From Thermoanaerobaculia bacterium (GTDB lineage: Bacteria; Acidobacteriota; Thermoanaerobaculia; UBA5066), in the NCBI GenBank assembly GCA_038245905.1, contig JBBRRY010000015.1, positions 19,361-83,360 on the forward strand: 64,000 nucleotides of DNA, given 5' to 3'. The position numbers and the translations under genes were made by a program. The notes under the pieces were generated by a model, which was given only the letters and a program-made list of their open reading frames with translations, was not told where the DNA came from and made no database searches. This document shows positions 1 through 64,000 of this stretch, one piece after another (positions within the stretch are counted from its first letter, which is position 1; every line of letters starts with the position of its first letter).

Positions 1-162
1 TTCGTCATCGCCGAGGCGCGCGTCGAGAACGCGGACGCGCTGCTCCGGCCCGGAATGCTCGGGAAAGCCAAAGTTTCGACGGGACGCCAGCGGCTTCTCC
101 GCGCCCTCCTCCGCAAGCCGGCGCGCTGGTTCTGGGTACGGCTCTGGCCTCTCCTGCCGTGA
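1..162 (+). CDS. C-terminal end (partial) of a HlyD/RND periplasmic adaptor protein
   Basis: Frame 1 reads FVIAEARVENADALLRPGMLGKAKVSTGRQRLLRALLRKPARWFWVRLWPLLP*. LRPGMxGxAK is the typical adaptor C-terminus. The stop overlaps the next start (GTGA). Confidence 0.8.
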   Translation, partial: FVIAEARVENADALLRPGMLGKAKVSTGRQRLLRALLRKPARWFWVRLWPLLP

Positions 163-2354
163 GCGCAGCTGCGCCGGACCCGGTCTCGCGGTACGTTGCG
201 GCCGCCCGCGGCGGACGCGGCGCGGCGGCTCTCGCCGCGCGCCACACCCCTCGGCAGGACCACCCCGCCCTTCGGGCGGACCTCGTCATCCGCCGCCAGG
301 TGCGAATCGGCGAGGTCACCTGGGTCGTCAAGCAACCGGAGGCGAACAAGTTCTACAACTTCGAGGACGCCGACTGGACCCTCATCGAGCTTTTCGACGG
401 AACGCGGAGTCTCACTGAAATCCGCGAGGAGTACTGCCGGCGGGTCCCGGGAGGCGAGATCGCCTTCACCCTCATCCTCGACTACCAGGAGATGCTGCAA
501 AGGATCGAGTTCCTGGAGCAGTCGGCGGCCGAGAAGAACCTCCAGCTCCTGTCGAAGTTCAAGACCCTGAGGCAGAAAGCGGCGGAGGAGCGCGCGGAGG
601 GTTTCAACATCCTCTTCATGCTCTTCAAGGTCTTCGACCCCGACCGGATCCTCAATCGGACGATCCGGTACGTCCGCTGGCTCTGGAGTCCCCCCGTCGT
701 CGCGGTCGCCTGTGTCGCGTTCCTCTTCACGATCGGTGTCTTCGCGGCGCGCTTCGACACGATCTGGGCCCAGACGATCGAGCTCTACTCGTTCCTGAGA
801 AAGCCGTTCTGGGACTTCGTCCAATTCTGGGTCATCCTGACCACGATCGGCTGCATCCACGAGTTCGGTCATGGCTATGCCACGAAGATGTACGGGGGCG
901 AGGTCCATGACATGGGGATCGCCCTCCTCTACTTCATGCCTGCCTTTTACTGCGACACGACGGACTCGCTCCTCTTCCCGAGCAAGTGGCAGAAGCTGAC
1001 GGTCACGGTGGCGGGGATCTACATCGAGGCGATCCTCTGCACGATCGCGACGGCGCTCTGGGTGGCGAGCTACCCCGACACGCTTCTCCACGAGCTGGCC
1101 TACAAGACGATGCTCTTCACCGGGGTCTCGACGATCTTCTTCAACATCAACCCCCTCGTGAAGATCGACGGCTACTACGCGCTTTGCAGCCTCACCGAGA
1201 TCCCGGAGCTGCGCGAGGAGTCTTTCCGCTGGATGGGCGCGATCTTCCAGCGCCACATCCTCCGCCTGAACGTCGAGGTGCCGGTCGTGTCGCGGCGGAA
1301 GAGGCGGATCTTCCTGATCTACGGTCCGCTCGCGCTGGGCTACATCGGTTTCATCATGGCGTTCATCACGAAGCTCCTCGACAACTTCTACTCGAAGGTC
1401 GTCCCGGAGCTGGCCGTCGTCCTCCTCCTCGTCACGCTCTACTTCTTCTTCCGGAAGAGGGTCCGCCTCGTCCTCCGGATCTCCCGCCTCTTCTATCTCG
1501 ACAAGAAGGAGCTCGTCATGTCGCCGCGCGCCCGTCTCCCTCTCCTTGCTGCCGCCGCCGGCCTCGTCCTCTTTCTCGCCGTCCCCTGGGGCCGGCGGAC
1601 GATCAGGATGGACGCCGTCCTCGAGCCCGCCGCGTCGGTGAAGGTCGAGGCCCCGGAGGACGGAGTCGTGCGGGAGGTCTTCGCGCGCGAAGGGGACATC
1701 CTGCGGGCGGGCCAACCGCTTTTCCGGATCGAGAGCCCCGGCGTCGTGGCCGATTCCGCGTCCCTCTCGGCCCGCCGCGCGGGGGCTGCCGACGAGATGG
1801 GAAGGAGCTTCCGGTCCGGAGACGCCGGGGAGGTCTATCGGGCCGAGCGGAAGGAGGGGGCGGCCGCAGCCGGTCTTGCCCTCGACACGGCGCGCACGGC
1901 GCGACTCTCCGTGCTCAGCCCGATGGACGGGCGTCTCCTTTCGGAAGGCGCGGAAAACCTCGTCGGCAGGTGGGTTACGGCAGGAACCGTTCTCGGAACA
2001 GTTGGCGCCACGCGGCAGCTCACGGCAGTATTCCCGGTCTCGGAGCGCCTTCTGACAGACCTTGTGGTCGGAGCGCCGGTTTCGGTGCAGCTTCGCGCGC
2101 GCCCGTTCCACATCCTCCACGGCACGATTGTTTCCATAGCTCCCGCGTCTCAGGCCGCTTCGTCCGACACCCCCCCGGCACTCCGCCCGTCCGAAACGCC
2201 CGGCCGCATCGTGGCTGTGGCGCGTTTCGAAAATCCCGACGGCAGCCTGAAGCCGAGGCTCGAAGGGAGGGCGAAGATCAGGGGGCCTCGGAGCTCGCTC
2301 CTCGGAGAGGGCTTCCGGATCCTCTCCCGTTGGCTCCGCGCGATCGCCTGGTGA
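159..2354 (+). CDS. PqqD/RRE-like domain + M50 (site-2) zinc metalloprotease + HlyD adaptor fusion
   Basis: HEFGH (HExxH) and NINPLVKIDGY (NPxxxxDG) M50 motifs among TM helices; N-terminal ~90-aa segment 'TWVVKQPEANKFYNF...LFDGTRSLTEI' resembles PqqD/RRE; C-terminal APEDGVV...SPMDG lipoyl/hairpin and LKPRLEGRAKI adaptor end. Confidence 0.85.
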   Translation: MSAAAPDPVSRYVAAARGGRGAAALAARHTPRQDHPALRADLVIRRQVRIGEVTWVVKQPEANKFYNFEDADWTLIELFDGTRSLTEIREEYCRRVPGGEIAFTLILDYQEMLQRIEFLEQSAAEKNLQLLSKFKTLRQKAAEERAEGFNILFMLFKVFDPDRILNRTIRYVRWLWSPPVVAVACVAFLFTIGVFAARFDTIWAQTIELYSFLRKPFWDFVQFWVILTTIGCIHEFGHGYATKMYGGEVHDMGIALLYFMPAFYCDTTDSLLFPSKWQKLTVTVAGIYIEAILCTIATALWVASYPDTLLHELAYKTMLFTGVSTIFFNINPLVKIDGYYALCSLTEIPELREESFRWMGAIFQRHILRLNVEVPVVSRRKRRIFLIYGPLALGYIGFIMAFITKLLDNFYSKVVPELAVVLLLVTLYFFFRKRVRLVLRISRLFYLDKKELVMSPRARLPLLAAAAGLVLFLAVPWGRRTIRMDAVLEPAASVKVEAPEDGVVREVFAREGDILRAGQPLFRIESPGVVADSASLSARRAGAADEMGRSFRSGDAGEVYRAERKEGAAAAGLALDTARTARLSVLSPMDGRLLSEGAENLVGRWVTAGTVLGTVGATRQLTAVFPVSERLLTDLVVGAPVSVQLRARPFHILHGTIVSIAPASQAASSDTPPALRPSETPGRIVAVARFENPDGSLKPRLEGRAKIRGPRSSLLGEGFRILSRWLRAIAW

Positions 2355-2364
2355 CCGTAAACAC

Positions 2365-2392
2365 GAGCGCCCCGGCCGGAGCCGGGGCGCTC
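2365..2392. terminator. Hairpin between convergent genes (likely intrinsic/bidirectional terminator)
   Basis: GAGCGCCCCGGC-cgga-GCCGGGGCGCTC, a perfect 12-bp stem; followed by GTGTTT on the minus strand. Confidence 0.65.
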
Positions 2393-2414
2393 ATGGACGC
2401 GGGGAGATGCGCCG

Positions 2415-2819
2415 TCAGTCGGCGTTGTCCGTCGCCCGCGCGTTCAGGATTTTGGGGGCCGCCTGCGTGCGGGCCGCGGTAACGCGGGGGGCCGCCTGCG
2501 CGCGGGCCGCGGTAACGCGGGGGGCCGCCTGGGCGCGGGCTGCGGTGACGCGAGGAGCCGCCTGCGCGCGGGCTGCGGTGACGCGAGGAGCCGCCTGCGC
2601 GCGAGCCGCGGTGACGCGAGCGGCTGCCTGCGCGCGCGCCATGTTGACGCGGGGGGCCGCCTGCACACGGGCGCTCGTGACCTTGGCCGAAGTCGTCGGC
2701 GTCATGGCGGGGTTGTTGCCGAGATTGCTGACGCGGATCTCACCGACGGCCTGACCGGTCGCCTGCTTGATCTTCGCCTTCTGCTCGTCGGTCAGCTTGA
2801 TCCGTACTTCGTTTGCCAT
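2415..2819 (-). CDS. 134-aa Ala/Arg-rich tandem-repeat protein; candidate multi-core peptide precursor or export substrate
   Basis: ATG at 2819 with AGGAGG RBS; 44-aa unique N-terminus (MANEVRIKLTDEQKAKIKQATG...) followed by 7 full plus 1 degenerate 11-aa repeats (PRVTAARAQAA). Confidence 0.8.
   Translation of the reverse strand: MANEVRIKLTDEQKAKIKQATGQAVGEIRVSNLGNNPAMTPTTSAKVTSARVQAAPRVNMARAQAAARVTAARAQAAPRVTAARAQAAPRVTAARAQAAPRVTAARAQAAPRVTAARTQAAPKILNARATDNAD
2424..2687 (-). repeat. 33-bp coding tandem repeat, 7 copies plus 1 degenerate
   Basis: Unit approx. gcctgcgcgcgggccgcggtaacgcggggggcc on the + strand; no spacers; most variation among the central copies is synonymous. Confidence 0.95.
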
Positions 2820-2882
2820 GGTGGCCTCCTCTTTCTTTCGTTCTTCCGTTCTCGTTGTCCCTGGCTTGGGGCGCAATCTCAA

Positions 2883-2900
2883 TTGCAAAGAGGGGGCCAG
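2883..2900 (-). promoter_or_regulatory. Sigma-54 (-24/-12) promoter for the repeat protein
   Basis: Minus strand CTGGCCCCCTCTTTGCAA has exact GG-N10-GC spacing with TTGCA, ~65 bp upstream of the ATG and next to a GAFTGA activator gene. Confidence 0.8.
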
Positions 2901-2921
2901 ACCAGTCCGGCCGCCAGAGAC

Positions 2922-2937
2922 CCGTAAGTGGTTGAGG
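2922..2937 (-). promoter_or_regulatory. Candidate IHF site
   Basis: Minus strand TCAACCACTTA matches the TCAA-N4-TTR core of the IHF consensus and lies between the promoter and the putative enhancer. Confidence 0.45.
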
Positions 2938-2973
2938 AAACGTCGAGACCGCCTCGTCGCGGTTACGCCGGCT

Positions 2974-3009
2974 CGATGACTCTTTCAACCTCGGTTGACG
3001 GATTCATCG
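2974..3009. promoter_or_regulatory. Candidate enhancer (UAS): two palindromic sites for the NtrC-family regulator
   Basis: GATGA-ctctt-TCAAC and GTTGA-cggat-TCATC together form an imperfect inverted repeat ~75-110 bp upstream of the -24 box. Confidence 0.55.
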
Positions 3010-3015
3010 GTCCGC

Positions 3016-4413
3016 TCAGAGGCGGTACTTCCGGCAGAGGTACTTCATCTGGTTTGCGTCGAGGCCGAGTGCTTCGGCGGCCCGCACCTTCACGCCTCCG
3101 GCGCGGGAAATGGCCTGGCTCACGAGCTCCCGTTCGAACCTTCCGACCGACTCGGCAAGGGAGAGGTCGGCAGAGTGCGTCGCGGCGGGTTGGGCCGGCT
3201 CCCGGGAGCCGCCGGCCCGGCCCAACGTCCCCGGCAGATGCTCCTCCCCGATCGTGTCGCCGTCCACCATGAGCGTCAGCATCTCGACGAGGTGTTCCAG
3301 CTCGCGCACGTTTCCGCGGAAGATGTGTCGCCCGAGCACCTCGAAGGCTTCGGACGAGAAGGCCTTCGGGCGGCGGCCATGGCGCTCTGCGGCCCGCGCC
3401 GTGAAGAATTCCACGAGCAAGGGGATGTCCTCGCGCCGCTCTCTCAGCGGCGGAATCCTCAGGATGACGGTGTTCAGGCGATAGAAGAGGTCATTGCGGA
3501 ACGTTCCCGCCGCCACCTGACGCTCCAGGTCTTCGTTCGTGGCCGCGACGAGCCGGATGTCGACGTGGATCGTCTTCGTCCCGCCGACCCGCTCGAAGTC
3601 GCGCTGCTCGAGGACGCGCAACAACTTGGCCTGTACGGCCGGGGATAGTGTCGCGACTTCGTCCAGGAAGAGCGTCCCGCCGTGAGCCATCTCGAAACGC
3701 CCGGGCCGGGAGGCCACGGCCCCGGTGAAGGCACCCCGCTCATGGCCGAAGAGCTCGGACTCGGCTAGCGTCTCCGTGAGCGCCGAGCTGTTCACGGCTA
3801 CGAACGGCCCGTCCCGGCGAGTGCTCCCCCGGTGGATCGCTTCGGCCACGAGCTCTTTCCCCGTTCCGCTTTCACCGGTCACGAGGACGGTCGCGTCGGT
3901 GGGGGCCACCTTCTCGATGGCGGCGAAGAGCCCGCGCATGCTTGGGCTCTCGCCCACCAGCCCGCCGTACGACCCACGCTTGAAGATCTCCTCCTTCAGC
4001 GCCCGGTTTTCAGCCAGGATGCGGTGTCGCTCCAAGGCTCGCCCGAGAACGAGGAGCAGCTCCGACTTCTCGAAGGGCTTCCGGAAGAAATCGAATGCAC
4101 CCAGCTCGACGGCTTTCAGCGCCCAGCGGCGCTCCGCCTCCGCCGTCATGACCACGACCGTGGCGGCCGGCTGGCGCTGCCGAATGGCCCGCAGCAGACG
4201 GAGCCCCTCTTCCGCCTCGCCCGACGGCGGGAGCCGGAGGTCGACGAGGTAGACGTCGGGCTCGAGCTCGGCCAGCTTGAGCCCCGCGGCGGCGTCCCCT
4301 GCACTGTGGACTTCGAACCTGTCCTTCAGAGCCCAGAGGAGCTGGTCGCGCAGGAGCGGATCGTCTTCCACGACGGCGAGGCGCCCCTCCACCGTCTTTT
4401 GGACCACGCCCAC
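3016..4413 (-). CDS. Sigma-54-dependent response regulator (REC-AAA+-HTH), PrsR/NtrC-like
   Basis: VVEDD and DLRLP receiver motifs, GESGTGKE Walker A, GAFTGA loop, LFLDEV Walker B, Fis-type HTH. Confidence 0.95.
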   Translation of the reverse strand: MGVVQKTVEGRLAVVEDDPLLRDQLLWALKDRFEVHSAGDAAAGLKLAELEPDVYLVDLRLPPSGEAEEGLRLLRAIRQRQPAATVVVMTAEAERRWALKAVELGAFDFFRKPFEKSELLLVLGRALERHRILAENRALKEEIFKRGSYGGLVGESPSMRGLFAAIEKVAPTDATVLVTGESGTGKELVAEAIHRGSTRRDGPFVAVNSSALTETLAESELFGHERGAFTGAVASRPGRFEMAHGGTLFLDEVATLSPAVQAKLLRVLEQRDFERVGGTKTIHVDIRLVAATNEDLERQVAAGTFRNDLFYRLNTVILRIPPLRERREDIPLLVEFFTARAAERHGRRPKAFSSEAFEVLGRHIFRGNVRELEHLVEMLTLMVDGDTIGEEHLPGTLGRAGGSREPAQPAATHSADLSLAESVGRFERELVSQAISRAGGVKVRAAEALGLDANQMKYLCRKYRL

Positions 4414-4415
4414 GC

Positions 4416-5117
4416 CTACACCTGCCGGCCAGGCGCGGCCGGAAGCGGCAGGAAGAGACGGACGCTGGTGCCCTCGCCCTCCGCACTTCTAACCTCGACG
4501 TCGCCCCGGTGGTGGCGCAGGATGCGGCGCGCCGTGTAGAGACCGAGTCCCACGCCTCCGGGCTTCGTCGTCTGGAACGGCCGGAACAGGCGCCGCCGCA
4601 CGAACTCTCCCGACATCCCGGGCCCGTCGTCCTCGACGTCGACCACGGCGAAGTCTCGCGCCCCTCGCCGCTCGAGGCTCGTGCGTACCGTCACGCAGCT
4701 CTTCGCGGCCTCCTGCGCGTTCTGAATCACGCCCTGGATCGCCTCTTGCAAGTAGTAAGGGTCGCCCCAGAGCCCGGGGACCTCGGCGAAGGTCGCGTTC
4801 ATCCGCGGTGTCGACGCCCGCCCCCGGGGGTGGCACGTGTGCAGGGCCTCCCGGATCAGGTCGTTCAGATCGAGCGGCACCTTGATGAGGACCGAGTCGC
4901 GATGAGCCGACCAGCTTCTCGCGATCCCGTCGAGCTTCTGGACGGTGGATTGCAGGAGGTCCGTGGCGCTGCGTTTGAAATCCGGATCGCCGTAGTGCTC
5001 CTCCATGTTCGACAGGAGAAGGCTGAGGCGGAGCTCGAGGTTCCGGATGTCGTGGATGAGGACGGAGTCCTTCGTGGCGCGGATGCGTCGACGCGGGGCA
5101 GCCGTGCGTGTCGCCAT
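4416..5117 (-). CDS. Histidine kinase lacking a sensor domain, PrsK-like catalytic core
   Basis: H-box LIHDIRNL..LSLLLSN.E.H.GDPDF resembles PrsK; N box QNAQEA, G1 DDGPGM, F/G2 LFRPFQTTKPGGVGLGL; no TM or input domain. Alternative GTG start at 5141. Confidence 0.88.
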   Translation of the reverse strand: MATRTAAPRRRIRATKDSVLIHDIRNLELRLSLLLSNMEEHYGDPDFKRSATDLLQSTVQKLDGIARSWSAHRDSVLIKVPLDLNDLIREALHTCHPRGRASTPRMNATFAEVPGLWGDPYYLQEAIQGVIQNAQEAAKSCVTVRTSLERRGARDFAVVDVEDDGPGMSGEFVRRRLFRPFQTTKPGGVGLGLYTARRILRHHRGDVEVRSAEGEGTSVRLFLPLPAAPGRQV

Positions 5118-5121
5118 GGTT

Positions 5122-5904
5122 TCAGGGCCGGGAAGGCGCACGGAACGTGAGCCGGACCGCCATCCCCGGCCGCAGTATTTTTTTCGGATCGTGCTTCACC
5201 CGCACGATCACCTGCACCGTCCCGCTGCCCGGATCGATGACGGGGCTGATGAACGAGACGCGCCCGCTCGAGCGTGCGTCCGGGAAATCCGGAGCCTCCA
5301 CGGTCACTTCGTCACCGGTCTTCACGGTCTGAAGGCCGGAGGCCGGCAGATAGGCGCGCGCCAGAAGCGGCTGGAGCGCCATCACCTTGAAGAGCGGTTT
5401 GCTCTCTTCGAGCGTGAACTTTTCCCCCACGCGCGCGTAACGGTCCGCCACGATCCCGTCGAAGGGAGCGCGCACCACGGACCGGTCGATCACGAGTTTC
5501 GCCCTCTCCAGCTCCACGAGGGCCAGCTCGTGTCGCGATCTTCTCTGCTCGAACTCGGCCTCGCTCGTCAGATTCTGGCGGCGCAGCTCCTCGTACCTTT
5601 TCAGGTCCGCGAGACTCACGGCGAGCGTCTCCTCCGCGGCTCTCAGATCCAGGCGGAACTCGCGCTGGTCCAGCGTGGCGAGCGGCTGCGACTTCCGCAC
5701 GAGCTCGCCCCGCTCGACCTGGATCGAGTCGATCACGCCGCTGACCCGAGTCGTCACCGTGACTTCCTGCTCGACCATCAGGTTCGAGGCGACGGTGAGC
5801 GGCGCAGGAAGCGCCGGCGCCGGCAGAGCGGCGCTGGCCCTCGCGAGCGCAAGGAGGGAGACGGCGATGAACGCCCGACCGGTAAGCCGGATTGAGTCGC
5901 GCGT
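5122..5904 (-). CDS. Efflux RND/HlyD periplasmic adaptor subunit with signal peptide
   Basis: SGVIDSIQVERGELVRKSQPLATLD, VRAPFDGIV, ISPVIDPGSGT and LRPGM motifs. Start placed at ACG 5904, 8 nt after GGAGG (see findings). Confidence 0.85.
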   Translation of the reverse strand, partial: TRDSIRLTGRAFIAVSLLALARASAALPAPALPAPLTVASNLMVEQEVTVTTRVSGVIDSIQVERGELVRKSQPLATLDQREFRLDLRAAEETLAVSLADLKRYEELRRQNLTSEAEFEQRRSRHELALVELERAKLVIDRSVVRAPFDGIVADRYARVGEKFTLEESKPLFKVMALQPLLARAYLPASGLQTVKTGDEVTVEAPDFPDARSSGRVSFISPVIDPGSGTVQVIVRVKHDPKKILRPGMAVRLTFRAPSRP

Positions 5905-5945
5905 GACTTTTTCCTCCAGGGTGTCTGGAACGGAATGATACCGAA

Positions 5946-7172
5946 TCAGGCGGGCGTGAGCGCGCGCACGAGGCGCTTGAGGGCCTCGTAGAAAACACCA
6001 GGCGGCGGCAGGAGGCTGACGACGACGAACGCCTCGAAAGGGAACTCGTAGAAATAGCCGGGCTGGACGAGCAGATCGTGTGATTCGAGGAGATCGAGGA
6101 CGAGCTCCTCCTCGGGGCGGACAGCCGGCACGCGGAGGCACGCGGCCCAGCCGGCCCGGACGGGTAGGACCGTAACACCGCCACCCGCGGGGAAGGCAGC
6201 CTTGAGCGCGCGCTCGTTGCGAAGCACGCGCGCCCAGATCGCTTCCGCCGTCCCGCGCCCGTACTCCAGAAGCCTGGGGAGCGCGAGCTGCACGGGCGTC
6301 GAGACGGAGAGATACGAATCCGCAACCCACTCGAGGCGCTCGATCGCCTGCTCGAGGAGCCCGGCGGGTCCATTCGCGAGTATCCATCCGAGCTTCATCT
6401 GCGGGAGGCCGGCCGACTTGGAGAGCCCGCCCAGCGAGAAAACGAGCGCTTCGGGCGCGTTCGCGGCTGCGGCCACGCGCACGTCGCCGGGCCGGTCCGA
6501 GTAGCGATAGTCGACGAACACCTCGTCGGAGACGACGGCGAACCGGCGCTCCTTCGCCAGCGTCATGAGATCCGACAGCTCCGCGCCAGAGAGGGAGGTG
6601 CCCGTCGGGTTGTTCGGATTGACGACGACCACGGCCGCGACGCGACGTCCTTCCACCTCGACGCGCCGCACTTCCGCCTCCACGGCCGCCGCGTGGAACG
6701 CGAAGCCGTCATCGCTCGCGAGCGCGTAGCGGCGCAGCGACAGGCACTCGAGCTCCGCGAGGGTGTCGAGAAGCGGGTAGGACGGCGCCGGCACGAGGAC
6801 GACGTCGCCGGGATCGCCCACCAGCTTGAAAAGCCAGCCGTAGGCTTCGCTCGACGAGGCCGTCAGGACGATCTGGTGCGGGGGCGCGAGAACGCCGTGC
6901 AACGCCGCGTAGTAGTTGCTCACGGACGTGCGCGCCGCGAGCAGTCCCCTCGGATCGGGTGCATACGAGAGGCCGCGGGGATCGGAGAGAGCCGCGAGAA
7001 TGCGCGCGTCCGGCGCCGACGCAGCGTTGTCGAAGAGGTCGGCTTCGCCCGAACGCAGAGAGACGGCGGTCGGATTCGACACGGCGAGATCGAGGAACGG
7101 GCGCGTTCGCGCCGCGACCGCGCGCGTCAGGCGGTTCACGTCGCGGGGGGCGGGGATCCGCTGCGAGAACAT
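5946..7172 (-). CDS. PLP-dependent aminotransferase class I/II
   Basis: NPNNPTG, SDEVF and GLSKS(K-PLP)...KLGW motifs. Confidence 0.92.
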   Translation of the reverse strand: MFSQRIPAPRDVNRLTRAVAARTRPFLDLAVSNPTAVSLRSGEADLFDNAASAPDARILAALSDPRGLSYAPDPRGLLAARTSVSNYYAALHGVLAPPHQIVLTASSSEAYGWLFKLVGDPGDVVLVPAPSYPLLDTLAELECLSLRRYALASDDGFAFHAAAVEAEVRRVEVEGRRVAAVVVVNPNNPTGTSLSGAELSDLMTLAKERRFAVVSDEVFVDYRYSDRPGDVRVAAAANAPEALVFSLGGLSKSAGLPQMKLGWILANGPAGLLEQAIERLEWVADSYLSVSTPVQLALPRLLEYGRGTAEAIWARVLRNERALKAAFPAGGGVTVLPVRAGWAACLRVPAVRPEEELVLDLLESHDLLVQPGYFYEFPFEAFVVVSLLPPPGVFYEALKRLVRALTPA

Positions 7173-7187
7173 GCGCGGCGCGTTTTC

Positions 7188-9281
7188 TCAGCGCCCGGAC
7201 ACGAGGTCTTCGGGTTTCCACGGCGAGGCGGCGCCGCCGAGGAACCTGTGGAACCAGTCGAGGTGCGCCGCGTAGTAGAGGCCCATCTCGAACGCGCTCG
7301 GCCAGTGGCCCGCCTTCTCGAACACGATCAGGCGCGACGGCACGCCGCGCGCCTGCAGGTCCGTGAAGAATTCGAGCGACTGCGTATAGGGAACGCGGAA
7401 GTCCTTTTCGCCGGTAATGACGAGGCAAGGGGTGCGGAAATCTGTCACGTACGAGGACGGCGATTGCTTCGCGTAGAGGTCTCCGTTCTCCCACGGCGCG
7501 CCCTTGATGTCCCACTGGGGGAACCAGACCTCCTCGGTCGAGGAGTACATCGCGCGCAGGTCGTAGACGCCCATCATCGAGGCGAGGGCCTTGAACCTCG
7601 TCGTGTGGCCTTCGAGCCACATCGTCGCGTAGCCGCCCCAGGACCAGCCCATCGCGCCCATGCGGCTCTTGTCCACATACGGAAGCCTCTCGAGCGCGTC
7701 CGCGACTTTCTCGATGTCGGTCATCACGCGGCCGTTCCAGTCGCCCGAGATGGCCGACGTGTAGGCCTGGCCGAATCCGGTCGAGCCGTGCGGATTCGGA
7801 AATCCGACGACGTAACCCGCGCCCGGATAGACCTGCCAGTCGCCGCGGTAGGAGTCCGCCCACTGCTGCTGCGGCCCGCCGTGGATGTTCAGGATGAGCG
7901 GGTACTTCTTCGCAGGATCGAAGCCGTGCGGCTTGACGATCCAGACCTGCACGGGCTGTCCGTCGGCACCGGGCACGCTGATCTCCTCGGCCGGCCGGAT
8001 GTCGACCTCGTTTTCGAGGGCGGCGTTGTGCGTCGTCAGGCGCTGTCCCGCCTCGTCCGCGCCTTTCGCGAGAGAGAGGCGGTAGAGTTCGAGCGGGCTC
8101 CCGATGCGGCGCCGCGCGGCCACGGCGAAGGTCACGTCCGGCGCGAGCGTCCACGCGTCGAGAGACCCGACGGACGACACCGCGCGGAAGGCGCCCGTCG
8201 CGAGGACGATCTCGTAGAGCGGCGTTCGCCCCTTCACGTCGGCCGTGAAGAAGATCCGGCTTCCGTCCCGCGAGAAGTCGAAGTCGCGGACCGCGTTGTC
8301 GAACCTGGCCGTGAGGTCACGCTCGGCGCCGGTCGCGCGGTCCCGGAGGACGATCCGGAAGCGGTCGGCCTCGTAGCGGGGCGTGAGCTGCCGCTTGAAG
8401 GCGAGGAAGCGGCCGTCGGGGGAATAACGCGGCGACCCGTCGTAGCCCTTGTTCCAGGCCGTGAGATTTTTCGGGACTCCGTCACCCTTCACGGCGACGG
8501 TCCAGACGTCCGCGTTCGTCGAGAAGGCGGCGTCCGCGTCGCGGTTCGAAGAGAACGTGAGCTCGGTCCCGTCCGGCGAGAGGTCGAAGTCCCGCCCGCC
8601 ACCGACCGAGAAGACGGGCGAGTCGAAGTCGCCCGGTGTCAGGTCGCGAATCGCCTTCGCCGCGTCGGGCTCGGCAAGGTCGAGGATGAAAACATGCGTG
8701 CGCTTCCCGTCCTTCCACTCGGTCCAGTGCCGGTAGAGGAGGGCGTCCGCGAGGTGCGCCTTGATCTTGTTCGCCTCGTGCGCGTCGGCCGCCTTCTTGT
8801 TGCACGCCGCGTCGGCGCCGCAGGAGGGGACGACGTCCGCCGCGAAGAAGACGGACCGGCCGTCCTTCGAGAAGGCCGGCCCGTCGATCCCTCCGGGGAA
8901 CCGGGTCTTCTGCTCGGCCTCGCCGCCGCCAAGAGGGAGGAAGAAAAGCTGCGGTTCACCCGTACGCGTCGAAACGAACGCGAGCGTCTTTCCGTCAGGC
9001 GAGAAGAACGGGTGCTCGTCGCGCGCGTCGCCTGCGGTGATCGGCCGGGCGTTTGTCCCGTCCGCGTCCACGCGCCAAAGGGCGGCGGTCTTCCTCTTCG
9101 TCGCCCAGTCGTTCGTCGTGACGGTGTAGACGATCGCCTTCCCGTCGGGCGAGATCGCGGGCTCGCCGACGGCCTTCACGCGATAGAGGTCCTCGAGCGT
9201 GAAGGCGCGGCCGGAGGAGGCGGCGAGAGCGGGAGAGGCGAGGACGAAGAAGAGGGCGAAGGCGGTGGACAGTTTCGGCAT
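7188..9281 (-). CDS. S9 family dipeptidyl/acylaminoacyl peptidase, secreted
   Basis: Signal peptide, SPDG propeller repeats, IHGGP, nucleophile GWSWGG, D in KDFRV, H in AGHW. Confidence 0.93.
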   Translation of the reverse strand: MPKLSTAFALFFVLASPALAASSGRAFTLEDLYRVKAVGEPAISPDGKAIVYTVTTNDWATKRKTAALWRVDADGTNARPITAGDARDEHPFFSPDGKTLAFVSTRTGEPQLFFLPLGGGEAEQKTRFPGGIDGPAFSKDGRSVFFAADVVPSCGADAACNKKAADAHEANKIKAHLADALLYRHWTEWKDGKRTHVFILDLAEPDAAKAIRDLTPGDFDSPVFSVGGGRDFDLSPDGTELTFSSNRDADAAFSTNADVWTVAVKGDGVPKNLTAWNKGYDGSPRYSPDGRFLAFKRQLTPRYEADRFRIVLRDRATGAERDLTARFDNAVRDFDFSRDGSRIFFTADVKGRTPLYEIVLATGAFRAVSSVGSLDAWTLAPDVTFAVAARRRIGSPLELYRLSLAKGADEAGQRLTTHNAALENEVDIRPAEEISVPGADGQPVQVWIVKPHGFDPAKKYPLILNIHGGPQQQWADSYRGDWQVYPGAGYVVGFPNPHGSTGFGQAYTSAISGDWNGRVMTDIEKVADALERLPYVDKSRMGAMGWSWGGYATMWLEGHTTRFKALASMMGVYDLRAMYSSTEEVWFPQWDIKGAPWENGDLYAKQSPSSYVTDFRTPCLVITGEKDFRVPYTQSLEFFTDLQARGVPSRLIVFEKAGHWPSAFEMGLYYAAHLDWFHRFLGGAASPWKPEDLVSGR

Positions 9282-9322
9282 GTGCCGAGTCTATCGGCCC
9301 GCGCCCCCGGGCGCCCCCGCCG

Positions 9323-9826
9323 TCAGCTCGTGAGGCCGTCCTCCTTCTGCAGGATCTCGTTCAGGAACCAGCGGCTCTTCTGGTGCACCTGGACGAGGCG
9401 CGTGTATAGGTCGGCCGTTCCAATGTCGCCCGCGTCCGTCGCGACCTCACAGTCGTCGTGCATCTCTTTGATCACGACGTCGAGCGTGGCGCGGGCCTCG
9501 GCGATCATCTCTTCGAGCGAGAGCTTGCCCTTCGAAGGTTCCACGCTGGCGCTCGGGAGATAGTCGGCCGGATCGCCCAGCGGGGCGCCCCCCACCATGA
9601 TGGCGCGTTCGGCGAACTCGTCGATCGTGTCGTACACGAGCGTCGCTTGCTCGTCGAGCATGAGGTGGATGTCGCGAAAGAGGGGCCCGTAGCTGAGCCA
9701 GTGGTATTTCTTGTAGTTGAGGTACGCGACGAGCGCGTTCGCCTGTTGCCGCTGAAGAGTGCCGACGACGGCCGCCGAGCCGCCGCTCTTGTTCTTCTTC
9801 TTCTGCTTCTTGTCTTTCTTGGCCAT
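9323..9826 (-). CDS. dps: DNA starvation/stationary-phase protection protein (Dps) with Lys-rich N-tail
   Basis: KKYHW..G..F..IH.MLDE, DEFAER and HQKSRWFL ferroxidase motifs. Confidence 0.9.
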   Translation of the reverse strand: MAKKDKKQKKKNKSGGSAAVVGTLQRQQANALVAYLNYKKYHWLSYGPLFRDIHLMLDEQATLVYDTIDEFAERAIMVGGAPLGDPADYLPSASVEPSKGKLSLEEMIAEARATLDVVIKEMHDDCEVATDAGDIGTADLYTRLVQVHQKSRWFLNEILQKEDGLTS

Positions 9827-9875
9827 GAATCCTCCGAGATCCTTAGATTAGACTATGTCTAAAATAAGGTCAAGC

Positions 9876-10115
9876 TCAGGATTTCTTGATGAGACGCACG
9901 ATCGCGACGAGCACGATGGCGCCGACGAGCCGCACGAGAAAATCGCCCAGCAGGCCGCCGCCCATCACGAAGCGGCCGAGGAGGAATCCGCCTATCCAGC
10001 CGCCGACGATCCCGAGCAGAACGTCGACGAGGAGGCCATAGCCGCCGCCCTTCATGATCTGTCCGGTCGCCCAGCCCGCGAGCGCGCAGAGCGCGAGTTC
10101 CACGATCAGCCACAT
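9876..10115 (-). CDS. GlsB/YeaQ/YmgE transglycosylase-associated small membrane protein
   Basis: [31 protein letters not shown] pattern; AAGGAG RBS. Confidence 0.88.
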
Positions 10116-10174
10116 GTTCCTGTTCTCCTTATGCGTCTGATCCTACCCCCCGTTCCTGTTACATTCCCGCCCCC

Positions 10175-11854
<1,680 letters not shown>

Positions 11855-11957
11855 ACGGGCAGGATCTCATTTCGACGCCGCGGCGACCGCCCGCGGACCA
11901 GTCGACGAGACCCGCCGAGTCGTGCTTCGCCCAGAACTCGCGCTCGGCCGCTTACAC

Positions 11958-12740
11958 CTAGGGAACGAGGGCGATGACGGCGAAGGCGGCGCCCTCGCGG
12001 TCGGACAGGAAGGCGTAACGCCCCACCTTCGCGATGTCGTCGGGTGCCCGGAGGACGCGCGCTCCGAGCTTTTCGGCCTTCGCTGCGGCCGCGTCGCAGT
12101 CGGCCACGCGGAAATAAACGTTCCACGCGGGCGTCGTCGCGCCATCCTCCGGCCCGATCGCCGTCATCCCGCCGGCCGGGCGCGGCCCCTTCCAGAGCTC
12201 GACATACGCGTGGAGGTCCGTCTCCTGCTTCTTGATCGCCCAACCGAAGAGACTCGCGTAGAAATGTCCGGCCGCGTCGATGTCTGTCGTGGCGAGCTCG
12301 GTCCAGCAGAGCGTGCTGATCTCGCCGACGACCTGCGCCCCGGGGTGAGCCCGCGCCTCCCAGAGGCACAGCTCCGCGCCCTGCGGGTCCTTTACGATCG
12401 CCATGCGCCCGTTCGGTCCGACGTCGAACGGCGCCCCGAAAATCGTTCCGCCGAGAACCTTCACGCGGAGCGCGCTCTCGTCGGCGCTCTTCACCGCCGC
12501 ATAGGAGTTCCAGTGGGCGACGACGCCGCGCTGCCGCTGCGACTTCTGCAGGACGTACAGCGCGGCCACGTCCTTGCCTACGAGCCGCGCGATCGTGTAG
12601 GTCGTGCCGGGCTCCGGGGACTGGTCGTCGAAGCTCCAGCCGAAGAGGGCCCCGTAGAGCGCCTTCGCCGAATCGGCGTCCGTCGTGGCGAGCTCGGGCC
12701 AGCAGAACGTCCCAGGCTCGTGCTGGATGATCTCTCGCAT
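11958..12740 (-). CDS. VOC/glyoxalase family protein (two domains)
   Basis: Repeated CWxELATTD...FY.aLFGW and DPQGA motifs. Confidence 0.9.
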   Translation of the reverse strand: MREIIQHEPGTFCWPELATTDADSAKALYGALFGWSFDDQSPEPGTTYTIARLVGKDVAALYVLQKSQRQRGVVAHWNSYAAVKSADESALRVKVLGGTIFGAPFDVGPNGRMAIVKDPQGAELCLWEARAHPGAQVVGEISTLCWTELATTDIDAAGHFYASLFGWAIKKQETDLHAYVELWKGPRPAGGMTAIGPEDGATTPAWNVYFRVADCDAAAAKAEKLGARVLRAPDDIAKVGRYAFLSDREGAAFAVIALVP

Positions 12741-12801
12741 CGAAGACCTCCGGATGAGCGTGGATCATAAGGGCGCACGGCGTGTCGCGCCCGGGGAAGG
12801 G

Positions 12802-13701
12802 TCAGGAGCCGGCGGCGATCCGAAGTTCGCGAAAGAAACCCTTAACGAGCGCGGAGGCGACGTGCGCCCGGTAGGCGGCCGTCGAACGGAGATCGTCGAT
12901 GGGGGCGATATCCCGGCGCGTTGCCGCGTCGAGCTCTTCGTCCGAAACCGAGGCGAGGCTGGGGGAGAGGCCGAGCGCCCGTACGGACGGGAGGGAGACC
13001 GTCACGGGAGCGACCGAGGCCATGCCGAATCCGGAGCGGACGCCGCGGCCCCGCTCGACCTCGGCGACGGCCGCGAGGGCGACCTTGGAAATCGCCTGGG
13101 CGGCGCGCGTGCCCACCTTCCTCCAGACCTGGTGGGCACCGGTCCTCGGAAGGGTGAACTCCACCCGGACGATCACTTCGTCTTCGGCCCGGCGTGTCGT
13201 GCGGTATGCCGTGAAGAACTGCGTCATGGGTACGCGCCGCTCGCCGTGGATGCTCGCGAGAACCACGTCGGCGTCGAGGGCCATGAGCGCCGCGGCCCCG
13301 TCGGCCGCGGGAGACGCGCCCGCGAGGTTGCCGCCCAGGGTGCCGCGCGCCTGGATCTGGACGGCTCCCACCTCGCGCGCCATGGCCGTGAGGACCGGTG
13401 CGCGCCGCGAGAGCACGGGATGACTCTTGATCTCGAGGAACGTTGCCGCGGCGCCGATGGTGGCGATCTCCTTCACGACCGTAATGCCGCGCATTTCGGT
13501 GAGACGCGACACGTCGAGCACGAGCGGCAGGTCGTTCGGGTCCTCGGGCGGGGCGAGACGGCGCTCCACGATCCAGTCCGTTCCCCCCGCGAGGAGGACG
13601 GTCTTCTCTTTGCGGCCTGCGCGCGCCGAGAGCGTCCGGCACAGCTCGGCGAGCGTTCCGGGCCGCTCGAACGGGTAGAGAGCGATCTCAGCCGGGTTCA
13701 C
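12802..13701 (-). CDS. Xanthine dehydrogenase/CoxM family FAD-binding subunit
   Basis: LLAGGTD, GTLGGNL..ASPAAD and PIDDLRSTAAYR motifs. Confidence 0.92.
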   Translation of the reverse strand: MNPAEIALYPFERPGTLAELCRTLSARAGRKEKTVLLAGGTDWIVERRLAPPEDPNDLPLVLDVSRLTEMRGITVVKEIATIGAAATFLEIKSHPVLSRRAPVLTAMAREVGAVQIQARGTLGGNLAGASPAADGAAALMALDADVVLASIHGERRVPMTQFFTAYRTTRRAEDEVIVRVEFTLPRTGAHQVWRKVGTRAAQAISKVALAAVAEVERGRGVRSGFGMASVAPVTVSLPSVRALGLSPSLASVSDEELDAATRRDIAPIDDLRSTAAYRAHVASALVKGFFRELRIAAGS

Positions 13702-14164
13702 GCGCAGCCTGCTCCTTTGCGGCTTGCCGGATCGACTCGACGATGCGCTGGTAGCCCGTGCAGCGGCAGATGTTGCCCGCGATGCTCTCGCGAATCTCGC
13801 CCTCGCCCGGCTGCGGGTTCGCCGCGAGGAGCGCGTGCGCAGCCATGAGGATTCCGGGCGTGCAGATGCCGCACTGAGCGCCGCCCTCCTTCACGAAGGC
13901 CTCTTGCAGGTCGGAAAGCGTGTCCTTGCTGGCCAGCCCTTCGACAGTGAGGACCGTTCGCCCGTCGCACTGACCCGCCACGACGAGGCACGCGTTCACG
14001 GGAACGCCGTCCAGGAGCACGGTGCACGAGCCGCACTCGCCTTCACCGCAGCCCTCTTTCGTGCCGGTAAGCCCGAGAGGCCCGCGGAGGATGTCGAGGA
14101 GGCGCGTGAGGGGAGGTGCATCGAGCGTGCGGGAGCGCCCGTTCACGACGAAGGACATTCTCAT
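13688..14164 (-). CDS. Xanthine dehydrogenase/CoxS family 2Fe-2S subunit
   Basis: GTKEGCGEGECGSC, QCGICTPG and CRCTGY; ATGA overlap with the large subunit. Confidence 0.93.
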   Translation of the reverse strand: MRMSFVVNGRSRTLDAPPLTRLLDILRGPLGLTGTKEGCGEGECGSCTVLLDGVPVNACLVVAGQCDGRTVLTVEGLASKDTLSDLQEAFVKEGGAQCGICTPGILMAAHALLAANPQPGEGEIRESIAGNICRCTGYQRIVESIRQAAKEQAAREPG

Positions 14165-16428
14165 CGTCCCGTCTTCCATGCCACGAAGAGGTCTTCCGGG
14201 AGGAGCGGCAGGTCGTCGCGGACGATCCCCGTCGCATGCTCGATCGCGGCGGCGATCGCGGGCGCGCCGCCGTCCATCGGCAGCTCTCCGATGCCTTTCG
14301 CGCCGCCTCCGGGCCCTCTGGAATAGGGATCCTCCACGAGAACCGTCGTGAAGCGGGGCGCGTCGATGCTCGTGGGTACGATGTAGTTCGTCATGCGGGC
14401 ATTGAGGATCTTCCCGTCCTTGAGGACGACCTTCTCGTTCAGGGCCCAGCCGATCGCCTGCAGCGTTCCTCCCTCGATCTGCCCCTTGCACATGAGGGGA
14501 TGAATCGCCTTGCCGACGTCCTGCGCGGCCCAGAAACCGATAACCGTCGTCTCGAACGTGTCGAGGTCCACCTCGACCTCGGCGATGTCGCAGCCCCAGC
14601 CGAAGACGGGATAGGCGTCGCCGCGGTAGGTCGCGTCGTCCCAGACGAAATCCGCCGGTGTTTCGTAGGTCTTCTCGGAGATGACGGTTCCTTCGTGCGC
14701 GATCAGGCGCCGCGCGGCGTCATCGAACGAGCCCCCCTGTTTCTGCCGGTTTTGCTCGATACGCGCGAAGAGGTCGCGCGCGGCGTGCTCGAGGATCGAG
14801 CCGACGATCATCACCGTTCGGGACGCCACGGTGGGCCCCGAATCGGGGACGGTCGCGGTGGACGGCGTCGCGAAGTCCACCCGATCCATCGAGACCCAGA
14901 GCGCCTCGGCCGCGATCTGCCGGAAGACTGTCTCGGTACCCTGGCCGATGTCCGTGGATGCGGTGCGGATTCGGAAACGCGGCTTCTTCTCCGTGAGGAG
15001 CTGAAACATGTCGATCGCGACGCGGCCCTTCAGCTTGCGCTCGCCCGAACCCGTGAATCCCGCGCCGTGGAGGAACACGCTCGCGCCGATTCCGCGCGCC
15101 TTTCGGGACGCGGAGCCCCCTGGGGCGGGCCGGCGAAGAATCGCTGAGACGGGCCGCGCCGCCGCGGCCTGACCGAGCGTCTCGCGCTTCCGTTCCCAGC
15201 CGCTCGCTTTCCGCGCCTCCTCGACGCAGCGCTGGACCCCGACGGACTCCTTCAGGAACTGGCCCGTCGGCGTCGTGTCCCCGACGCGGAGGAGGTTCTT
15301 CTCGCGCAGGGCGAGCGGGTCGGCCGACAGCTCGCGCGCGATCCGGTCCAGGTGCCTCTCGATCGCCCAGATCGTCTGCGGGGCTCCGAAGCCGCGGAAG
15401 GCGCCGTTCGGTGGCGTGTTCGTGGCGACCGCGATGGCCTCGATCGAGACGTGCTCCCATCGGTAGGCGCCGGCCGCGTGGAGAGCCCCGCGCGACAGAA
15501 CGACCGGCGTGAGGGTGACGTACGCACCACCGTCCATGACGATCCGAATTGACACGGCCGACAGGTTTCCCTCGCGATCGCAGCCCGACGAAATCGTCAC
15601 CTCCGACGGATGGCGTTTCGTCGTCGCCTCGATGTCTTCCTGCCGGTCGTAGATCATCTTCACGGGCCGGCCGCTCTTCTTCGCGAGGAGGAGGGCGTGA
15701 AGAGCGAGGAGCGTGGGGTACTCTTCCTTTCCCCCGAAACCTCCACCCGTGACAGCTTGCGTCACGTCCACGTGCGCGTCGTCCAGGCTGAACGTGCGCT
15801 TGACGCCCTTGTGTACGTAGAACGGGCACTGCAGCGAGCCCACGAGGTGGGCGCCGCTCGCGTCCCAGAAGGCGAGCATCCCCTGCGGCTCGATGTAGAG
15901 CTGCTCCTGGTGGTGCGTGCGGTACGTACCGGAGAGACGCACGGCGCTCTCGGCGATGGCCTTCGCCGCGTCGCCCTTCGAGATCCGGTAGGTGGCGAAG
16001 ACATTGTCGGGGCCGTGAATCTGTGCCTTGCGTTGGAGCGCGTCGGCGACCGTCAGGACCGGCGGGAGCGGGTCGATCTCGGGCGTGAGGGCGCGAAGCG
16101 CGCGGGCGAGACGCACCGGGTCCTCGGCCGCCACGAGCGCGATCGGCTCGTACGCGTGGCGGACCTCGTCCGATGCGAGGACGGGCTGGTCCTCCTCGAT
16201 GAGCGCCACGACGTTCACGGGCACGTCTTCCGCGGTCACGACCGTCACGCCGGTCCAGTCGAAGGAGGGATCCCGCCGGATGCCGCGCAGGCGGCCGCGC
16301 GCCACGGGGCTGCGGAGCGTCGCGCCCAGGAGGACGCCCGGCCGCGTGAGATCGTCGACGTAGCGGGCCGTCCCGGCGACCTTGGCCGGTCCATCCGCGC
16401 GCGGAACGCTGCGGCCGACGAGCGCCAT
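14161..16428 (-). CDS. Xanthine dehydrogenase family molybdopterin-binding subunit
   Basis: KVAGTARYVDDL, GGGFGGK, GAFRGFG, GQIEGG and KGIGE motifs; start MALVGRS at 16428. Confidence 0.93.
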   Translation of the reverse strand: MALVGRSVPRADGPAKVAGTARYVDDLTRPGVLLGATLRSPVARGRLRGIRRDPSFDWTGVTVVTAEDVPVNVVALIEEDQPVLASDEVRHAYEPIALVAAEDPVRLARALRALTPEIDPLPPVLTVADALQRKAQIHGPDNVFATYRISKGDAAKAIAESAVRLSGTYRTHHQEQLYIEPQGMLAFWDASGAHLVGSLQCPFYVHKGVKRTFSLDDAHVDVTQAVTGGGFGGKEEYPTLLALHALLLAKKSGRPVKMIYDRQEDIEATTKRHPSEVTISSGCDREGNLSAVSIRIVMDGGAYVTLTPVVLSRGALHAAGAYRWEHVSIEAIAVATNTPPNGAFRGFGAPQTIWAIERHLDRIARELSADPLALREKNLLRVGDTTPTGQFLKESVGVQRCVEEARKASGWERKRETLGQAAAARPVSAILRRPAPGGSASRKARGIGASVFLHGAGFTGSGERKLKGRVAIDMFQLLTEKKPRFRIRTASTDIGQGTETVFRQIAAEALWVSMDRVDFATPSTATVPDSGPTVASRTVMIVGSILEHAARDLFARIEQNRQKQGGSFDDAARRLIAHEGTVISEKTYETPADFVWDDATYRGDAYPVFGWGCDIAEVEVDLDTFETTVIGFWAAQDVGKAIHPLMCKGQIEGGTLQAIGWALNEKVVLKDGKILNARMTNYIVPTSIDAPRFTTVLVEDPYSRGPGGGAKGIGELPMDGGAPAIAAAIEHATGIVRDDLPLLPEDLFVAWKTGR

Positions 16429-16433
16429 CCCGA

Positions 16434-17339
16434 TCAGTCCCTTGTGACGTCCTGGAGAGCGGCTCCGACCTCGGTGAAGCGGAACTTGAAGCCGAGCGCT
16501 TCGGCTTTTCTCGGGACGACCCGTTGCCCCTCGAGGACCACGGTGGCCATCTCGCCGAGCAGGAGCCGAACGGCGGCTGCGGGTGCGGGGAACAGGCTCG
16601 GCCGGTGGAGGGCGCGGCCCAGCGCCTTCGCGAATTCCTTCATCGTGACCGGGTTCGGAGCGGTCCCGTTGATGGGGCCGCGGGCGTCTGCGTTCTCGAT
16701 CGCGAAGACGAACAAGGCGACGAGGTCGCCCACGTGGATCCACGACATCCACTGCTCTCCGCTTCCGATGGGGCCGCCCGCGAAGGCCTTGAACGGCGGA
16801 AGCATCTTTGCGAGGGCGCCGCCGTCTCCGCCGAGCACGACGCCGGCGCGAATCATCACGACGCGGACGCCCTGCGCCTCGATCTTCTTCGCGGCCTCTT
16901 CCCATGCCACACACGTCGTCGCGAGGAAATCGGTTCCAGGCGGGCTGTCCTCGTCGAGTATCTCGTCGCCGTGGGAGCCGTAGTACCCGACCGCTGCCGC
17001 GTTCACGAGGACGGAAGGCTTCACGGCGGCCTTCTCGATCGCGGCGGAGAGCCGGGCCGCCGCGTCGACGCGGCTCGCGACGATCCGCAGCTTGGCGGCC
17101 GCCGTCCAGCGCTGGGCGATGCTCTCGCCCGCGAGGTTCACGATCCCTCCGGCGCCGTCGACCCAGGATTCCCACGCGGCGCCGGGCGCCCACGAGACGA
17201 CGCGTACCTTCGGATGGACCTGGTCCCGCGACCGGGACGCGTCGCGCGTGAAGAGAACCACTTCGTGCCCTTTCGCGACGAGGTTCTCGCACAGCTTCGA
17301 ACCGATGAACCCGGTTCCGCCCGTGACGATGACGCGCAT
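16434..17339 (-). CDS. TIGR01777/YfcH-like NAD-dependent epimerase family protein
   Basis: MRVIVTGGTGFIG, VNLAGESI and GSGEQWMSWIH. Confidence 0.92.
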   Translation of the reverse strand: MRVIVTGGTGFIGSKLCENLVAKGHEVVLFTRDASRSRDQVHPKVRVVSWAPGAAWESWVDGAGGIVNLAGESIAQRWTAAAKLRIVASRVDAAARLSAAIEKAAVKPSVLVNAAAVGYYGSHGDEILDEDSPPGTDFLATTCVAWEEAAKKIEAQGVRVVMIRAGVVLGGDGGALAKMLPPFKAFAGGPIGSGEQWMSWIHVGDLVALFVFAIENADARGPINGTAPNPVTMKEFAKALGRALHRPSLFPAPAAAVRLLLGEMATVVLEGQRVVPRKAEALGFKFRFTEVGAALQDVTRD

Positions 17340-17397
17340 TCCGCTCTCCTTGCGCCCGCATCGTACCCAAAACGCGCCGCCGTATAGTCCGACGGTC

Positions 17398-18300
17398 ATG
17401 AACGCGCGTTTCAGGCCTTGCGCCGCCCTGCTTCTCGCCTTTGCGGCGGGCGTGGCGGAGGCCGACACGGCCGTCCCTCGAACGCCGGACCTGGACGTCC
17501 GGGAGCTCGTGAAGCGCGTCGTGAAGAGCCAGCGCCGTGTCGAGGTCGCGTTTGCCGGCTCGACGTTCGACCAGCGCGAAGTCCGGATCACCTGGGGCGC
17601 CGATGGCCGGGCGAAGGAGGTCGCCTCACGGCTCTTCTACGTCCTCTCGGGCGACGGCGACGTGGAGGGGACGCGCGAGCTCATCGAGGTGGAGGGCCGT
17701 CCGGCGACCGAGGAGGAGAAGCGCAAGGCCGCCGAAGGAGACGAGAAGGGCCGAAAGAAGCGCCTCGAGCAGAAGGCCGCGGCTGAGGCCCGCCTGGCCG
17801 AAAGGGTCTCCGGCGACGAAGACGATCCTCTCGTGGGTCGGCGGCGGCTCTCGGAGCTCATCGGCCGTTTCGTGATCCGCGTCGTCGGGGAGGAGACCGT
17901 CGAGGGCCGCCCCACGTACGTGCTCGACTTCTCGCCGGACCCGGCGGCGCCGCCCGCGACGAACCTCGGGGACCGTGCGCTCAACGCGCTGGCCGGCCGC
18001 GCCCTGATCGACGCGGTGGACTTTCAGGTGCGTTCCGTCGTCGCGCACCTCACGAAGCCCGTGAAGGTGGCGGGAGGAATCGCCGCCAACGTGAAGGAGG
18101 CCGAGATCGTTTACACCGGCCAGCCGCTCGGGGGCAACCTGTGGTTTCCCTGCGTCGTCGAGCTTCGATTGACCGGGAAAACGGCGCTCTTCTTCCGCCT
18201 CGACACGTCTTTTCGATTCGAATTCGCAAATCTGAAAAGGTTCCGCGTGGACACGGAAAGCGACGTCCGTCCCGCTGGAGACCAGGGGAGCGCTCCATGA
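17398..18300 (+). CDS. Secreted hypothetical protein (beta-rich, LolA/MucB-like segment)
   Basis: Signal peptide; VVGEETVEGRPTYVLDF segment; normal GC3 bias; ATGA coupling to the next gene. Confidence 0.7.
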   Translation: MNARFRPCAALLLAFAAGVAEADTAVPRTPDLDVRELVKRVVKSQRRVEVAFAGSTFDQREVRITWGADGRAKEVASRLFYVLSGDGDVEGTRELIEVEGRPATEEEKRKAAEGDEKGRKKRLEQKAAAEARLAERVSGDEDDPLVGRRRLSELIGRFVIRVVGEETVEGRPTYVLDFSPDPAAPPATNLGDRALNALAGRALIDAVDFQVRSVVAHLTKPVKVAGGIAANVKEAEIVYTGQPLGGNLWFPCVVELRLTGKTALFFRLDTSFRFEFANLKRFRVDTESDVRPAGDQGSAP

Positions 18301-18869
18301 CACCGTCCCGCCGCCGCGTGTACCTCCTCGGCGCCATTGCCGTTTTCGGCGTCGCATTCGCCTGGGCCTACTGGCGCTCGCTGACCCCGGCGACGCATGC
18401 GGACCATGACCACGGAATGCTGAGCCTCGACGGAGGAGGGCACCTCAACGTGAAGACGCGCGACGGGAAGACGCGCAATCTCGTCGGGCGCCCGGGAAAG
18501 ACGCTCGTCATTCACTTCTTCTCGACGTCGGCCGAAGGGGCGGCTCCGGAGCTCGGCGGGATCTTTCGGACTCAGGAAGAGCTGAAGGCGGATGCCGGGC
18601 TGGAGTTCGTCCTCATCGCCCAGGACCGCGATTTCGCGACCCTCGATGCGTGGCTGAAGGAGAAGGGGCTGACGCCGCCGCAGCCTGCGACACTCGTTCT
18701 CGATCCGGACGGAGACGTCACAAACAAGATCAACTCGAAACGCCCCCTCGAGACGATGTTCTTCACCGCGGAGGGAAAGCTCTCCTCGCAGGCGCGCGGC
18801 CGGCTGGAGTGGCCGGACGGCGCCATGGGCCATCTCGCGCGCGCCCGTGGCGGAGAAACGATCGAGTAA
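18297..18869 (+). CDS. Membrane-anchored TlpA/redoxin-fold protein lacking CxxC
   Basis: TM anchor, GKTLVIHFFST.. in place of NFWATWCxxC, LVLDPDG, PLETMFFTAEGK...G..EW. Confidence 0.7.
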   Translation: MTPSRRRVYLLGAIAVFGVAFAWAYWRSLTPATHADHDHGMLSLDGGGHLNVKTRDGKTRNLVGRPGKTLVIHFFSTSAEGAAPELGGIFRTQEELKADAGLEFVLIAQDRDFATLDAWLKEKGLTPPQPATLVLDPDGDVTNKINSKRPLETMFFTAEGKLSSQARGRLEWPDGAMGHLARARGGETIE

Positions 18870-18892
18870 CACTCGAGGTGCTCTCGGGACGC

Positions 18893-19378
18893 TTATTTTT
18901 TCGCGGCCGGGGGCGCGGGCGCCGGGTCGTCCGCCGCGTGGTCGGCGACGTACTTCCACGCGCCGTCCTTCTGCTGCGTGGCGACGGCGCACCAGGTTCC
19001 CGTCTCCGTCGTCGCGGCCCCGCCGGCCTTCGGCGCGGTCGTCACCTTGAAGCGGCCCCAGCCCGCCGAGACGCGGCCGGCCGAGCGGTAGTGGTTGTCC
19101 ATGACGGCGGCGTCGGTCACCTTGACGGTGTTGAGCCATCCCGCGTAAGCCTCGGCGATCGCCTTCTTGCCCTGGATCGCCCCCGACCCGGGAAGGACGA
19201 GGACGGCGTCGTCGGCGTACAGGTCGGCGCACGCGGCGGCGTCGTTGGCGAGCATCGCTTTGATCCAAGCGCTATCGACCGTCATAAGGCCGTGCTTTGG
19301 CGCCGCGTCCGCAGCCGCGAGACTGCCGGCCGCGAGGGCCGCGCACACAAACAAAACGACGATTCCGGCTCTTTTCAT
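18893..19378 (-). CDS. Secreted NTF2/SnoaL-like (DUF4440) protein
   Basis: Signal peptide; LYADDAVL.PG...I.GK.AI and KDGAWKYVADH. Confidence 0.85.
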   Translation of the reverse strand: MKRAGIVVLFVCAALAAGSLAAADAAPKHGLMTVDSAWIKAMLANDAAACADLYADDAVLVLPGSGAIQGKKAIAEAYAGWLNTVKVTDAAVMDNHYRSAGRVSAGWGRFKVTTAPKAGGAATTETGTWCAVATQQKDGAWKYVADHAADDPAPAPPAAKK

Positions 19379-19415
19379 CGAGTCCCCCCTATTTCTTCTG
19401 GGTGGAGATTCTGCC

Positions 19416-20309
19416 CTAGACGGATCTTCGGCGCATCTCGCCAAGCGTGATCAGGACGACCGCCCACACGATCACGGCCGCCGCCAGAAGCGTTCTCGGG
19501 GTGACCGGCTCCGCCGCGAGAGCCCAGCCGAGAAACACGGCCACGGCCGGATTCACGAACGCGTAAGTCGAAACGAGGGCCGGGGCCGCCACGCGGAGGA
19601 GCCACATGTAAACCGTGAAGCCGAGGAGCGAGCCGAATACGAGAAGGTAGAGGAGGGCCGCCCAGGAACGCGCGGAGACGTGCGCGGGCGAGAAGCGGGT
19701 CCATTCACCCGTCGCGAGAGAAAGGGCGAGAAGCAGGCCCCCGCCCGCGAGCATCTGCAGCGCCGTCGCCTGAAGCGGTGACGACGCTGGTGTGAAGCGG
19801 CGAGAGAGAACGGAGCCGAGGGCCCACGTGAACGCGGCGAAGAGCACCGCGGCGGCTCCGAGGAGGTCGATGCGATCGCCGCCGAGCCGTGCGGGGCCGA
19901 GCAGGAGCGCGACGCCCCCGAGGCCGAGGGCGACTCCGGCGAGAGCGCGGCCGCCGGGCGCATGCCGCTCGGGCGGCAGCGCCTGCAGGAGGACGATGAA
20001 GAGCGGCTCGATCGCGATGAGGAGAGCGGCGAGGCCCGACGAGATGCGTTGCTCGGCCCAGACCACTCCGCCGTTTCCGCAGAGGAGCAGCAGGGCGCCG
20101 CACGTGAAGGCCGGCGCGAGGTCGCGGGCCGCGATGCGGGGTGCTCCCCTCGCCTTTGCGACCGCGAGGAGGATCGCGCCGGCGGCGGCGTAGCGGACAC
20201 CCGACATCACGAAGGGCGGGATCGACTCGAGTCCGAACCGGATCGCGAGGTAGGTGGATCCCCAAACGACGTAGAGGACGAGAAGGCCGAGGCCGACGCC
20301 GCGTTTCAC
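19416..20309 (-). CDS. EamA/DMT family transporter (YedA-like)
   Basis: YVVWGSTYLAIR and YAFVNPAVAVFLG; GTG start overlaps the upstream stop. Confidence 0.92.
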   Translation of the reverse strand: MKRGVGLGLLVLYVVWGSTYLAIRFGLESIPPFVMSGVRYAAAGAILLAVAKARGAPRIAARDLAPAFTCGALLLLCGNGGVVWAEQRISSGLAALLIAIEPLFIVLLQALPPERHAPGGRALAGVALGLGGVALLLGPARLGGDRIDLLGAAAVLFAAFTWALGSVLSRRFTPASSPLQATALQMLAGGGLLLALSLATGEWTRFSPAHVSARSWAALLYLLVFGSLLGFTVYMWLLRVAAPALVSTYAFVNPAVAVFLGWALAAEPVTPRTLLAAAVIVWAVVLITLGEMRRRSV

Positions 20310-22066
20310 GGCGCGATCATCGCCTCCCACACGGCGCGCGACATTCTCTTCGCCGCCTCGTAAACGCGCGCGCGCCCCTCCTCGTTCTTCCCGAAGTCGT
20401 TCGCGAGGAGGACGAGGACGTACTCACGTCCGTCCGGCAGGCGGACGATCCCCGCGTCGTGCTGGACGGAGGAGATCGACCCCGTCTTGTGGGCGACGAT
20501 GGCGCCCGACTGCGGGTGGAGGCCGGCGGGGATCTCCTCGTTAAACGTCTGTCCTGCGAGGATCTCCCAGGCCTTCGATTTCGCGGCGGCGGAAAGCTTT
20601 GGCGTCCGGACGGCGGCCTCCATGACCGCGCCCATGCCGGCCGCGTCCGTCTCGTTGTTGAGACCCTTGTCGAACGCCTTCGAGTCTTCGACGCAGCGCC
20701 GGACGTGGACGGTCGGCGCGCCGAGTGCGTCGGCGAGCTTCTGGACGTTCTCGGGCGCGACGAGCGAGAGGAGAATGTTCGTCGCGAGGTTGGACGAGCG
20801 GACGATCATCTCGGTCGCAAGGAACTCGACCGTGGCCGTCTTCCCGAGGTGCGCCACGGTAGGGCCGTCGTTGTCCTCGAGGCCGATCGAGAAGAGCGAA
20901 CCGTCGACGAGGCTCTTGAACTCGTTCTTCACGGGCAGCTCGTCGGTCAGCCGAAGGCTTCCCGCGTCTACGCGGCGGAGCACCTCGAGGAGGACGGGCG
21001 TTTTCATCGTTGAGGCGGCGTGCATGACCAGGGAGGGATCCTTTGAAAGGGAAAGACCGCTGGCGAGATCCTTGAACCAGATGCCGAAGCGCGCCCCGCT
21101 CCCGTCGGCGATCGAGTCGAGCGTGCGCTGCAGGGCGCGCACTTTCGTCACGCTGAGACGCGGCCCCTCTTCACCATCTAAGGAATTTCTCTTCAATCTC
21201 CTCGCATAACGAAACAGAGGCTTCAGGAACGGGCTGTCGAACGGCGTGATCTGGACGCCAGGGACGTTGTGCCTTGTGGACTGAAGGACCGTTCCGTCGC
21301 CGATCCACATCGCCTCGTGGTCGATCTTGTCCGGCGTCCCGAAGAAGAGGAGGTCGCCGGGCTGGAGCTTCTCGAACGCGACGGGGACGAGCTGCGGGTC
21401 CTGAAACGCTTGTTCGGAGCTGTTCCTCTTCAGCGTGACGCCGTGCTCCGAGAAGATCCGCGCCATCAGGCCGGAGCAGTCGAACCCGAGGGGCGTCGTC
21501 CCGCCCCACGTGTAGGGCGCGCCGAGGAAGCGCCTGCCGAAGGAGATCCAGGAAGAGGGGGAGGAGAGAGGGGAAGAAGAGGGAGCTTCTTTGAAGGGTA
21601 AGAAGGAGACGTCGCACGCGGCGATGTAACCGCTGCGCCCGTCCGGCAGGACGACCCGCACCCACGAATACGGGTCCCCCTCTTTACCTTCAAAGAAATC
21701 CGAAAAACCCAGGGTTGCTCCAACCGGGGCCGTGAGAAGCGGCTTCTGCTTTGTGAACGAAGGTGCCGCGTATACGTGGGCGAAGTTGGACGTCACGCGC
21801 GCGACCTTCGCTCCCGCCGCCGGCGGCGCGTCGCCCCGGCGGAGTGCCCGCTCGGGGATCCACGCAACCTCGCCCGCGGCCGTCCGTACCTTCGCGAAGC
21901 CGGCGGCGTCTTCGAGGACGGTCACGCGGTCGCCTAGGATCGCCTGGTCGTCCACGCTCGACGTCTCGTCCGGCCTCACGAAGAGGTCCTCGACGGCGGT
22001 GACGACGACCGCCGTTTTCGCCGGAGAGAGGGAAAAGAGGAGGAAGGCTGCCGCAAACGTGCGCAT
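20306..22066 (-). CDS. SH3-NlpC/P60 (YkfC-like) peptidase fused to a class A beta-lactamase-fold serine hydrolase
   Basis: Signal peptide, two SH3b-like domains, PYTWGG..GFDCSG and catalytic H (DHEAM); C-terminal domain with STMK, SSN and HKTG. Confidence 0.9.
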   Translation of the reverse strand: MRTFAAAFLLFSLSPAKTAVVVTAVEDLFVRPDETSSVDDQAILGDRVTVLEDAAGFAKVRTAAGEVAWIPERALRRGDAPPAAGAKVARVTSNFAHVYAAPSFTKQKPLLTAPVGATLGFSDFFEGKEGDPYSWVRVVLPDGRSGYIAACDVSFLPFKEAPSSSPLSSPSSWISFGRRFLGAPYTWGGTTPLGFDCSGLMARIFSEHGVTLKRNSSEQAFQDPQLVPVAFEKLQPGDLLFFGTPDKIDHEAMWIGDGTVLQSTRHNVPGVQITPFDSPFLKPLFRYARRLKRNSLDGEEGPRLSVTKVRALQRTLDSIADGSGARFGIWFKDLASGLSLSKDPSLVMHAASTMKTPVLLEVLRRVDAGSLRLTDELPVKNEFKSLVDGSLFSIGLEDNDGPTVAHLGKTATVEFLATEMIVRSSNLATNILLSLVAPENVQKLADALGAPTVHVRRCVEDSKAFDKGLNNETDAAGMGAVMEAAVRTPKLSAAAKSKAWEILAGQTFNEEIPAGLHPQSGAIVAHKTGSISSVQHDAGIVRLPDGREYVLVLLANDFGKNEEGRARVYEAAKRMSRAVWEAMIAP

Positions 22067-22091
22067 CCCGGGATTCCACCATAATCCGGCC

Positions 22092-23243
22092 ATGACGCAG
22101 CCTCCTTTCCCCTCCCTCTCCCGCCGTGAACTCATTTTCTCGTCCGCTGCCGCCGCCGCGGCTTCCGCGCTGCCCGAGGCCCTGCTCGCGGAGGCTCCTT
22201 CGGGTCCGTCCCCTTCGTCGCCCTCTCTCTCCTACCGCGCTCTTCCCTTGAAGCTCGCACACACGTGGACGATCGCGCGCGGTTCTTCGGACACGAAGAC
22301 GAACGGTCTCCTGTCGCTCTCGGGCGAAGGCGTGACGGGATACGGCGAGGCCGCCGCGAACAAGCGCTGGAACCAGAGTTTCGAGACGTCGGAGGCGGCG
22401 TTCGCGAAGGTGAAGGCGGCCGTCGCGGGGCTTTCGCCCTGGGAGCACCTGACGTGGCTCGAGCGTGCCGAGAAAGAGGCCGGGCCCGACAGCGAAGTCG
22501 TCGCCGCGCTCGACCTCGCGCTATGGGACTGGAAGGGCAAGAGGCTGAACCGTCCGGTTCACGAGCTTCTTGGAATCCCGAAGGGCCGCATGTCGATCAC
22601 GACATTCTCGATCGGGATCGACACCGCGGAGGTCATGAAGCAGAAGGTCCTGGAGGCCGCGGCGTTTCCGAGGTTGAAGATCAAGATCGGCCTCCCGAAC
22701 GACGAGGAGAACATCGCGGCGATCCGGTCCGTGACCGACAAGCCCATCACCGTGGACGCGAACGAGGGCTGGACGAGCGTGGACGAGGCGAAGAAGAAGA
22801 TCGCGTGGCTGAACGGCGTCAAACCCCTCTTCCTCGAGCAGCCCATGCCCGCGGCGATGGACGGCGAGATGGTGAAGCTCAAGGGCCTCGCGACGTTTCC
22901 GATCCTGGGCGACGAGGGGGTGCTGCATGCGTCCGACGTGGCCGCCAAGGCCGGGCTGTTCGACGGCGTCGTCCTGAAGCTCGCAAAGTCGGGCGGCATC
23001 ACCCGTGTCTACGAGATGGCGGCCGTCGCCCGCGCCCACGGCCTCAAGCTGATGCTCGGCTGCATGATCGAGTCGTCGCTCGGCATCGCGGCGGGCGTCG
23101 CCGTGGGTCCGCTCTTCGACTGGCTCGACATCGACGGCAATCTCCTCCTGGCGTCAGACCCGTTCAAGGGCCTCTCGATCGCGAGCGGCCGGTGGGCGCT
23201 GCCCGAGGGACCCGGCCTCGGCGTCGTTTTCGCGGGCGTCTAG
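22092..23243 (+). CDS. L-Ala-D/L-Glu dipeptide epimerase (enolase superfamily) with Tat signal
   Basis: SRRELIF Tat motif; KIK, VDANEGW, EQP, DE, KLAK.GG, GCMIE and DIDG motifs. Confidence 0.9.
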   Translation: MTQPPFPSLSRRELIFSSAAAAAASALPEALLAEAPSGPSPSSPSLSYRALPLKLAHTWTIARGSSDTKTNGLLSLSGEGVTGYGEAAANKRWNQSFETSEAAFAKVKAAVAGLSPWEHLTWLERAEKEAGPDSEVVAALDLALWDWKGKRLNRPVHELLGIPKGRMSITTFSIGIDTAEVMKQKVLEAAAFPRLKIKIGLPNDEENIAAIRSVTDKPITVDANEGWTSVDEAKKKIAWLNGVKPLFLEQPMPAAMDGEMVKLKGLATFPILGDEGVLHASDVAAKAGLFDGVVLKLAKSGGITRVYEMAAVARAHGLKLMLGCMIESSLGIAAGVAVGPLFDWLDIDGNLLLASDPFKGLSIASGRWALPEGPGLGVVFAGV

Positions 23244-23257
23244 CGCCTGTCAGGACG

Positions 23258-24133
23258 TCAGGTCCGAGGCACGAGTGCGATCTTCGGGCGCTCGCCCGAG
23301 CGGGTGAGCCCGCGCGAGCGCAGAAGGCGGTGGTCCGCGCGTGCGATCGTCTTCTCGAGTGTCTCGCCGTCTTCGCGCGCGGCCCAGCCAAGAGAAAAAG
23401 GCACGAGAAGCTCGCGTTCGGCCATGAACGTCAGACGCTCGCTCATCTTCTCGGTTGCCGGTGCATCGGCCCCGTCGAGAAGCAGCAGGAACTCGTCGCC
23501 CCCCATCCGCACCGTGGATTCCTCGGCGCGCGAGGCTCGCATGAGGAAGCGCGCGACCCGGTTGAGCACGGCGTCGCCCGCCTGGTGCCCAAATTCGTCG
23601 TTGTAATGCTTGAAGTGGTCGATGTCGACCATGACGCACCCCCACGAGCCGCCCGCGTCCCCGTGACGCGCGACGAACTCGGTGAGGTAGCGGCGGTTCC
23701 AACAGCCCGTGAGCGGGTCGCGAAGGGTCTGGTCCAGGAGACGGTCCTCGAGCTGTTTTCGGTCCGTGATGTCGATGAGGATGCCCTGGAGGTAGACCTC
23801 CGTCGTCTCGGGATCGACGCAGCGGTACGCGGTGTCGATAACGGTCCGGATCTCGCCGTCCCTGCGCCGGATCTGAAATTCGAAGTCGCGCACGGCTCCG
23901 TCGCGCTCGAGGACGAGCAATTCCACCTCGCGCCGTGACGGGTCGACGAGATAGTCGGCACTCGCATGCTGCCGCGCTTCCTCGAGAGACGCGAAGCCCA
24001 GCATCTCGAGAAATGCCGGGTTGCCGTCGACGATTCTCCCCGCCGCGTCGGTGACGTAGATACCCTCACGCAGGTCGCGTACGAATCGGCGCAACGCCTC
24101 AGCGTCGTCGAGACGGGAGAACCGGCTTGGCAT
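23258..24133 (-). CDS. PAS-GGDEF diguanylate cyclase
   Basis: PAS domain ending DITDRK, DPLTG, DIDHFK..ND.FGH..GD, intact GGDEF. Confidence 0.93.
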   Translation of the reverse strand: MPSRFSRLDDAEALRRFVRDLREGIYVTDAAGRIVDGNPAFLEMLGFASLEEARQHASADYLVDPSRREVELLVLERDGAVRDFEFQIRRRDGEIRTVIDTAYRCVDPETTEVYLQGILIDITDRKQLEDRLLDQTLRDPLTGCWNRRYLTEFVARHGDAGGSWGCVMVDIDHFKHYNDEFGHQAGDAVLNRVARFLMRASRAEESTVRMGGDEFLLLLDGADAPATEKMSERLTFMAERELLVPFSLGWAAREDGETLEKTIARADHRLLRSRGLTRSGERPKIALVPRT

Positions 24134-24173
24134 GGTGGGGTGGGATCCTATAACGAACGCTTGGGGCGGTTTG

Positions 24174-25769
24174 TCAAGGCGTGGTCGAAGCCGAATGCCC
24201 GTTCAGTTTCTCCGCGAGGGCGAGACCGCGTCTCATGATTTCGTTCCACGGGAAGAGGGCGCCGGGGTCGTTCTTGCGGTCCGGGGCGATGTGCTGATGC
24301 CCGGCGATCCACGGCGACTCGAGCTCGAACATCGCCGTGAGAACGCCCACGAGCCGGACGACGGTCTCGATTTGCGCGGGCGTGAACGGATACCGGTTTC
24401 CGTCCCCCGTGATCTCGACGCCGACGGACGTGCGGTTCACGGCCATCCGCCCGTGCAGGAGAGACGCGCCCGCGTGCCACGCCCGATGCTCGAGCGAGAC
24501 GAACTGCACGAGGCGGCCATCGCGTTCGACGAGGAAGTGCGAAGAGACCCTGCTCTCGGGTTTCTGGAAGAGCTCGATGCACTCTTCGTCCGTGTCCTGC
24601 GCGGTGTGGTGGAGGACGAGGGCCGAGATCGGCTCGATCTTCCACGGCATGTATCCGTCCCACCAGGAGTTCGGCATCGGGATGAGGCAGGCGTCCGTCT
24701 CGTCCCCGCCGGCGGCCCGCCAGAGGTCCCAGAAGCGGCGGTCCCCGTCCCGGAAGACGCGGTCGAGGTGCGGCGCGCCTGGGTTCGCGCGGGCCTCGGC
24801 GAGCGTCGTCTCCGCGCGGGGCACGGGCGGCACGAGGACGGGGGGAAGAAAAGGCTCGACGACAGGCGGAAGGTCCGGCAGCGAGGCGGACCAGTCGTTC
24901 ACGATCCCTGCGGCGATATCGCCCATCGCGCGGATGGCGGTGGTCGCGCTTCCCTTCGCGTCGGGGATGCGGTCGGCAAAGGCGACCAGGACGAACCGGC
25001 CCTTCTTCGTCGTGAGGATGCCCGAGTCGTTCCGAACGCCTCCGTAGCTGCCCGTCTTGCCGGCCCACGACGTCCCGCTCTCGTGCAGGAGAAGCCGGGG
25101 CAGGCGGTCGTGCGTGTGCTGCGTCGCAAGGAGCTTCGCGAGAAGGCGATCGCCCGCCGGACCCGTGAGCGTGCGCGTCGCGACGCGCCTGTAGAACTCC
25201 GCCGTGTCCTCGGGCGTCATGCTCCCAAGGGGCGGCCATTTCGGCGGCTCCTGTCCTCGACTCGGGATACGGCCGACGAGCCGGATTCCCGGCAGGCCGA
25301 GCGCGGCCATGCGGGTGTTCACGGCTTCGGCGCCGAAGAGGTCGATGAAGCGCTCGGCCGCCGTGTTGTCGGAGATCGCGATCATAAGCTGCAGGAGATC
25401 GCGATTCGTGGGCGTGAGACCCGGATCGAATTCGTCCAGCATCCCGGAGCCGGCGGCCACGTTCTTCGCGGTCAGCCTCCAGCGATCCGTCAGGTCGAAG
25501 CGGCCCTCGCGCTCGAGGGCGACGGCCTCGGCGAGGAGAGCGATCTTGATGACGCTTGCGCCTTCGAAGTTGTCCGTGGCGTTCAGCTCCAGGCGTCTCC
25601 CGCTCTCGACGTGGAGCGCGACGATTCCCATGCGCGCCCCGCTGCCCGCCGCGAGCTTCGCGACGCGGCGGGCGAGGCCCGCGTCCGGAGGTGACACGCG
25701 CAGCGAAGGCGGAAGAGTCGCGCATGAAGAAAAAAGAAGCAGCCCGGCGACGGGGAGGAGGCGCCTCAT
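24174..25769 (-). CDS. Lipoprotein: beta-lactamase-fold serine hydrolase fused to N-acetylmuramoyl-L-alanine amidase (Amidase_2/AmpD-like)
   Basis: Lipobox-like LFSSC; SVIK, SDN and KTG; then LVLHHT, VSSHF, RAWHAG, GVEI and GH..IAP.RK.DPG. Confidence 0.9.
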   Translation of the reverse strand: MRRLLPVAGLLLFSSCATLPPSLRVSPPDAGLARRVAKLAAGSGARMGIVALHVESGRRLELNATDNFEGASVIKIALLAEAVALEREGRFDLTDRWRLTAKNVAAGSGMLDEFDPGLTPTNRDLLQLMIAISDNTAAERFIDLFGAEAVNTRMAALGLPGIRLVGRIPSRGQEPPKWPPLGSMTPEDTAEFYRRVATRTLTGPAGDRLLAKLLATQHTHDRLPRLLLHESGTSWAGKTGSYGGVRNDSGILTTKKGRFVLVAFADRIPDAKGSATTAIRAMGDIAAGIVNDWSASLPDLPPVVEPFLPPVLVPPVPRAETTLAEARANPGAPHLDRVFRDGDRRFWDLWRAAGGDETDACLIPMPNSWWDGYMPWKIEPISALVLHHTAQDTDEECIELFQKPESRVSSHFLVERDGRLVQFVSLEHRAWHAGASLLHGRMAVNRTSVGVEITGDGNRYPFTPAQIETVVRLVGVLTAMFELESPWIAGHQHIAPDRKNDPGALFPWNEIMRRGLALAEKLNGHSASTTP

Positions 25770-25794
25770 CGTTCTCCCGTTCTAACATGGACGA

Positions 25795-26913
25795 ATCGAG
25801 AAAGAGCAGCGCCTTGCCGCCCTCGACATGTTTCGCGGCCTGACGGTTGTCGGGATGGTGTTCGTCAACAACCCGGGCGATTGGGGGCATCTCTACTGGC
25901 CATTCGACCATGCGGAGTGGCACGGCTGGACGCCGACGGACCTCATTTTTCCGTGGTTCCTGTTCATCGTCGGCGTCGCGGGCGTCTTCTCGCTCGAGAA
26001 GCGCTTGGCACAAGGGGCAGACCGCCTCGACCTCGCGCGCCATGCCTTTCGTCGAGGGATGACGATCGTCTTCGTCGGCTGGCTGATGGCGTTCTACCCG
26101 TTCCTGCCGTTTCTCGAGCGCCTCTCGCGCCTCAGGATCCCCGGCGTCCTTCCGCGAATCGGCGTTGCGTTCGTTTTTGGAACGTGGATCGTTCTCGCGG
26201 CCTGGAAGCGGCGCATTTTCGGGGTCGCAGCGGCGGTCGTGGCGCTTCTCGCCCTGCATACGTGGATTCTCCTCGGGACGGGCTGCGACCTCACGCCTAC
26301 CGGAAATGCCCAGCGCGCCGTGGACCTCGCGGTTCTCAAGGGTCATCTCTGGAAGAACGTGCAGGGCTGGGACCCCGAAGGGATCGTCTCGACGCTGACG
26401 GCGATCGCGACGATGCTCACCGGCACGCTGACCGGCTTTCTCCTGAGGGGCGGGGCGGGCGTGAAGGCGAAGGTCGCGCGTCTCATGACGATCGGGGCTG
26501 CCGCCACCGCAGCGGGACTCCTGTGGGGCCGGTTTCTCCCGATCAACAAGAACCTCTGGACGGCGTCGTACGTCGTTTTCACGTCGGGCGCAGCCCTTCT
26601 CGCGGTCGGCGTCTGCGTCCTCGCGATCGACGTCCTCGGGTGGAGAAAGCCCTTCGGCGTCTTCTTCACGTTCGGCACGAACCCGCTCCTCGTCTTCGTG
26701 CTCTCGGGCTTCCTTGCGAAGACGATGGGCCTGATCAAGTGGACGGACGTCGCCGGAAAGGCGATCACGCTTCACACGTGGCTCTACAGAACGTGGTTTT
26801 CCTGGATCGCGGACCCCACGTTGCGCTCGCACGCGTTTGCGCTCGTGACGATCCTCTTTTGGTGGGTGGTCCTGCGCGCCTTCGAGAAAAAGGGCTGGTT
26901 CTGGAAGATCTGA
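25795..26913 (+). CDS. Heparan-alpha-glucosaminide N-acetyltransferase-like membrane protein (HGSNAT/NagX/DUF5009)
   Basis: RLAALDMFRG, VNNPG, HAEWHG.TPTDL.FP.FLFIVG, DPEG and PINKNLWT.SYV. First in-frame ATG is at 25828; ATC at 25795 proposed as start. Confidence 0.88.
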   Translation: MEKEQRLAALDMFRGLTVVGMVFVNNPGDWGHLYWPFDHAEWHGWTPTDLIFPWFLFIVGVAGVFSLEKRLAQGADRLDLARHAFRRGMTIVFVGWLMAFYPFLPFLERLSRLRIPGVLPRIGVAFVFGTWIVLAAWKRRIFGVAAAVVALLALHTWILLGTGCDLTPTGNAQRAVDLAVLKGHLWKNVQGWDPEGIVSTLTAIATMLTGTLTGFLLRGGAGVKAKVARLMTIGAAATAAGLLWGRFLPINKNLWTASYVVFTSGAALLAVGVCVLAIDVLGWRKPFGVFFTFGTNPLLVFVLSGFLAKTMGLIKWTDVAGKAITLHTWLYRTWFSWIADPTLRSHAFALVTILFWWVVLRAFEKKGWFWKI

Positions 26914-26914
26914 G

Positions 26915-27859
26915 TCAGTCCGTGTCGAGGATGCGGCGCGGGACGTTCGAGGCCATCCGGCGGGCCGATTCGGGCGGGAGGCCGAGCGATGCGGCCCGGC
27001 TGACGCAGTCGTCGAGGAGCGCCGTCGAGCCCGCGAGCGCGCCCGACGCGTTGCGCGCGGCCCCGCCCTTCACGGTCAGCGTCTCCCCCCAGACCGCGTA
27101 GTCGCCGTCGGCCAGGCCCGCCGCGGGCATCGCGTCGCTGATGAGGGCGACGCGGTCTTCTCCCTTCACCTTCAGGACGAGTCGCAGCATCTCCGGCGCG
27201 AGGTGCTGCCCGTCCGCGATGACGTCGACCGTCACGCCGTCCGTCACGAGGCCCCAGCCGATCGGGCCGACATCGCGGTGGTGGAGCGGCTTCATCGCGT
27301 TGCCGAAATGCGTCATGTGCCGCGCACCGGCCGCGAGCGCGGCGTCGAGCGTGGAGGCGTCGGCCTCCGTGTGGCCGATCGAGACGACGAACCCACGCTT
27401 CACGAACTCCTTCACGACCGCGATGCCTCCGGGGATCTCGGGCGCGAGCGTCGTCATCCCGCGCCCCGGAGCGCTCGATGCGATCTCGAAAAACGCGCCG
27501 AGCGCGAGGGCGTCTCTCCCGTCGAGGAAATCCTCGCGGTGGAGAGCACCGCAGCGCGCGCGGGAGACGAACGGCCCCTCGAAGTGAATGCCGAGCGGCA
27601 GCGCGCCCTTCCCGTCCCCCGGCCGGCGCGACCGAATCCACGCGGAAAGCCGCGCCACGGCAACGGCCATCTCCGGCAGCGGCAGAGGGATGAGCGTAGG
27701 CAGGAAGCCAGAGACGCCGCGGGACGAGAGCCCGAACGCGAGCCTGTCCATGTCGGCGGCCGACGCCGTGACGACGTCGATGCCGAAAGCGCCGTGGATG
27801 TGGAGGTCGATGAAAGCAGGGGACGCAGAGGAAGACGAATTCTTTGTTCCGGAGCTCAC
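26915..27859 (-). CDS. nagA: N-acetylglucosamine-6-phosphate deacetylase
   Basis: FIDLHIHG, GIHFEGPF, TLAPE, GHT, THFGNAM, ADG.H, SDAM and LAGS. Confidence 0.92.
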   Translation of the reverse strand: MSSGTKNSSSSASPAFIDLHIHGAFGIDVVTASAADMDRLAFGLSSRGVSGFLPTLIPLPLPEMAVAVARLSAWIRSRRPGDGKGALPLGIHFEGPFVSRARCGALHREDFLDGRDALALGAFFEIASSAPGRGMTTLAPEIPGGIAVVKEFVKRGFVVSIGHTEADASTLDAALAAGARHMTHFGNAMKPLHHRDVGPIGWGLVTDGVTVDVIADGQHLAPEMLRLVLKVKGEDRVALISDAMPAAGLADGDYAVWGETLTVKGGAARNASGALAGSTALLDDCVSRAASLGLPPESARRMASNVPRRILDTD

Positions 27860-28713
27860 GGGAGGTTTCGCTCCGGAGGCGAGGTCAATGCGGCGGCCAC
27901 GTTTGAAGATTGCTTAGAAAGGTAATCGTCCGCGGCCTCGCACGAAAGTCCCCATTTCGCCGAGACGAGCGCGGTGGGCAGCCGCCACCCACACCTTCTA
28001 AGAAAATCTTCCGCGTTCTCTTCGGACGTGCCCGCAATGTCCCGGACGATCCTCACGGCGCGCGTCTTCAGTTTCTCGTTCGTCGGCTGCATCGCGACCA
28101 TCTCGTCCCGGTAGACGAGGCCGCGCCTCGCCATGACGGCGGTCGAAAGCATGTTGAGGGTGATCTTCTGCGCGGTTCCGGCCTTCAGGCGGCTGGACCC
28201 CTCGAGGACTTCCTTTCCCGTGTCGAGAAGGATGGCGATGTCGGCCAGCTTCTCGATCGGCCCGCCCGGGCGGCACACGACGGCGATCGTGAGGGCGCCC
28301 GCGCTCTTCGCGTGCTCCAGCGCGCCGATCACATAAAGTGTCACCCCGCTCGCGGCGATGCCGACGACGGCGTCCTTCCCCGTGAGGCCGGCGATGGAGA
28401 GGTCTTTCCCGCCGGCATCGGCGTCGTCCTCCGCGCCCTCCACGGCCTCGAACATCGCCGCCCGCCCGCCCGCGAGGAGCGCGACGACGAGCGAAGGATC
28501 CGTCCCGAAGGTGGGCGGAAGCTCCGCGGCGTCCAACGCGCCGAGGCGGCCGCTCGTCCCCGCTCCGGTATAGAACCACCGGCCGCCCGTCTCGAGCCGC
28601 TCGGCGATCGCGTCGGCCGCGCGCGCGATCGCGGGAAGGGCGGCCGTGAGCGCGACCTCGACCGCCCGATCGGCTTCGTGGAGACGCGTGACGAGATCGA
28701 GCGAATCGCTCAT
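27856..28713 (-). CDS. murQ: N-acetylmuramic acid 6-phosphate etherase
   Basis: GAGTSGRLG.LDAAE.PPTFG, EGAED and GSSRLKAGTAQK. Confidence 0.93.
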   Translation of the reverse strand: MSDSLDLVTRLHEADRAVEVALTAALPAIARAADAIAERLETGGRWFYTGAGTSGRLGALDAAELPPTFGTDPSLVVALLAGGRAAMFEAVEGAEDDADAGGKDLSIAGLTGKDAVVGIAASGVTLYVIGALEHAKSAGALTIAVVCRPGGPIEKLADIAILLDTGKEVLEGSSRLKAGTAQKITLNMLSTAVMARRGLVYRDEMVAMQPTNEKLKTRAVRIVRDIAGTSEENAEDFLRRCGWRLPTALVSAKWGLSCEAADDYLSKQSSNVAAALTSPPERNLP

Positions 28714-29651
28714 GAAGGACTCGTTTCGGTCGTGAGGGCGAGGCGGATCGCGCCCATTTCCGGGGAATGGGCGGCGGGACCGACGCGCGCGAGCGGGGCC
28801 ACGCGCCGGATCGCTTCGGCGAGAGGGTCCGTGACGAACGCGCCGGCCGCGAAGACGCCGCCGATGGTCGCGACGGGAAACGAGGCGCTCTCGAGGCCCA
28901 GCTTTTTCACGACCGTCACGACGTCGAGCGCGAGATCGTGTCCGGCCTCCGCGAGGATGCGCCGCGCCTCGCCATCGCCCGCGCGGGCCGCCGCGAGAAC
29001 GACCGGAAAATACGCCGCGATGTCGGCGGCGCCGTCCTCGGAGCGGTAGATTCTCTCGAGCAGCTCGGTCAAAGACGAGACACCGCCCGTGGAGAAGAGA
29101 AGCTCCTTGATCGCCGTCGGGGGACCGCGGCCGTCGAGCTCGCGAACGACGGCGACGAGGCCCTGCCGGGCGATGGCATAACCGCCCCCTTCGTCGCTCA
29201 GGAGGGGTCCGAATCCGCCGGCGCGCGCCGTGGCGCCGCCTTCTCCCTGCCCGAAGGCGATGGCTCCCGTGCCTGCGATGACCACGACCGCAGGCGCGTC
29301 GACGCGATCGGGAGCCGCGCCCGAGAGAGCGATCCGCGCGTCGCTCGTGAGGAGGACGCGGCTCTTCACGAAGACCGACTCGAGTGCCTTGAGGAGGGGC
29401 TGCCGGTCCCGGATCGAGTCGACGCCGGCAAGGCCCACGACGACGGCTTCGGGGGGCACATCCCCGAGATCCGCCGCGAGAAGAGCGTCCGATGCAGCTT
29501 CCTGGACGGATTCCACGACCCGGGGGAGGGGGCGGGTGGCCACGTTCCCGGGGCCGGACGCGCCCCGGCCCAGCGGCGCGAGGTCCTTTCGAGCGACGAC
29601 GGCGCGCGTACGGGTCCCCCCGCCGTCAATTCCGATGAAGAACGGCCCCAC
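28710..29651 (-). CDS. BadF/BadG/BcrA/BcrD family N-acetylglucosamine/MurNAc kinase
   Basis: GIDGGGT, IAGTG and RAGG.G.L.SDEG.G; operon with murQ and nagA. Confidence 0.88.
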   Translation of the reverse strand: MGPFFIGIDGGGTRTRAVVARKDLAPLGRGASGPGNVATRPLPRVVESVQEAASDALLAADLGDVPPEAVVVGLAGVDSIRDRQPLLKALESVFVKSRVLLTSDARIALSGAAPDRVDAPAVVVIAGTGAIAFGQGEGGATARAGGFGPLLSDEGGGYAIARQGLVAVVRELDGRGPPTAIKELLFSTGGVSSLTELLERIYRSEDGAADIAAYFPVVLAAARAGDGEARRILAEAGHDLALDVVTVVKKLGLESASFPVATIGGVFAAGAFVTDPLAEAIRRVAPLARVGPAAHSPEMGAIRLALTTETSPS

Positions 29652-29726
29652 GGAGCCAGCTTAGCAAGGGCGGCCAGATTCACCCGCATCAGTTCCGGCG
29701 ATCCGCGGGCGCGTTAGATTCACCCC

Positions 29727-31043
29727 ATGACGTTCGACACCGACTGGAAGACCCGCTACTCCCGAAAGGTCGCGACGGCCGAAGACGCCGTACGTGCCAT
29801 CCTCCCGGGCCGCCGCATCCTGATCGGCTCCGGCGCCGGCGAACCGGGGCGCCTCGTCGAGGCCCTCGTGTCGCACGCCACGCAGCTCCGCGGAAACGAA
29901 ATCGTCCACCTCATGACGCTCGGGGCCGCCCCTTACGTCGCCCCGGGACTCGAGGACCGCTTCCGCCACATGGCGTTCTTCATCGGGTCGAACGTGCGGG
30001 GCGCCGTCCAGGAAGGACGCGCCGACTTCCTGCCCGTCTTCCTGTCCGAGATCCCGCAGCTCATCACGAGCGGGCGTCTCGGAGTGCATGCGGCGCTCGT
30101 ACAGGTGAGTCCGCCCGACCACCACGGATTCGTAAGCCTCGGGGTTTCCGTCGACATCGTGCGGGGTGCCGTGGACACGGCCGACATCGTCCTCGCCGAG
30201 GTCAATCCGAACATGCCGCGGACGCTCGGCGACTCTTTCCTCCACGTGGACCGCATCGCGCACCTCGTGCCCGTGGACGACCCGCTGCACGAGCTCAAAC
30301 CCGAGCCGCTCGACGAAGTCTGCCGGCAGATCGGGCATCACGCCGCGCAGCTGATCCAGGACGGGTCGACTCTGCAGATGGGAATCGGGCGCATCCCGGA
30401 TGCGGTCATGAGCGGCCTCCGGGAGCGAAGCGACCTCGGGATCCACACGGAGATGCTGTCCGACGGCGTCATGGCGCTCGCGAAGGCCGGCGTGATCACG
30501 GGCCGGAAGAAGACGCTCCTCCCGGGCAAGATCGTCACGTCCTTCATCATGGGCACGCGCGCTCTCTACGACTGGGTGGACGACAACCCCGTCGTCGAAA
30601 TGCGCCCTTCGAGCTTCACGAACGACTCGTTCCAGATCGCGCGAAACGACAAGATGGTCGCGCTGAACTCGGCCCTTGCCGTTGACCTCACCGGCCAGGT
30701 CGCGGCCGACTCGATTGGCGGGCGCTTCTTCTCGGGCATCGGGGGCCAGGTGGACTTCATCCGGGGCGCCGCGCGCAGCAAAGGCGGCAAGCCCATCATC
30801 GCCCTGCCGTCGACCGCCAAGAACGGCGCGATCAGCCGCATCGTCCCGGTGCTCGAGGAAGGGGCCGGTGTCGTGACGAGCCGCGGAGACATTCACTACG
30901 TCGTCACGGAGTACGGGGCCGCGGATCTGTGGGGCAAGAACATCCGCCAGAGAACGGAAGCGCTCATCGGCATCGCGCACCCGGATTTCCGCGCCGACCT
31001 CCTGGCGAGCGCGAAGGCCCGGAAATACGTATTCGCCGGCTGA
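29727..31043 (+). CDS. Acetyl-CoA hydrolase/4-hydroxybutyrate CoA-transferase family
   Basis: LQMGIG.IP, LGIHTEM, SGIGGQVDF.RGA and VVTEYG.A.L.GK. Confidence 0.93.
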   Translation: MTFDTDWKTRYSRKVATAEDAVRAILPGRRILIGSGAGEPGRLVEALVSHATQLRGNEIVHLMTLGAAPYVAPGLEDRFRHMAFFIGSNVRGAVQEGRADFLPVFLSEIPQLITSGRLGVHAALVQVSPPDHHGFVSLGVSVDIVRGAVDTADIVLAEVNPNMPRTLGDSFLHVDRIAHLVPVDDPLHELKPEPLDEVCRQIGHHAAQLIQDGSTLQMGIGRIPDAVMSGLRERSDLGIHTEMLSDGVMALAKAGVITGRKKTLLPGKIVTSFIMGTRALYDWVDDNPVVEMRPSSFTNDSFQIARNDKMVALNSALAVDLTGQVAADSIGGRFFSGIGGQVDFIRGAARSKGGKPIIALPSTAKNGAISRIVPVLEEGAGVVTSRGDIHYVVTEYGAADLWGKNIRQRTEALIGIAHPDFRADLLASAKARKYVFAG

Positions 31044-31062
31044 CCCGCGCTAACCTCGCGGC

Positions 31063-32985
31063 GTGCGCCGCCGGCTCCCGACGTTTCTCGCGCCTCTCCT
31101 GCTCCTTCTCGCCGCCTTCGCCCTGAAGACGGCGCTGCTCGAGCATTTCGACACGCATCCGCTCCTCCAGCCCGCGGGAGACATGGACAGCGGCGTTTAT
31201 GCGCGGCTCGCGGCCGACGTCGCACGCGGCGACTTGCTCCTCCGCGGGCCGGGTCCCGTCCCGTATTTCGTCTCGCCGCTCTACATCTATTTCCTCGCAG
31301 CGGTTCACGCGCTCTCGGCGGGCTCGCTGTTCGCGGCGAAAGTCGTCCAGATCGTCCTTGGGACGGCCGTCGTTGGGCTCGTCTGGGCGATGACGCGCCG
31401 GCTCTTCGACGACCGCGCCGCGCTCGTCGCGGGAATCCTCTACGCGCTCACCGGCATCGTGTCGTTCCACGAGATTCTGATCTTGCAGGCCGCGCTGGAT
31501 CCCTTCCTGACCGCGCTCTTTCTTTTCCTGCTGGCGGTTGCACTCAGTCCAGACCAGCCGAAGACTTCTTTGAAGGTGAATGAGGAGAAGGCAGCAGCAT
31601 GGGCGGCGGCCGGGGCCGCGCTGGGCCTTTTCGCGTTGAATCGCCCCAACGTTCTCCCATTCGCGGCGGTCGTCGCAGTCGGACTCGTCGTGCGGGGCAT
31701 CGGCGCACGCGGCGAGCGTCCTCTCTCTCCTCCTTTCAAAGAGAATCCTCTTCGAACGCTGGGATTTGCCGGGGCCTTCCTCGCAGGCACCGCCGCGATC
31801 GTGGCGCTGCCCCTCGCGCGCAATCTCATCGTCTCCGGCGAGCCCGTCCTGATCTCCTCGCACGGCGGCCTGAACCTCCTCGTCGGTAACGGGCCCGGCG
31901 CGAACGGGGTATACCGATGGCTGGACGGCATCACGCCGTCTGTCTCCGGCCAGGCCGCGGACGCGAAAAAGCTCGCGGAACGTGAGACGGGACGGCCGCT
32001 CACGACGCGCGAGGTGTCGTCGTTCTTCGCGCGGCGCGCATTTTCCTGGATGGCCGAACAGCCCCAGGCGGCGGTACGCCTCTTCGCCCGGAAAATCTGG
32101 TACGTCTTCTCGAACGACGAGCTGTCGCTCAATTTCAGCGCGACGTGGTACCGCCGCGAGAGCGTCCTCCTCCGGCTTCTCGCCGTGGGGCCGTGGCTGC
32201 TGGTGCCGCTCGGGATGGCGGGCCTCGTTCTCGCCGTCCTCGGCGCAGGGAGATTCCCGGGGCGTGTCGCGGGGATCTGGGCTTCCTTCGTGCCGGTCTA
32301 CGCGCTCCTCGTCGCCGCGTTCTTCGTGGCGACGCGCTATCGGCTGCCCCTCGCAGTCCCACTCGCGGCCGGAGCGGGCGGGGCGGTGTCGATCGTGTGG
32401 ACGTCGCTCCTGAAGCGAGACGGGAAGCGCGACCGGAAGCCAGTTCTCGTAGCCGCATGCGTCGCCCTGCCGTGCCTGCTCCTCGCGCTCTGGCCGACCG
32501 GCGTCGACGACGGCTCGTCGGAAGAAGAAATGCAGTGGGTGCTCGCCCTGATCGAGACGGGCGATGTCTCCGAGAGCACGACGCGCCTCCACACGCTCGC
32601 GAAAACGTATCCGATGCCGGGCGTCCTGTGGTTCCGGGCGGGCCAGGCCTGGGCCGCTGCCGGCCGCCTCGACGACGCGATCTCCGCTCTCGAGCGGGCG
32701 CGCGCGATCGACCTCGAGCAGAAGGAGACGAGAGGCGTGCTCGCGGCCGCACGCGAGAGGCGGGGAATGGAGCGCGCGACGGCGGGAAAGATGTCGGACG
32801 CGGCGGCGGACATGGAGGAGGCCGCGCGCCTCGACCCGGGCAATCCGGCCATCCGGGTGAACCTCGCCGCGATTCTGGCGGAGCAGGGAGATAGTGCGCG
32901 GGCACGCTCTCTCGCGTCGGAGGCGCTCGCGCTTCGGCCCGGCTACGACAAGGCCGAGGCGCTCCTCCGGGCCCTTCCCAAATGA
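31063..32985 (+). CDS. GT39/PMT-like membrane glycosyltransferase with C-terminal TPRs
   Basis: GDMD...Y, PLYIYFL, multiple TMs, GGLNL.VGN, RYRLP and C-terminal TPR helices. Confidence 0.8.
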   Translation: MRRRLPTFLAPLLLLLAAFALKTALLEHFDTHPLLQPAGDMDSGVYARLAADVARGDLLLRGPGPVPYFVSPLYIYFLAAVHALSAGSLFAAKVVQIVLGTAVVGLVWAMTRRLFDDRAALVAGILYALTGIVSFHEILILQAALDPFLTALFLFLLAVALSPDQPKTSLKVNEEKAAAWAAAGAALGLFALNRPNVLPFAAVVAVGLVVRGIGARGERPLSPPFKENPLRTLGFAGAFLAGTAAIVALPLARNLIVSGEPVLISSHGGLNLLVGNGPGANGVYRWLDGITPSVSGQAADAKKLAERETGRPLTTREVSSFFARRAFSWMAEQPQAAVRLFARKIWYVFSNDELSLNFSATWYRRESVLLRLLAVGPWLLVPLGMAGLVLAVLGAGRFPGRVAGIWASFVPVYALLVAAFFVATRYRLPLAVPLAAGAGGAVSIVWTSLLKRDGKRDRKPVLVAACVALPCLLLALWPTGVDDGSSEEEMQWVLALIETGDVSESTTRLHTLAKTYPMPGVLWFRAGQAWAAAGRLDDAISALERARAIDLEQKETRGVLAAARERRGMERATAGKMSDAAADMEEAARLDPGNPAIRVNLAAILAEQGDSARARSLASEALALRPGYDKAEALLRALPK

Positions 32986-32987
32986 AA

Positions 32988-33011
32988 CGGCCCGGCGTTT
33001 CCGCCGGGCCG
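32988..33011 (-). terminator. Intrinsic terminator downstream of the TonB-dependent receptor
   Basis: CGGCCCGGCG-tttc-CGCCGGGCCG stem followed by TTTCATTT on the minus strand; lies between convergent genes. Confidence 0.75.
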
Positions 33012-33033
33012 GGAGGAATCGGGAGGGGCGCTT

Positions 33034-35796
33034 CTAGAAGTTGAAGAGCGCCGTCAGGAGGAAGCGGCGAGCCGCCGTGTATGCCGTCGGGGCCCCGAAG
33101 TTCGCGTTCGGCTTCGTCGTCCCCTGCGGACCGAGGTTCCGCGCCGGCGTCCCGTCGACGTAGTCGTCGAAGTACTGGGTGCGGTCCACGGCGGAGATGA
33201 TCTGCGTGTTGAAAACGTTCTGGACGCGGCCTTCGAGGCGGAGGCCCATGTCGCCGCCGAGCTTGAACGTGTAGCCGAGGAGAAGGTCGAGGTTCGACCA
33301 CGTCGGCAGGCGGCGCGATCCGGCCGGCTCGAGGTAGCGCAGGAAGCTGCCGTTCGCGTCCATACCCGTCGCCTGCCAGGCCGCGCCGCTCTGGAGGCGG
33401 TAGAAGCCGCCCAGCGAGAATCCGTAGGGCAGGTCATAGCTCGCGAAGATCTTGAGGATGTGAGGGCGGTCCTGCCCGAGCGTGCCGTTGCGGTTCGGCT
33501 CGGCGCTGTTGATGCCCGGGTTGTCCTCGAGGAGCGAGGACGTATTGAAGAGTCCGAGGCCGTATTCCTCGTCGAAGTTCCCGCGGAGCTCGCTGTAGGT
33601 GTAGTTCACGTTCGCGTACCAGCCGTGGGAATACCGCTTCGTGAGGTCGAGGGTGACGCCTCGGTAGTTGCGCGTCGCGCCCGCGATGTTCGCGGCCTTG
33701 AAGGAGCCGAAGTAGTTGTCCGGGTCGATCGGCGCGTCCTCGAAGGCGTCCTTGAGGGCCCGCTGCTGGTAGTAGACCTCGAAGGAGAAGTCGCTCCCCA
33801 ACGGGGCGGCGTAGCCGAGGATGAATTCCTGATAGGAGGGCGGCTTGAGGTCGGCGGGAATGACCTTGCCGCCGGAAGAGCCGCGGATCTGCTGGCCGAG
33901 GTACACGCCGGTCACCTTGTCGAACCACGCCTGGTCCTGACGGATCCGGAAGGGCGCGAACGAGCGGGCGGTCGACTTCTGGTCGAGGCTCAGGTAGCGC
34001 CCGAAGCTGCCGTAGAACTTGTCACCGGCGAGGAGCTCGGCGTTGTACGCGAGGCCGATGCGCGGCTGTATCTCGTCCTTCCAGTCGAAGGACATGAAGT
34101 TGTAGCGCGTCTCCTCGGTCACGAGACTGGTGCCGCAGACGACGCCCGGCATGCACACCTGCGCGAAGTCGTCCTTATTCACGAGGACGCCGACGGTGGC
34201 CGTCAGGCGCTTCCACGTGAGCTGGTCCTGAAGAAATACGGAGTAGGTGCGCGCTTTGCTGTTCTGCTCGGGCTGCAGCGTGTAGTAGCGGGCGCGGATC
34301 TGGCCGGACCGCGATGTCCCACAGACGGAGGCAGGGCATGTCGAGCTTGCGATGAAGGCTCCCCACCCGTTCGTCTGCCGCACGAGGTCGTAGGTGTCGT
34401 TCTCGTAGCCGCCGCCGGCCTTGAGCTGATTCTGCGTCTCGCCGAGGTCGAAGAACGTGCTCGCCGTGAGCTTGATCTCGTCACGCTTGTACGAGTCGCC
34501 GACGTTCGCGAACTCGTAAAAGCCTGTGTTGCCACCCGAGCGGTTCACGTTGTCGTAGAACGCGCCGTAATTCCCGAGGTTTGCCGGGTCAACCGTGCGC
34601 GGCTGGCCCGAGAGTGTGTTCTGGGCCTGTTGCGTGTCGTTCTCCGTAAGGTGGACGTATTTCGCCTCGACGTAGCTGTCCTTGTTGACGAACCAGTTCG
34701 CGACGACGCTGGTTACGTAATTCGTCGTATCGGCGTCCCACCCTGCCTTCGGCGTGTCGAACAGCGAGTCGAAGCCGTTCGAGACCTTGTTCGGAAGCGC
34801 CCGGAACCCGGCGTTCAGGAGGAAGGAGGAGCCGAGGTAGCCGGTCAGCTTTCCGAAGTAGTCCTGGTTGTGGGTCGTTGTGTCCGGGAGGGAGCCGTAC
34901 TGGCTGCCCTGACCGGTGGACTTCGCGGAGAAGTAGCGGCCGGACGCATAGCCGAAGAGCATGTCCTTGACGATCGGGAACCCGATGTTCGCGGCGCCCG
35001 TATACCGGTCGGTCGTCTGGGTGGACGCGCCCGTGACCGGTGCGGCGATGAACCCGTCGGGTTGCGCCTCGACGCGGAGGCCACCGTGGATGTCGTTCGT
35101 GCCCGACTTCGTGACCGCGTTGACGATGGCGCCCGACGTGCGTCCGAACTCGGCGGAAATTCCGCCCTTCTTGATGTTGACGTCCGCGATGTCGAGCTCG
35201 TTCGTGTCGACCTGCAGGTAGCCATAGCCGGGGTTCGTGATGTTGACCCCGTCGACCATGTACTTGTTGTCCTGCCGCGTCCCGCCCGCGACGGAGACGT
35301 ACCCGTTGCCCGCGGTGGCGGCGGCGCCCGGGATCAGGTTCAGGATGCCCTCGTACGTGCGCGCGAGCGGGAGCGACTTGATCTCGGTGTCGGTGAAGTT
35401 CGCGTTGACCTCGGCGCTCTTCTTGTCCACTTCGGCGGCGGTGGCGGTGACCGTCACCTCGGCCCTGGCGGACTGAACCAGCTTGAGATGGACCTGCGCG
35501 TCGACGTCGACCTGAACCTGTACCGTGCTCGCGGCCTTGCCGAGTCCCTGAAGACTCGCCTCGACCGTGTATTTGCCGGGAATCAGGACGGGGAAGTTGT
35601 AGGCGCCCCTGGCGGACGTGACGGCGGACCGGCCCGCGGGGAGCTGCGGACCGGAAACCTTCACCGTCGCGCCCGGGACTCCGACGCCGCTCGAATCCGT
35701 GATGGCGCCGGAAATCGATCCAGTCTCCGCCGCCCACGTGGCGGTGGCCGTCACGAGGAGCACGAGTGAGAGCAGTGCACGCGAGATAAACCTCAT
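33034..35796 (-). CDS. TonB-dependent receptor with carboxypeptidase-regulatory-like N-domain (Oar-like)
   Basis: AGGAGG RBS, signal peptide, TGSISG...PGATV, SAEFGR.SG.IVNAVTKSGTN plug, QPRIG, terminal Phe. Confidence 0.92.
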   Translation of the reverse strand: MRFISRALLSLVLLVTATATWAAETGSISGAITDSSGVGVPGATVKVSGPQLPAGRSAVTSARGAYNFPVLIPGKYTVEASLQGLGKAASTVQVQVDVDAQVHLKLVQSARAEVTVTATAAEVDKKSAEVNANFTDTEIKSLPLARTYEGILNLIPGAAATAGNGYVSVAGGTRQDNKYMVDGVNITNPGYGYLQVDTNELDIADVNIKKGGISAEFGRTSGAIVNAVTKSGTNDIHGGLRVEAQPDGFIAAPVTGASTQTTDRYTGAANIGFPIVKDMLFGYASGRYFSAKSTGQGSQYGSLPDTTTHNQDYFGKLTGYLGSSFLLNAGFRALPNKVSNGFDSLFDTPKAGWDADTTNYVTSVVANWFVNKDSYVEAKYVHLTENDTQQAQNTLSGQPRTVDPANLGNYGAFYDNVNRSGGNTGFYEFANVGDSYKRDEIKLTASTFFDLGETQNQLKAGGGYENDTYDLVRQTNGWGAFIASSTCPASVCGTSRSGQIRARYYTLQPEQNSKARTYSVFLQDQLTWKRLTATVGVLVNKDDFAQVCMPGVVCGTSLVTEETRYNFMSFDWKDEIQPRIGLAYNAELLAGDKFYGSFGRYLSLDQKSTARSFAPFRIRQDQAWFDKVTGVYLGQQIRGSSGGKVIPADLKPPSYQEFILGYAAPLGSDFSFEVYYQQRALKDAFEDAPIDPDNYFGSFKAANIAGATRNYRGVTLDLTKRYSHGWYANVNYTYSELRGNFDEEYGLGLFNTSSLLEDNPGINSAEPNRNGTLGQDRPHILKIFASYDLPYGFSLGGFYRLQSGAAWQATGMDANGSFLRYLEPAGSRRLPTWSNLDLLLGYTFKLGGDMGLRLEGRVQNVFNTQIISAVDRTQYFDDYVDGTPARNLGPQGTTKPNANFGAPTAYTAARRFLLTALFNF

Positions 35797-35820
35797 TCCA
35801 GATCTCCTCCTTAAATAGAT

Positions 35821-35833
35821 AATCAATAATTTA
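35821..35833 (+). promoter_or_regulatory. IHF consensus site in an AT-rich divergent promoter region
   Basis: AATCAATAATTTA is an exact WATCAA-N4-TTR match. Confidence 0.5.
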
Positions 35834-35953
35834 ACGTGAACCACGGGGGTTTTTACCACGAAAGGGCAATCGTGATCGAGTGTCCAATGGCCGTCCAATT
35901 CATTGGAGCCACGGCTTCGCCGCTCCTTCGCGGATAATCGGGCGGAACCTCAC

Positions 35954-37387
35954 TTGAGCGACTCGACCAGAATCCTTAACGGCACGTACGAACTTCTGGG
36001 AAAAGTGCGCGCGGGCGGCATGGGGGCGGTCTGGAAGGCGCGTCACGTGAAGCTCGGGACGACCTGCGTCGTGAAGCTGCTGCACGAGTCGCTCATCGAC
36101 GATCCCTCGGCGCAGGAGCGCTTCAAGCGCGAGGCTCAGACCGCCCTGAAAGTGAACCACCCGAACGTCGTGCGTTTCTTCGACTACGCGATGGAGCCGG
36201 ACGGAACGGCCGTTCTCGTCATGGAGTACATCCCGGGAGTCGATGTCTCCGAGCTCATGAAGTCCACGGGGCGGCCCCCGCTCCCCGTGGCGCTCGAGAT
36301 CGCGCGTCAGACGCTTGCCGCGCTCGGAGCGCTCCACGCAATGGGAATCGTCCATCGCGACGTCTCGCCGGACAACCTCATGCTCACGGTCGACAAGGAC
36401 GGCACGCTCCTTGTGAAGCTCGTCGACCTCGGCCTCGCGAAGGAGATGGACCAGAAGAGCCTGACCGAGACTGGCATGTTCATGGGCAAGCTCAAGTACG
36501 GCTCGCCCGAGCAGCTCGGTCCCGCCCGGAAGGCGGGGATAGACCTCAGGAGCGACCTCTACGGCTTCTCGGTCGTGCTCTATCAGATCCTGACGGGGAC
36601 GCCGCCCTTCGAGGCGGACACGCCTGGAGGCTGGGTCTACGCGCACCTGTCCGAGGCACCGCGGCCGTTCGCCGAGACCGATCCTCAAGGACGCATCCCC
36701 GGGGACGTCTGCATCGCCGTGATGCGCGGCCTGGAAAAAGACCGCGCCCAGCGGTTTCAGTCGGCTGCGGATTACGCGAAGGCGCTCGAGCCCGTGCGGA
36801 GGCGACTCGGAGACGCCGGTCTCGCCGAGACGCTCGGCACGATCCGCACGCTGGCCGAGGCACGGAAGGCGCGCTCCGTCGAGGCGGTCCGCTTCGGCTC
36901 GAAGGTCGCGCGCGATCCCTCTTCAGGCGCGGGGTACGGGCCGTCCTGGTCCGCAGGGCGCCTGAGGTGGGGTGTTGCCGCCGGCGTTGCGGCGGTTGGA
37001 CTCGCCTTGTTGCTCTTCTGGATGCGGCGCGGCAATCCACAGGAGCCAAGGCTCGCGCCGTCTGCCTCGCCCGGCACGCCACGCGTGTCGCCCGCCGCGC
37101 GTGCGGTGCGGACCGTCCTGGCGAAGGGCGGGATCTCGTTCGTCGCTCTCCCGAATGCCGACATCCGCGTCTTTGCCGCGGCGACATCGGAGGAAGTCCC
37201 CCTCCCCGGACACACCACGCCGCTGTATGTCTCGCTCTCGCCGGGTATCTATCGCGTCGAGCTGACGTTCCCGGGCGCGCGGCCGGCAACCCGGCTCGTG
37301 ACCGTGGAGCCGGGGCGCGCGATCGCGGTGCGCGTCGAAGACCCGAAGTTCGACGTCGAGAAGCTCGTGGCCGCCTATGTACCTTAG
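35954..37387 (+). CDS. Membrane Ser/Thr protein kinase with C-terminal PEGA-like domain
   Basis: GGMGAV, VVK, RFKREA, HRDVSPDN, DLG (for DFG), YGSPEQ, one TM helix. Start uncertain (TTG 35954 or 35903). Confidence 0.9.
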   Translation: MSDSTRILNGTYELLGKVRAGGMGAVWKARHVKLGTTCVVKLLHESLIDDPSAQERFKREAQTALKVNHPNVVRFFDYAMEPDGTAVLVMEYIPGVDVSELMKSTGRPPLPVALEIARQTLAALGALHAMGIVHRDVSPDNLMLTVDKDGTLLVKLVDLGLAKEMDQKSLTETGMFMGKLKYGSPEQLGPARKAGIDLRSDLYGFSVVLYQILTGTPPFEADTPGGWVYAHLSEAPRPFAETDPQGRIPGDVCIAVMRGLEKDRAQRFQSAADYAKALEPVRRRLGDAGLAETLGTIRTLAEARKARSVEAVRFGSKVARDPSSGAGYGPSWSAGRLRWGVAAGVAAVGLALLLFWMRRGNPQEPRLAPSASPGTPRVSPAARAVRTVLAKGGISFVALPNADIRVFAAATSEEVPLPGHTTPLYVSLSPGIYRVELTFPGARPATRLVTVEPGRAIAVRVEDPKFDVEKLVAAYVP

Positions 37388-38237
37388 GCCAGCGCTTCTC
37401 CTCGCCCTCTGCCTCCTGGCTGGGCGACTCTTCGCGCAGGACGCGGCGGATTCCTATCAAGCGGGGCTCGACGCGTTTGCAAGGAGGGACTTCGGCGCGG
37501 CGGCGAATGCGTTTCGGCAGGCGATCCGGCGGGAGCCCGGCGAGCAGCGGCGGCTTCACATCAGCGGCACGTTCTTTCACGAGAACTACGTTCCGCACTT
37601 CTTTCTCGGGCTTTCGCTGAAAGAGCTGGGAGACGCTCCGGGGGCGCGCGCGGAGCTCGTGCTTTCCAGGAGCCAGGGCCTCGTCCCCCAGCACCCGGCC
37701 TACGGCCCGCGTCTTGCCGCCGCGCTCCTCGAGCTGGAGGCGAAGAGGTCCTCGTCGGCTCCTTTGCCCGCGAAGCCCGTCGCGATTCCGGCGACGGTGG
37801 TGACGACGACCGCGGCGACGCCGCGCCCGGGCCTCTCCGCCCCGCTCGGACCCGCCGCCGGCGTTCCGCCTCTTCCCGCCGCGTCGGGGGCTGAGACCGC
37901 GTTCCAACCCGAAGCGGCTCCCGTGTCGGAGACGCGGATCGTGCTTCGGAACGGCATCCGTTCCTTTTTCCGCGGCGACTACGATGGCTCGATCAAGACG
38001 CTCTCGGGTCTTTCCGACGCCGGCAACGAAACGGCGCGTCTCTTCACCGCGTACGCGATGGCGGGGTCCGTGCTCGCGGGCGGCCGGGAGGCGGGTCCGG
38101 AGCTGCCGCGCGCCCGCGCCCTGTTCGAAGGCTTGCCCGGCCGCACGCGGCCGAGGAAGCCGCCCGGCGTATCCGCGCGGATTCTGGAGGCGCTTGCCGC
38201 CCCGGCCGGCGGCCGCTCGGCCGATCGCTCCCCATGA
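37377..38237 (+). CDS. Secreted TPR-like protein with Pro/Ala/Thr linker
   Basis: Signal peptide; YQAGL.AF..RDF..A..AF..AI TPR-like helices; overlaps both neighbours. Confidence 0.7.
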   Translation: MYLRPALLLALCLLAGRLFAQDAADSYQAGLDAFARRDFGAAANAFRQAIRREPGEQRRLHISGTFFHENYVPHFFLGLSLKELGDAPGARAELVLSRSQGLVPQHPAYGPRLAAALLELEAKRSSSAPLPAKPVAIPATVVTTTAATPRPGLSAPLGPAAGVPPLPAASGAETAFQPEAAPVSETRIVLRNGIRSFFRGDYDGSIKTLSGLSDAGNETARLFTAYAMAGSVLAGGREAGPELPRARALFEGLPGRTRPRKPPGVSARILEALAAPAGGRSADRSP

Positions 38238-39835
38238 ACGCACGAACGGTGAGCATCGTCCTCGGGGGCTCTCTTCTCGTGCTCGCGCTGCCGGCGTCCG
38301 CCCAACGGCGGGTTCCGGGTGCCCCTGTCGACGAGAGCTATCTCCTCAATCTCCAGACGTTCAATTCCGCGCTCGGGGTCGGGGCCCGCGCTCTCGGAAT
38401 GGGCGGCGCGTTCGTCGCCGTCGCCGACGACGCGACGGCCGCGTCCTGGAATCCAGCCGGGCTGGCCTTCCTCATCCGTCCCGAAGTGAGTCTCGTTCTG
38501 GACCGGACGACGTCCTCGCTTGCGACGAGCGACTTCGTCGACACGACGCCCAATCCGGATTCTCCCGGTCAGATACGCCGCGTGCCGGGAACGGACGAAG
38601 GGAAAGGAAGCGGACTGTCGTTCCTGTCGGTCGCATACCCGTTGAAGACGCTCTCACGCCGCGTGACGCTCCAGCTTTCGTACCAGCGCCAGGTCCGGCC
38701 GCTCTCCGCGGACCTCTATAGCCGCGACGACACGGGGGCCGTCCCCGCCGCCGACGCGCCGTTCGTTCCGGATTACTCGACGGAAAGAAGGACGCACGTG
38801 GCGTCGAGCGGGGGAGTCGACAACCTCTCCTTCGGCTTCGGCGCCGCCCTGTCCGAGACGGTCTTCGTCGGCGCGACGGTCAATTACTGGTTCGGCTCGC
38901 CGGCGGCCGAGCGCCATACCGCCACGCGCGTCGAGTCCCTTCCGGGGCGCGGCGACCCGCAGGTCTTCACCGACTTCGTCGAGACGACGACCGAAGCACA
39001 ACGGATCTCGTCGCTCTCGGCGAACCTCGGCATCCTCTATCGCCCCGTCTCGTGGCTCACGCTGGGGGCCGTTTACCGGAGCGGGTGGGTGGGCCGCGCG
39101 AATACGACCTACGCGACGTCGCGGACGGGCGTCGACTACGTGCTCTACACGCCGCCTGGAGGCGAAGCCGAGTACCGGACGCAGCGCGTGGACTGGTCGG
39201 GTCAGACCGAGGCGTCGGGCTCGCTCGCGTGGCCGGCGTCGTACGGCGTCGGCGCGGCTCTCCGCCCCGTGTCGACGCTCGTCCTTTCGTTCGACGTCAC
39301 GCGGCAGGAATGGAGCCGCGCCTCGGTCGACTTGCCGCGCGTCCATCTCGCCTGCGTGAACGACGGCGTCACTCAGACCTGCCGCCCAAACGGGATGCCA
39401 GGCTTCTCCGATCCCGCCGTCGGCGCGGGCGAATACGTGACGCACGTGCAGTACCCGACCCAGCTCGATGCCGCGAACCTCGCGCAACGGGACCAGAACT
39501 CCTTCCGGGCCGGCGCCGAATGGGTCCTGTTCCTCGGGCGCGTGACGATTCCCGTGCGCGCGGGCGTCTACCGCGTCGATTCGATTTCTCCCTACTTCGA
39601 GGCCTCGACGACCCAGCGGGCGACGCAGTTCGTCGTGCCGGAGGCCGGGCGCATTTCACTGACGGGCTACACGCTCGGGTTCTCGGTGGGGCTCGGCGGC
39701 CTCGTCTTCGACGCCGCCTTCGTGCGCGACCGCTCGACGGACGATCGCGAGCAGATCGACGACACGCCGCCGGACATCGGGCACCGCGTCCTCACGAACA
39801 CGCGCTTCCTCGCCGGGCTCACGTACCGGTTCTGA
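38234..39835 (+). CDS. Outer-membrane beta-barrel, FadL/OmpP1/TodX-like
   Basis: GARALGMGGAFVAVADDATAASWNPAGL hatch motif; C-terminal LTYRF. Confidence 0.88.
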   Translation: MNARTVSIVLGGSLLVLALPASAQRRVPGAPVDESYLLNLQTFNSALGVGARALGMGGAFVAVADDATAASWNPAGLAFLIRPEVSLVLDRTTSSLATSDFVDTTPNPDSPGQIRRVPGTDEGKGSGLSFLSVAYPLKTLSRRVTLQLSYQRQVRPLSADLYSRDDTGAVPAADAPFVPDYSTERRTHVASSGGVDNLSFGFGAALSETVFVGATVNYWFGSPAAERHTATRVESLPGRGDPQVFTDFVETTTEAQRISSLSANLGILYRPVSWLTLGAVYRSGWVGRANTTYATSRTGVDYVLYTPPGGEAEYRTQRVDWSGQTEASGSLAWPASYGVGAALRPVSTLVLSFDVTRQEWSRASVDLPRVHLACVNDGVTQTCRPNGMPGFSDPAVGAGEYVTHVQYPTQLDAANLAQRDQNSFRAGAEWVLFLGRVTIPVRAGVYRVDSISPYFEASTTQRATQFVVPEAGRISLTGYTLGFSVGLGGLVFDAAFVRDRSTDDREQIDDTPPDIGHRVLTNTRFLAGLTYRF

Positions 39836-39843
39836 GGCTCGTT

Positions 39844-41199
39844 CTAAGCGGGCTTCCGCCCCACGGTCAGGTAGTAGACCGGGATCCCTGCCGCCACGAC
39901 GCCGAGGACTGCGAGCGTCGACCAGCGACTCTCGGGCTGGATGACGGCGTTCGCGAGGAGATAGAGGACGGACGCGAGGAAGAGGACCGGCACGAGCGGG
40001 AAGAGCGGCGCGCGGAAGGACGGCGCGTAGCCGGGTTGGCGGCGCAGCCGGAAGATCGACGCGACGGCGAGCGCGTAAAACGGCAGAAACGCCGTCACGA
40101 ACGCGTCCGCGAGCTGCTCGAAGCTGCGCGAGAGGACGAACACGATCCCGAGAGAGGCCGTCATCGCGATCGAGACCCACGGAGTTCCCCAGCGGGGATG
40201 AACGGACGCGACGGACTTGAAGAAGAGGCGATCCGACGCCATCGCGAAGAAGATCCGCGGGCTCGTGAAGAGGACCGTGTTGAGCGTCCCGAAGGTCGAG
40301 ATCATCACGGTGACCGACACGAGCGCGACGCCGGCCGGTCCGAGGACAGCCTGCGCGACGTCAGCGGCGACGAGCTTCGAGACGCGGATCTGCTCGATCG
40401 GCAGTACGGCTAGATACGCGAGATTCGCGAGGAGATAGATCGCGACGACGGCGAGCGTGCCACCGATCAGCGCGCGGGGAAGGTTCCGCTGCGGGTCCTT
40501 CACTTCGCCCGCGTTGTAGGCGAGGTCGGCCCAGCCGTCGAACGCCCACAGCGTCGACACGAGCGCGAGGCCGAACGCGGCCGGGGTGAAGCTGCCCGCG
40601 GGAATCGCCGGCGTGAAGTGGCCGCCCGTGTGCGGCAGCCCGAAGACGAACGCGATGAAGACGATGAAGACGAGCCCGCCGTACTTCGCGAGGACGGTCA
40701 CGTTGCTGACCATCGCGGCGAGGGACACGCCCCGGATGTTGAAGAAGCCCGTGAGGGCGATCGCGAACGCGGCGAAGATCCGCACACTCCAGAGATTTGC
40801 GGGATCCTGGGGACTGATCCCGATCACGCGGAAGAAATACTCCGAGAACACGATCGCGATCGCGCCGAGCGAGGCCGCGCGGATCATGGCGAACTGCCCC
40901 CAGCCGAAGAGGAATCCCGCGAGACGGCCCCAGCCGTCCCGGCAGAAGACGTACATCCCGCCGGTCTTCGGCAGCGCGCTCGCGATCTCCGCGAGCGTCA
41001 GGGCGCCGCAGATCGCGAAGAGGCCGCCGGCGGCCCAGACCGAGAGCATCGGAAGAGGGCCCGGGAGCTTCGCGGCGATGCCGGCGGGGGAACGAAAGAT
41101 CCCCGACCCGATCGTGGAGCCGACAACGACGGCGACGGCGCTCCAGAGGCCGATGCGGCGCTCCAGCGCCTTTACGGGTCCGGCGGGACGGTCGGGCAT
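39844..41199 (-). CDS. APC family amino acid permease
   Basis: IGSGIF, GG.Y, AFDGW and GEVKDPQRNLPRA. Confidence 0.93.
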   Translation of the reverse strand: MPDRPAGPVKALERRIGLWSAVAVVVGSTIGSGIFRSPAGIAAKLPGPLPMLSVWAAGGLFAICGALTLAEIASALPKTGGMYVFCRDGWGRLAGFLFGWGQFAMIRAASLGAIAIVFSEYFFRVIGISPQDPANLWSVRIFAAFAIALTGFFNIRGVSLAAMVSNVTVLAKYGGLVFIVFIAFVFGLPHTGGHFTPAIPAGSFTPAAFGLALVSTLWAFDGWADLAYNAGEVKDPQRNLPRALIGGTLAVVAIYLLANLAYLAVLPIEQIRVSKLVAADVAQAVLGPAGVALVSVTVMISTFGTLNTVLFTSPRIFFAMASDRLFFKSVASVHPRWGTPWVSIAMTASLGIVFVLSRSFEQLADAFVTAFLPFYALAVASIFRLRRQPGYAPSFRAPLFPLVPVLFLASVLYLLANAVIQPESRWSTLAVLGVVAAGIPVYYLTVGRKPA

Positions 41200-41208
41200 C
41201 CGGAGATG

Positions 41209-44198
<2,990 letters not shown>

Positions 44199-44232
44199 CG
44201 GCTACTTGCCCTGCACCTGCACCGCGGGGAGC

Positions 44233-45060
44233 TTACGGGGTCAGCGTCGACGTCGTCGTGTTGTTGCCTTCGTTGCTCTCGGCGACTGCATTCGTCGCGT
44301 CCGCGGTCGCCGTGAAGTGGTAAATGCCCTTGGGCCACTTCGTGTTCGCCCACCACGGCATCGTCGCCGTGAACTCGGCGTGGCAGGCGAGCGCCGGGAT
44401 GTTGACGCCGAGCGCGTCCGGCGTCGCGAAGAACGGAGGCGCGAGCGCGGAGGCGGGGAGGTCGACGCAGCCGCCGCCGGGGCCCACGTGGCCCTGCTTG
44501 ACGCACTTGATAAAGAGGCGGCTCGCCCCCGCGTTGCCCATTCCGACGTTCTTCACGGCGACCCAGCCATCCATCGGCGTGTGGAGGAGCGGGACGAGAT
44601 CGGGCTTGCCGTCGCAGCGGGCGTTGGGATTCGGGTGCGTCGGGCCCGTGCCCGGATTGCCGGCGCCGCAGTCGAGCTTGAACTCGGCGGGCCCCGAGAG
44701 CTTGTCGGTCGGGGTCAGGACGTGGAGCTTCACCCAGCCGTGAAACGGGTGGAAGGCGGGCATCGCGGCGCCGAGCGTCCACGTCTCCGACACGAGCGCG
44801 GCGTTGACGCCGTCGTACACGACGGCCGGATGCGCGAGCGTGTCGACGGCGCCGTCGCTCCGCTCCCACTTGTACGTGAACCGCCCCCTGCCGTTGAGGG
44901 CGACCTTGCCCGTGAACTTGAACACCGCAGGGCAGGGTCCCTCGCTGTGAGTGGGCGAGACCGACACGGTGACCGCCGTGACGGACAGGGCCGAGGCCGG
45001 CAGGGCCGCGGCGGCGAGAGCGGCGGAGACGAGACAGAGGGCGAGTCCTTTCGTGCGCAT
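44233..45060 (-). CDS. Secreted protein with Ig-like N-domain and C-terminal CARDB-like domain
   Basis: AAGGAG RBS, signal peptide, PDL..VKN.G...A and ADATNAVAESNEGNN CARDB signature. Confidence 0.8.
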   Translation of the reverse strand: MRTKGLALCLVSAALAAAALPASALSVTAVTVSVSPTHSEGPCPAVFKFTGKVALNGRGRFTYKWERSDGAVDTLAHPAVVYDGVNAALVSETWTLGAAMPAFHPFHGWVKLHVLTPTDKLSGPAEFKLDCGAGNPGTGPTHPNPNARCDGKPDLVPLLHTPMDGWVAVKNVGMGNAGASRLFIKCVKQGHVGPGGGCVDLPASALAPPFFATPDALGVNIPALACHAEFTATMPWWANTKWPKGIYHFTATADATNAVAESNEGNNTTTSTLTP

Positions 45061-45259
45061 GGTGGAACTCCTTTCGCTCGACAAGATGGCCCCGGCGCGC
45101 GCGCTGCGCAAGGGCCGCGCATGTGCGGCCCGCGCCGAAGGCTGGTCTGGGCGCGCCAGAGGCCGTTTTGGAGGCCTCGAAATTGACGCCGGTCACGGAA
45201 CGTTCTCTCGAGCAGGCGCCGTGAGAGAGAACCAGGCCCGTGAAGGGTCCGGTTCAGCG

Positions 45260-45982
45260 TTACGAGAAGGGCGACCTCCCCCTCCGAAGCGCCGCGACCG
45301 CGCCAAGGAGGATCGTGACTTCGCGCTTCGTCGGCTTTCCACGGCGCAGGAACGACTCGATCTCGAAGAGCACCTCTTTCGAGCGGCCTCGGTCGGGGTA
45401 GCCCGCAGAGGAAAGAACTTCTTTGAAAGAGATGAGGAGGCGGCGCACGTCTTTCGTGGCGGCTTGCGGTTCCTCGGGCTCCGACGTTCCGCGCTTTCGG
45501 CGTGGTGCTTCGAAGGGTGAAAGAAGAGCCAGCGCAATGGCCATGGACTGCGCGAGGTTGAGGGTCGGGAACTCGGGCCGCGTATCGATCCGGAGGCGTG
45601 CGTCGCAGAGTCGAAGCTCTTCGGTTGTCAGCCCTCCGCGCTCGGGGCCGAAGACGAGGGTGACGCGCTTGCCCCGTCGAAGAGAAGAGGAGATTTCTTT
45701 GAAAGTGGTGGGAGGCGGCAGCCCACGCGAGACGCGCCCGCGCAGCGACGTGAGGGCGACCACGTCGTCGGCTCGCGAGGTGAGGTCCTCCCAGTTTGCG
45801 AGGGTCTTCACCTTTCTAAGCAAATCTTCGGCGCCCGACGCGAAAGAAATGGCATCCGGGTGCGCCGGGTCGGTGCGCGGTCCGAGCAAAGAAATCTCCG
45901 CCCCGAAGTTCTTCGCGACGCGCGCCGCCGCCCCGATGTTGCCGGGGTTGAAGGTTCTCACGAGGACGACGCGAAGCGCCAT
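45260..45982 (-). CDS. TrmJ/LasT (TrmH/SPOUT) RNA methyltransferase
   Basis: VVLV....PGNIGAAAR..KNFG, LVFGPE..GLT.EEL and LNLAQS. Confidence 0.9.
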   Translation of the reverse strand: MALRVVLVRTFNPGNIGAAARVAKNFGAEISLLGPRTDPAHPDAISFASGAEDLLRKVKTLANWEDLTSRADDVVALTSLRGRVSRGLPPPTTFKEISSSLRRGKRVTLVFGPERGGLTTEELRLCDARLRIDTRPEFPTLNLAQSMAIALALLSPFEAPRRKRGTSEPEEPQAATKDVRRLLISFKEVLSSAGYPDRGRSKEVLFEIESFLRRGKPTKREVTILLGAVAALRRGRSPFS

Positions 45983-46012
45983 GACGCGTGATCGTGGTCC
46001 AGAATGCTGCAT

Positions 46013-46216
46013 ATGGCAAAGCTGCGGTCGGAAGAAGAGCAGAAGGCGGTGGAGACGATCCTGTGGGCGCTCGGGCACCGCCTCACGCGCCTGAAGGACG
46101 AGTACACGATGATGGTTCAGCGGGGCGAGGAACCCGAGGGCGTGCCGAAGGGCCTCGACCTGGCGCTCCGCCAGATCAACGACATGCTCCCCCGGCGCAA
46201 ACGTTTCAAGGGCTGA
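46013..46216 (+). CDS. Small hypothetical protein (67 aa)
   Basis: Typical codon usage, helical amphipathic pattern, fills the intergenic gap; no family recognised. Confidence 0.6.
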   Translation: MAKLRSEEEQKAVETILWALGHRLTRLKDEYTMMVQRGEEPEGVPKGLDLALRQINDMLPRRKRFKG

Positions 46217-46319
46217 TCCGCCCCCGGTCTCGGCCTGCGGGATCGCGGCCCTCGACTGAGGTTCCTGCATCATGGCCGCTCGTTGAGCAGAGCGACATGC
46301 TGAGAGCTGGAGGAGATCT

Positions 46320-47567
46320 CTGCTCAAGCCCGTCGAGCTGGAAATCGAGCTGTTCTGCCTCGGAATGCGGATCGACGAGTCCTGTCACGTGGACGAGGAC
46401 GGGCGCCGCATTTCGCGCACGCGCGCTGGCCTCGGCTCGGGACTCGAGCTCGTGCTGCCTTCCCCGAGGAAGAAGATCTGGATCAACGTTCCCGTCGTCG
46501 AGCCGTTCGCGGCGAGGTCTCCCTTTCTCCTCGTCAAGAGCGGGAGCGGCTACGCGGTCACGGACACGCGCACGGGCGATCACTATCCCGTCGAGGTGCC
46601 TCCCGAGCCAGAGTGGTACTCGTGGAAGACGACGTCCGGCACGGAGATGAGCCGCGTCGGCGTCCTCCAGGGCACGTACCTCGGGATCTACGTCTCGAAT
46701 GCGTGCCTTTACTGGAGCCTGCCCGCTTCGCCCGCCTGTGCGTTCTGCACGACGGGCCGGAACGTCGGCGAGGCCGAGGAGTCGCGCAAGAGGGTCGAGG
46801 ACGTCGTCGAGGTTGCGAAGGCCGCGCGCGACCACTCCGGCTCGATCTTCACGCACCTGAACACCGGGTATCACTTCGAGGACGTCGACAAGCTCGAGTC
46901 GCTCCACGGCCTCCGGCAGTGCGAGCCGTTCGTCAAGGCGGTCCGCGCCGAGGTCGGCGGCTTCATCGGCGTCCAGGCCGTGCCCGTCCCGCGCCACAAA
47001 TTCAACGAGTACGACGACCTCATCGCCGCCGGGACGGACCACTTCTCCTTCTGCTACGAGTTCGAGGATCCCGAGGTGTTTGCGAGACTCTGCCCCGGCA
47101 AGGCGCAGACGGTCGGGCAGCACGCGTTCTTCGAGGCGATGGAGTACACGGCGAAGAAGCTCGGCGAAGGCAAGGTTTCGGGCGAGATCATCGCGGGCCC
47201 TGAGCCGATCGACGCGACGAAGCGCGCGATCGACCGCATCGTGAACGCGGGCGCGTTCCCGACCGTGTGCATCTTCCGGCCCACGCTCGGGAGCGCGATG
47301 GAGCACGTCGACCCGCCGAAGCCCGACGACATGAAGGAAGTTTTCGCACACCTCTGGCGGGCGGTTACGCGGGCCGGTCTCCCCGTAGGCATCCTCCCGG
47401 GAATCCAGGTCTCCCTCGTCGTCCAGCCCGAGGAGGCCGCCGACCTCGTCCCCGAGACGCTCCGGTCACGCCTCTACGAGACGAAGCTCGCGGCGCTCCG
47501 CGCGCTCGCGAGGCCTTATGTCGCATGGAAACGCAGGCCGCGAGGAAGCAGCTCCACGACGGCCTGA
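46320..47567 (+). CDS. Radical SAM protein with CX10CX2C motif
   Basis: CLYWSLPASPACAFC; TIM-barrel-like core (F...CPGK). Start placed at CTG 46320 after GGAGG; first ATG is at 46365. Confidence 0.85.
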   Translation: MLKPVELEIELFCLGMRIDESCHVDEDGRRISRTRAGLGSGLELVLPSPRKKIWINVPVVEPFAARSPFLLVKSGSGYAVTDTRTGDHYPVEVPPEPEWYSWKTTSGTEMSRVGVLQGTYLGIYVSNACLYWSLPASPACAFCTTGRNVGEAEESRKRVEDVVEVAKAARDHSGSIFTHLNTGYHFEDVDKLESLHGLRQCEPFVKAVRAEVGGFIGVQAVPVPRHKFNEYDDLIAAGTDHFSFCYEFEDPEVFARLCPGKAQTVGQHAFFEAMEYTAKKLGEGKVSGEIIAGPEPIDATKRAIDRIVNAGAFPTVCIFRPTLGSAMEHVDPPKPDDMKEVFAHLWRAVTRAGLPVGILPGIQVSLVVQPEEAADLVPETLRSRLYETKLAALRALARPYVAWKRRPRGSSSTTA

Positions 47568-47596
47568 ACCGCCTCCCAGGGGAAAGAGGCGGCCCC

Positions 47597-47612
47597 TATG
47601 ACGCCGGTCATA
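47597..47612. promoter_or_regulatory. Crp/Fnr-family-like palindrome upstream of the nos-linked operon
   Basis: TATGAC-GCCG-GTCATA, perfect 6-bp arms with a 4-bp spacer; near-identical copy at 60513. Confidence 0.65.
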
Positions 47613-47649
47613 ACGGAACGGCGATGCCCCGGAACAAGGTGAAACTCAC

Positions 47650-49575
47650 ATGCCTGTTCGCGTCCGGTTTCCCGACCTCGACCACTGGAAGGCGCAGGTT
47701 AAGTGCCAGGCCGGCTGTCCGGTCGCGACGGACGCCGGACGGTACGTTCAGCTCATCGCCGAGGGGCGTGACGAGGAGGCGTTTCTCGTCGCCCGGGCGC
47801 CCAATCCGTTCGCGTCGGTCTGCGGGCGCGTCTGCGCGGCCCCGTGCGAGGACGCCTGCCGCCGCGGCTCGATCGACGCGCCGATCTCGATCCGCGCGCT
47901 GAAGCGCTTCGTGACGGAACAGTACGGTGTCGAATCGCGGCATCCGGGAACGCAGGACAGGTTGCTGAGAGAGCCCATCCTGGAAGGAAACCGCTATTCG
48001 GGTCACCTTCCGATGCACTCTTCGGGCGCAAAGAAATCCACCGGTGCTCCCGGTCCCAAGGTAGCGGTGATTGGCGCCGGACCTGCCGGTCTTTCCGCCG
48101 CGCACGACCTCGCGCTCCTCGGCTACGCCGTGACTGTGTTCGAGGCCGCGGGTGAGCCCGGCGGAATGATGCGCTTCGGCATTCCGGAGTACCGGCTCCC
48201 GCGTACGCTCATCAAGGCCGAGATCGACAAGATCCTCTCCCTCGGGGTCACGCTGCGCCTCGGGACGGCGCTCACTTCGTCTTTCGGACTCGCGGAGCTT
48301 CGCGCCGCGGGCTTCGAGGCCGCCTTTCTCTCGGTCGGCGTGTCGAAGGGCCGCGATCTCGACATCCCGGGCGTCGAGCTGGACGGTGTCGTGAAGGCGG
48401 TCGACTACCTCCTGAACGTGAATCGCGGCTTCCGGATGGACCTCGGCCGCCGGGTCGTCGTCATCGGCGGCGGGTTCGTGGCGTTCGACGCCGCGCGCAC
48501 GGCGCTCCGCCTCGGCCGCGAGACCGACGTGGACGCTCGCGAGAAGGCGGGAGAGGCGGACGCGCGCCTCAAGGAGGCGCTCGACTCCGCGCGCGCCGCG
48601 CTGCGCGGAGGCGCGACCGAGGTCACGATCGTCTCTCTCGAGAACTTCGAGGAGATGCCCGTCCTCCGAAGCACGCAGGGCCACGAGGAGTTCGAGGAGA
48701 CGAAGAAGGAAGGCGTCGTCTTCGTGCCGCGCCGCGGGCCGAACCGGTTCCTCGGCAGCGGACGGCTCTCAGCGGTCGAGCTGAAGAGGGTGACGACGGT
48801 CTTCGACGCGGAGGGCCGGTTCGCCCCCGCGTACGACGAGTCGGACCTCGTCAAATTCGAGGCGGATGCCTGCATCCTCGCGATCGGCCAGAAGCCGGAC
48901 CTCTCGTTCCTGAAACCGGCGGACGGTGTCGCCCTGACGCCGGGCGGCACGATCGCGGTCGACCGGACGACCCTCGCGACGTCCGCGCCGGGGATCTTCG
49001 CCGGCGGCGACGTCGCGTTCGGGCCGCGGAACCTCATCGAGGCGGTCGCGAACGGCAAGCGCGCGGCGCGCTCGATCCACGAGCACCTCGCGAAGGAGAA
49101 GGCCTCGATCCGCGCGACGCTCGAGATCGAGAAGATCCCGACGATCTCCTACCGCATGATCGCGGGCTTCGAGATTCTCGACCGCGAGGCGCCTCCCACG
49201 CTCGACGTTGGTCGCCGCACCGGCATCGCGGAAGTCGAAAGCGGTTATGCGGCTGCCGAGGCGCGCACGCAGGCCGCACGCTGCCTCGTGTGCCACGTCC
49301 AGACGATTTACGACCCGGAGGCCTGCGTCCTTTGCAACCGCTGCGTGGACGTGTGCCCGGAGTACTGCCTCGCGCTCGTGCCGCTCGAATCGCTCGACCT
49401 GTCCGAGGAGGAGCGCGCGGCTCTCGTCGCGCGCGCCGAGGGCAACGGATTGCCGCTCTCGGCGATGGTCAAGGACGACGACCGGTGCATCCGCTGCGGC
49501 CTCTGCGCCGTCCGGTGCCCGACGGACGCGATGACGATGGAGAAGTTCTCGATCACGGAGGGATTCCATGAGTGA
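47650..49575 (+). CDS. GltD/NfnB-like FAD-dependent NAD(P)H oxidoreductase with N-terminal Fe-S and C-terminal 2x[4Fe-4S] ferredoxin
   Basis: CQAGCP, CGRVCAAPCEDAC, VIGAGPAG, GIPEYRLP, VIGGG, FAGGD, CLVC, CVLCNRCVDVCP and CIRCGLCAVRCP. Confidence 0.9.
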   Translation: MPVRVRFPDLDHWKAQVKCQAGCPVATDAGRYVQLIAEGRDEEAFLVARAPNPFASVCGRVCAAPCEDACRRGSIDAPISIRALKRFVTEQYGVESRHPGTQDRLLREPILEGNRYSGHLPMHSSGAKKSTGAPGPKVAVIGAGPAGLSAAHDLALLGYAVTVFEAAGEPGGMMRFGIPEYRLPRTLIKAEIDKILSLGVTLRLGTALTSSFGLAELRAAGFEAAFLSVGVSKGRDLDIPGVELDGVVKAVDYLLNVNRGFRMDLGRRVVVIGGGFVAFDAARTALRLGRETDVDAREKAGEADARLKEALDSARAALRGGATEVTIVSLENFEEMPVLRSTQGHEEFEETKKEGVVFVPRRGPNRFLGSGRLSAVELKRVTTVFDAEGRFAPAYDESDLVKFEADACILAIGQKPDLSFLKPADGVALTPGGTIAVDRTTLATSAPGIFAGGDVAFGPRNLIEAVANGKRAARSIHEHLAKEKASIRATLEIEKIPTISYRMIAGFEILDREAPPTLDVGRRTGIAEVESGYAAAEARTQAARCLVCHVQTIYDPEACVLCNRCVDVCPEYCLALVPLESLDLSEEERAALVARAEGNGLPLSAMVKDDDRCIRCGLCAVRCPTDAMTMEKFSITEGFHE

Positions 49576-50074
49576 GCCCCCAAGCCGGCGTGAGGTCTTC
49601 CTGAGGCTGGGATTCGGAGCGGGTGTGGCCGCCCTCGGCGTGCAGGCCGTCGCCTCGCTTCGGTCGCTCGTCCCGAACGTCTCCTACGACTCGCCGACGA
49701 CCGTGAAGATCGGAATGCCGAACGACTTTCCGGACGGCATGAAGTTCCTCCCGGACGAGCGGCTGTTCGTGTTCCGGGAAGGGAAGACGCTCCACGCGGT
49801 CTCCGCGGTGTGTACGCACCTCGGCTGCACCGTGCGCGCGGAGGCGCTGTCCGCACCGGAGACGAAGGACGTCAGCGGCAAGCCGCTGCGCCTCACGCAC
49901 CGCTTCCTCTGTCCGTGCCACGGCTCGAAGTACGCGGGCGACGGCACGAACGTGGCGGGCCCGGCGCCGAAGCCTCTCGCCTGGTACCACCTGTCGCTTT
50001 CGCCGGACGACGGCCAGCTCGTCGTCGACCTCGCGCAGCCCGTGGAGCGCGATTTTCGATTCACTCTGGCCTGA
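49568..50074 (+). CDS. Rieske 2Fe-2S subunit of a Rieske/cytochrome b complex
   Basis: Tat-like SRREVFL; CTHLGC and CPCHGS; GPAPKPL. Confidence 0.93.
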   Translation: MSEPPSRREVFLRLGFGAGVAALGVQAVASLRSLVPNVSYDSPTTVKIGMPNDFPDGMKFLPDERLFVFREGKTLHAVSAVCTHLGCTVRAEALSAPETKDVSGKPLRLTHRFLCPCHGSKYAGDGTNVAGPAPKPLAWYHLSLSPDDGQLVVDLAQPVERDFRFTLA

Positions 50075-50089
50075 AGGGCGGGACGAGAC

Positions 50090-51439
50090 ATGAGCGTACA
50101 TCCCGATAAGCCCGCTCCGAAGCCAGACGGCGCGCCCGGCGTCCACGCGAAGCCGCTCTGGAGCATCCGGCCCGCCTCGGACCGCGAGGCCGGCGACGCC
50201 GTCGTCTCCAACTTCCTCCTGCACTGGTTCCCGGCGAAGACGTACAAGCCGTCCCTCGACTGGAACTACTCGTTCTGGCTCGGCACCGCCTCCGCGGCGC
50301 TGCTGCTGCTCGTGACCGTATCGGGGCTGCCGCTCCTCTTCCTGTACGTCCCGTCCGTCGAGCGCGCGTACGGGTCCGTGAAGGACATCGAGTACGTCAC
50401 GACGTTCGGTTTCTGGATACGCGCCGTCCACCGCCTCTCCGCGCACCTCATGGTGGCCGTCGTCTTCCTCCACATGGTCCGCGTCTTCCTCACCGGCGCA
50501 TACAAGAACGGGCGTGGGCAGGGGCAGAAAAGGGAGCAGAACTGGGTGCTCGGCATCGGCCTCCTCCTCCTGACGCTTCTGCTCTCGTTCACGGGCTATC
50601 TCCTGCCGTGGGATCAGCTCGCGTACTGGGCGATCACCGTCGGCACGAACATCGCGTCCTCGATCCCGTTCGTCGGGCCAGCGATCCGCGAGCTGCTCCT
50701 CGGCGGGCGCGCGATCGACCAGGCCACGCTCATTCGCTTCTACGTTCTCCACGTCATCGCGCTGCCGGCGGCGATCGGCGTGATCTTCCTGTACCACATG
50801 TGGCGCGTGCGCAAGGACGGCGGACTCGCGCGCGCGGACCAGCTCACGCTTCTCCCCGAGAAGGCCGCCGAGGCTCCCTCGAAGACGAAGACCTACACGC
50901 TCCTCGGCGTCGCGCGCGGGACGTCACCGGCCGTGAAGGCATCGACGCTCGAGCGTCCGGACACGACCGTCAACTCGGTTCCGGACCTGACGCGGCGGAT
51001 CCTGATCGTCGTCCTCGCCATCTTTGCGATCGTGAGCATCGCGTCGGTCTTCTACCACGCGCCGCTCGAGGAGCCCGCGAACGCGCTCGTGACGCCGAAC
51101 CCCGCGAAGGCACCGTGGTACTTTCTCTGGCTCCAGGAGATCGTGACCGACACGACGGTGAAGATCGGCTCGTTCACGATCAACGGCGCCTTCCTCGGCG
51201 GCGTTCTGCTGCCGGGGGCGCTCGTCCTGCTCCTCACCGTCTGGCCGTGGCTCGACAAGAGCGCGCCCGGCTCGGCGGGCCTCTGGTTCCCGAAGGACCG
51301 GCGCACGCAGAACGCGGTCTTCCTCGCGTTCGTCGCGGGCGTCCTCGTCCTCACGTTCATCGGCACGTTCTGCCGCGGGCCGTACTGGCACCTTTACTGG
51401 CCGTGGCAGGCGTGGCCCGAGCTGCCGACGAGGATCTGA
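50090..51439 (+). CDS. Cytochrome b (unsplit b6 + subunit IV)
   Basis: R.VHR..AHLM....LHM.R, TGYLLPWDQ..YWA, RFY.LH...H; APWYF in place of PEWY. Confidence 0.93.
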   Translation: MSVHPDKPAPKPDGAPGVHAKPLWSIRPASDREAGDAVVSNFLLHWFPAKTYKPSLDWNYSFWLGTASAALLLLVTVSGLPLLFLYVPSVERAYGSVKDIEYVTTFGFWIRAVHRLSAHLMVAVVFLHMVRVFLTGAYKNGRGQGQKREQNWVLGIGLLLLTLLLSFTGYLLPWDQLAYWAITVGTNIASSIPFVGPAIRELLLGGRAIDQATLIRFYVLHVIALPAAIGVIFLYHMWRVRKDGGLARADQLTLLPEKAAEAPSKTKTYTLLGVARGTSPAVKASTLERPDTTVNSVPDLTRRILIVVLAIFAIVSIASVFYHAPLEEPANALVTPNPAKAPWYFLWLQEIVTDTTVKIGSFTINGAFLGGVLLPGALVLLLTVWPWLDKSAPGSAGLWFPKDRRTQNAVFLAFVAGVLVLTFIGTFCRGPYWHLYWPWQAWPELPTRI

Positions 51440-51440
51440 C

Positions 51441-52685
51441 ATGGAAAAACGCACGGACTCTCCGTATCCGCGTCTCGACCGCCCGATCCTGGCCGTCGTC
51501 GGCGTCCTCCTTGTCATCTCGTGCGCGCTCTTCGCGTGGAGCGACCGCAACCACGACTGGCGCTACTACCAGGCCACGTTCCGGGCCCAGGTCGCGGAGA
51601 AGCTTGGAGCCGAGAAAGCGAAGGAGCTGCACCCGGGTCTCCAGCAGGTGTGGGTCGCCGATCTCAAGCGCGCCGACCGCTGCATGACGTGCCATCAGGC
51701 GGCCCTCTGGAAGGGTTTCGAGACCGCAGAAGAGCCGCTCCGGACGCATCCGGCGGGACCGTTTCGGAACCACCCCGTCGAGAAATTCGGCTGCACGTCC
51801 TGCCACGGCGGACAGGGCTATGCCGTGGACGCGACGGAGGCCCATGGACTGATCGAGCACTGGGAGGAGCCGCTGCTCGGCAGGACCCTCGGCGAGGCCT
51901 ACTCGCTCGTGGACGACAAGAACGCGGCCATGCAGATGAACTGCAACGTCTGCCACCGGTACGACCGCGAGACGAAGGGCGCCGACGCGATCAACCTCGG
52001 CAAGAAGCTCGTGGTTGAGAAGGGCTGCCGCGCGTGTCACGTCGTGAACGGGCGTGGCGGCTCGATCGGACCGGACCTGACGAACGTGGGCGAGAAGGCG
52101 GCCGAGCAGTACGAATACGGCCGTCTCTCGGGGCAGAAGACATCGTTCGCGTGGCACGTCGCGCACTTCAAGGACCCTCGTGCACTCGCGCCCGAGACCG
52201 TCATGCCGAACTTCCACTTTTCGACGAAAGAGGCGCAGGCCCTCTCGATGCTCGTTCTCTCGTGGCGGAGGGCGCCGGTTCCGGCCGACTACCGCCCGGG
52301 AACGCCTCGCACGGACCCGCAGACGGCGGCCGAGGTCGAAGCCGAGGCGAAGATGAAGACCGGCCCGGGCGCGTGGTTCGTCAAGACGGGCTGCTTCGTC
52401 TGCCACTCGATTCAGGCGCTGGGCGTGAAGAGCCCCGCGCAGATCGGGCCGGACCTCTCGACGGCGGTCGAGGACGTGCAGTCGCGCTTCGGCCGGACTC
52501 TCGACGACTTCCTGAGGGAGCCCACGGGCACGATGTCGGTCGTCCTCTCGCGCCAGATCATCCTGACTCCCGAAGAAAAGGCCATCGCCGTCGGAAAGCT
52601 CCGCGAGGCGTTCGCGGAGTACCAGAAACAGAAAGCGGAGGACGCGAAGGGAAAGAAACCCGCGGCCTCCATCGCCGCCCACTGA
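51441..52685 (+). CDS. Membrane-anchored pentaheme cytochrome c
   Basis: N-terminal TM; CMTCH, CTSCH, CNVCH, CRACH and CFVCH. Confidence 0.92.
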   Translation: MEKRTDSPYPRLDRPILAVVGVLLVISCALFAWSDRNHDWRYYQATFRAQVAEKLGAEKAKELHPGLQQVWVADLKRADRCMTCHQAALWKGFETAEEPLRTHPAGPFRNHPVEKFGCTSCHGGQGYAVDATEAHGLIEHWEEPLLGRTLGEAYSLVDDKNAAMQMNCNVCHRYDRETKGADAINLGKKLVVEKGCRACHVVNGRGGSIGPDLTNVGEKAAEQYEYGRLSGQKTSFAWHVAHFKDPRALAPETVMPNFHFSTKEAQALSMLVLSWRRAPVPADYRPGTPRTDPQTAAEVEAEAKMKTGPGAWFVKTGCFVCHSIQALGVKSPAQIGPDLSTAVEDVQSRFGRTLDDFLREPTGTMSVVLSRQIILTPEEKAIAVGKLREAFAEYQKQKAEDAKGKKPAASIAAH

Positions 52686-52716
52686 GGATCACGCCTCGAG
52701 CCGAAGGAGAAGAGAA

Positions 52717-54588
52717 ATGAGACAAGCCTCCGGGAAATGGAAAGCCACCGCCGCGATCGCGTCGATCTTTGCGGCCGCCCTCGTGGCCTGGCAGTGTGCG
52801 CCCTCGGCGCCGAAGGGCGCGAAGAAGGGTCCCGCGAACGCCTCGGACCAGTCCGTCGCGGCGATGAAAACCTACGTGGCCCCGGGCGATCTAGACGAGT
52901 TCTACATGTTCGCGTCCGGTGGGCACTCGGGGCAGGTCTACGTCTACGGAATCCCGTCGATGCGGCACCTCTCGACGATCCCCGTCTACACGCCGTATCC
53001 CGCCACCGGCTACGGTTTCGACGACGAGTCGAAGGCGATGCTCGGGAACCTGACATGGGGCGATGCTCACCACCCGGCGTTGTCGGAGACGAACGGCGAC
53101 TACGACGGCCGCTGGCTCTTCATCAACGACATGAACGGCCGCATCGCGCGAATCGATCTCAGGGACTTCAAGACGAAGCAGATTTTCGGGCCGGTCCCGA
53201 ACGTGTCGGGCAACCACTCCGGATCGTACGTCACGCCGAACACCGAGTACGCGATGATGGGGTCGCGGTTCTCGATCCCGATCCCGAAGGGCAAGGTCCT
53301 TCCCCTCGATAAATACGCGACGGAATGGAAGGGCGTGCTCGCCGCCATCAAGATCGACCCGAAGACGGGCACGATGTCGCTCGCCTGGCAGATCCTGATG
53401 CCTCCCTTCGACTACGACCTCGGCGACGCCGGTAAGAAAGTCTCTGACGGCTGGATGTTCTGGACCTGCTACAACGCCGAGCGTGCAACAGGCAAGCTCG
53501 AGGTCACGGCCTCGCAGCGCGACCGCGATTACATCGCGGCCGTGGACTGGCGGGCGGCCCAGAAAGCGATCGACGAGGGGAAAGGAGACCTGATCGGCGG
53601 CGTGAAGGTCCTCGACCCGAAGAAGGTGCCGGGGATCGTGTGGCTCATGCCGTGCGGCAAGTCGCCTCACGGCGTGGACGTCTCGCCCGACGGCAAGTAC
53701 ATCGTCGGCTCGGGCAAGCTCCAGGGTGTCACGACCGTCTTCAACTTCGAGAAGATCCAGACGGCGATCCGCAACAAGGACCTTACCGGCGACGAGGACG
53801 GGATCCCCGTCCTGAAGTACGAGTCGATCAAGGACGCCGAGGTCGCGGTGGGCCTCGGCCCCCTCCACACGCAGTTCGGGCCGGACGGCTACGCGTACAC
53901 GTCGCTCTTCGTCGACAGCGCGATCGCGAAGTGGAAGCTCGGCACCTGGGAGGTCGTGGACAAGATCCCGATGTCCTACTCGATCGGCCACCTCGCGGCC
54001 GCCGAGGGCGACACCTGCACGCCGAAGGGCAAGTACCTCGTCGGTCTGAACAAGCTGTCGCACGGCCGGCATCTGTCGGTGGGGCCCGGGCAGCCGGAGT
54101 CGTCGCAGCTCGTCGATATTTCCGAGGAGAAGATGAAGCTTCTCTACGACGCGTTCACGGAGCCCGAGCCGCACTACGCCCAGATCGTCCTTGCGAAGAC
54201 ACTCCATCCGATCGAGGTCTATCCCAAGGAAGAGAACAAGAACCCGCTCGCGATCTGGGATCTCAAGGACGCCGGCGTCACGCGCGCGGGAACGAACGTC
54301 ACGGTGAAGGTCGTCCTCGTGCGCTCCACGATCACGCCGCAGGCCATCGAGGTGAACCAGGGAGACACTGTGAAAATCGCACTGACGAACATCGAGCAAA
54401 CGACGGACGAGCTGCACGGCTTCGGCCTGCTCGACTACAACATCAACATCGTGTGCGATCCGGGTGAGACCAAGGTCGTCACGTTCAAGGCCGACAAGCC
54501 GGGTGTCTTCCCGTACTACTGCACGAACTTCTGCTCCGCGCTCCACCAGGAGATGCAGGGCTACCTCATCGTGAAGGGAAAAAGCTGA
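52717..54588 (+). CDS. nosZ: Nitrous-oxide reductase, clade II (Sec-dependent)
   Basis: SGGHSGQ; CuZ His motifs DAHH, GNH, PHG, GPLH, GH, EPH; CuA HGF...CTNFCSALHQEM; no twin-Arg signal; no C-terminal cytochrome c domain. Confidence 0.96.
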   Translation: MRQASGKWKATAAIASIFAAALVAWQCAPSAPKGAKKGPANASDQSVAAMKTYVAPGDLDEFYMFASGGHSGQVYVYGIPSMRHLSTIPVYTPYPATGYGFDDESKAMLGNLTWGDAHHPALSETNGDYDGRWLFINDMNGRIARIDLRDFKTKQIFGPVPNVSGNHSGSYVTPNTEYAMMGSRFSIPIPKGKVLPLDKYATEWKGVLAAIKIDPKTGTMSLAWQILMPPFDYDLGDAGKKVSDGWMFWTCYNAERATGKLEVTASQRDRDYIAAVDWRAAQKAIDEGKGDLIGGVKVLDPKKVPGIVWLMPCGKSPHGVDVSPDGKYIVGSGKLQGVTTVFNFEKIQTAIRNKDLTGDEDGIPVLKYESIKDAEVAVGLGPLHTQFGPDGYAYTSLFVDSAIAKWKLGTWEVVDKIPMSYSIGHLAAAEGDTCTPKGKYLVGLNKLSHGRHLSVGPGQPESSQLVDISEEKMKLLYDAFTEPEPHYAQIVLAKTLHPIEVYPKEENKNPLAIWDLKDAGVTRAGTNVTVKVVLVRSTITPQAIEVNQGDTVKIALTNIEQTTDELHGFGLLDYNINIVCDPGETKVVTFKADKPGVFPYYCTNFCSALHQEMQGYLIVKGKS

Positions 54589-54607
54589 AGAAGGGATCCT
54601 TACCAAG

Positions 54608-55255
54608 ATGAAGAACATCCTCGCGAAGAGCAATCGGTTTCTGGAGCTACCTCTCGATCTCGGGCCTCGCGGCCTCCTCTTGGTGGCCGTCCTCCTCCTC
54701 GTCCCGTCGTACTTGTTCCCGCTCTGGACCCTCACGATGTTCGCGCCCCAGTACGGCGACGGCCTGCGGATGCAGATCTACAGCTGGAGGCTGGACGGCG
54801 GGAACGGCGGCCAGGACATCAAGGAGATCAACGTACTCAACCACTACATTGGCATGCGCGACCTCACGACGGCGGACTTCACGGAATTCAAGTGGATTCC
54901 GTTCGTCGTGGGCATCCTGGCTCTCCTCATGCTGCGGACGGCCGTCCTCGGGAAGATGTCGCACCTCCTGGACAACGTCGTGCTCTATCTCTACTTCGGC
55001 GCGTTCTCGCTCTGGTCGTTCGCGTTCAAGCTCTGGAGCTACGGGCACAACCTCGCCTCGACGGCGGCCGTGAAGGTCGACCCGTTCATGCCCCCGATGT
55101 TCGGCTACAAGAAGCTCGCGAATTTCGAGGTCTATTCGTATCCGGGTGTCGGGTCGTATGCCCTCGGCCTCGTCGCGGTCGTCCTCGTCCTCGCGATGGC
55201 GCTCGCCGTGCGCGGGGGCAGACGCTTGTCCGCAAGCGCCGCCGGCTCCTCATGA
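54608..55255 (+). CDS. nosB: NosB-like four-TM protein
   Basis: PLW....APQY..GL, IN.LNHYIGM, YGHNL and PP..G.K...NF; directly after clade II nosZ. Confidence 0.85.
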   Translation: MKNILAKSNRFLELPLDLGPRGLLLVAVLLLVPSYLFPLWTLTMFAPQYGDGLRMQIYSWRLDGGNGGQDIKEINVLNHYIGMRDLTTADFTEFKWIPFVVGILALLMLRTAVLGKMSHLLDNVVLYLYFGAFSLWSFAFKLWSYGHNLASTAAVKVDPFMPPMFGYKKLANFEVYSYPGVGSYALGLVAVVLVLAMALAVRGGRRLSASAAGSS

Positions 55256-56610
55256 TCGCCTTGCCCTTCGTCCTTCTCCTGCAAGTCACCGGCAACATGG
55301 AGCCGGTGACGCCGGGGGGACTCGAGGGGCGCCCGCCCACGGCGGAGGCGTCCGCGCTGCAGGCGCGCGTGGACCGCGCGTCGCCGGGAGAGACTGTCGT
55401 CGTCGAGCCGGGCACGTACGCGGGGGATCTCGTGCTGGACCGTCCCGTCCGTCTCGTGGGCCGGGGGCGGCCTCTCCTCATGGGTTCCGGAAAAGGGAGC
55501 GTCGTGCGCGTGCGAGCGGACGGCGTCGTTCTCGAAGGATTCGACATCGACGGCCGGAGGGGCGGCGATCTCGGGAGAGATTCCTCGGGTGTCCACGTCG
55601 CCGCCCGAAACGTCGTCGTCCGCGACTGCCGGATCTCGGAGGCCCTGTTTGGAATCTACCTCCGGCAGGCAGACGGCGTCGTCGTGGAGCGCTGCCGCAT
55701 CCGCGGCATCCACGGCAAGGATCCGGGAGAGAAGGGCTCGGGCCTGCACGTCTGGGACACGAAGGGCTTCATGTTCAGGGACAACGTCATCGAGGACGTG
55801 CGCGACGGCTTCTACATCCAGTCCTCCTCGGGCGGGACGATCGCGGGCAACGTGGCGCGGGACCTCCGTTACGGCCTCCACTACATGTTCTCGGACGACA
55901 ACACGTTCGAAGACAACACCTTCGAGAATGGCGCGGCCGGCGCGGCGCTCATGTACAGCAAGCGCATCGTCTTCCGGCGCAACCGCTTCGTGAGGAACCG
56001 CGGATTCGCGTCGGTGGGGCTGCTCTTCAAGGCCTGCGACGACGTCCTCGCCGAGGACAACCTCATCGCGGACAACGCGCGCGGGATCTTCCTCGAGGGC
56101 TCGTACCGGAATATCTTCCGGGGAAACGTCGTAGCTCTCTCGGACGCCGCGATCGTCCTCTACGACTCGTGCGGCCAGAACCGTTTCGAGGGCAACTCGT
56201 TCGTCGGAAACCTGACGCCTCTCGCGCTCGTCGGGCAGCGAACGGACACCGTCTTCGACGGGAACTACTGGTCGGACAACCGCGAGCCGGATCTCGACGG
56301 CGACGGTCGCTCGGACCGGCCGTTCCCGCTCTCGAGCGTCTTCGACCACCTGCGAGGAAACCTCACGGCCGCGGACCTCTTTTCGCGGAGCGTGGCGGCC
56401 CGCGCGCTCGGGGCCGCGGAGCGTGGCTTTCCCGTGCTCCGGGAGGTCGAAGTCTTCGACCACACGCCGCTCGCGCACCCGCCGGCGCTCCCACGCGTTC
56501 CGCGGCCCGAAAGGCCGCCCGCGGGACGCGGGGCGCTCGCGCTCGCCGTGTCCGGCCTCTCGCTCCTCGGCGGCGCCGGTGTGCTTCTCACGGGGCGGAG
56601 GCAGGCGTGA
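55252..56610 (+). CDS. nosD: N2O reductase maturation protein NosD
   Basis: Parallel beta-helix; RYGLHYMFS, GAALMYS and GNYWSD..DLDGDG. Confidence 0.92.
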   Translation: MIALPFVLLLQVTGNMEPVTPGGLEGRPPTAEASALQARVDRASPGETVVVEPGTYAGDLVLDRPVRLVGRGRPLLMGSGKGSVVRVRADGVVLEGFDIDGRRGGDLGRDSSGVHVAARNVVVRDCRISEALFGIYLRQADGVVVERCRIRGIHGKDPGEKGSGLHVWDTKGFMFRDNVIEDVRDGFYIQSSSGGTIAGNVARDLRYGLHYMFSDDNTFEDNTFENGAAGAALMYSKRIVFRRNRFVRNRGFASVGLLFKACDDVLAEDNLIADNARGIFLEGSYRNIFRGNVVALSDAAIVLYDSCGQNRFEGNSFVGNLTPLALVGQRTDTVFDGNYWSDNREPDLDGDGRSDRPFPLSSVFDHLRGNLTAADLFSRSVAARALGAAERGFPVLREVEVFDHTPLAHPPALPRVPRPERPPAGRGALALAVSGLSLLGGAGVLLTGRRQA

Positions 56611-57347
56611 TCCGCTTCGAGTCCTTCTCGAAGAGCTTCGGCGCCCAGCGCGCCGTCTCGGACCTGACTCTCGCGATCGCGCCCGGAGAGATCGTCGCGC
56701 TCCTGGGGCCGAACGGCTCGGGAAAGACGACCTCGCTGAAGGCCGCCGCGGGCCTGATCCATCCGACGAAGGGCGGCGTCACCGTTGGCGAGGCCCGGCG
56801 GCCCGCGACCGAGCCCGCGGCGCGCCTCTCGCTCTCCTTCCTTCCGCAGAAGGTGTCCTTTCCCGACTCCCTGACGGGGCGCGAGGTCCTCGACTTCTAC
56901 CGCGCGCTCCGGGGCGTGCCGCCGGGGCGCGTCGACGCCGTCCTCAGGATGTCGTCCTTGAACGGAGCTTCGGCCCGCGCGGTGGGAACGTACTCGGGTG
57001 GCATGGCGCAGCGGCTCGGGCTCGCCGTCGCCGCGCTGCCCGACACGCCGATTCTTCTCCTCGACGAGCCGACGGCCGCGCTCGACCCTGACGGGCTCCG
57101 CGCGTTCTACACGCTCGCGGAGGAGCGCCGTCGCGACGGCAAGACCGTCCTCTTCACGACGCATCAGCTCGGGGACGTCGAGCGCCTCGCGGACCGTGTC
57201 GCAATCCTCGTGGGCGGGAGGCTCGTCGCGCTCCTGACGCGGCGCGCGCTCGAGGACTGGCTCCTCGCGCACGGAGTTCCGCTCGTGCGCGCCGAGACGA
57301 GTCCGCTCGAGGACCTGTATCGGGAGCTCGTCGGGGAGGAAACGTGA
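56607..57347 (+). CDS. nosF: ABC ATPase NosF
   Basis: GPNGSGKTT, YSGGM and LLDEP; position between nosD and nosL. Confidence 0.88.
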   Translation: MIRFESFSKSFGAQRAVSDLTLAIAPGEIVALLGPNGSGKTTSLKAAAGLIHPTKGGVTVGEARRPATEPAARLSLSFLPQKVSFPDSLTGREVLDFYRALRGVPPGRVDAVLRMSSLNGASARAVGTYSGGMAQRLGLAVAALPDTPILLLDEPTAALDPDGLRAFYTLAEERRRDGKTVLFTTHQLGDVERLADRVAILVGGRLVALLTRRALEDWLLAHGVPLVRAETSPLEDLYRELVGEET

Positions 57348-57802
57348 ACGCCCGCGCGCTCCCCGTCGCACTCCTCCTCGCCGCCCTGGCGGGCTGCTCG
57401 CGCGGCCCTGCGGCGCCCATCGCGGTCGACACGAAGAACGACCGCTGCGCCTGGTGCCGTATGGCCGTGTCGGACGCGCGCTTCGCCGCGCAGCTCGTGT
57501 CGCCGTCGGAGGAGCCCCGCGCGTTCGACGACATCGGATGCCTTGCGACGTTCCTGAAATCGGGCGGCGCTCCCGCGAAGGGACAGGTCGCCTACGTGGC
57601 CGACCACCGCACGAAGGCGTGGGTGCGCGCGGCGGGCGCGGTCTACACGAAGAAACCCGGCCTCGCGACGCCGATGGGCTCCGGCCTCGTCGCCCACGCG
57701 GAGGCCGCGTCCCGCGACGCGGACGCCGAGGCTGTGGGCGGGAGCCCGGTTTCCCGAGAGGACGTGTTCGGTCCTAACGGCGCCCCGGACGGCGGCCGAT
57801 GA
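57344..57802 (+). CDS. nosL: Copper chaperone lipoprotein NosL
   Basis: LAGC lipobox, CAWCRM, FDDIGC and TPMG.G. Confidence 0.92.
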   Translation: MNARALPVALLLAALAGCSRGPAAPIAVDTKNDRCAWCRMAVSDARFAAQLVSPSEEPRAFDDIGCLATFLKSGGAPAKGQVAYVADHRTKAWVRAAGAVYTKKPGLATPMGSGLVAHAEAASRDADAEAVGGSPVSREDVFGPNGAPDGGR

Positions 57803-57809
57803 GCGCGAC

Positions 57810-58649
57810 ATGAGCGCTTCTCCCGGCCCCTTCCTCCTCTGCGCGCGGCAGGAGCTGCTTCTCGCGGTCCGCTCCCGCTGGACCCAGATTTTCGCGGCGG
57901 TCTTCGCGGTGCTCGCTCTCGCCGTCGCGTCTTCGGGCTACGTGCTCTCGGGCGGCCACGGCGTGCAGGACTTCGCGCGCACGGCGGCGTCGCTCGTCGA
58001 GCTGGTGCTCCTCCTCGTGCCCCTCACTGCGCTCCTGATCGGGGTCCTCGCGCTCGCCCCCGAGCGCGGAGCGGCGGAGCTGCTCTTCTCGCAGCCGGTC
58101 GCGCGGCGCGCGATCCTCTTCGGCAAGGTCACGGGCCTGTTCGGCGCGCTCGCCGCGGCGCAGGCCGTCGGGTTCGGCGCGGCCGGCCTCGTCATCTTCT
58201 CGCGGGCGGGCGGCTCAGGGCTCGGCGGCTTCGCGCTTCTGATCCTCGGATCGTTCGTTCTGACGGCGGTCTTCCTTGTCCTGGCGGCGCTCGTCTCGTC
58301 AGGAACCGTGGGTCGCCGTACGCGGGCGCTTGCGATCGCGCTCGTCGTGTGGTTCGGCGCCGTCGTGCTGTTCGACGTGGCCGCGCTCGGATTCGCCTCG
58401 CTCCTCCCGTCCGGTCCCGCATCGCGCGTCCTCATCGTGTCGGTGCTCGTGAATCCCGCGGATGCGGTCCGGACCGGCGCGCTTCTGGGGATCGAGGGAA
58501 GCGGCGCCTTCGGTGCGGCATCCCTCGCGCTTCTGCGCTTCACGCACGGTCCCGTCGGCGCCGCAATCCTCCTCGCCGCTTCTCTCCTCGTCTGGATGGT
58601 CGTGCCGGCTCTGCTCGCCGCGCGCCGGCTGGACAGGGCGGATCTCTGA
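57810..58649 (+). CDS. nosY: ABC permease NosY
   Basis: RT.ASL...L.LVPL, ELL.SQPV.R and NP.D..R; multiple TMs. Confidence 0.9.
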   Translation: MSASPGPFLLCARQELLLAVRSRWTQIFAAVFAVLALAVASSGYVLSGGHGVQDFARTAASLVELVLLLVPLTALLIGVLALAPERGAAELLFSQPVARRAILFGKVTGLFGALAAAQAVGFGAAGLVIFSRAGGSGLGGFALLILGSFVLTAVFLVLAALVSSGTVGRRTRALAIALVVWFGAVVLFDVAALGFASLLPSGPASRVLIVSVLVNPADAVRTGALLGIEGSGAFGAASLALLRFTHGPVGAAILLAASLLVWMVVPALLAARRLDRADL

Positions 58650-58690
58650 GACTTCCGGAACTTCCAGTGAGCGAACCAAAGGGGAACACC

Positions 58691-59305
58691 ATGATGAGTT
58701 TCATCCGAACGTCCGTCGTCGTCGCGTCTGCTCTGGTCACGATCCTGTCGACCGGTCCGGCTCTGGCCCACTGCGATACGGCCGACGGCCCCGTCGTCGC
58801 CGACGCGAGGGTCGCGCTCGAAAAGGGAGACGTCACGCCCGTTCTCAAGTGGGTCAGGCCCGCCGCGGAAGTTGAGGTCAAGGCGGCCTTCGCGCGCGCG
58901 CTTGCGGCACGCGGGAAGGGCCCGGAGATCCGGGCGCTGGCCGACGAGTACTTCTTCGAGAACCTCGTGAGGATCCATCGGGCCGGAGAGGGCGCGCCCT
59001 ACACAGGCATCCTGCCCGCCGGAACGCCCGTCGAACCGGCGATCGCGCTGGCCGACGAGGCTCTCGGCAGCGGCAACGCCGACAAGCTCGTGAAGGCCAT
59101 CGCGCACCACGTCGAGGAAGGGATCCGCGAGCGGTTCGCGCGCGCCGCAGCCGCGAAGAAACAATCCGGCACGAGCGTGGCGTCCGGGCGGGAATTCGTC
59201 GAGGCGTACGTGGAGCTCACGCACTACGTCGAGCGCCTGCACCTCGACGCCACGACGTCGGCCTCGCACGGCGCGGGGGCGCCTGCGGCCGAGCACAAAC
59301 ACTGA
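58691..59305 (+). CDS. Secreted helical protein, DUF6448-like
   Basis: Signal peptide ending ALA, then HCDTADGPVV; FFE.LVRIHRAGEGAPYTG; GRE.V.AYV...HYVE; His-rich tail. Confidence 0.8.
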   Translation: MMSFIRTSVVVASALVTILSTGPALAHCDTADGPVVADARVALEKGDVTPVLKWVRPAAEVEVKAAFARALAARGKGPEIRALADEYFFENLVRIHRAGEGAPYTGILPAGTPVEPAIALADEALGSGNADKLVKAIAHHVEEGIRERFARAAAAKKQSGTSVASGREFVEAYVELTHYVERLHLDATTSASHGAGAPAAEHKH

Positions 59306-59408
59306 ACGTGGCTGGCCGCTGGGGGGACGCGGGAGTCGTCTGAATCTGGAATCTCGCGCCTGACCCGTTGGAGGAACCCCTCGCTACCGTGGTGGAGCCA
59401 CGCCGTCC

Positions 59409-60437
59409 TCACGGGGACGCCGTGCCGACCGCAAGCCGGACGAGCCGTCGCAGGAGGCCGACGAATGCGAGGATCCAGGCGCCCAGCGCAACCCAGACGA
59501 CGACGCGCGGGATGGCGAGGAGGAACGGTAGGTTCACGACATGCGCCAGCCGGAACGTGCAGGCCGTGTACATGCCGAGCGGGAAGATGGCGCCCCAGTA
59601 GAGAGGGTCATACGTGAGCGGAAACCGCCTCAGGACGTGCCGCCAGACGCCGAGGATGAAAAGCATCGGAATCCACCAGGTCGCGGTCGCCCAGAAGAAG
59701 AGCGTGAAGCCGAGGACGAAGGGCGAGAGCGTGGCGAGGAGGGGCGAAAGGGGCGCGCTCGCGTAGAGGAGCGTCCCCGCGAGCGTTGCGATCGCCATGG
59801 CGCCCATGTTGATCCAGTAGGGCGGCATGAGGTCTGAAGGCAAGAGCCTGAAGAAGGTGTAGCGGTAGAAAATGAGGGAAATCAGCCAGATGTACAGCAT
59901 CCCGCCCGCGAGCCAGAAGACGACCGATGTGAAGAGCAGCGCCTCGGCCCGCGCGCGGAAAGCGGGGGCGAGGAGCGAGGCGAGCGTCGAGACGGATTCC
60001 GTCGCGACGACCGCCAAGAGCCACCCGCCGTTGATGCCCGTGTCGAGCGCCGGCTTCTCGTCCTTCACGGTGAGCGCCGTGAACACCGCGTAGACGAGGA
60101 CGAGCCACAACGCGAGCGTGAGGAACCAGAGGACGAGCGCCGGTCCTGGCGCGTCGCGGAGGACGACGAGCTGCGACCCGAAGACGCTCGTCGCCGCGAC
60201 GGTCGTAAAGAAACCGACACCTCGCTGGTGGTCCGCGAGGTCGGCGAGGACCTCGCGCGGAAAGCGGACGATCCGGACCAGCGTGACGGCCCACAGCGCG
60301 ACGAACGCCGCTGCGTTCACCCAGAGCAGCGCTTCGGCCACCTCCGGCATTCCCATGAGGTGCGTGGAGATCGACACGATCCCCGTCGCCATCACGAGCG
60401 CGAAGTAGGCGGGATGGAGCGTGCGGACAGCCTCCAT
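59409..60437 (-). CDS. TDT/SLAC1 (tellurite resistance/C4-dicarboxylate) family anion transporter
   Basis: PAYFALVMATGIVS, INGGWL, PPYWINMGA.AI and YWG..FPLGMY. Alternative ATG at 60473. Confidence 0.9.
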   Translation of the reverse strand: MEAVRTLHPAYFALVMATGIVSISTHLMGMPEVAEALLWVNAAAFVALWAVTLVRIVRFPREVLADLADHQRGVGFFTTVAATSVFGSQLVVLRDAPGPALVLWFLTLALWLVLVYAVFTALTVKDEKPALDTGINGGWLLAVVATESVSTLASLLAPAFRARAEALLFTSVVFWLAGGMLYIWLISLIFYRYTFFRLLPSDLMPPYWINMGAMAIATLAGTLLYASAPLSPLLATLSPFVLGFTLFFWATATWWIPMLFILGVWRHVLRRFPLTYDPLYWGAIFPLGMYTACTFRLAHVVNLPFLLAIPRVVVWVALGAWILAFVGLLRRLVRLAVGTASP

Positions 60438-60512
60438 CCGAGGTGCGGTCCCGACCGATCCAGGCAACGTCATCGAATGTCTCTCTCGCCCCATTCTGCC
60501 TTCTCCACTGCC

Positions 60513-60528
60513 CATGATGCCGGTCATA
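60513..60528. promoter_or_regulatory. Second copy of the Crp/Fnr-like palindrome
   Basis: CATGAT-GCCG-GTCATA; 14/16 identical to the 47597 site; upstream of the TDT gene. Confidence 0.55.
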
Positions 60529-60747
60529 CGGTTATCGCCGTCGAGGCCGTAACGTCTGGTCGTGGCAGGTTGACATGAGCACCACCCTCGGCACCACCGT
60601 TCCGTCCGACGCCCCGACCGGCACGTCGTCTGAGGCTGTCAACCGGGCGAGCGACATCCTCGCGCTCGCGGCGCTCGGGGAGGCCGCCCAGCCTCCCGTG
60701 CGGTTGGCCCGGGGTCGGGTTGCGAAGCCGCTCATGTGAAGCTGGCG

Positions 60748-61056
60748 TCAGGCCAGCCGCTGGATCAATCCGACGAGCGCATCGGCTTCGGCCCTGCCGA
60801 GCACGCGGTCCGCGAGGGGGTAGAGAATTTGCTCTTCCTTGATGTTGTGACCGCCGAAGATGGATGCGAGCCGCGCGCGAATCTCCGACGCACCGGCACC
60901 GCCCCCGTCGAGAGCGGTCGCAATTTCCGCGAGGCAGGAACGGATCTCGACGTGCTCGGCCCGCATGACGGCCGTGGGGCCCGCCGTCGGGCCGAACCCG
61001 ACACGCGCCTCGAGGGCCGGGAAGAGGATCTCCTCCTCGAAGCGAATGTGCCGCTC
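60748..61056 (-). pseudogene. 5'-truncated hemerythrin-domain gene
   Basis: Reads ERHIRFEEEILFP...MRAEH...HNIKEEQILYP; the first His-containing helix and a proper start are missing. Confidence 0.8.
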
Positions 61057-61354
61057 GTCGCCGAAGGCGGTCGTGGCGGTCGTGGCGGTCGTGGCGGTCG
61101 TCTGCGTGCTCCTCGGCTGGGCCGCCCTTCCGCTCCTGCCAGCGCTGAAGGCCTCGCTCGGGACCGGCGCCGTCGCGCTCCTCGCCGCCGGCGGCGTCGT
61201 CTACAGCCTCGGTGCCGCCGTCTACGCACTCCGCCGCGCGGATCCCTTCCCGAGGGTTTTCGGCTACCACGAGATTTTCCACACCTTCGTCATCGTTGCC
61301 GCGGGCTGCCATTTCGCGGCCGTGGCCCGCGCGGTCGCGGCGCTCTCGGTTTGA
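61057..61354 (+). pseudogene. 5'-truncated hemolysin III (PAQR/TrhA) family gene
   Basis: Only the C-terminal part is present: LGW...GGVVYS.GA..Y....DPFP.VFGYHEIFH.FV....CHF. Confidence 0.8.
61066..61101 (+). repeat. 9-bp tandem repeat x4 (GGCGGTCGT)
   Basis: Four exact copies, encoding AVVx4, next to the truncation junction. Confidence 0.9.
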
Positions 61355-61374
61355 CGCCGATCGACGGGCGAAGC

Positions 61375-63906
61375 TCAGGGATGTTTGGGCGCCCCGCGCC
61401 CGATCCGTTCGTCGAGGTCACGCCAAGCCTCGTCGCGCTGGACCATGCCCTTCGCGAGGAACGCCCAGTGCCCGGCAAATGCGCCGCGCGCCGGGAGAGC
61501 CTTGCCGGCTTTCTTCACGTCTCCCTCGCCGGGGGCGGGTGAAGCCTGGGGCCCGAGCGCGGCGAAGGCGGCGTCGAAGAGCCGCGCCCCTTCGGCGTCG
61601 TTCCCCTTCTGCCGCGAGGCGAGGTAGCCGAGGAAGTAGAGCGCCTGAAAGGAGTGGGGGTTCGAGACGAGGACCTTGCGAAACGTCCGCTCGGCGCCTG
61701 CGGCGTCTCCCGTCGCGAGAGCGACTTCGCCCGTGCGCACGACCCACCCCGTCTCCTCCGTGTAGATGCCGCCTGCCGCCTCGTAGTTCTTCCGCGCCGC
61801 CGCAAGGTCCCGGAGCGCACCGGAGGCAGGGTCCGCGAGGAGGTCTCCGAGCGCGCCGTGCCCTCTCTGGCTCCGCGGCTGGATCTTCAGGAGCGCCTCG
61901 AATTCGACCTTCGCCCCCGTGCGGTCGCCCTGTTCGAGGAGGAGGTTTCCGAGCGCGTACCGGCAGTCCTCGTGCCGCGGGTCGATCTCGAGCGCCTTGC
62001 GATATGCGGCGGTCGACGCTGCGGCGTCGCCCTTCGCGAACGCGGATCGCGCCGCGTTGTAGGCGTCCCAGAACGCGAGCGTCTTCGCGCGTGTGTCCGG
62101 CAGGACTCGCGGCGCCGCCTCCCCCTCGACGAGGAGGTACGCGCGGCCGGCCGCGAGGTCGCGGAACGTCGCGGTCGCGCCCGACGGCCAGCGGACGGTC
62201 AGGAGGTCGACTTTCGACCCGCTTCCGAGCCCGAAGATCGCCTCGGGCGCGTTCTGCGACAGGTACGAAGAGCCCGCGCCGATCTCGCGAATCTGGCGTT
62301 TGCCTCCCGCCTCGAGGACGAGCTTCGTCCCGAACGCCGAGCGGTTCGACTTCCGGCCCTCGCATCGGATTGCGATCCGGTGGTTCGGCGGGCCGCCTTC
62401 GGCCTTGAGGAGGACGAGCTTGCCACCGTTCACGACGACGGCGATCTCCTCCCGCAGGTCTCCGTCCACGTCCGCGATCGCGAGCCCCCGCCCGACGCGG
62501 GGCACCGTCAGGTCCGCGCCCGAGAGGGGAGCCACGTCGACGAAGCCCTTCTCGCCGAGATTCCGGAAGAGGCGCATCGGCATCGGGACGAGCTTGCGAG
62601 GATCGGAGGTCTCCTCGAACGTGGAGCCGTTCGCGACGACGAGGTCGGGCAGCCCGTCGCCGTCCACGTCGAGAAAGGCCGTCCCCCACGCGATGTCGTC
62701 CGTGGAGACCGGGCCGAGGCCGGTGCGTTCGGCGGCGTCCTCGAAGTCGAGCGTCCGGCTCTTCCCGCCGCCGAGCTTGTTCAGATAGAGCGCGTTCGCC
62801 TCGGCGATCCAGTGTGTGACGAACAGGTCGAGCGCCCCGTCCCCGTTCGCGTCGCCGACGGCGATCCCCATCGCACCCCGGTAATCCGCCACGTGCGCCT
62901 CGTGCCCGCGGTCGGAGAACAGGCCGTTTCCCTCGTTCACGAAGAGCGCGCCCTCCGAGACGTCGTTCGCGACGTAGAGGTCGGGCTTCCCGTCGTCGTT
63001 GAGGTCGGCGAACGTCGCCGAGAGACTCCGCCCCTCGGCGTTCGCGATCCCGGCCTCGACGGCCATCTCCCGGAAGCGGCCCTTCCCCTCGTTGTGGAAG
63101 TAGAGGTTCGGGACCGGCGGGTACGAAGAAGGGTTGATCGTGAACGGGCTCGTCGCGTGCCCGTCCTTCGAGGTCTTCCCCGCGTCCTTCGGGTCGAACC
63201 GGTAGTCGACGTACGCGCAAACATAGAGGTCGAGAAGGCCGTCTCCGTCCGCATCGCCCCAGACCGCGCCCGTGAAGAAGCCCTTGTGCCCACCCACGCC
63301 CGAGCGCTTCGTGACGTCCTCGAACGTGCCGTCGCCCCGGTTGTGGAAGAGACGGATTCCGCCGTACGACGTCACGACGAGGTCCGGATACCCGTCGTTG
63401 TCGAAGTCGCCCCACGCGGCTCCCATGAACGTCCCCTTCAGGTCGCCGAGGCCCGCCTCGACGGTCACGTCGGTGAACGTACCCCCGTCGTTGCGGTAGA
63501 GGCGGCAGCCCCCTTTCGCGGCGCGCACGTCGTCGGGCGTCATCGTCAGGGGCCCGATCGTGTCGACCACGAAGAGGTCCCAGTCGCCGTCGCCGTCGTA
63601 GTCGGCGAAGGCGCAGCCCGAGCCCATGTCCTCGGGCAGCTGCGTCGAGCGCGCCCCTGCCGAGAAGTGCGAAAAGTCGATCCCGCGGCTCCCGGCCACG
63701 TCCCGAAACACGACGCCCCAGCCCGCGCCCGAGGCGTCCTTCTTGAGAACGTCCGTGATTCCCTCCACCGCGGCCCCCGGCGTGTACGGGGCGTCGTCCC
63801 CTTTCCGCGTGAGCCACAGGATCGCGCAGGCGACGAGCGCGGCGACTCCGGCGGCCATCAGGACGCGCCGGTGGGTCCAGCGTTTCAGGGCGGGTCGGGG
63901 CGCCAC
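61375..63906 (-). CDS. CRTAC1-like FG-GAP repeat + ASPIC/UnbV + TPR protein
   Basis: DYDGDGD.DL repeats, GSSYLSQN...FGLG, VRWPSG and C-terminal TPRs; N-terminal TM. Confidence 0.9.
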   Translation of the reverse strand: MAPRPALKRWTHRRVLMAAGVAALVACAILWLTRKGDDAPYTPGAAVEGITDVLKKDASGAGWGVVFRDVAGSRGIDFSHFSAGARSTQLPEDMGSGCAFADYDGDGDWDLFVVDTIGPLTMTPDDVRAAKGGCRLYRNDGGTFTDVTVEAGLGDLKGTFMGAAWGDFDNDGYPDLVVTSYGGIRLFHNRGDGTFEDVTKRSGVGGHKGFFTGAVWGDADGDGLLDLYVCAYVDYRFDPKDAGKTSKDGHATSPFTINPSSYPPVPNLYFHNEGKGRFREMAVEAGIANAEGRSLSATFADLNDDGKPDLYVANDVSEGALFVNEGNGLFSDRGHEAHVADYRGAMGIAVGDANGDGALDLFVTHWIAEANALYLNKLGGGKSRTLDFEDAAERTGLGPVSTDDIAWGTAFLDVDGDGLPDLVVANGSTFEETSDPRKLVPMPMRLFRNLGEKGFVDVAPLSGADLTVPRVGRGLAIADVDGDLREEIAVVVNGGKLVLLKAEGGPPNHRIAIRCEGRKSNRSAFGTKLVLEAGGKRQIREIGAGSSYLSQNAPEAIFGLGSGSKVDLLTVRWPSGATATFRDLAAGRAYLLVEGEAAPRVLPDTRAKTLAFWDAYNAARSAFAKGDAAASTAAYRKALEIDPRHEDCRYALGNLLLEQGDRTGAKVEFEALLKIQPRSQRGHGALGDLLADPASGALRDLAAARKNYEAAGGIYTEETGWVVRTGEVALATGDAAGAERTFRKVLVSNPHSFQALYFLGYLASRQKGNDAEGARLFDAAFAALGPQASPAPGEGDVKKAGKALPARGAFAGHWAFLAKGMVQRDEAWRDLDERIGRGAPKHP

Positions 63907-63907
63907 G

Positions 63908-64000
63908 TCAGTCGACGATCTCGACCGTCGCCCGGGCCTGGGCGAGGTCCGTGATGGGTGCCGAAAGGCCTTTGCCCGGGAAGAGGAAATCGACGAGGTA
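63908..64000 (-). CDS. C-terminal end (partial) of an upstream gene, product unknown
   Basis: Open frame YLVDFLFPGKGLSAPITDLAQARATVEIVD* ending 1 nt before the next start. Confidence 0.55.
   Translation of the reverse strand, partial: YLVDFLFPGKGLSAPITDLAQARATVEIVD

Follow-up and report, generated by a model that had tools for sequence, protein, structure and literature searches.

A putative clade II nos operon of a soil acidobacterium opens with a flavoprotein, Rieske and cytochrome b cassette resembling those of anammox bacteria

The window analysed here, a stretch of 64,000 nucleotides from a soil acidobacterium (Thermoanaerobaculia), carries on its + strand one tight array of genes for a flavoprotein, a Rieske protein, a cytochrome b, a pentahaem cytochrome c and NosZ (positions 47650-54588), followed by nosB-D-F-L-Y. 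As best read from its sequence, this array would be a clade II nos operon whose opening four genes encode a dedicated quinol-oxidising module. It is very probable that the Rieske/cytochrome b/cytochrome c module feeds NosZ, and the flavoprotein is likely to be a bound subunit of the Rieske/cytochrome b complex. Tentatively, the whole can be described as a menaquinol:NosZ Rieske/cytochrome b complex whose flavoprotein would send low-potential electrons to NAD+, a statement that, with its direction included, we hold possible but somewhat short of probable. The features are the following.

47598..47611, no strand: perfect 14-bp palindrome ATGACGCCGGTCAT, 39 nt before the flavoprotein ATG
47650..49575, + strand: flavoprotein, GltD/NfnB fold, FAD, 641 aa (Pfam and NCBIfam)
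49568..50074, + strand: Rieske [2Fe-2S] protein (Pfam and NCBIfam; CTHLGC and CPCHGSKY boxes)
50090..51439, + strand: cytochrome b, fused cytochrome b6/subunit IV, 449 aa (Cytochrome_B N part and Cytochrom_B_C/subunit IV part)
51441..52685, + strand: pentahaem cytochrome c, membrane-anchored (five CxxCH, one N-terminal helix)
52717..54588, + strand: nosZ, clade II (Sec-type) nitrous-oxide reductase (TIGR04246, 894.8 bits, cut-off 625)
54608..55255, + strand: NosB-like membrane protein (position after nosZ; homologues syntenic)
55252..56610, + strand: nosD (TIGR04247, 379 bits, cut-off 300)
56607..57347, + strand: nosF, ABC ATPase (ABC ATPase families over residues 480-733 of a long ORF)
57344..57802, + strand: nosL, copper chaperone lipoprotein (PF05573 NosL, E 3.7e-7)
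57810..58649, + strand: nosY, ABC-2 permease (PF12679; synteny in related loci)
58691..59305, + strand: DUF6448 protein (PF20046, E 4e-58; signal-peptide-like N-terminus)

The initial annotation had described the first five genes as a tight operon-like array, and gene calls, families and spacing agree with this description. The Rieske gene, preceded by a GGAGG motif, shares its first 8 nt with the flavoprotein gene, and the following gaps are of 15 nt (Rieske/cytochrome b), 1 nt (cytochrome b/cytochrome c) and 31 nt (cytochrome c/nosZ), with AAGGAG 10 nt upstream of nosZ. Further downstream, the nosD start was set at the ATG overlapping the nosB stop, nosF probably starts at a GTG overlapping the nosD stop, and the DUF6448 protein may be the product of an extra nos accessory gene. 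The cluster was also confirmed to have neither nosR nor nosGH: all its ORFs were assigned to something other than nosR/nosH, and a search of the whole genome (96.4% complete) for Fer4_5 domains of the nosR/nosH type found none. The NosB-like protein matched no Pfam or NCBIfam family; nosB is defined by its position after nosZ in the text consulted of PMC11096178. A homologue follows nosZ in 78 of 80 named loci; these represent the nearest 80 of at least 597 NosZ relatives and are thus a biased sample of clade II. The two exceptions are L107, where none was detected, and L077, whose contig breaks off directly behind nosZ. In the class, 16 of 17 loci have the homologue, and the contig of the remaining one (L031) ends after nosZ. 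DUF6448 is also encoded within or adjoining nos clusters in L032/L110, L075, L088 and L090.

The palindrome ATGACGCCGGTCAT has a single perfect copy in the window and seven in the 3.8-Mb genome; with up to one mismatch, five matches are found in the window against 0.64 expected. In 26 of 44 orthologous loci, the 250 nt ahead of the flavoprotein gene contain a TGA-N6-TCA box, for the most part (T/C)ATGAC-N4-GTCATA. It can be proposed that the palindrome is a candidate CRP/FNR-family operator at the start of the operon. Its conservation at this place suggests that the flavoprotein gene is the first of the regulated unit.

The Rieske protein has a Tat-like N-terminus (SRRxFL) and one transmembrane (TM) helix, and its homologues share a CPCHGS[KR][YF] box. 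In cytochrome b, seven helices are predicted from hydropathy, three of them forming the subunit IV part. His114, His128, His221 and His236 (haems bL and bH) are invariant, as is His45. The Qo motif is APWY (A341-P-W-Y344) in 36 of 36 aligned cytochromes b, and Cys35 of cytochrome b6 aligns with W63, so that the haem ci Cys is replaced; the same Trp is found in every nos-linked cytochrome b with that region intact. Both traits, APWY in place of PEWY and no Cys at the haem ci position, had been read correctly in the initial annotation. On the n-side, the motif WRVRKDGG is conserved, with R239, R241, D243 and G245 invariant. Finally, five CxxCH motifs are present in 47 of 47 nos-linked cytochrome c homologues longer than 330 aa, and the pentahaem cytochrome c is presumed to be the electron wire from the Rieske protein to NosZ.

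The flavoprotein consists of Fer4_20 and Pyr_redox_2 domains and a C-terminal 2x[4Fe-4S] domain, and its 16 invariant Cys predict four [4Fe-4S] clusters. A C-terminal RCLxC segment supplies the N-domain clusters with their first two Cys and is followed by the extra 2x[4Fe-4S] ferredoxin domain. An insert of 16-48 aa interrupts the NAD domain (32 aa at about residues 291-322 in the window protein). Sequence matches in the PDB are NfnA, NfnABC and NfnI; an AF2 model (pLDDT 89.4) has 9bov_A, 9n5u_A and 8oh5_C as its best folds, with Foldseek E-values down to 4e-45 against NfnB/NfnA/StnC/GltD-type folds. In HMMER alignments with NfnA (9n5u) and 9bov, V325-T-I-V-S329-L330-E331 faces 'VTVVYRR' / 'VTVLYRR'. 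Thus, as already pointed out from the window alone, SLE stands at the 2'-phosphate site, where NfnA has YRR. By a general rule for Rossmann folds such a replacement is taken as NAD(H) preference, and it seems reasonably probable that the flavoprotein uses NAD(H) rather than NADP(H).

No TM helix is predicted in the flavoprotein, which is probably cytoplasmic. This would suit a soluble, co-regulated NAD(H):iron-sulfur oxidoreductase, working for instance with ferredoxin or in redox balancing, which is not a subunit of the Rieske/cytochrome b complex and leaves the latter to run an ordinary Q cycle feeding NosZ. Fusions of the flavoprotein to Rieske or cytochrome b, looked for by motif and hydropathy screens, were likewise found in none of 273 homologues; one relative (P0175), however, has three predicted N-terminal TM helices. 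The contact with cytochrome b envisaged in the initial annotation was modelled from cytochrome b residues 22-280 and 296-395, the full flavoprotein and three controls. The prediction weakly favoured the contact and stood out from the controls (ipSAE 0.32, against 0.00 for the best of the three), its runs sharing at least 90% of contacts with a partner pLDDT of at least 71. It should, however, be noted that in a benchmark 58 of 80 solved complexes attained this mark, as did 2 of 110 mismatched pairs, and that the range of ipSAE 0.60 or under accounts for only 7 of the 80 solved complexes and for both passing mismatches; a result this weak is more often wrong than right unless the pairing is likely beforehand, which counts in favour of a soluble protein. 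Moreover, in five class loci the flavoprotein gene adjoins cbb3-type oxidase and FixG genes without Rieske/cytochrome b, suggesting that it can pair with other membrane modules.

Gene neighbourhoods argue for a bound subunit. In the class sample (151 genomes), the cassette occurs in 18 of 22 NosZ-bearing genomes, the other four having a distant NosZ (40-46% identity), and all 17 fetched class loci with a flavoprotein at least 55% identical have the same gene order. Among the 57 evaluable loci of the biased named sample (at least 5.3 kb upstream of nosZ), 30 have all four genes, 25 none and two only a cytochrome c piece, while Rieske/cytochrome b without the flavoprotein occurs in none of the 57. 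The cassette-bearing loci come from about ten phyla and include the cultured Anaeromyxobacter sp. PSR-1, in which the function is testable. The same order in 17 of 17 class loci and in 30 of 57 named loci is far beyond chance. Conservation beside nosZ, the point on which the initial annotation had staked its reading, was therefore found. Rieske and cytochrome b genes lie directly downstream of the flavoprotein gene in 35 of 40 fetched class loci (17 with nosZ and 18 without), which indicates that the flavoprotein goes with the Rieske/cytochrome b module and not with NosZ as such. This all-or-none association, a gene order kept from Acidobacteriota to anammox genomes and the overlapping stop and start codons make a soluble, unbound flavoprotein improbable. 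For Kuenenia, de Almeida et al. (2016) showed high expression of complexes that contain both cytochrome b and the large oxidoreductase subunits, as reported in a passage of Dibrova et al. (2017, PMC5600118), and all subunits of the anammox complex co-migrated in the work of Hauser et al. (passages of PMC12954380), which also speaks against it.

Cassettes without nosZ bear on another role, in which the flavoprotein would stand in for clade I NosR as an accessory of NosZ upkeep, keeping CuZ active with low-potential electrons passed via cytochrome b rather than serving bulk energy metabolism. Clade I indeed needs an FeS flavoprotein, NosR (passage of PMC11409646), and no NosR/NosH-type domain was found in the present genome. 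However, the same class has homologous cassettes without nosZ, next to genes for an octahaem c or for a molybdoenzyme that has an EB_dh subunit, and nosZ-free cassettes also occur in anammox genomes as well as in non-anammox Planctomycetota. Conversely, sampled clade II clusters of Verrucomicrobiota, Gemmatimonadota, Bacteroidia and one Planctomycetota (Phycisphaerales) genome manage without the cassette. Haem b electrons would, in addition, have to return to the p-side, for which no route is evident. We thus regard NosZ upkeep as very improbable; the CuZ-specific role proposed in the initial annotation is made less likely by the paralogous flavoprotein-Rieske-cytochrome b cassettes of the class.

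In the reading that we prefer, menaquinol would be oxidised at the APWY Qo site. The genome has MqnA/D-type genes of the futalosine-type menaquinone pathway and MenA was not found in it, so that the quinone is probably low-potential menaquinone. The first electron would pass from the Rieske protein to the pentahaem cytochrome c, NosZ and N2O, and the second would cross the membrane via haems bL and bH. Because the n-side is b6-type and without haem ci, quinone would not be reduced at a canonical Qi site and the electron would exit through the flavoprotein, via four [4Fe-4S] clusters and FAD, to NAD+. Such a quinol-based bifurcation would draw its driving force from the very high potential of the N2O/N2 couple. 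The missing haem ci Cys is the sole basis for the putative absence of a Qi site, and the WRVRKDGG motif could still make a quinone site. In GltD/NfnB-type modules electrons normally flow from NAD(P)H to the FeS clusters, which speaks for the opposite direction. Since the genome encodes a NuoF-type complex I module, an ordinary NADH/quinone link is already there; nor is it obvious why a heterotroph would need quinol as a source of NADH. Both points also count against the proposed direction. Electron flow from quinol to NAD+ can thus be put forward, though with less than even confidence.

Besides bifurcation, the initial annotation had considered that NADH electrons are fed to NosZ. The same complex would then work in reverse, the flavoprotein oxidising NADH and the electrons reaching haem bH or an n-side quinone site by way of the FeS wire. 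It would be complete in itself as an NADH:N2O oxidoreductase, with a Q loop inside the complex; complex I would be bypassed, and the Qo site, turning over twice per NADH, would release 4 H+ for every N2O. The path from NADH (-320 mV) through FeS and haem b to menaquinone is downhill by established potentials, the fold and closest structures are those of NAD(P)H-oxidising modules (GltD, NfnB, NfnA/StnC type), and the n-side residues R239, R241, D243 and G245 are invariant. Nevertheless, reversal appears unlikely. There is no haem ci to form a b6-type Qi site, and the Rieske box and nearest solved relatives are high-potential, a better fit for bifurcation. NuoF-type complex I is present in the host and in 5 of 5 other cassette genomes checked (3 above cut-off), and a reversed complex would waste energy that complex I conserves, an argument made by the anammox authors (passages of PMC12954380). 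On the whole, the interpretation given in the initial annotation is partly supported.

Bifurcation towards NAD+ can be compared with the anammox Rieske/cytochrome b complexes, a likeness already drawn in the initial annotation and upheld here by homology and common gene order. Four Planctomycetota genomes with a hydrazine-synthase alpha domain carry flavoprotein-Rieske-cytochrome b-multihaem c genes ordered as in the window, the flavoprotein being 34-38% identical over its full length and cytochrome b 38-42%. The two best solved relatives of the window Rieske protein are 9rk3 and 9rk4, Kuenenia Kustd1480 and Kuste4569 (E 7.5e-19 and 1.9e-18). Judged by these comparisons, the cassettes are true homologues. 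Measured potentials of Kustd1480 and Kuste4569 are above +300 mV, which according to the authors fits NAD(P)+ reduction, a function that is itself a proposal; the published models have a four-cluster wire (passages of PMC12954380), matched by the 16 invariant Cys of the window flavoprotein. Like the window, Kuste4569-4574 and Kustd1480-1485 encode a flavoprotein with the 16-Cys pattern and Glu at the YRR site, a Rieske protein, a multihaem c and a b6-type cytochrome b with subunit IV ('subfamily G' in a passage of Dibrova et al., PMC5600118), an AKAPWYF Qo motif and a His aligned with His45. They differ in the high-potential partner (an HAO-like octahaem protein instead of NosZ), in the haems of cytochrome c (six or eight instead of five), in the haem ci (cN) site (Cys instead of Trp) and in cytochrome b, which has five helices in the anammox models (PMC12954380, passages) and is fused to a three-helix subunit IV in the window. 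The hosts are anammox bacteria in one case and a heterotroph-type acidobacterium in the other.

In Anaeromyxobacter sp. PSR-1, the flavoprotein (73% identical), Rieske, cytochrome b, cytochrome c and nosZ (79%) genes, then nosB-D-L-Y, follow in the same order as in the window. Sanford et al. (2012) reportedly drew clade II nos clusters with Fe-S, Rieske, cy-b and cy-c genes. Legends of nos-cluster maps carry these labels (PMC11096178, PMC13122619), in agreement with the initial annotation on Rieske/cytochrome b in some clade II clusters; in these legends and passages the first gene is labelled just 'Fe-S', with no mention of FAD, NAD(H) or anammox homology. Subfamily G cytochrome b genes adjoin those of large NAD(P)-binding FeS proteins 'in many other cases' (passage of Dibrova et al., 2017, PMC5600118). 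Rieske/cytochrome b in clade II nos clusters and cytochrome b operons with NAD(P)-binding FeS proteins are thus each already published, and novelty is below what the initial annotation implied; no paper uniting the two was found.

A 2017 study of a Sec-type NosZ system is said to have described menaquinol-dependent supply via a Rieske/cytochrome b complex and NosB, as may hold for the window. In that system, the bc complex is reportedly the general one of the cell, encoded elsewhere, and NosGH is the dedicated module, whereas the window has no NosGH-type genes and a probable dedicated flavoprotein-bearing complex within the operon. Clade I NosR is, like the window flavoprotein, an FeS flavoprotein encoded in the nos cluster and linked to NosZ electron supply. 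Their architectures are not homologous: NosR is an FMN protein integral to the membrane, with clusters of the Fer4_5 type, and the window protein is a soluble FAD protein of the GltD/NfnB fold whose Rossmann site is probably for NAD(H). With NfnB, NfnA, StnC and GltD-type modules (5jca, 9bov, 9n5u, 8oh5, 2vdc), the window flavoprotein shares the fold, the FAD and NAD(P) Rossmann domains and two N-terminal [4Fe-4S] sites. It differs from them by SLE where NfnA has YRR, the 16-48 aa insert, the RCLxC segment and the C-terminal 2x[4Fe-4S] domain, and it is encoded with membrane cytochromes, whereas those modules are encoded with soluble partners.

The data show that the nosZ operon of the window encodes a NosZ-linked Rieske/cytochrome b complex of the anammox type, a large, cysteine-rich, NAD(P)-binding iron-sulfur protein being encoded inside the Rieske/cytochrome b operon (the oxidoreductase-bearing type as defined in PMC5600118 and PMC12954380). 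The window corresponds to C15:19361-83360 of genome G000, an assembly of 3.8 Mb that is 96.4% complete. The source records of proteins almost identical to those of the window assign them to Acidobacteriota or Thermoanaerobaculia. The genes concerned are the following.

Genes of the nos region (window coordinates)
46365-47567, + strand: variant radical SAM gene (NF045502, 159 bits), 82 nt upstream of the flavoprotein gene
47650-49575, + strand: flavoprotein, 641 aa, with Fer4_20, Pyr_redox_2 and a C-terminal two-cluster ferredoxin domain
49568-50074, + strand: Rieske protein (PF00355, E 1e-11)
50090-51439, + strand: cytochrome b, 449 aa
51441-52685, + strand: cytochrome c, 414 aa, five CxxCH
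52717-54588, + strand: nosZ (TIGR04246)
54608-55255, + strand: NosB-like membrane protein, 215 aa, several predicted helices, placed after nosZ
55252-58649, + strand: nosD, nosF, nosL, nosY (TIGR04247; ABC ATPase; PF05573; ABC-2 permease)
58691-59305, + strand: DUF6448 gene, signal-peptide-like start, AHCDT motif

The first five genes of the operon, from the flavoprotein gene to nosZ, are separated by -8, +15, +1 and +31 nt, and 4-nt overlaps occur among the later nos genes. The tight flavoprotein-Rieske-cytochrome b-cytochrome c-nosZ order on the + strand and the pentahaem nature of the cytochrome c, both claimed in the initial annotation, are thus retained. NosZ scores 894.8 bits on the Sec-dependent model TIGR04246 and only 430.6 on the Tat-type model TIGR04244 (cut-off 625 in both cases). 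The NosB-like gene begins 20 nt past nosZ and has homologues at the same place in related loci; its product matched none of the curated family models of Pfam and NCBIfam, nosB being defined by its position after nosZ (PMC11096178). NosD reaches 379 on TIGR04247 (cut-off 300), and the ABC ATPase, NosL (PF05573) and the ABC-2 permease are also present. Judged by its NosZ model, nosB and maturation genes, the cluster can be assigned to the clade II (Sec-dependent) nos gene clusters. A search for the Fer4_5 domain (NosR/NosH/NapH) found none anywhere in the 96.4%-complete genome, in agreement with the earlier statement that nosR and nosH are absent. The scan of the region for promoters and terminators gave 0 promoter-like sites and 8 terminator-like sites, versus 7.3 expected.

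The start of the flavoprotein gene is preceded, at a distance of 39 nt, by a perfect palindrome, ATGACGCCGGTCAT. It is the sole perfect copy in the window, where 5 matches occur at one mismatch or less (0.64 expected), and 7 perfect copies are found genome-wide. In 26 of 44 orthologous loci, the flavoprotein gene is preceded by a TGA-N6-TCA box, for the most part ATGAC-N4-GTCAT. The form of the palindrome suggests a candidate CRP/FNR-family site, and its position would make the flavoprotein gene the first of a putative regulated unit. A copy with one mismatch, ATGATGCCGGTCAT, is found at 60514-60527, at the start of a TDT-family transporter gene (59409-60527, minus strand) that may share the regulon.

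The surroundings of the operon call for a few remarks. The radical SAM gene was ruled out as an operon member, since it occurs in either orientation and at only some Thermoanaerobaculia-type loci; it probably stands outside the operon. At the other end, the DUF6448 gene that follows nosY in the window is also found at the fetched loci L032/L110, L075, L088 and L090. Nos clusters of Acidobacteriota, Bacteroidota and Ignavibacteriaceae contain it at varying positions (downstream of nosY, ahead of the flavoprotein gene, or between the cytochrome c gene and nosZ), and its product may be an undescribed nos accessory protein. Further upstream, the 40001-42000 segment, with a G+C content of 71%, is strongly skewed towards A over T (0.365) and lies just ahead of a GyrB/ParE-like gene (42282-44198). 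Its longest open frame on the + strand (40618-42462) belongs to no family and resembles a charge-rich out-of-frame translation.

Within the class, 151 genomes were sampled and searched for the flavoprotein at E <= 1e-60, which gave matches in 40 of them; 40 places were fetched and the window proteins mapped onto each. All 17 loci with at least 55% flavoprotein identity have the order flavoprotein-Rieske-cytochrome b-cytochrome c-nosZ, and nosB-D-L-Y continues after nosZ wherever the contig extends. Another 18 of the 40 loci (41-49% identity) carry flavoprotein-Rieske-cytochrome b-multihaem cytochrome c without nosZ, and 5 have neither Rieske nor cytochrome b. NosZ is encoded by 22 of the 151 genomes, of which 18 carry the cassette of flavoprotein, Rieske, cytochrome b and multihaem cytochrome c genes; the NosZ of the other four is 40-46% identical to that of the window, and these genomes have no cassette. 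Genes are broken in one of the 17 loci. In genome G028 (locus L047, identical to L071), the flavoprotein gene is broken in two, and cytochrome b, cytochrome c, nosD and nosY yield truncated or split matches, with nosZ intact; the cause is either decay of the operon or indel errors in the assembly.

Beyond the class, NosZ relatives were scanned with one genome per species, the best 80 of at least 597 being considered, a sample biased to query-like NosZ. Among these 80, 57 named loci have at least 5.3 kb upstream of nosZ and could be evaluated: 30 have all four cassette genes in order, 25 have none, two of Blastocatellia type keep only the cytochrome c piece, and none of the 57 has Rieske/cytochrome b without the flavoprotein. 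The association of the cassette with nosZ, for which a survey had been proposed at the outset, thus extends well beyond the window. Carriers among the matches listed comprise four Acidobacteriota lineages, Anaeromyxobacter sp. PSR-1 and two Anaeromyxobacter MAGs, Bacteroidota MAGs, Ignavibacteriaceae, Chlorobiota, Ca. Kryptonium, Zixibacteria, Calditrichaceae, Desulfomonile and Syntrophaceae MAGs; the non-carriers listed are Verrucomicrobiota, Gemmatimonadota, Eisenbacteria, Bacteroidia/Chitinophagales and one Phycisphaerales genome. The genome papers of Ignavibacterium and Melioribacter describe nos clusters that lack the cassette.

In the NosZ tree (FastTree), carriers cluster, with 8 label changes versus 31 in shuffles; the non-carriers fall into two distinct clades, and Blastocatellia are nested among carriers. 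At the two Blastocatellia-type loci (L095, L098), only the C-terminal part of the pentahaem cytochrome c is matched upstream of nosZ, which looks like secondary loss of the flavoprotein-Rieske-cytochrome b module. In the flavoprotein tree, all nos-linked copies form one 53-row clade (SH-aLRT 94), apart from three paralogue clades.

The flavoprotein family has 16 invariant cysteines, arranged 6 + 2 + 4 + 4 in the alignments: C19/23/58/62/66/70 with C545/548, then C559/562/565/569 and C613/616/619/623. These would suffice for four [4Fe-4S] clusters. The AF2 model (pLDDT 89.4, pTM 0.89) is confident except for a family-specific insert (301-319), and its closest folds are the NAD(P)H modules of the electron-bifurcating NfnABC and StnABC and of NfnI. 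An ESM Atlas look-up confirmed the family, with homologues biased to Acidobacteriota. In the NADPH-specific GltD/NfnB small-subunit family, the 2'-phosphate is bound by a YRR motif located where beta-2 of the NAD(P) domain ends, and as a general rule an acidic residue at that place excludes this phosphate. The replacement of YRR by SLE, already noticed in the initial annotation, holds in the HMMER alignment, where S329-L330-E331 falls on the YRR of NfnA (9n5u) and of 9bov. Among locus-derived family members, paralogues included, 65 of 66 have [S/C/A]LE at this position and the remaining one has YPE. From the general rule on acidic residues, we infer that the flavoprotein prefers NAD(H). Fusion to a Rieske motif or to a cytochrome b-like transmembrane block was found in none of 273 flavoprotein homologues screened. 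Some relatives have N-terminal extensions: about 430 aa of TPR repeats in P0128 (1069 aa), and three predicted transmembrane helices in P0175 (820 aa), which would be a membrane-anchored form. At two Planctomycetota loci (L154, L155), open frames of 886-1100 aa surround the flavoprotein match.

The Rieske protein contains the cluster boxes CTHLGC and CPCHGSKY. In cytochrome b, H114, H128, H221 and H236 align with the haem bL and bH histidines of cytochrome b6, located in helices B and D, and are invariant in 36 of 36 aligned sequences. The two peculiarities first reported for this subunit both stand. The Qo motif is APWY (A341-Y344) in place of P[E/D]W[F/Y]; it is invariant across nos-linked, paralogous and anammox copies and is a variant of the motif rather than its loss. 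All four haem histidines are retained, and Cys35 of cytochrome b6, the haem ci ligand, falls on W63, without a CxGG motif; nos-linked copies have [FLWY]WLG[TS] at this site where the region is intact, and LYLGT in L045/L046. Crude hydropathy indicates three helices after the linker. Elsewhere in the genome, four further Rieske and/or cytochrome b loci have no adjacent flavoprotein of this family (G000 C13:2447-7263, C4:102589-103940, C3:122827-124440 and C59:8362-9197); a GltD-like gene, 30% identical, lies about 5 kb from the one on C4.

Whether the flavoprotein is a subunit of the complex bears on a weaker rival explanation, in which it is a soluble enzyme merely co-expressed with its neighbours. 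The complex was predicted from two cytochrome b chains (residues 22-280 and 296-395) and the full flavoprotein, with paired 36-row alignments. The ipSAE was 0.32 (runs 0.32, 0.38 and 0.30) versus 0.00 for the best of three controls, with at least 90% contact agreement between runs and partner pLDDT of at least 71. Of 80 solved complexes, 58 reach the calibration mark, as do 2 of 110 mismatches; values of 0.60 or less account for only 7 of those 80 and for both passing mismatches. The prediction raises only slightly the odds that the flavoprotein binds cytochrome b. The all-or-none pattern in the genomes is the stronger argument for their pairing.

A second weaker rival holds that the flavoprotein has a NosR-like function in the upkeep of NosZ. 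Cassettes without nosZ speak against such a NosZ-specific role: one lies beside an octahaem cytochrome c, and another adjoins a molybdopterin enzyme with Fer4_11 and EB_dh subunits. The latter type (L061-L062 and L066-L069, e.g. L062:3983-13156) has the order flavoprotein-Rieske-fused cytochrome b-6/7-haem cytochrome c; its downstream genes, annotated at two loci, are a 1180-aa molybdopterin oxidoreductase at L062 and, at L069, a Fer4_11 subunit and an EB_dh-type haem subunit. A periplasmic enzyme of the type II DMSO-reductase family appears there to be wired to the same kind of complex. The octahaem type (L048-L055, L063-L065, L070) has flavoprotein-Rieske-split cytochrome b6 and subunit IV-octahaem cytochrome c; upstream are an unassigned 475-497-aa protein with one CxxCH and a CarboxypepD_reg-domain protein, and no terminal reductase was identified among the open frames called on L050 and L054, with Pfam annotation on L054 only. 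A third flavoprotein paralogue, 44-46% identical, occurs without Rieske/cytochrome b (L056-L060, e.g. L057:5-7145). On L057, the one locus annotated with Pfam, a multihaem cytochrome c, a COX1-type (cbb3 or NOR-like) subunit and FixO lie upstream and a FixG-like iron-sulfur membrane protein downstream, which suggests haem-copper oxidase modules as further partners of this flavoprotein family.

For the complex of the window, it can be proposed that menaquinol would be oxidised at the APWY site, the first electron passing via the Rieske protein and the pentahaem cytochrome c to NosZ and the second crossing the membrane via haems bL and bH. Because the n-side is b6-type without haem ci, the second electron would then most plausibly exit along the chain of four clusters to FAD and NAD+. 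The main rival reverses this last step, with NADH feeding the b haems. Bifurcation of menaquinol electrons, the preferred reading, is energetically allowed given the potentials of N2O/N2 (about +1.35 V), menaquinone (about -0.07 V) and NAD+ (-0.32 V). Menaquinone genes of the MqnA/D type are present in the genome, as is a NuoF-type complex I subunit; no match to MenA was found. It is improbable, in our estimation, that the system goes as far as an 'NADH-looped Q cycle', in which menaquinol, because N2O/N2 is so oxidising, would be split between NosZ and an uphill path to NAD+, and the NADH would re-enter via the NuoF-type complex I. Were this true, the low-potential electron would be recycled by a proton pump and not by a Qi site, and protons translocated per electron to N2O would about double. 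Higher growth yields have been reported for some clade II N2O respirers, among which are cassette carriers such as Anaeromyxobacter, and such a loop would account mechanistically for these yields.

These observations bear on the electron route to clade II NosZ outside Campylobacterota. The cassette is the electron-transport module of an entire NosZ subclade, Acidobacteriota included, and a 2026 survey counts Acidobacteriota among the most abundant soil nosZ groups (PMC13122619). Should the flavoprotein prove to be a subunit, respiration of N2O in these organisms would be coupled directly to the NAD(H) pool. Maps of nos clusters already label Fe-S, Rieske, cy-b and cy-c genes (PMC11096178, PMC13122619), and the association of cytochrome b with an NAD(P)-binding oxidoreductase is also in print (PMC5600118). 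In the freely readable article text searched, we found neither a statement that the 'Fe-S' gene encodes an anammox-type NAD(H) flavoprotein nor a mechanism tying N2O respiration to NAD(H) through it, although one may still exist in print. Up to 1.5 times more biomass per N2O has been reported for some clade II organisms, and Conthe et al. name electron-transport genes of nos clusters and describe the bioenergetic implications as largely unknown (PMC5864245). The value of the cassette lies in offering a culturable system for this bioenergetic question: Anaeromyxobacter would allow a genetic and biochemical test of quinol bifurcation, so far proposed only for anammox bacteria.

The analogy with anammox complexes drawn in the initial annotation is substantiated subunit by subunit. 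The two best solved relatives of the window Rieske protein are 9rk3 and 9rk4 (E 7.5e-19 and 1.9e-18; next best 2.5e-16), that is, Kustd1480 and Kuste4569, the Rieske subunits of two Kuenenia complexes with an NAD(P) oxidoreductase (PMC12954380); the match to Kuenenia's own genes was checked through these PDB Rieske entries only. A flavoprotein homologue is present in 23 of 301 sampled Planctomycetota genomes. Four small genomes of this phylum with an HZS_alpha domain have flavoprotein-Rieske-cytochrome b-(subunit IV)-multihaem cytochrome c in the window's order, with identities to the window of 34-38% for the flavoprotein (residues 9-637), 33-36% for Rieske and 38-42% for cytochrome b. As in the window, these cassettes have the 16-cysteine pattern, AKAPWYF, a glutamate at the YRR position ([CS][LY]E) and a histidine aligned with His45 of the window cytochrome b. 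All 36 aligned sequences have His45 (NFLLHWFP), whose counterpart in two anammox-genome copies is the first histidine of FHLHP. An AlphaFold3-based proposal for the anammox complexes places an extra haem b on the dimer axis, ligated by an N-terminal histidine of each cytochrome b (PMC12954380); no mapping of His45 onto the His43/His62 of that paper was obtained. In one anammox-type genome (G358, locus L151), a second GltD-like gene (1566-3284) that keeps the NADPH-type YRR lies directly upstream of the xLE-type flavoprotein gene (4201-6021), so that this cassette may pair NADPH-type and NADH-type modules.

For the anammox complexes, quinol-driven NAD(P)+ reduction has been proposed, which would make this type of complex the NAD(P)H source of these bacteria (PMC12954380). 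It should be noted that the two systems differ in cytochrome b and subunit IV: the haem ci motif CLGG is kept by the anammox-genome cytochrome b and absent from that of the window, and the published anammox models have a five-helix subunit IV and haem cN (PMC12954380), whereas the window protein has three predicted helices in this part and no ci cysteine. Dibrova et al. (2017; PMC5600118), whose paper makes no mention of nitrous oxide, describe genes of 'subfamily G' cytochrome b that adjoin large NAD(P)-binding iron-sulfur proteins in many lineages, and report that loss of haem cn accompanies fusion of cytochrome b with subunit IV. The window locus fits both trends, with its iron-sulfur protein neighbour and with loss of haem cn alongside a fused cytochrome b.
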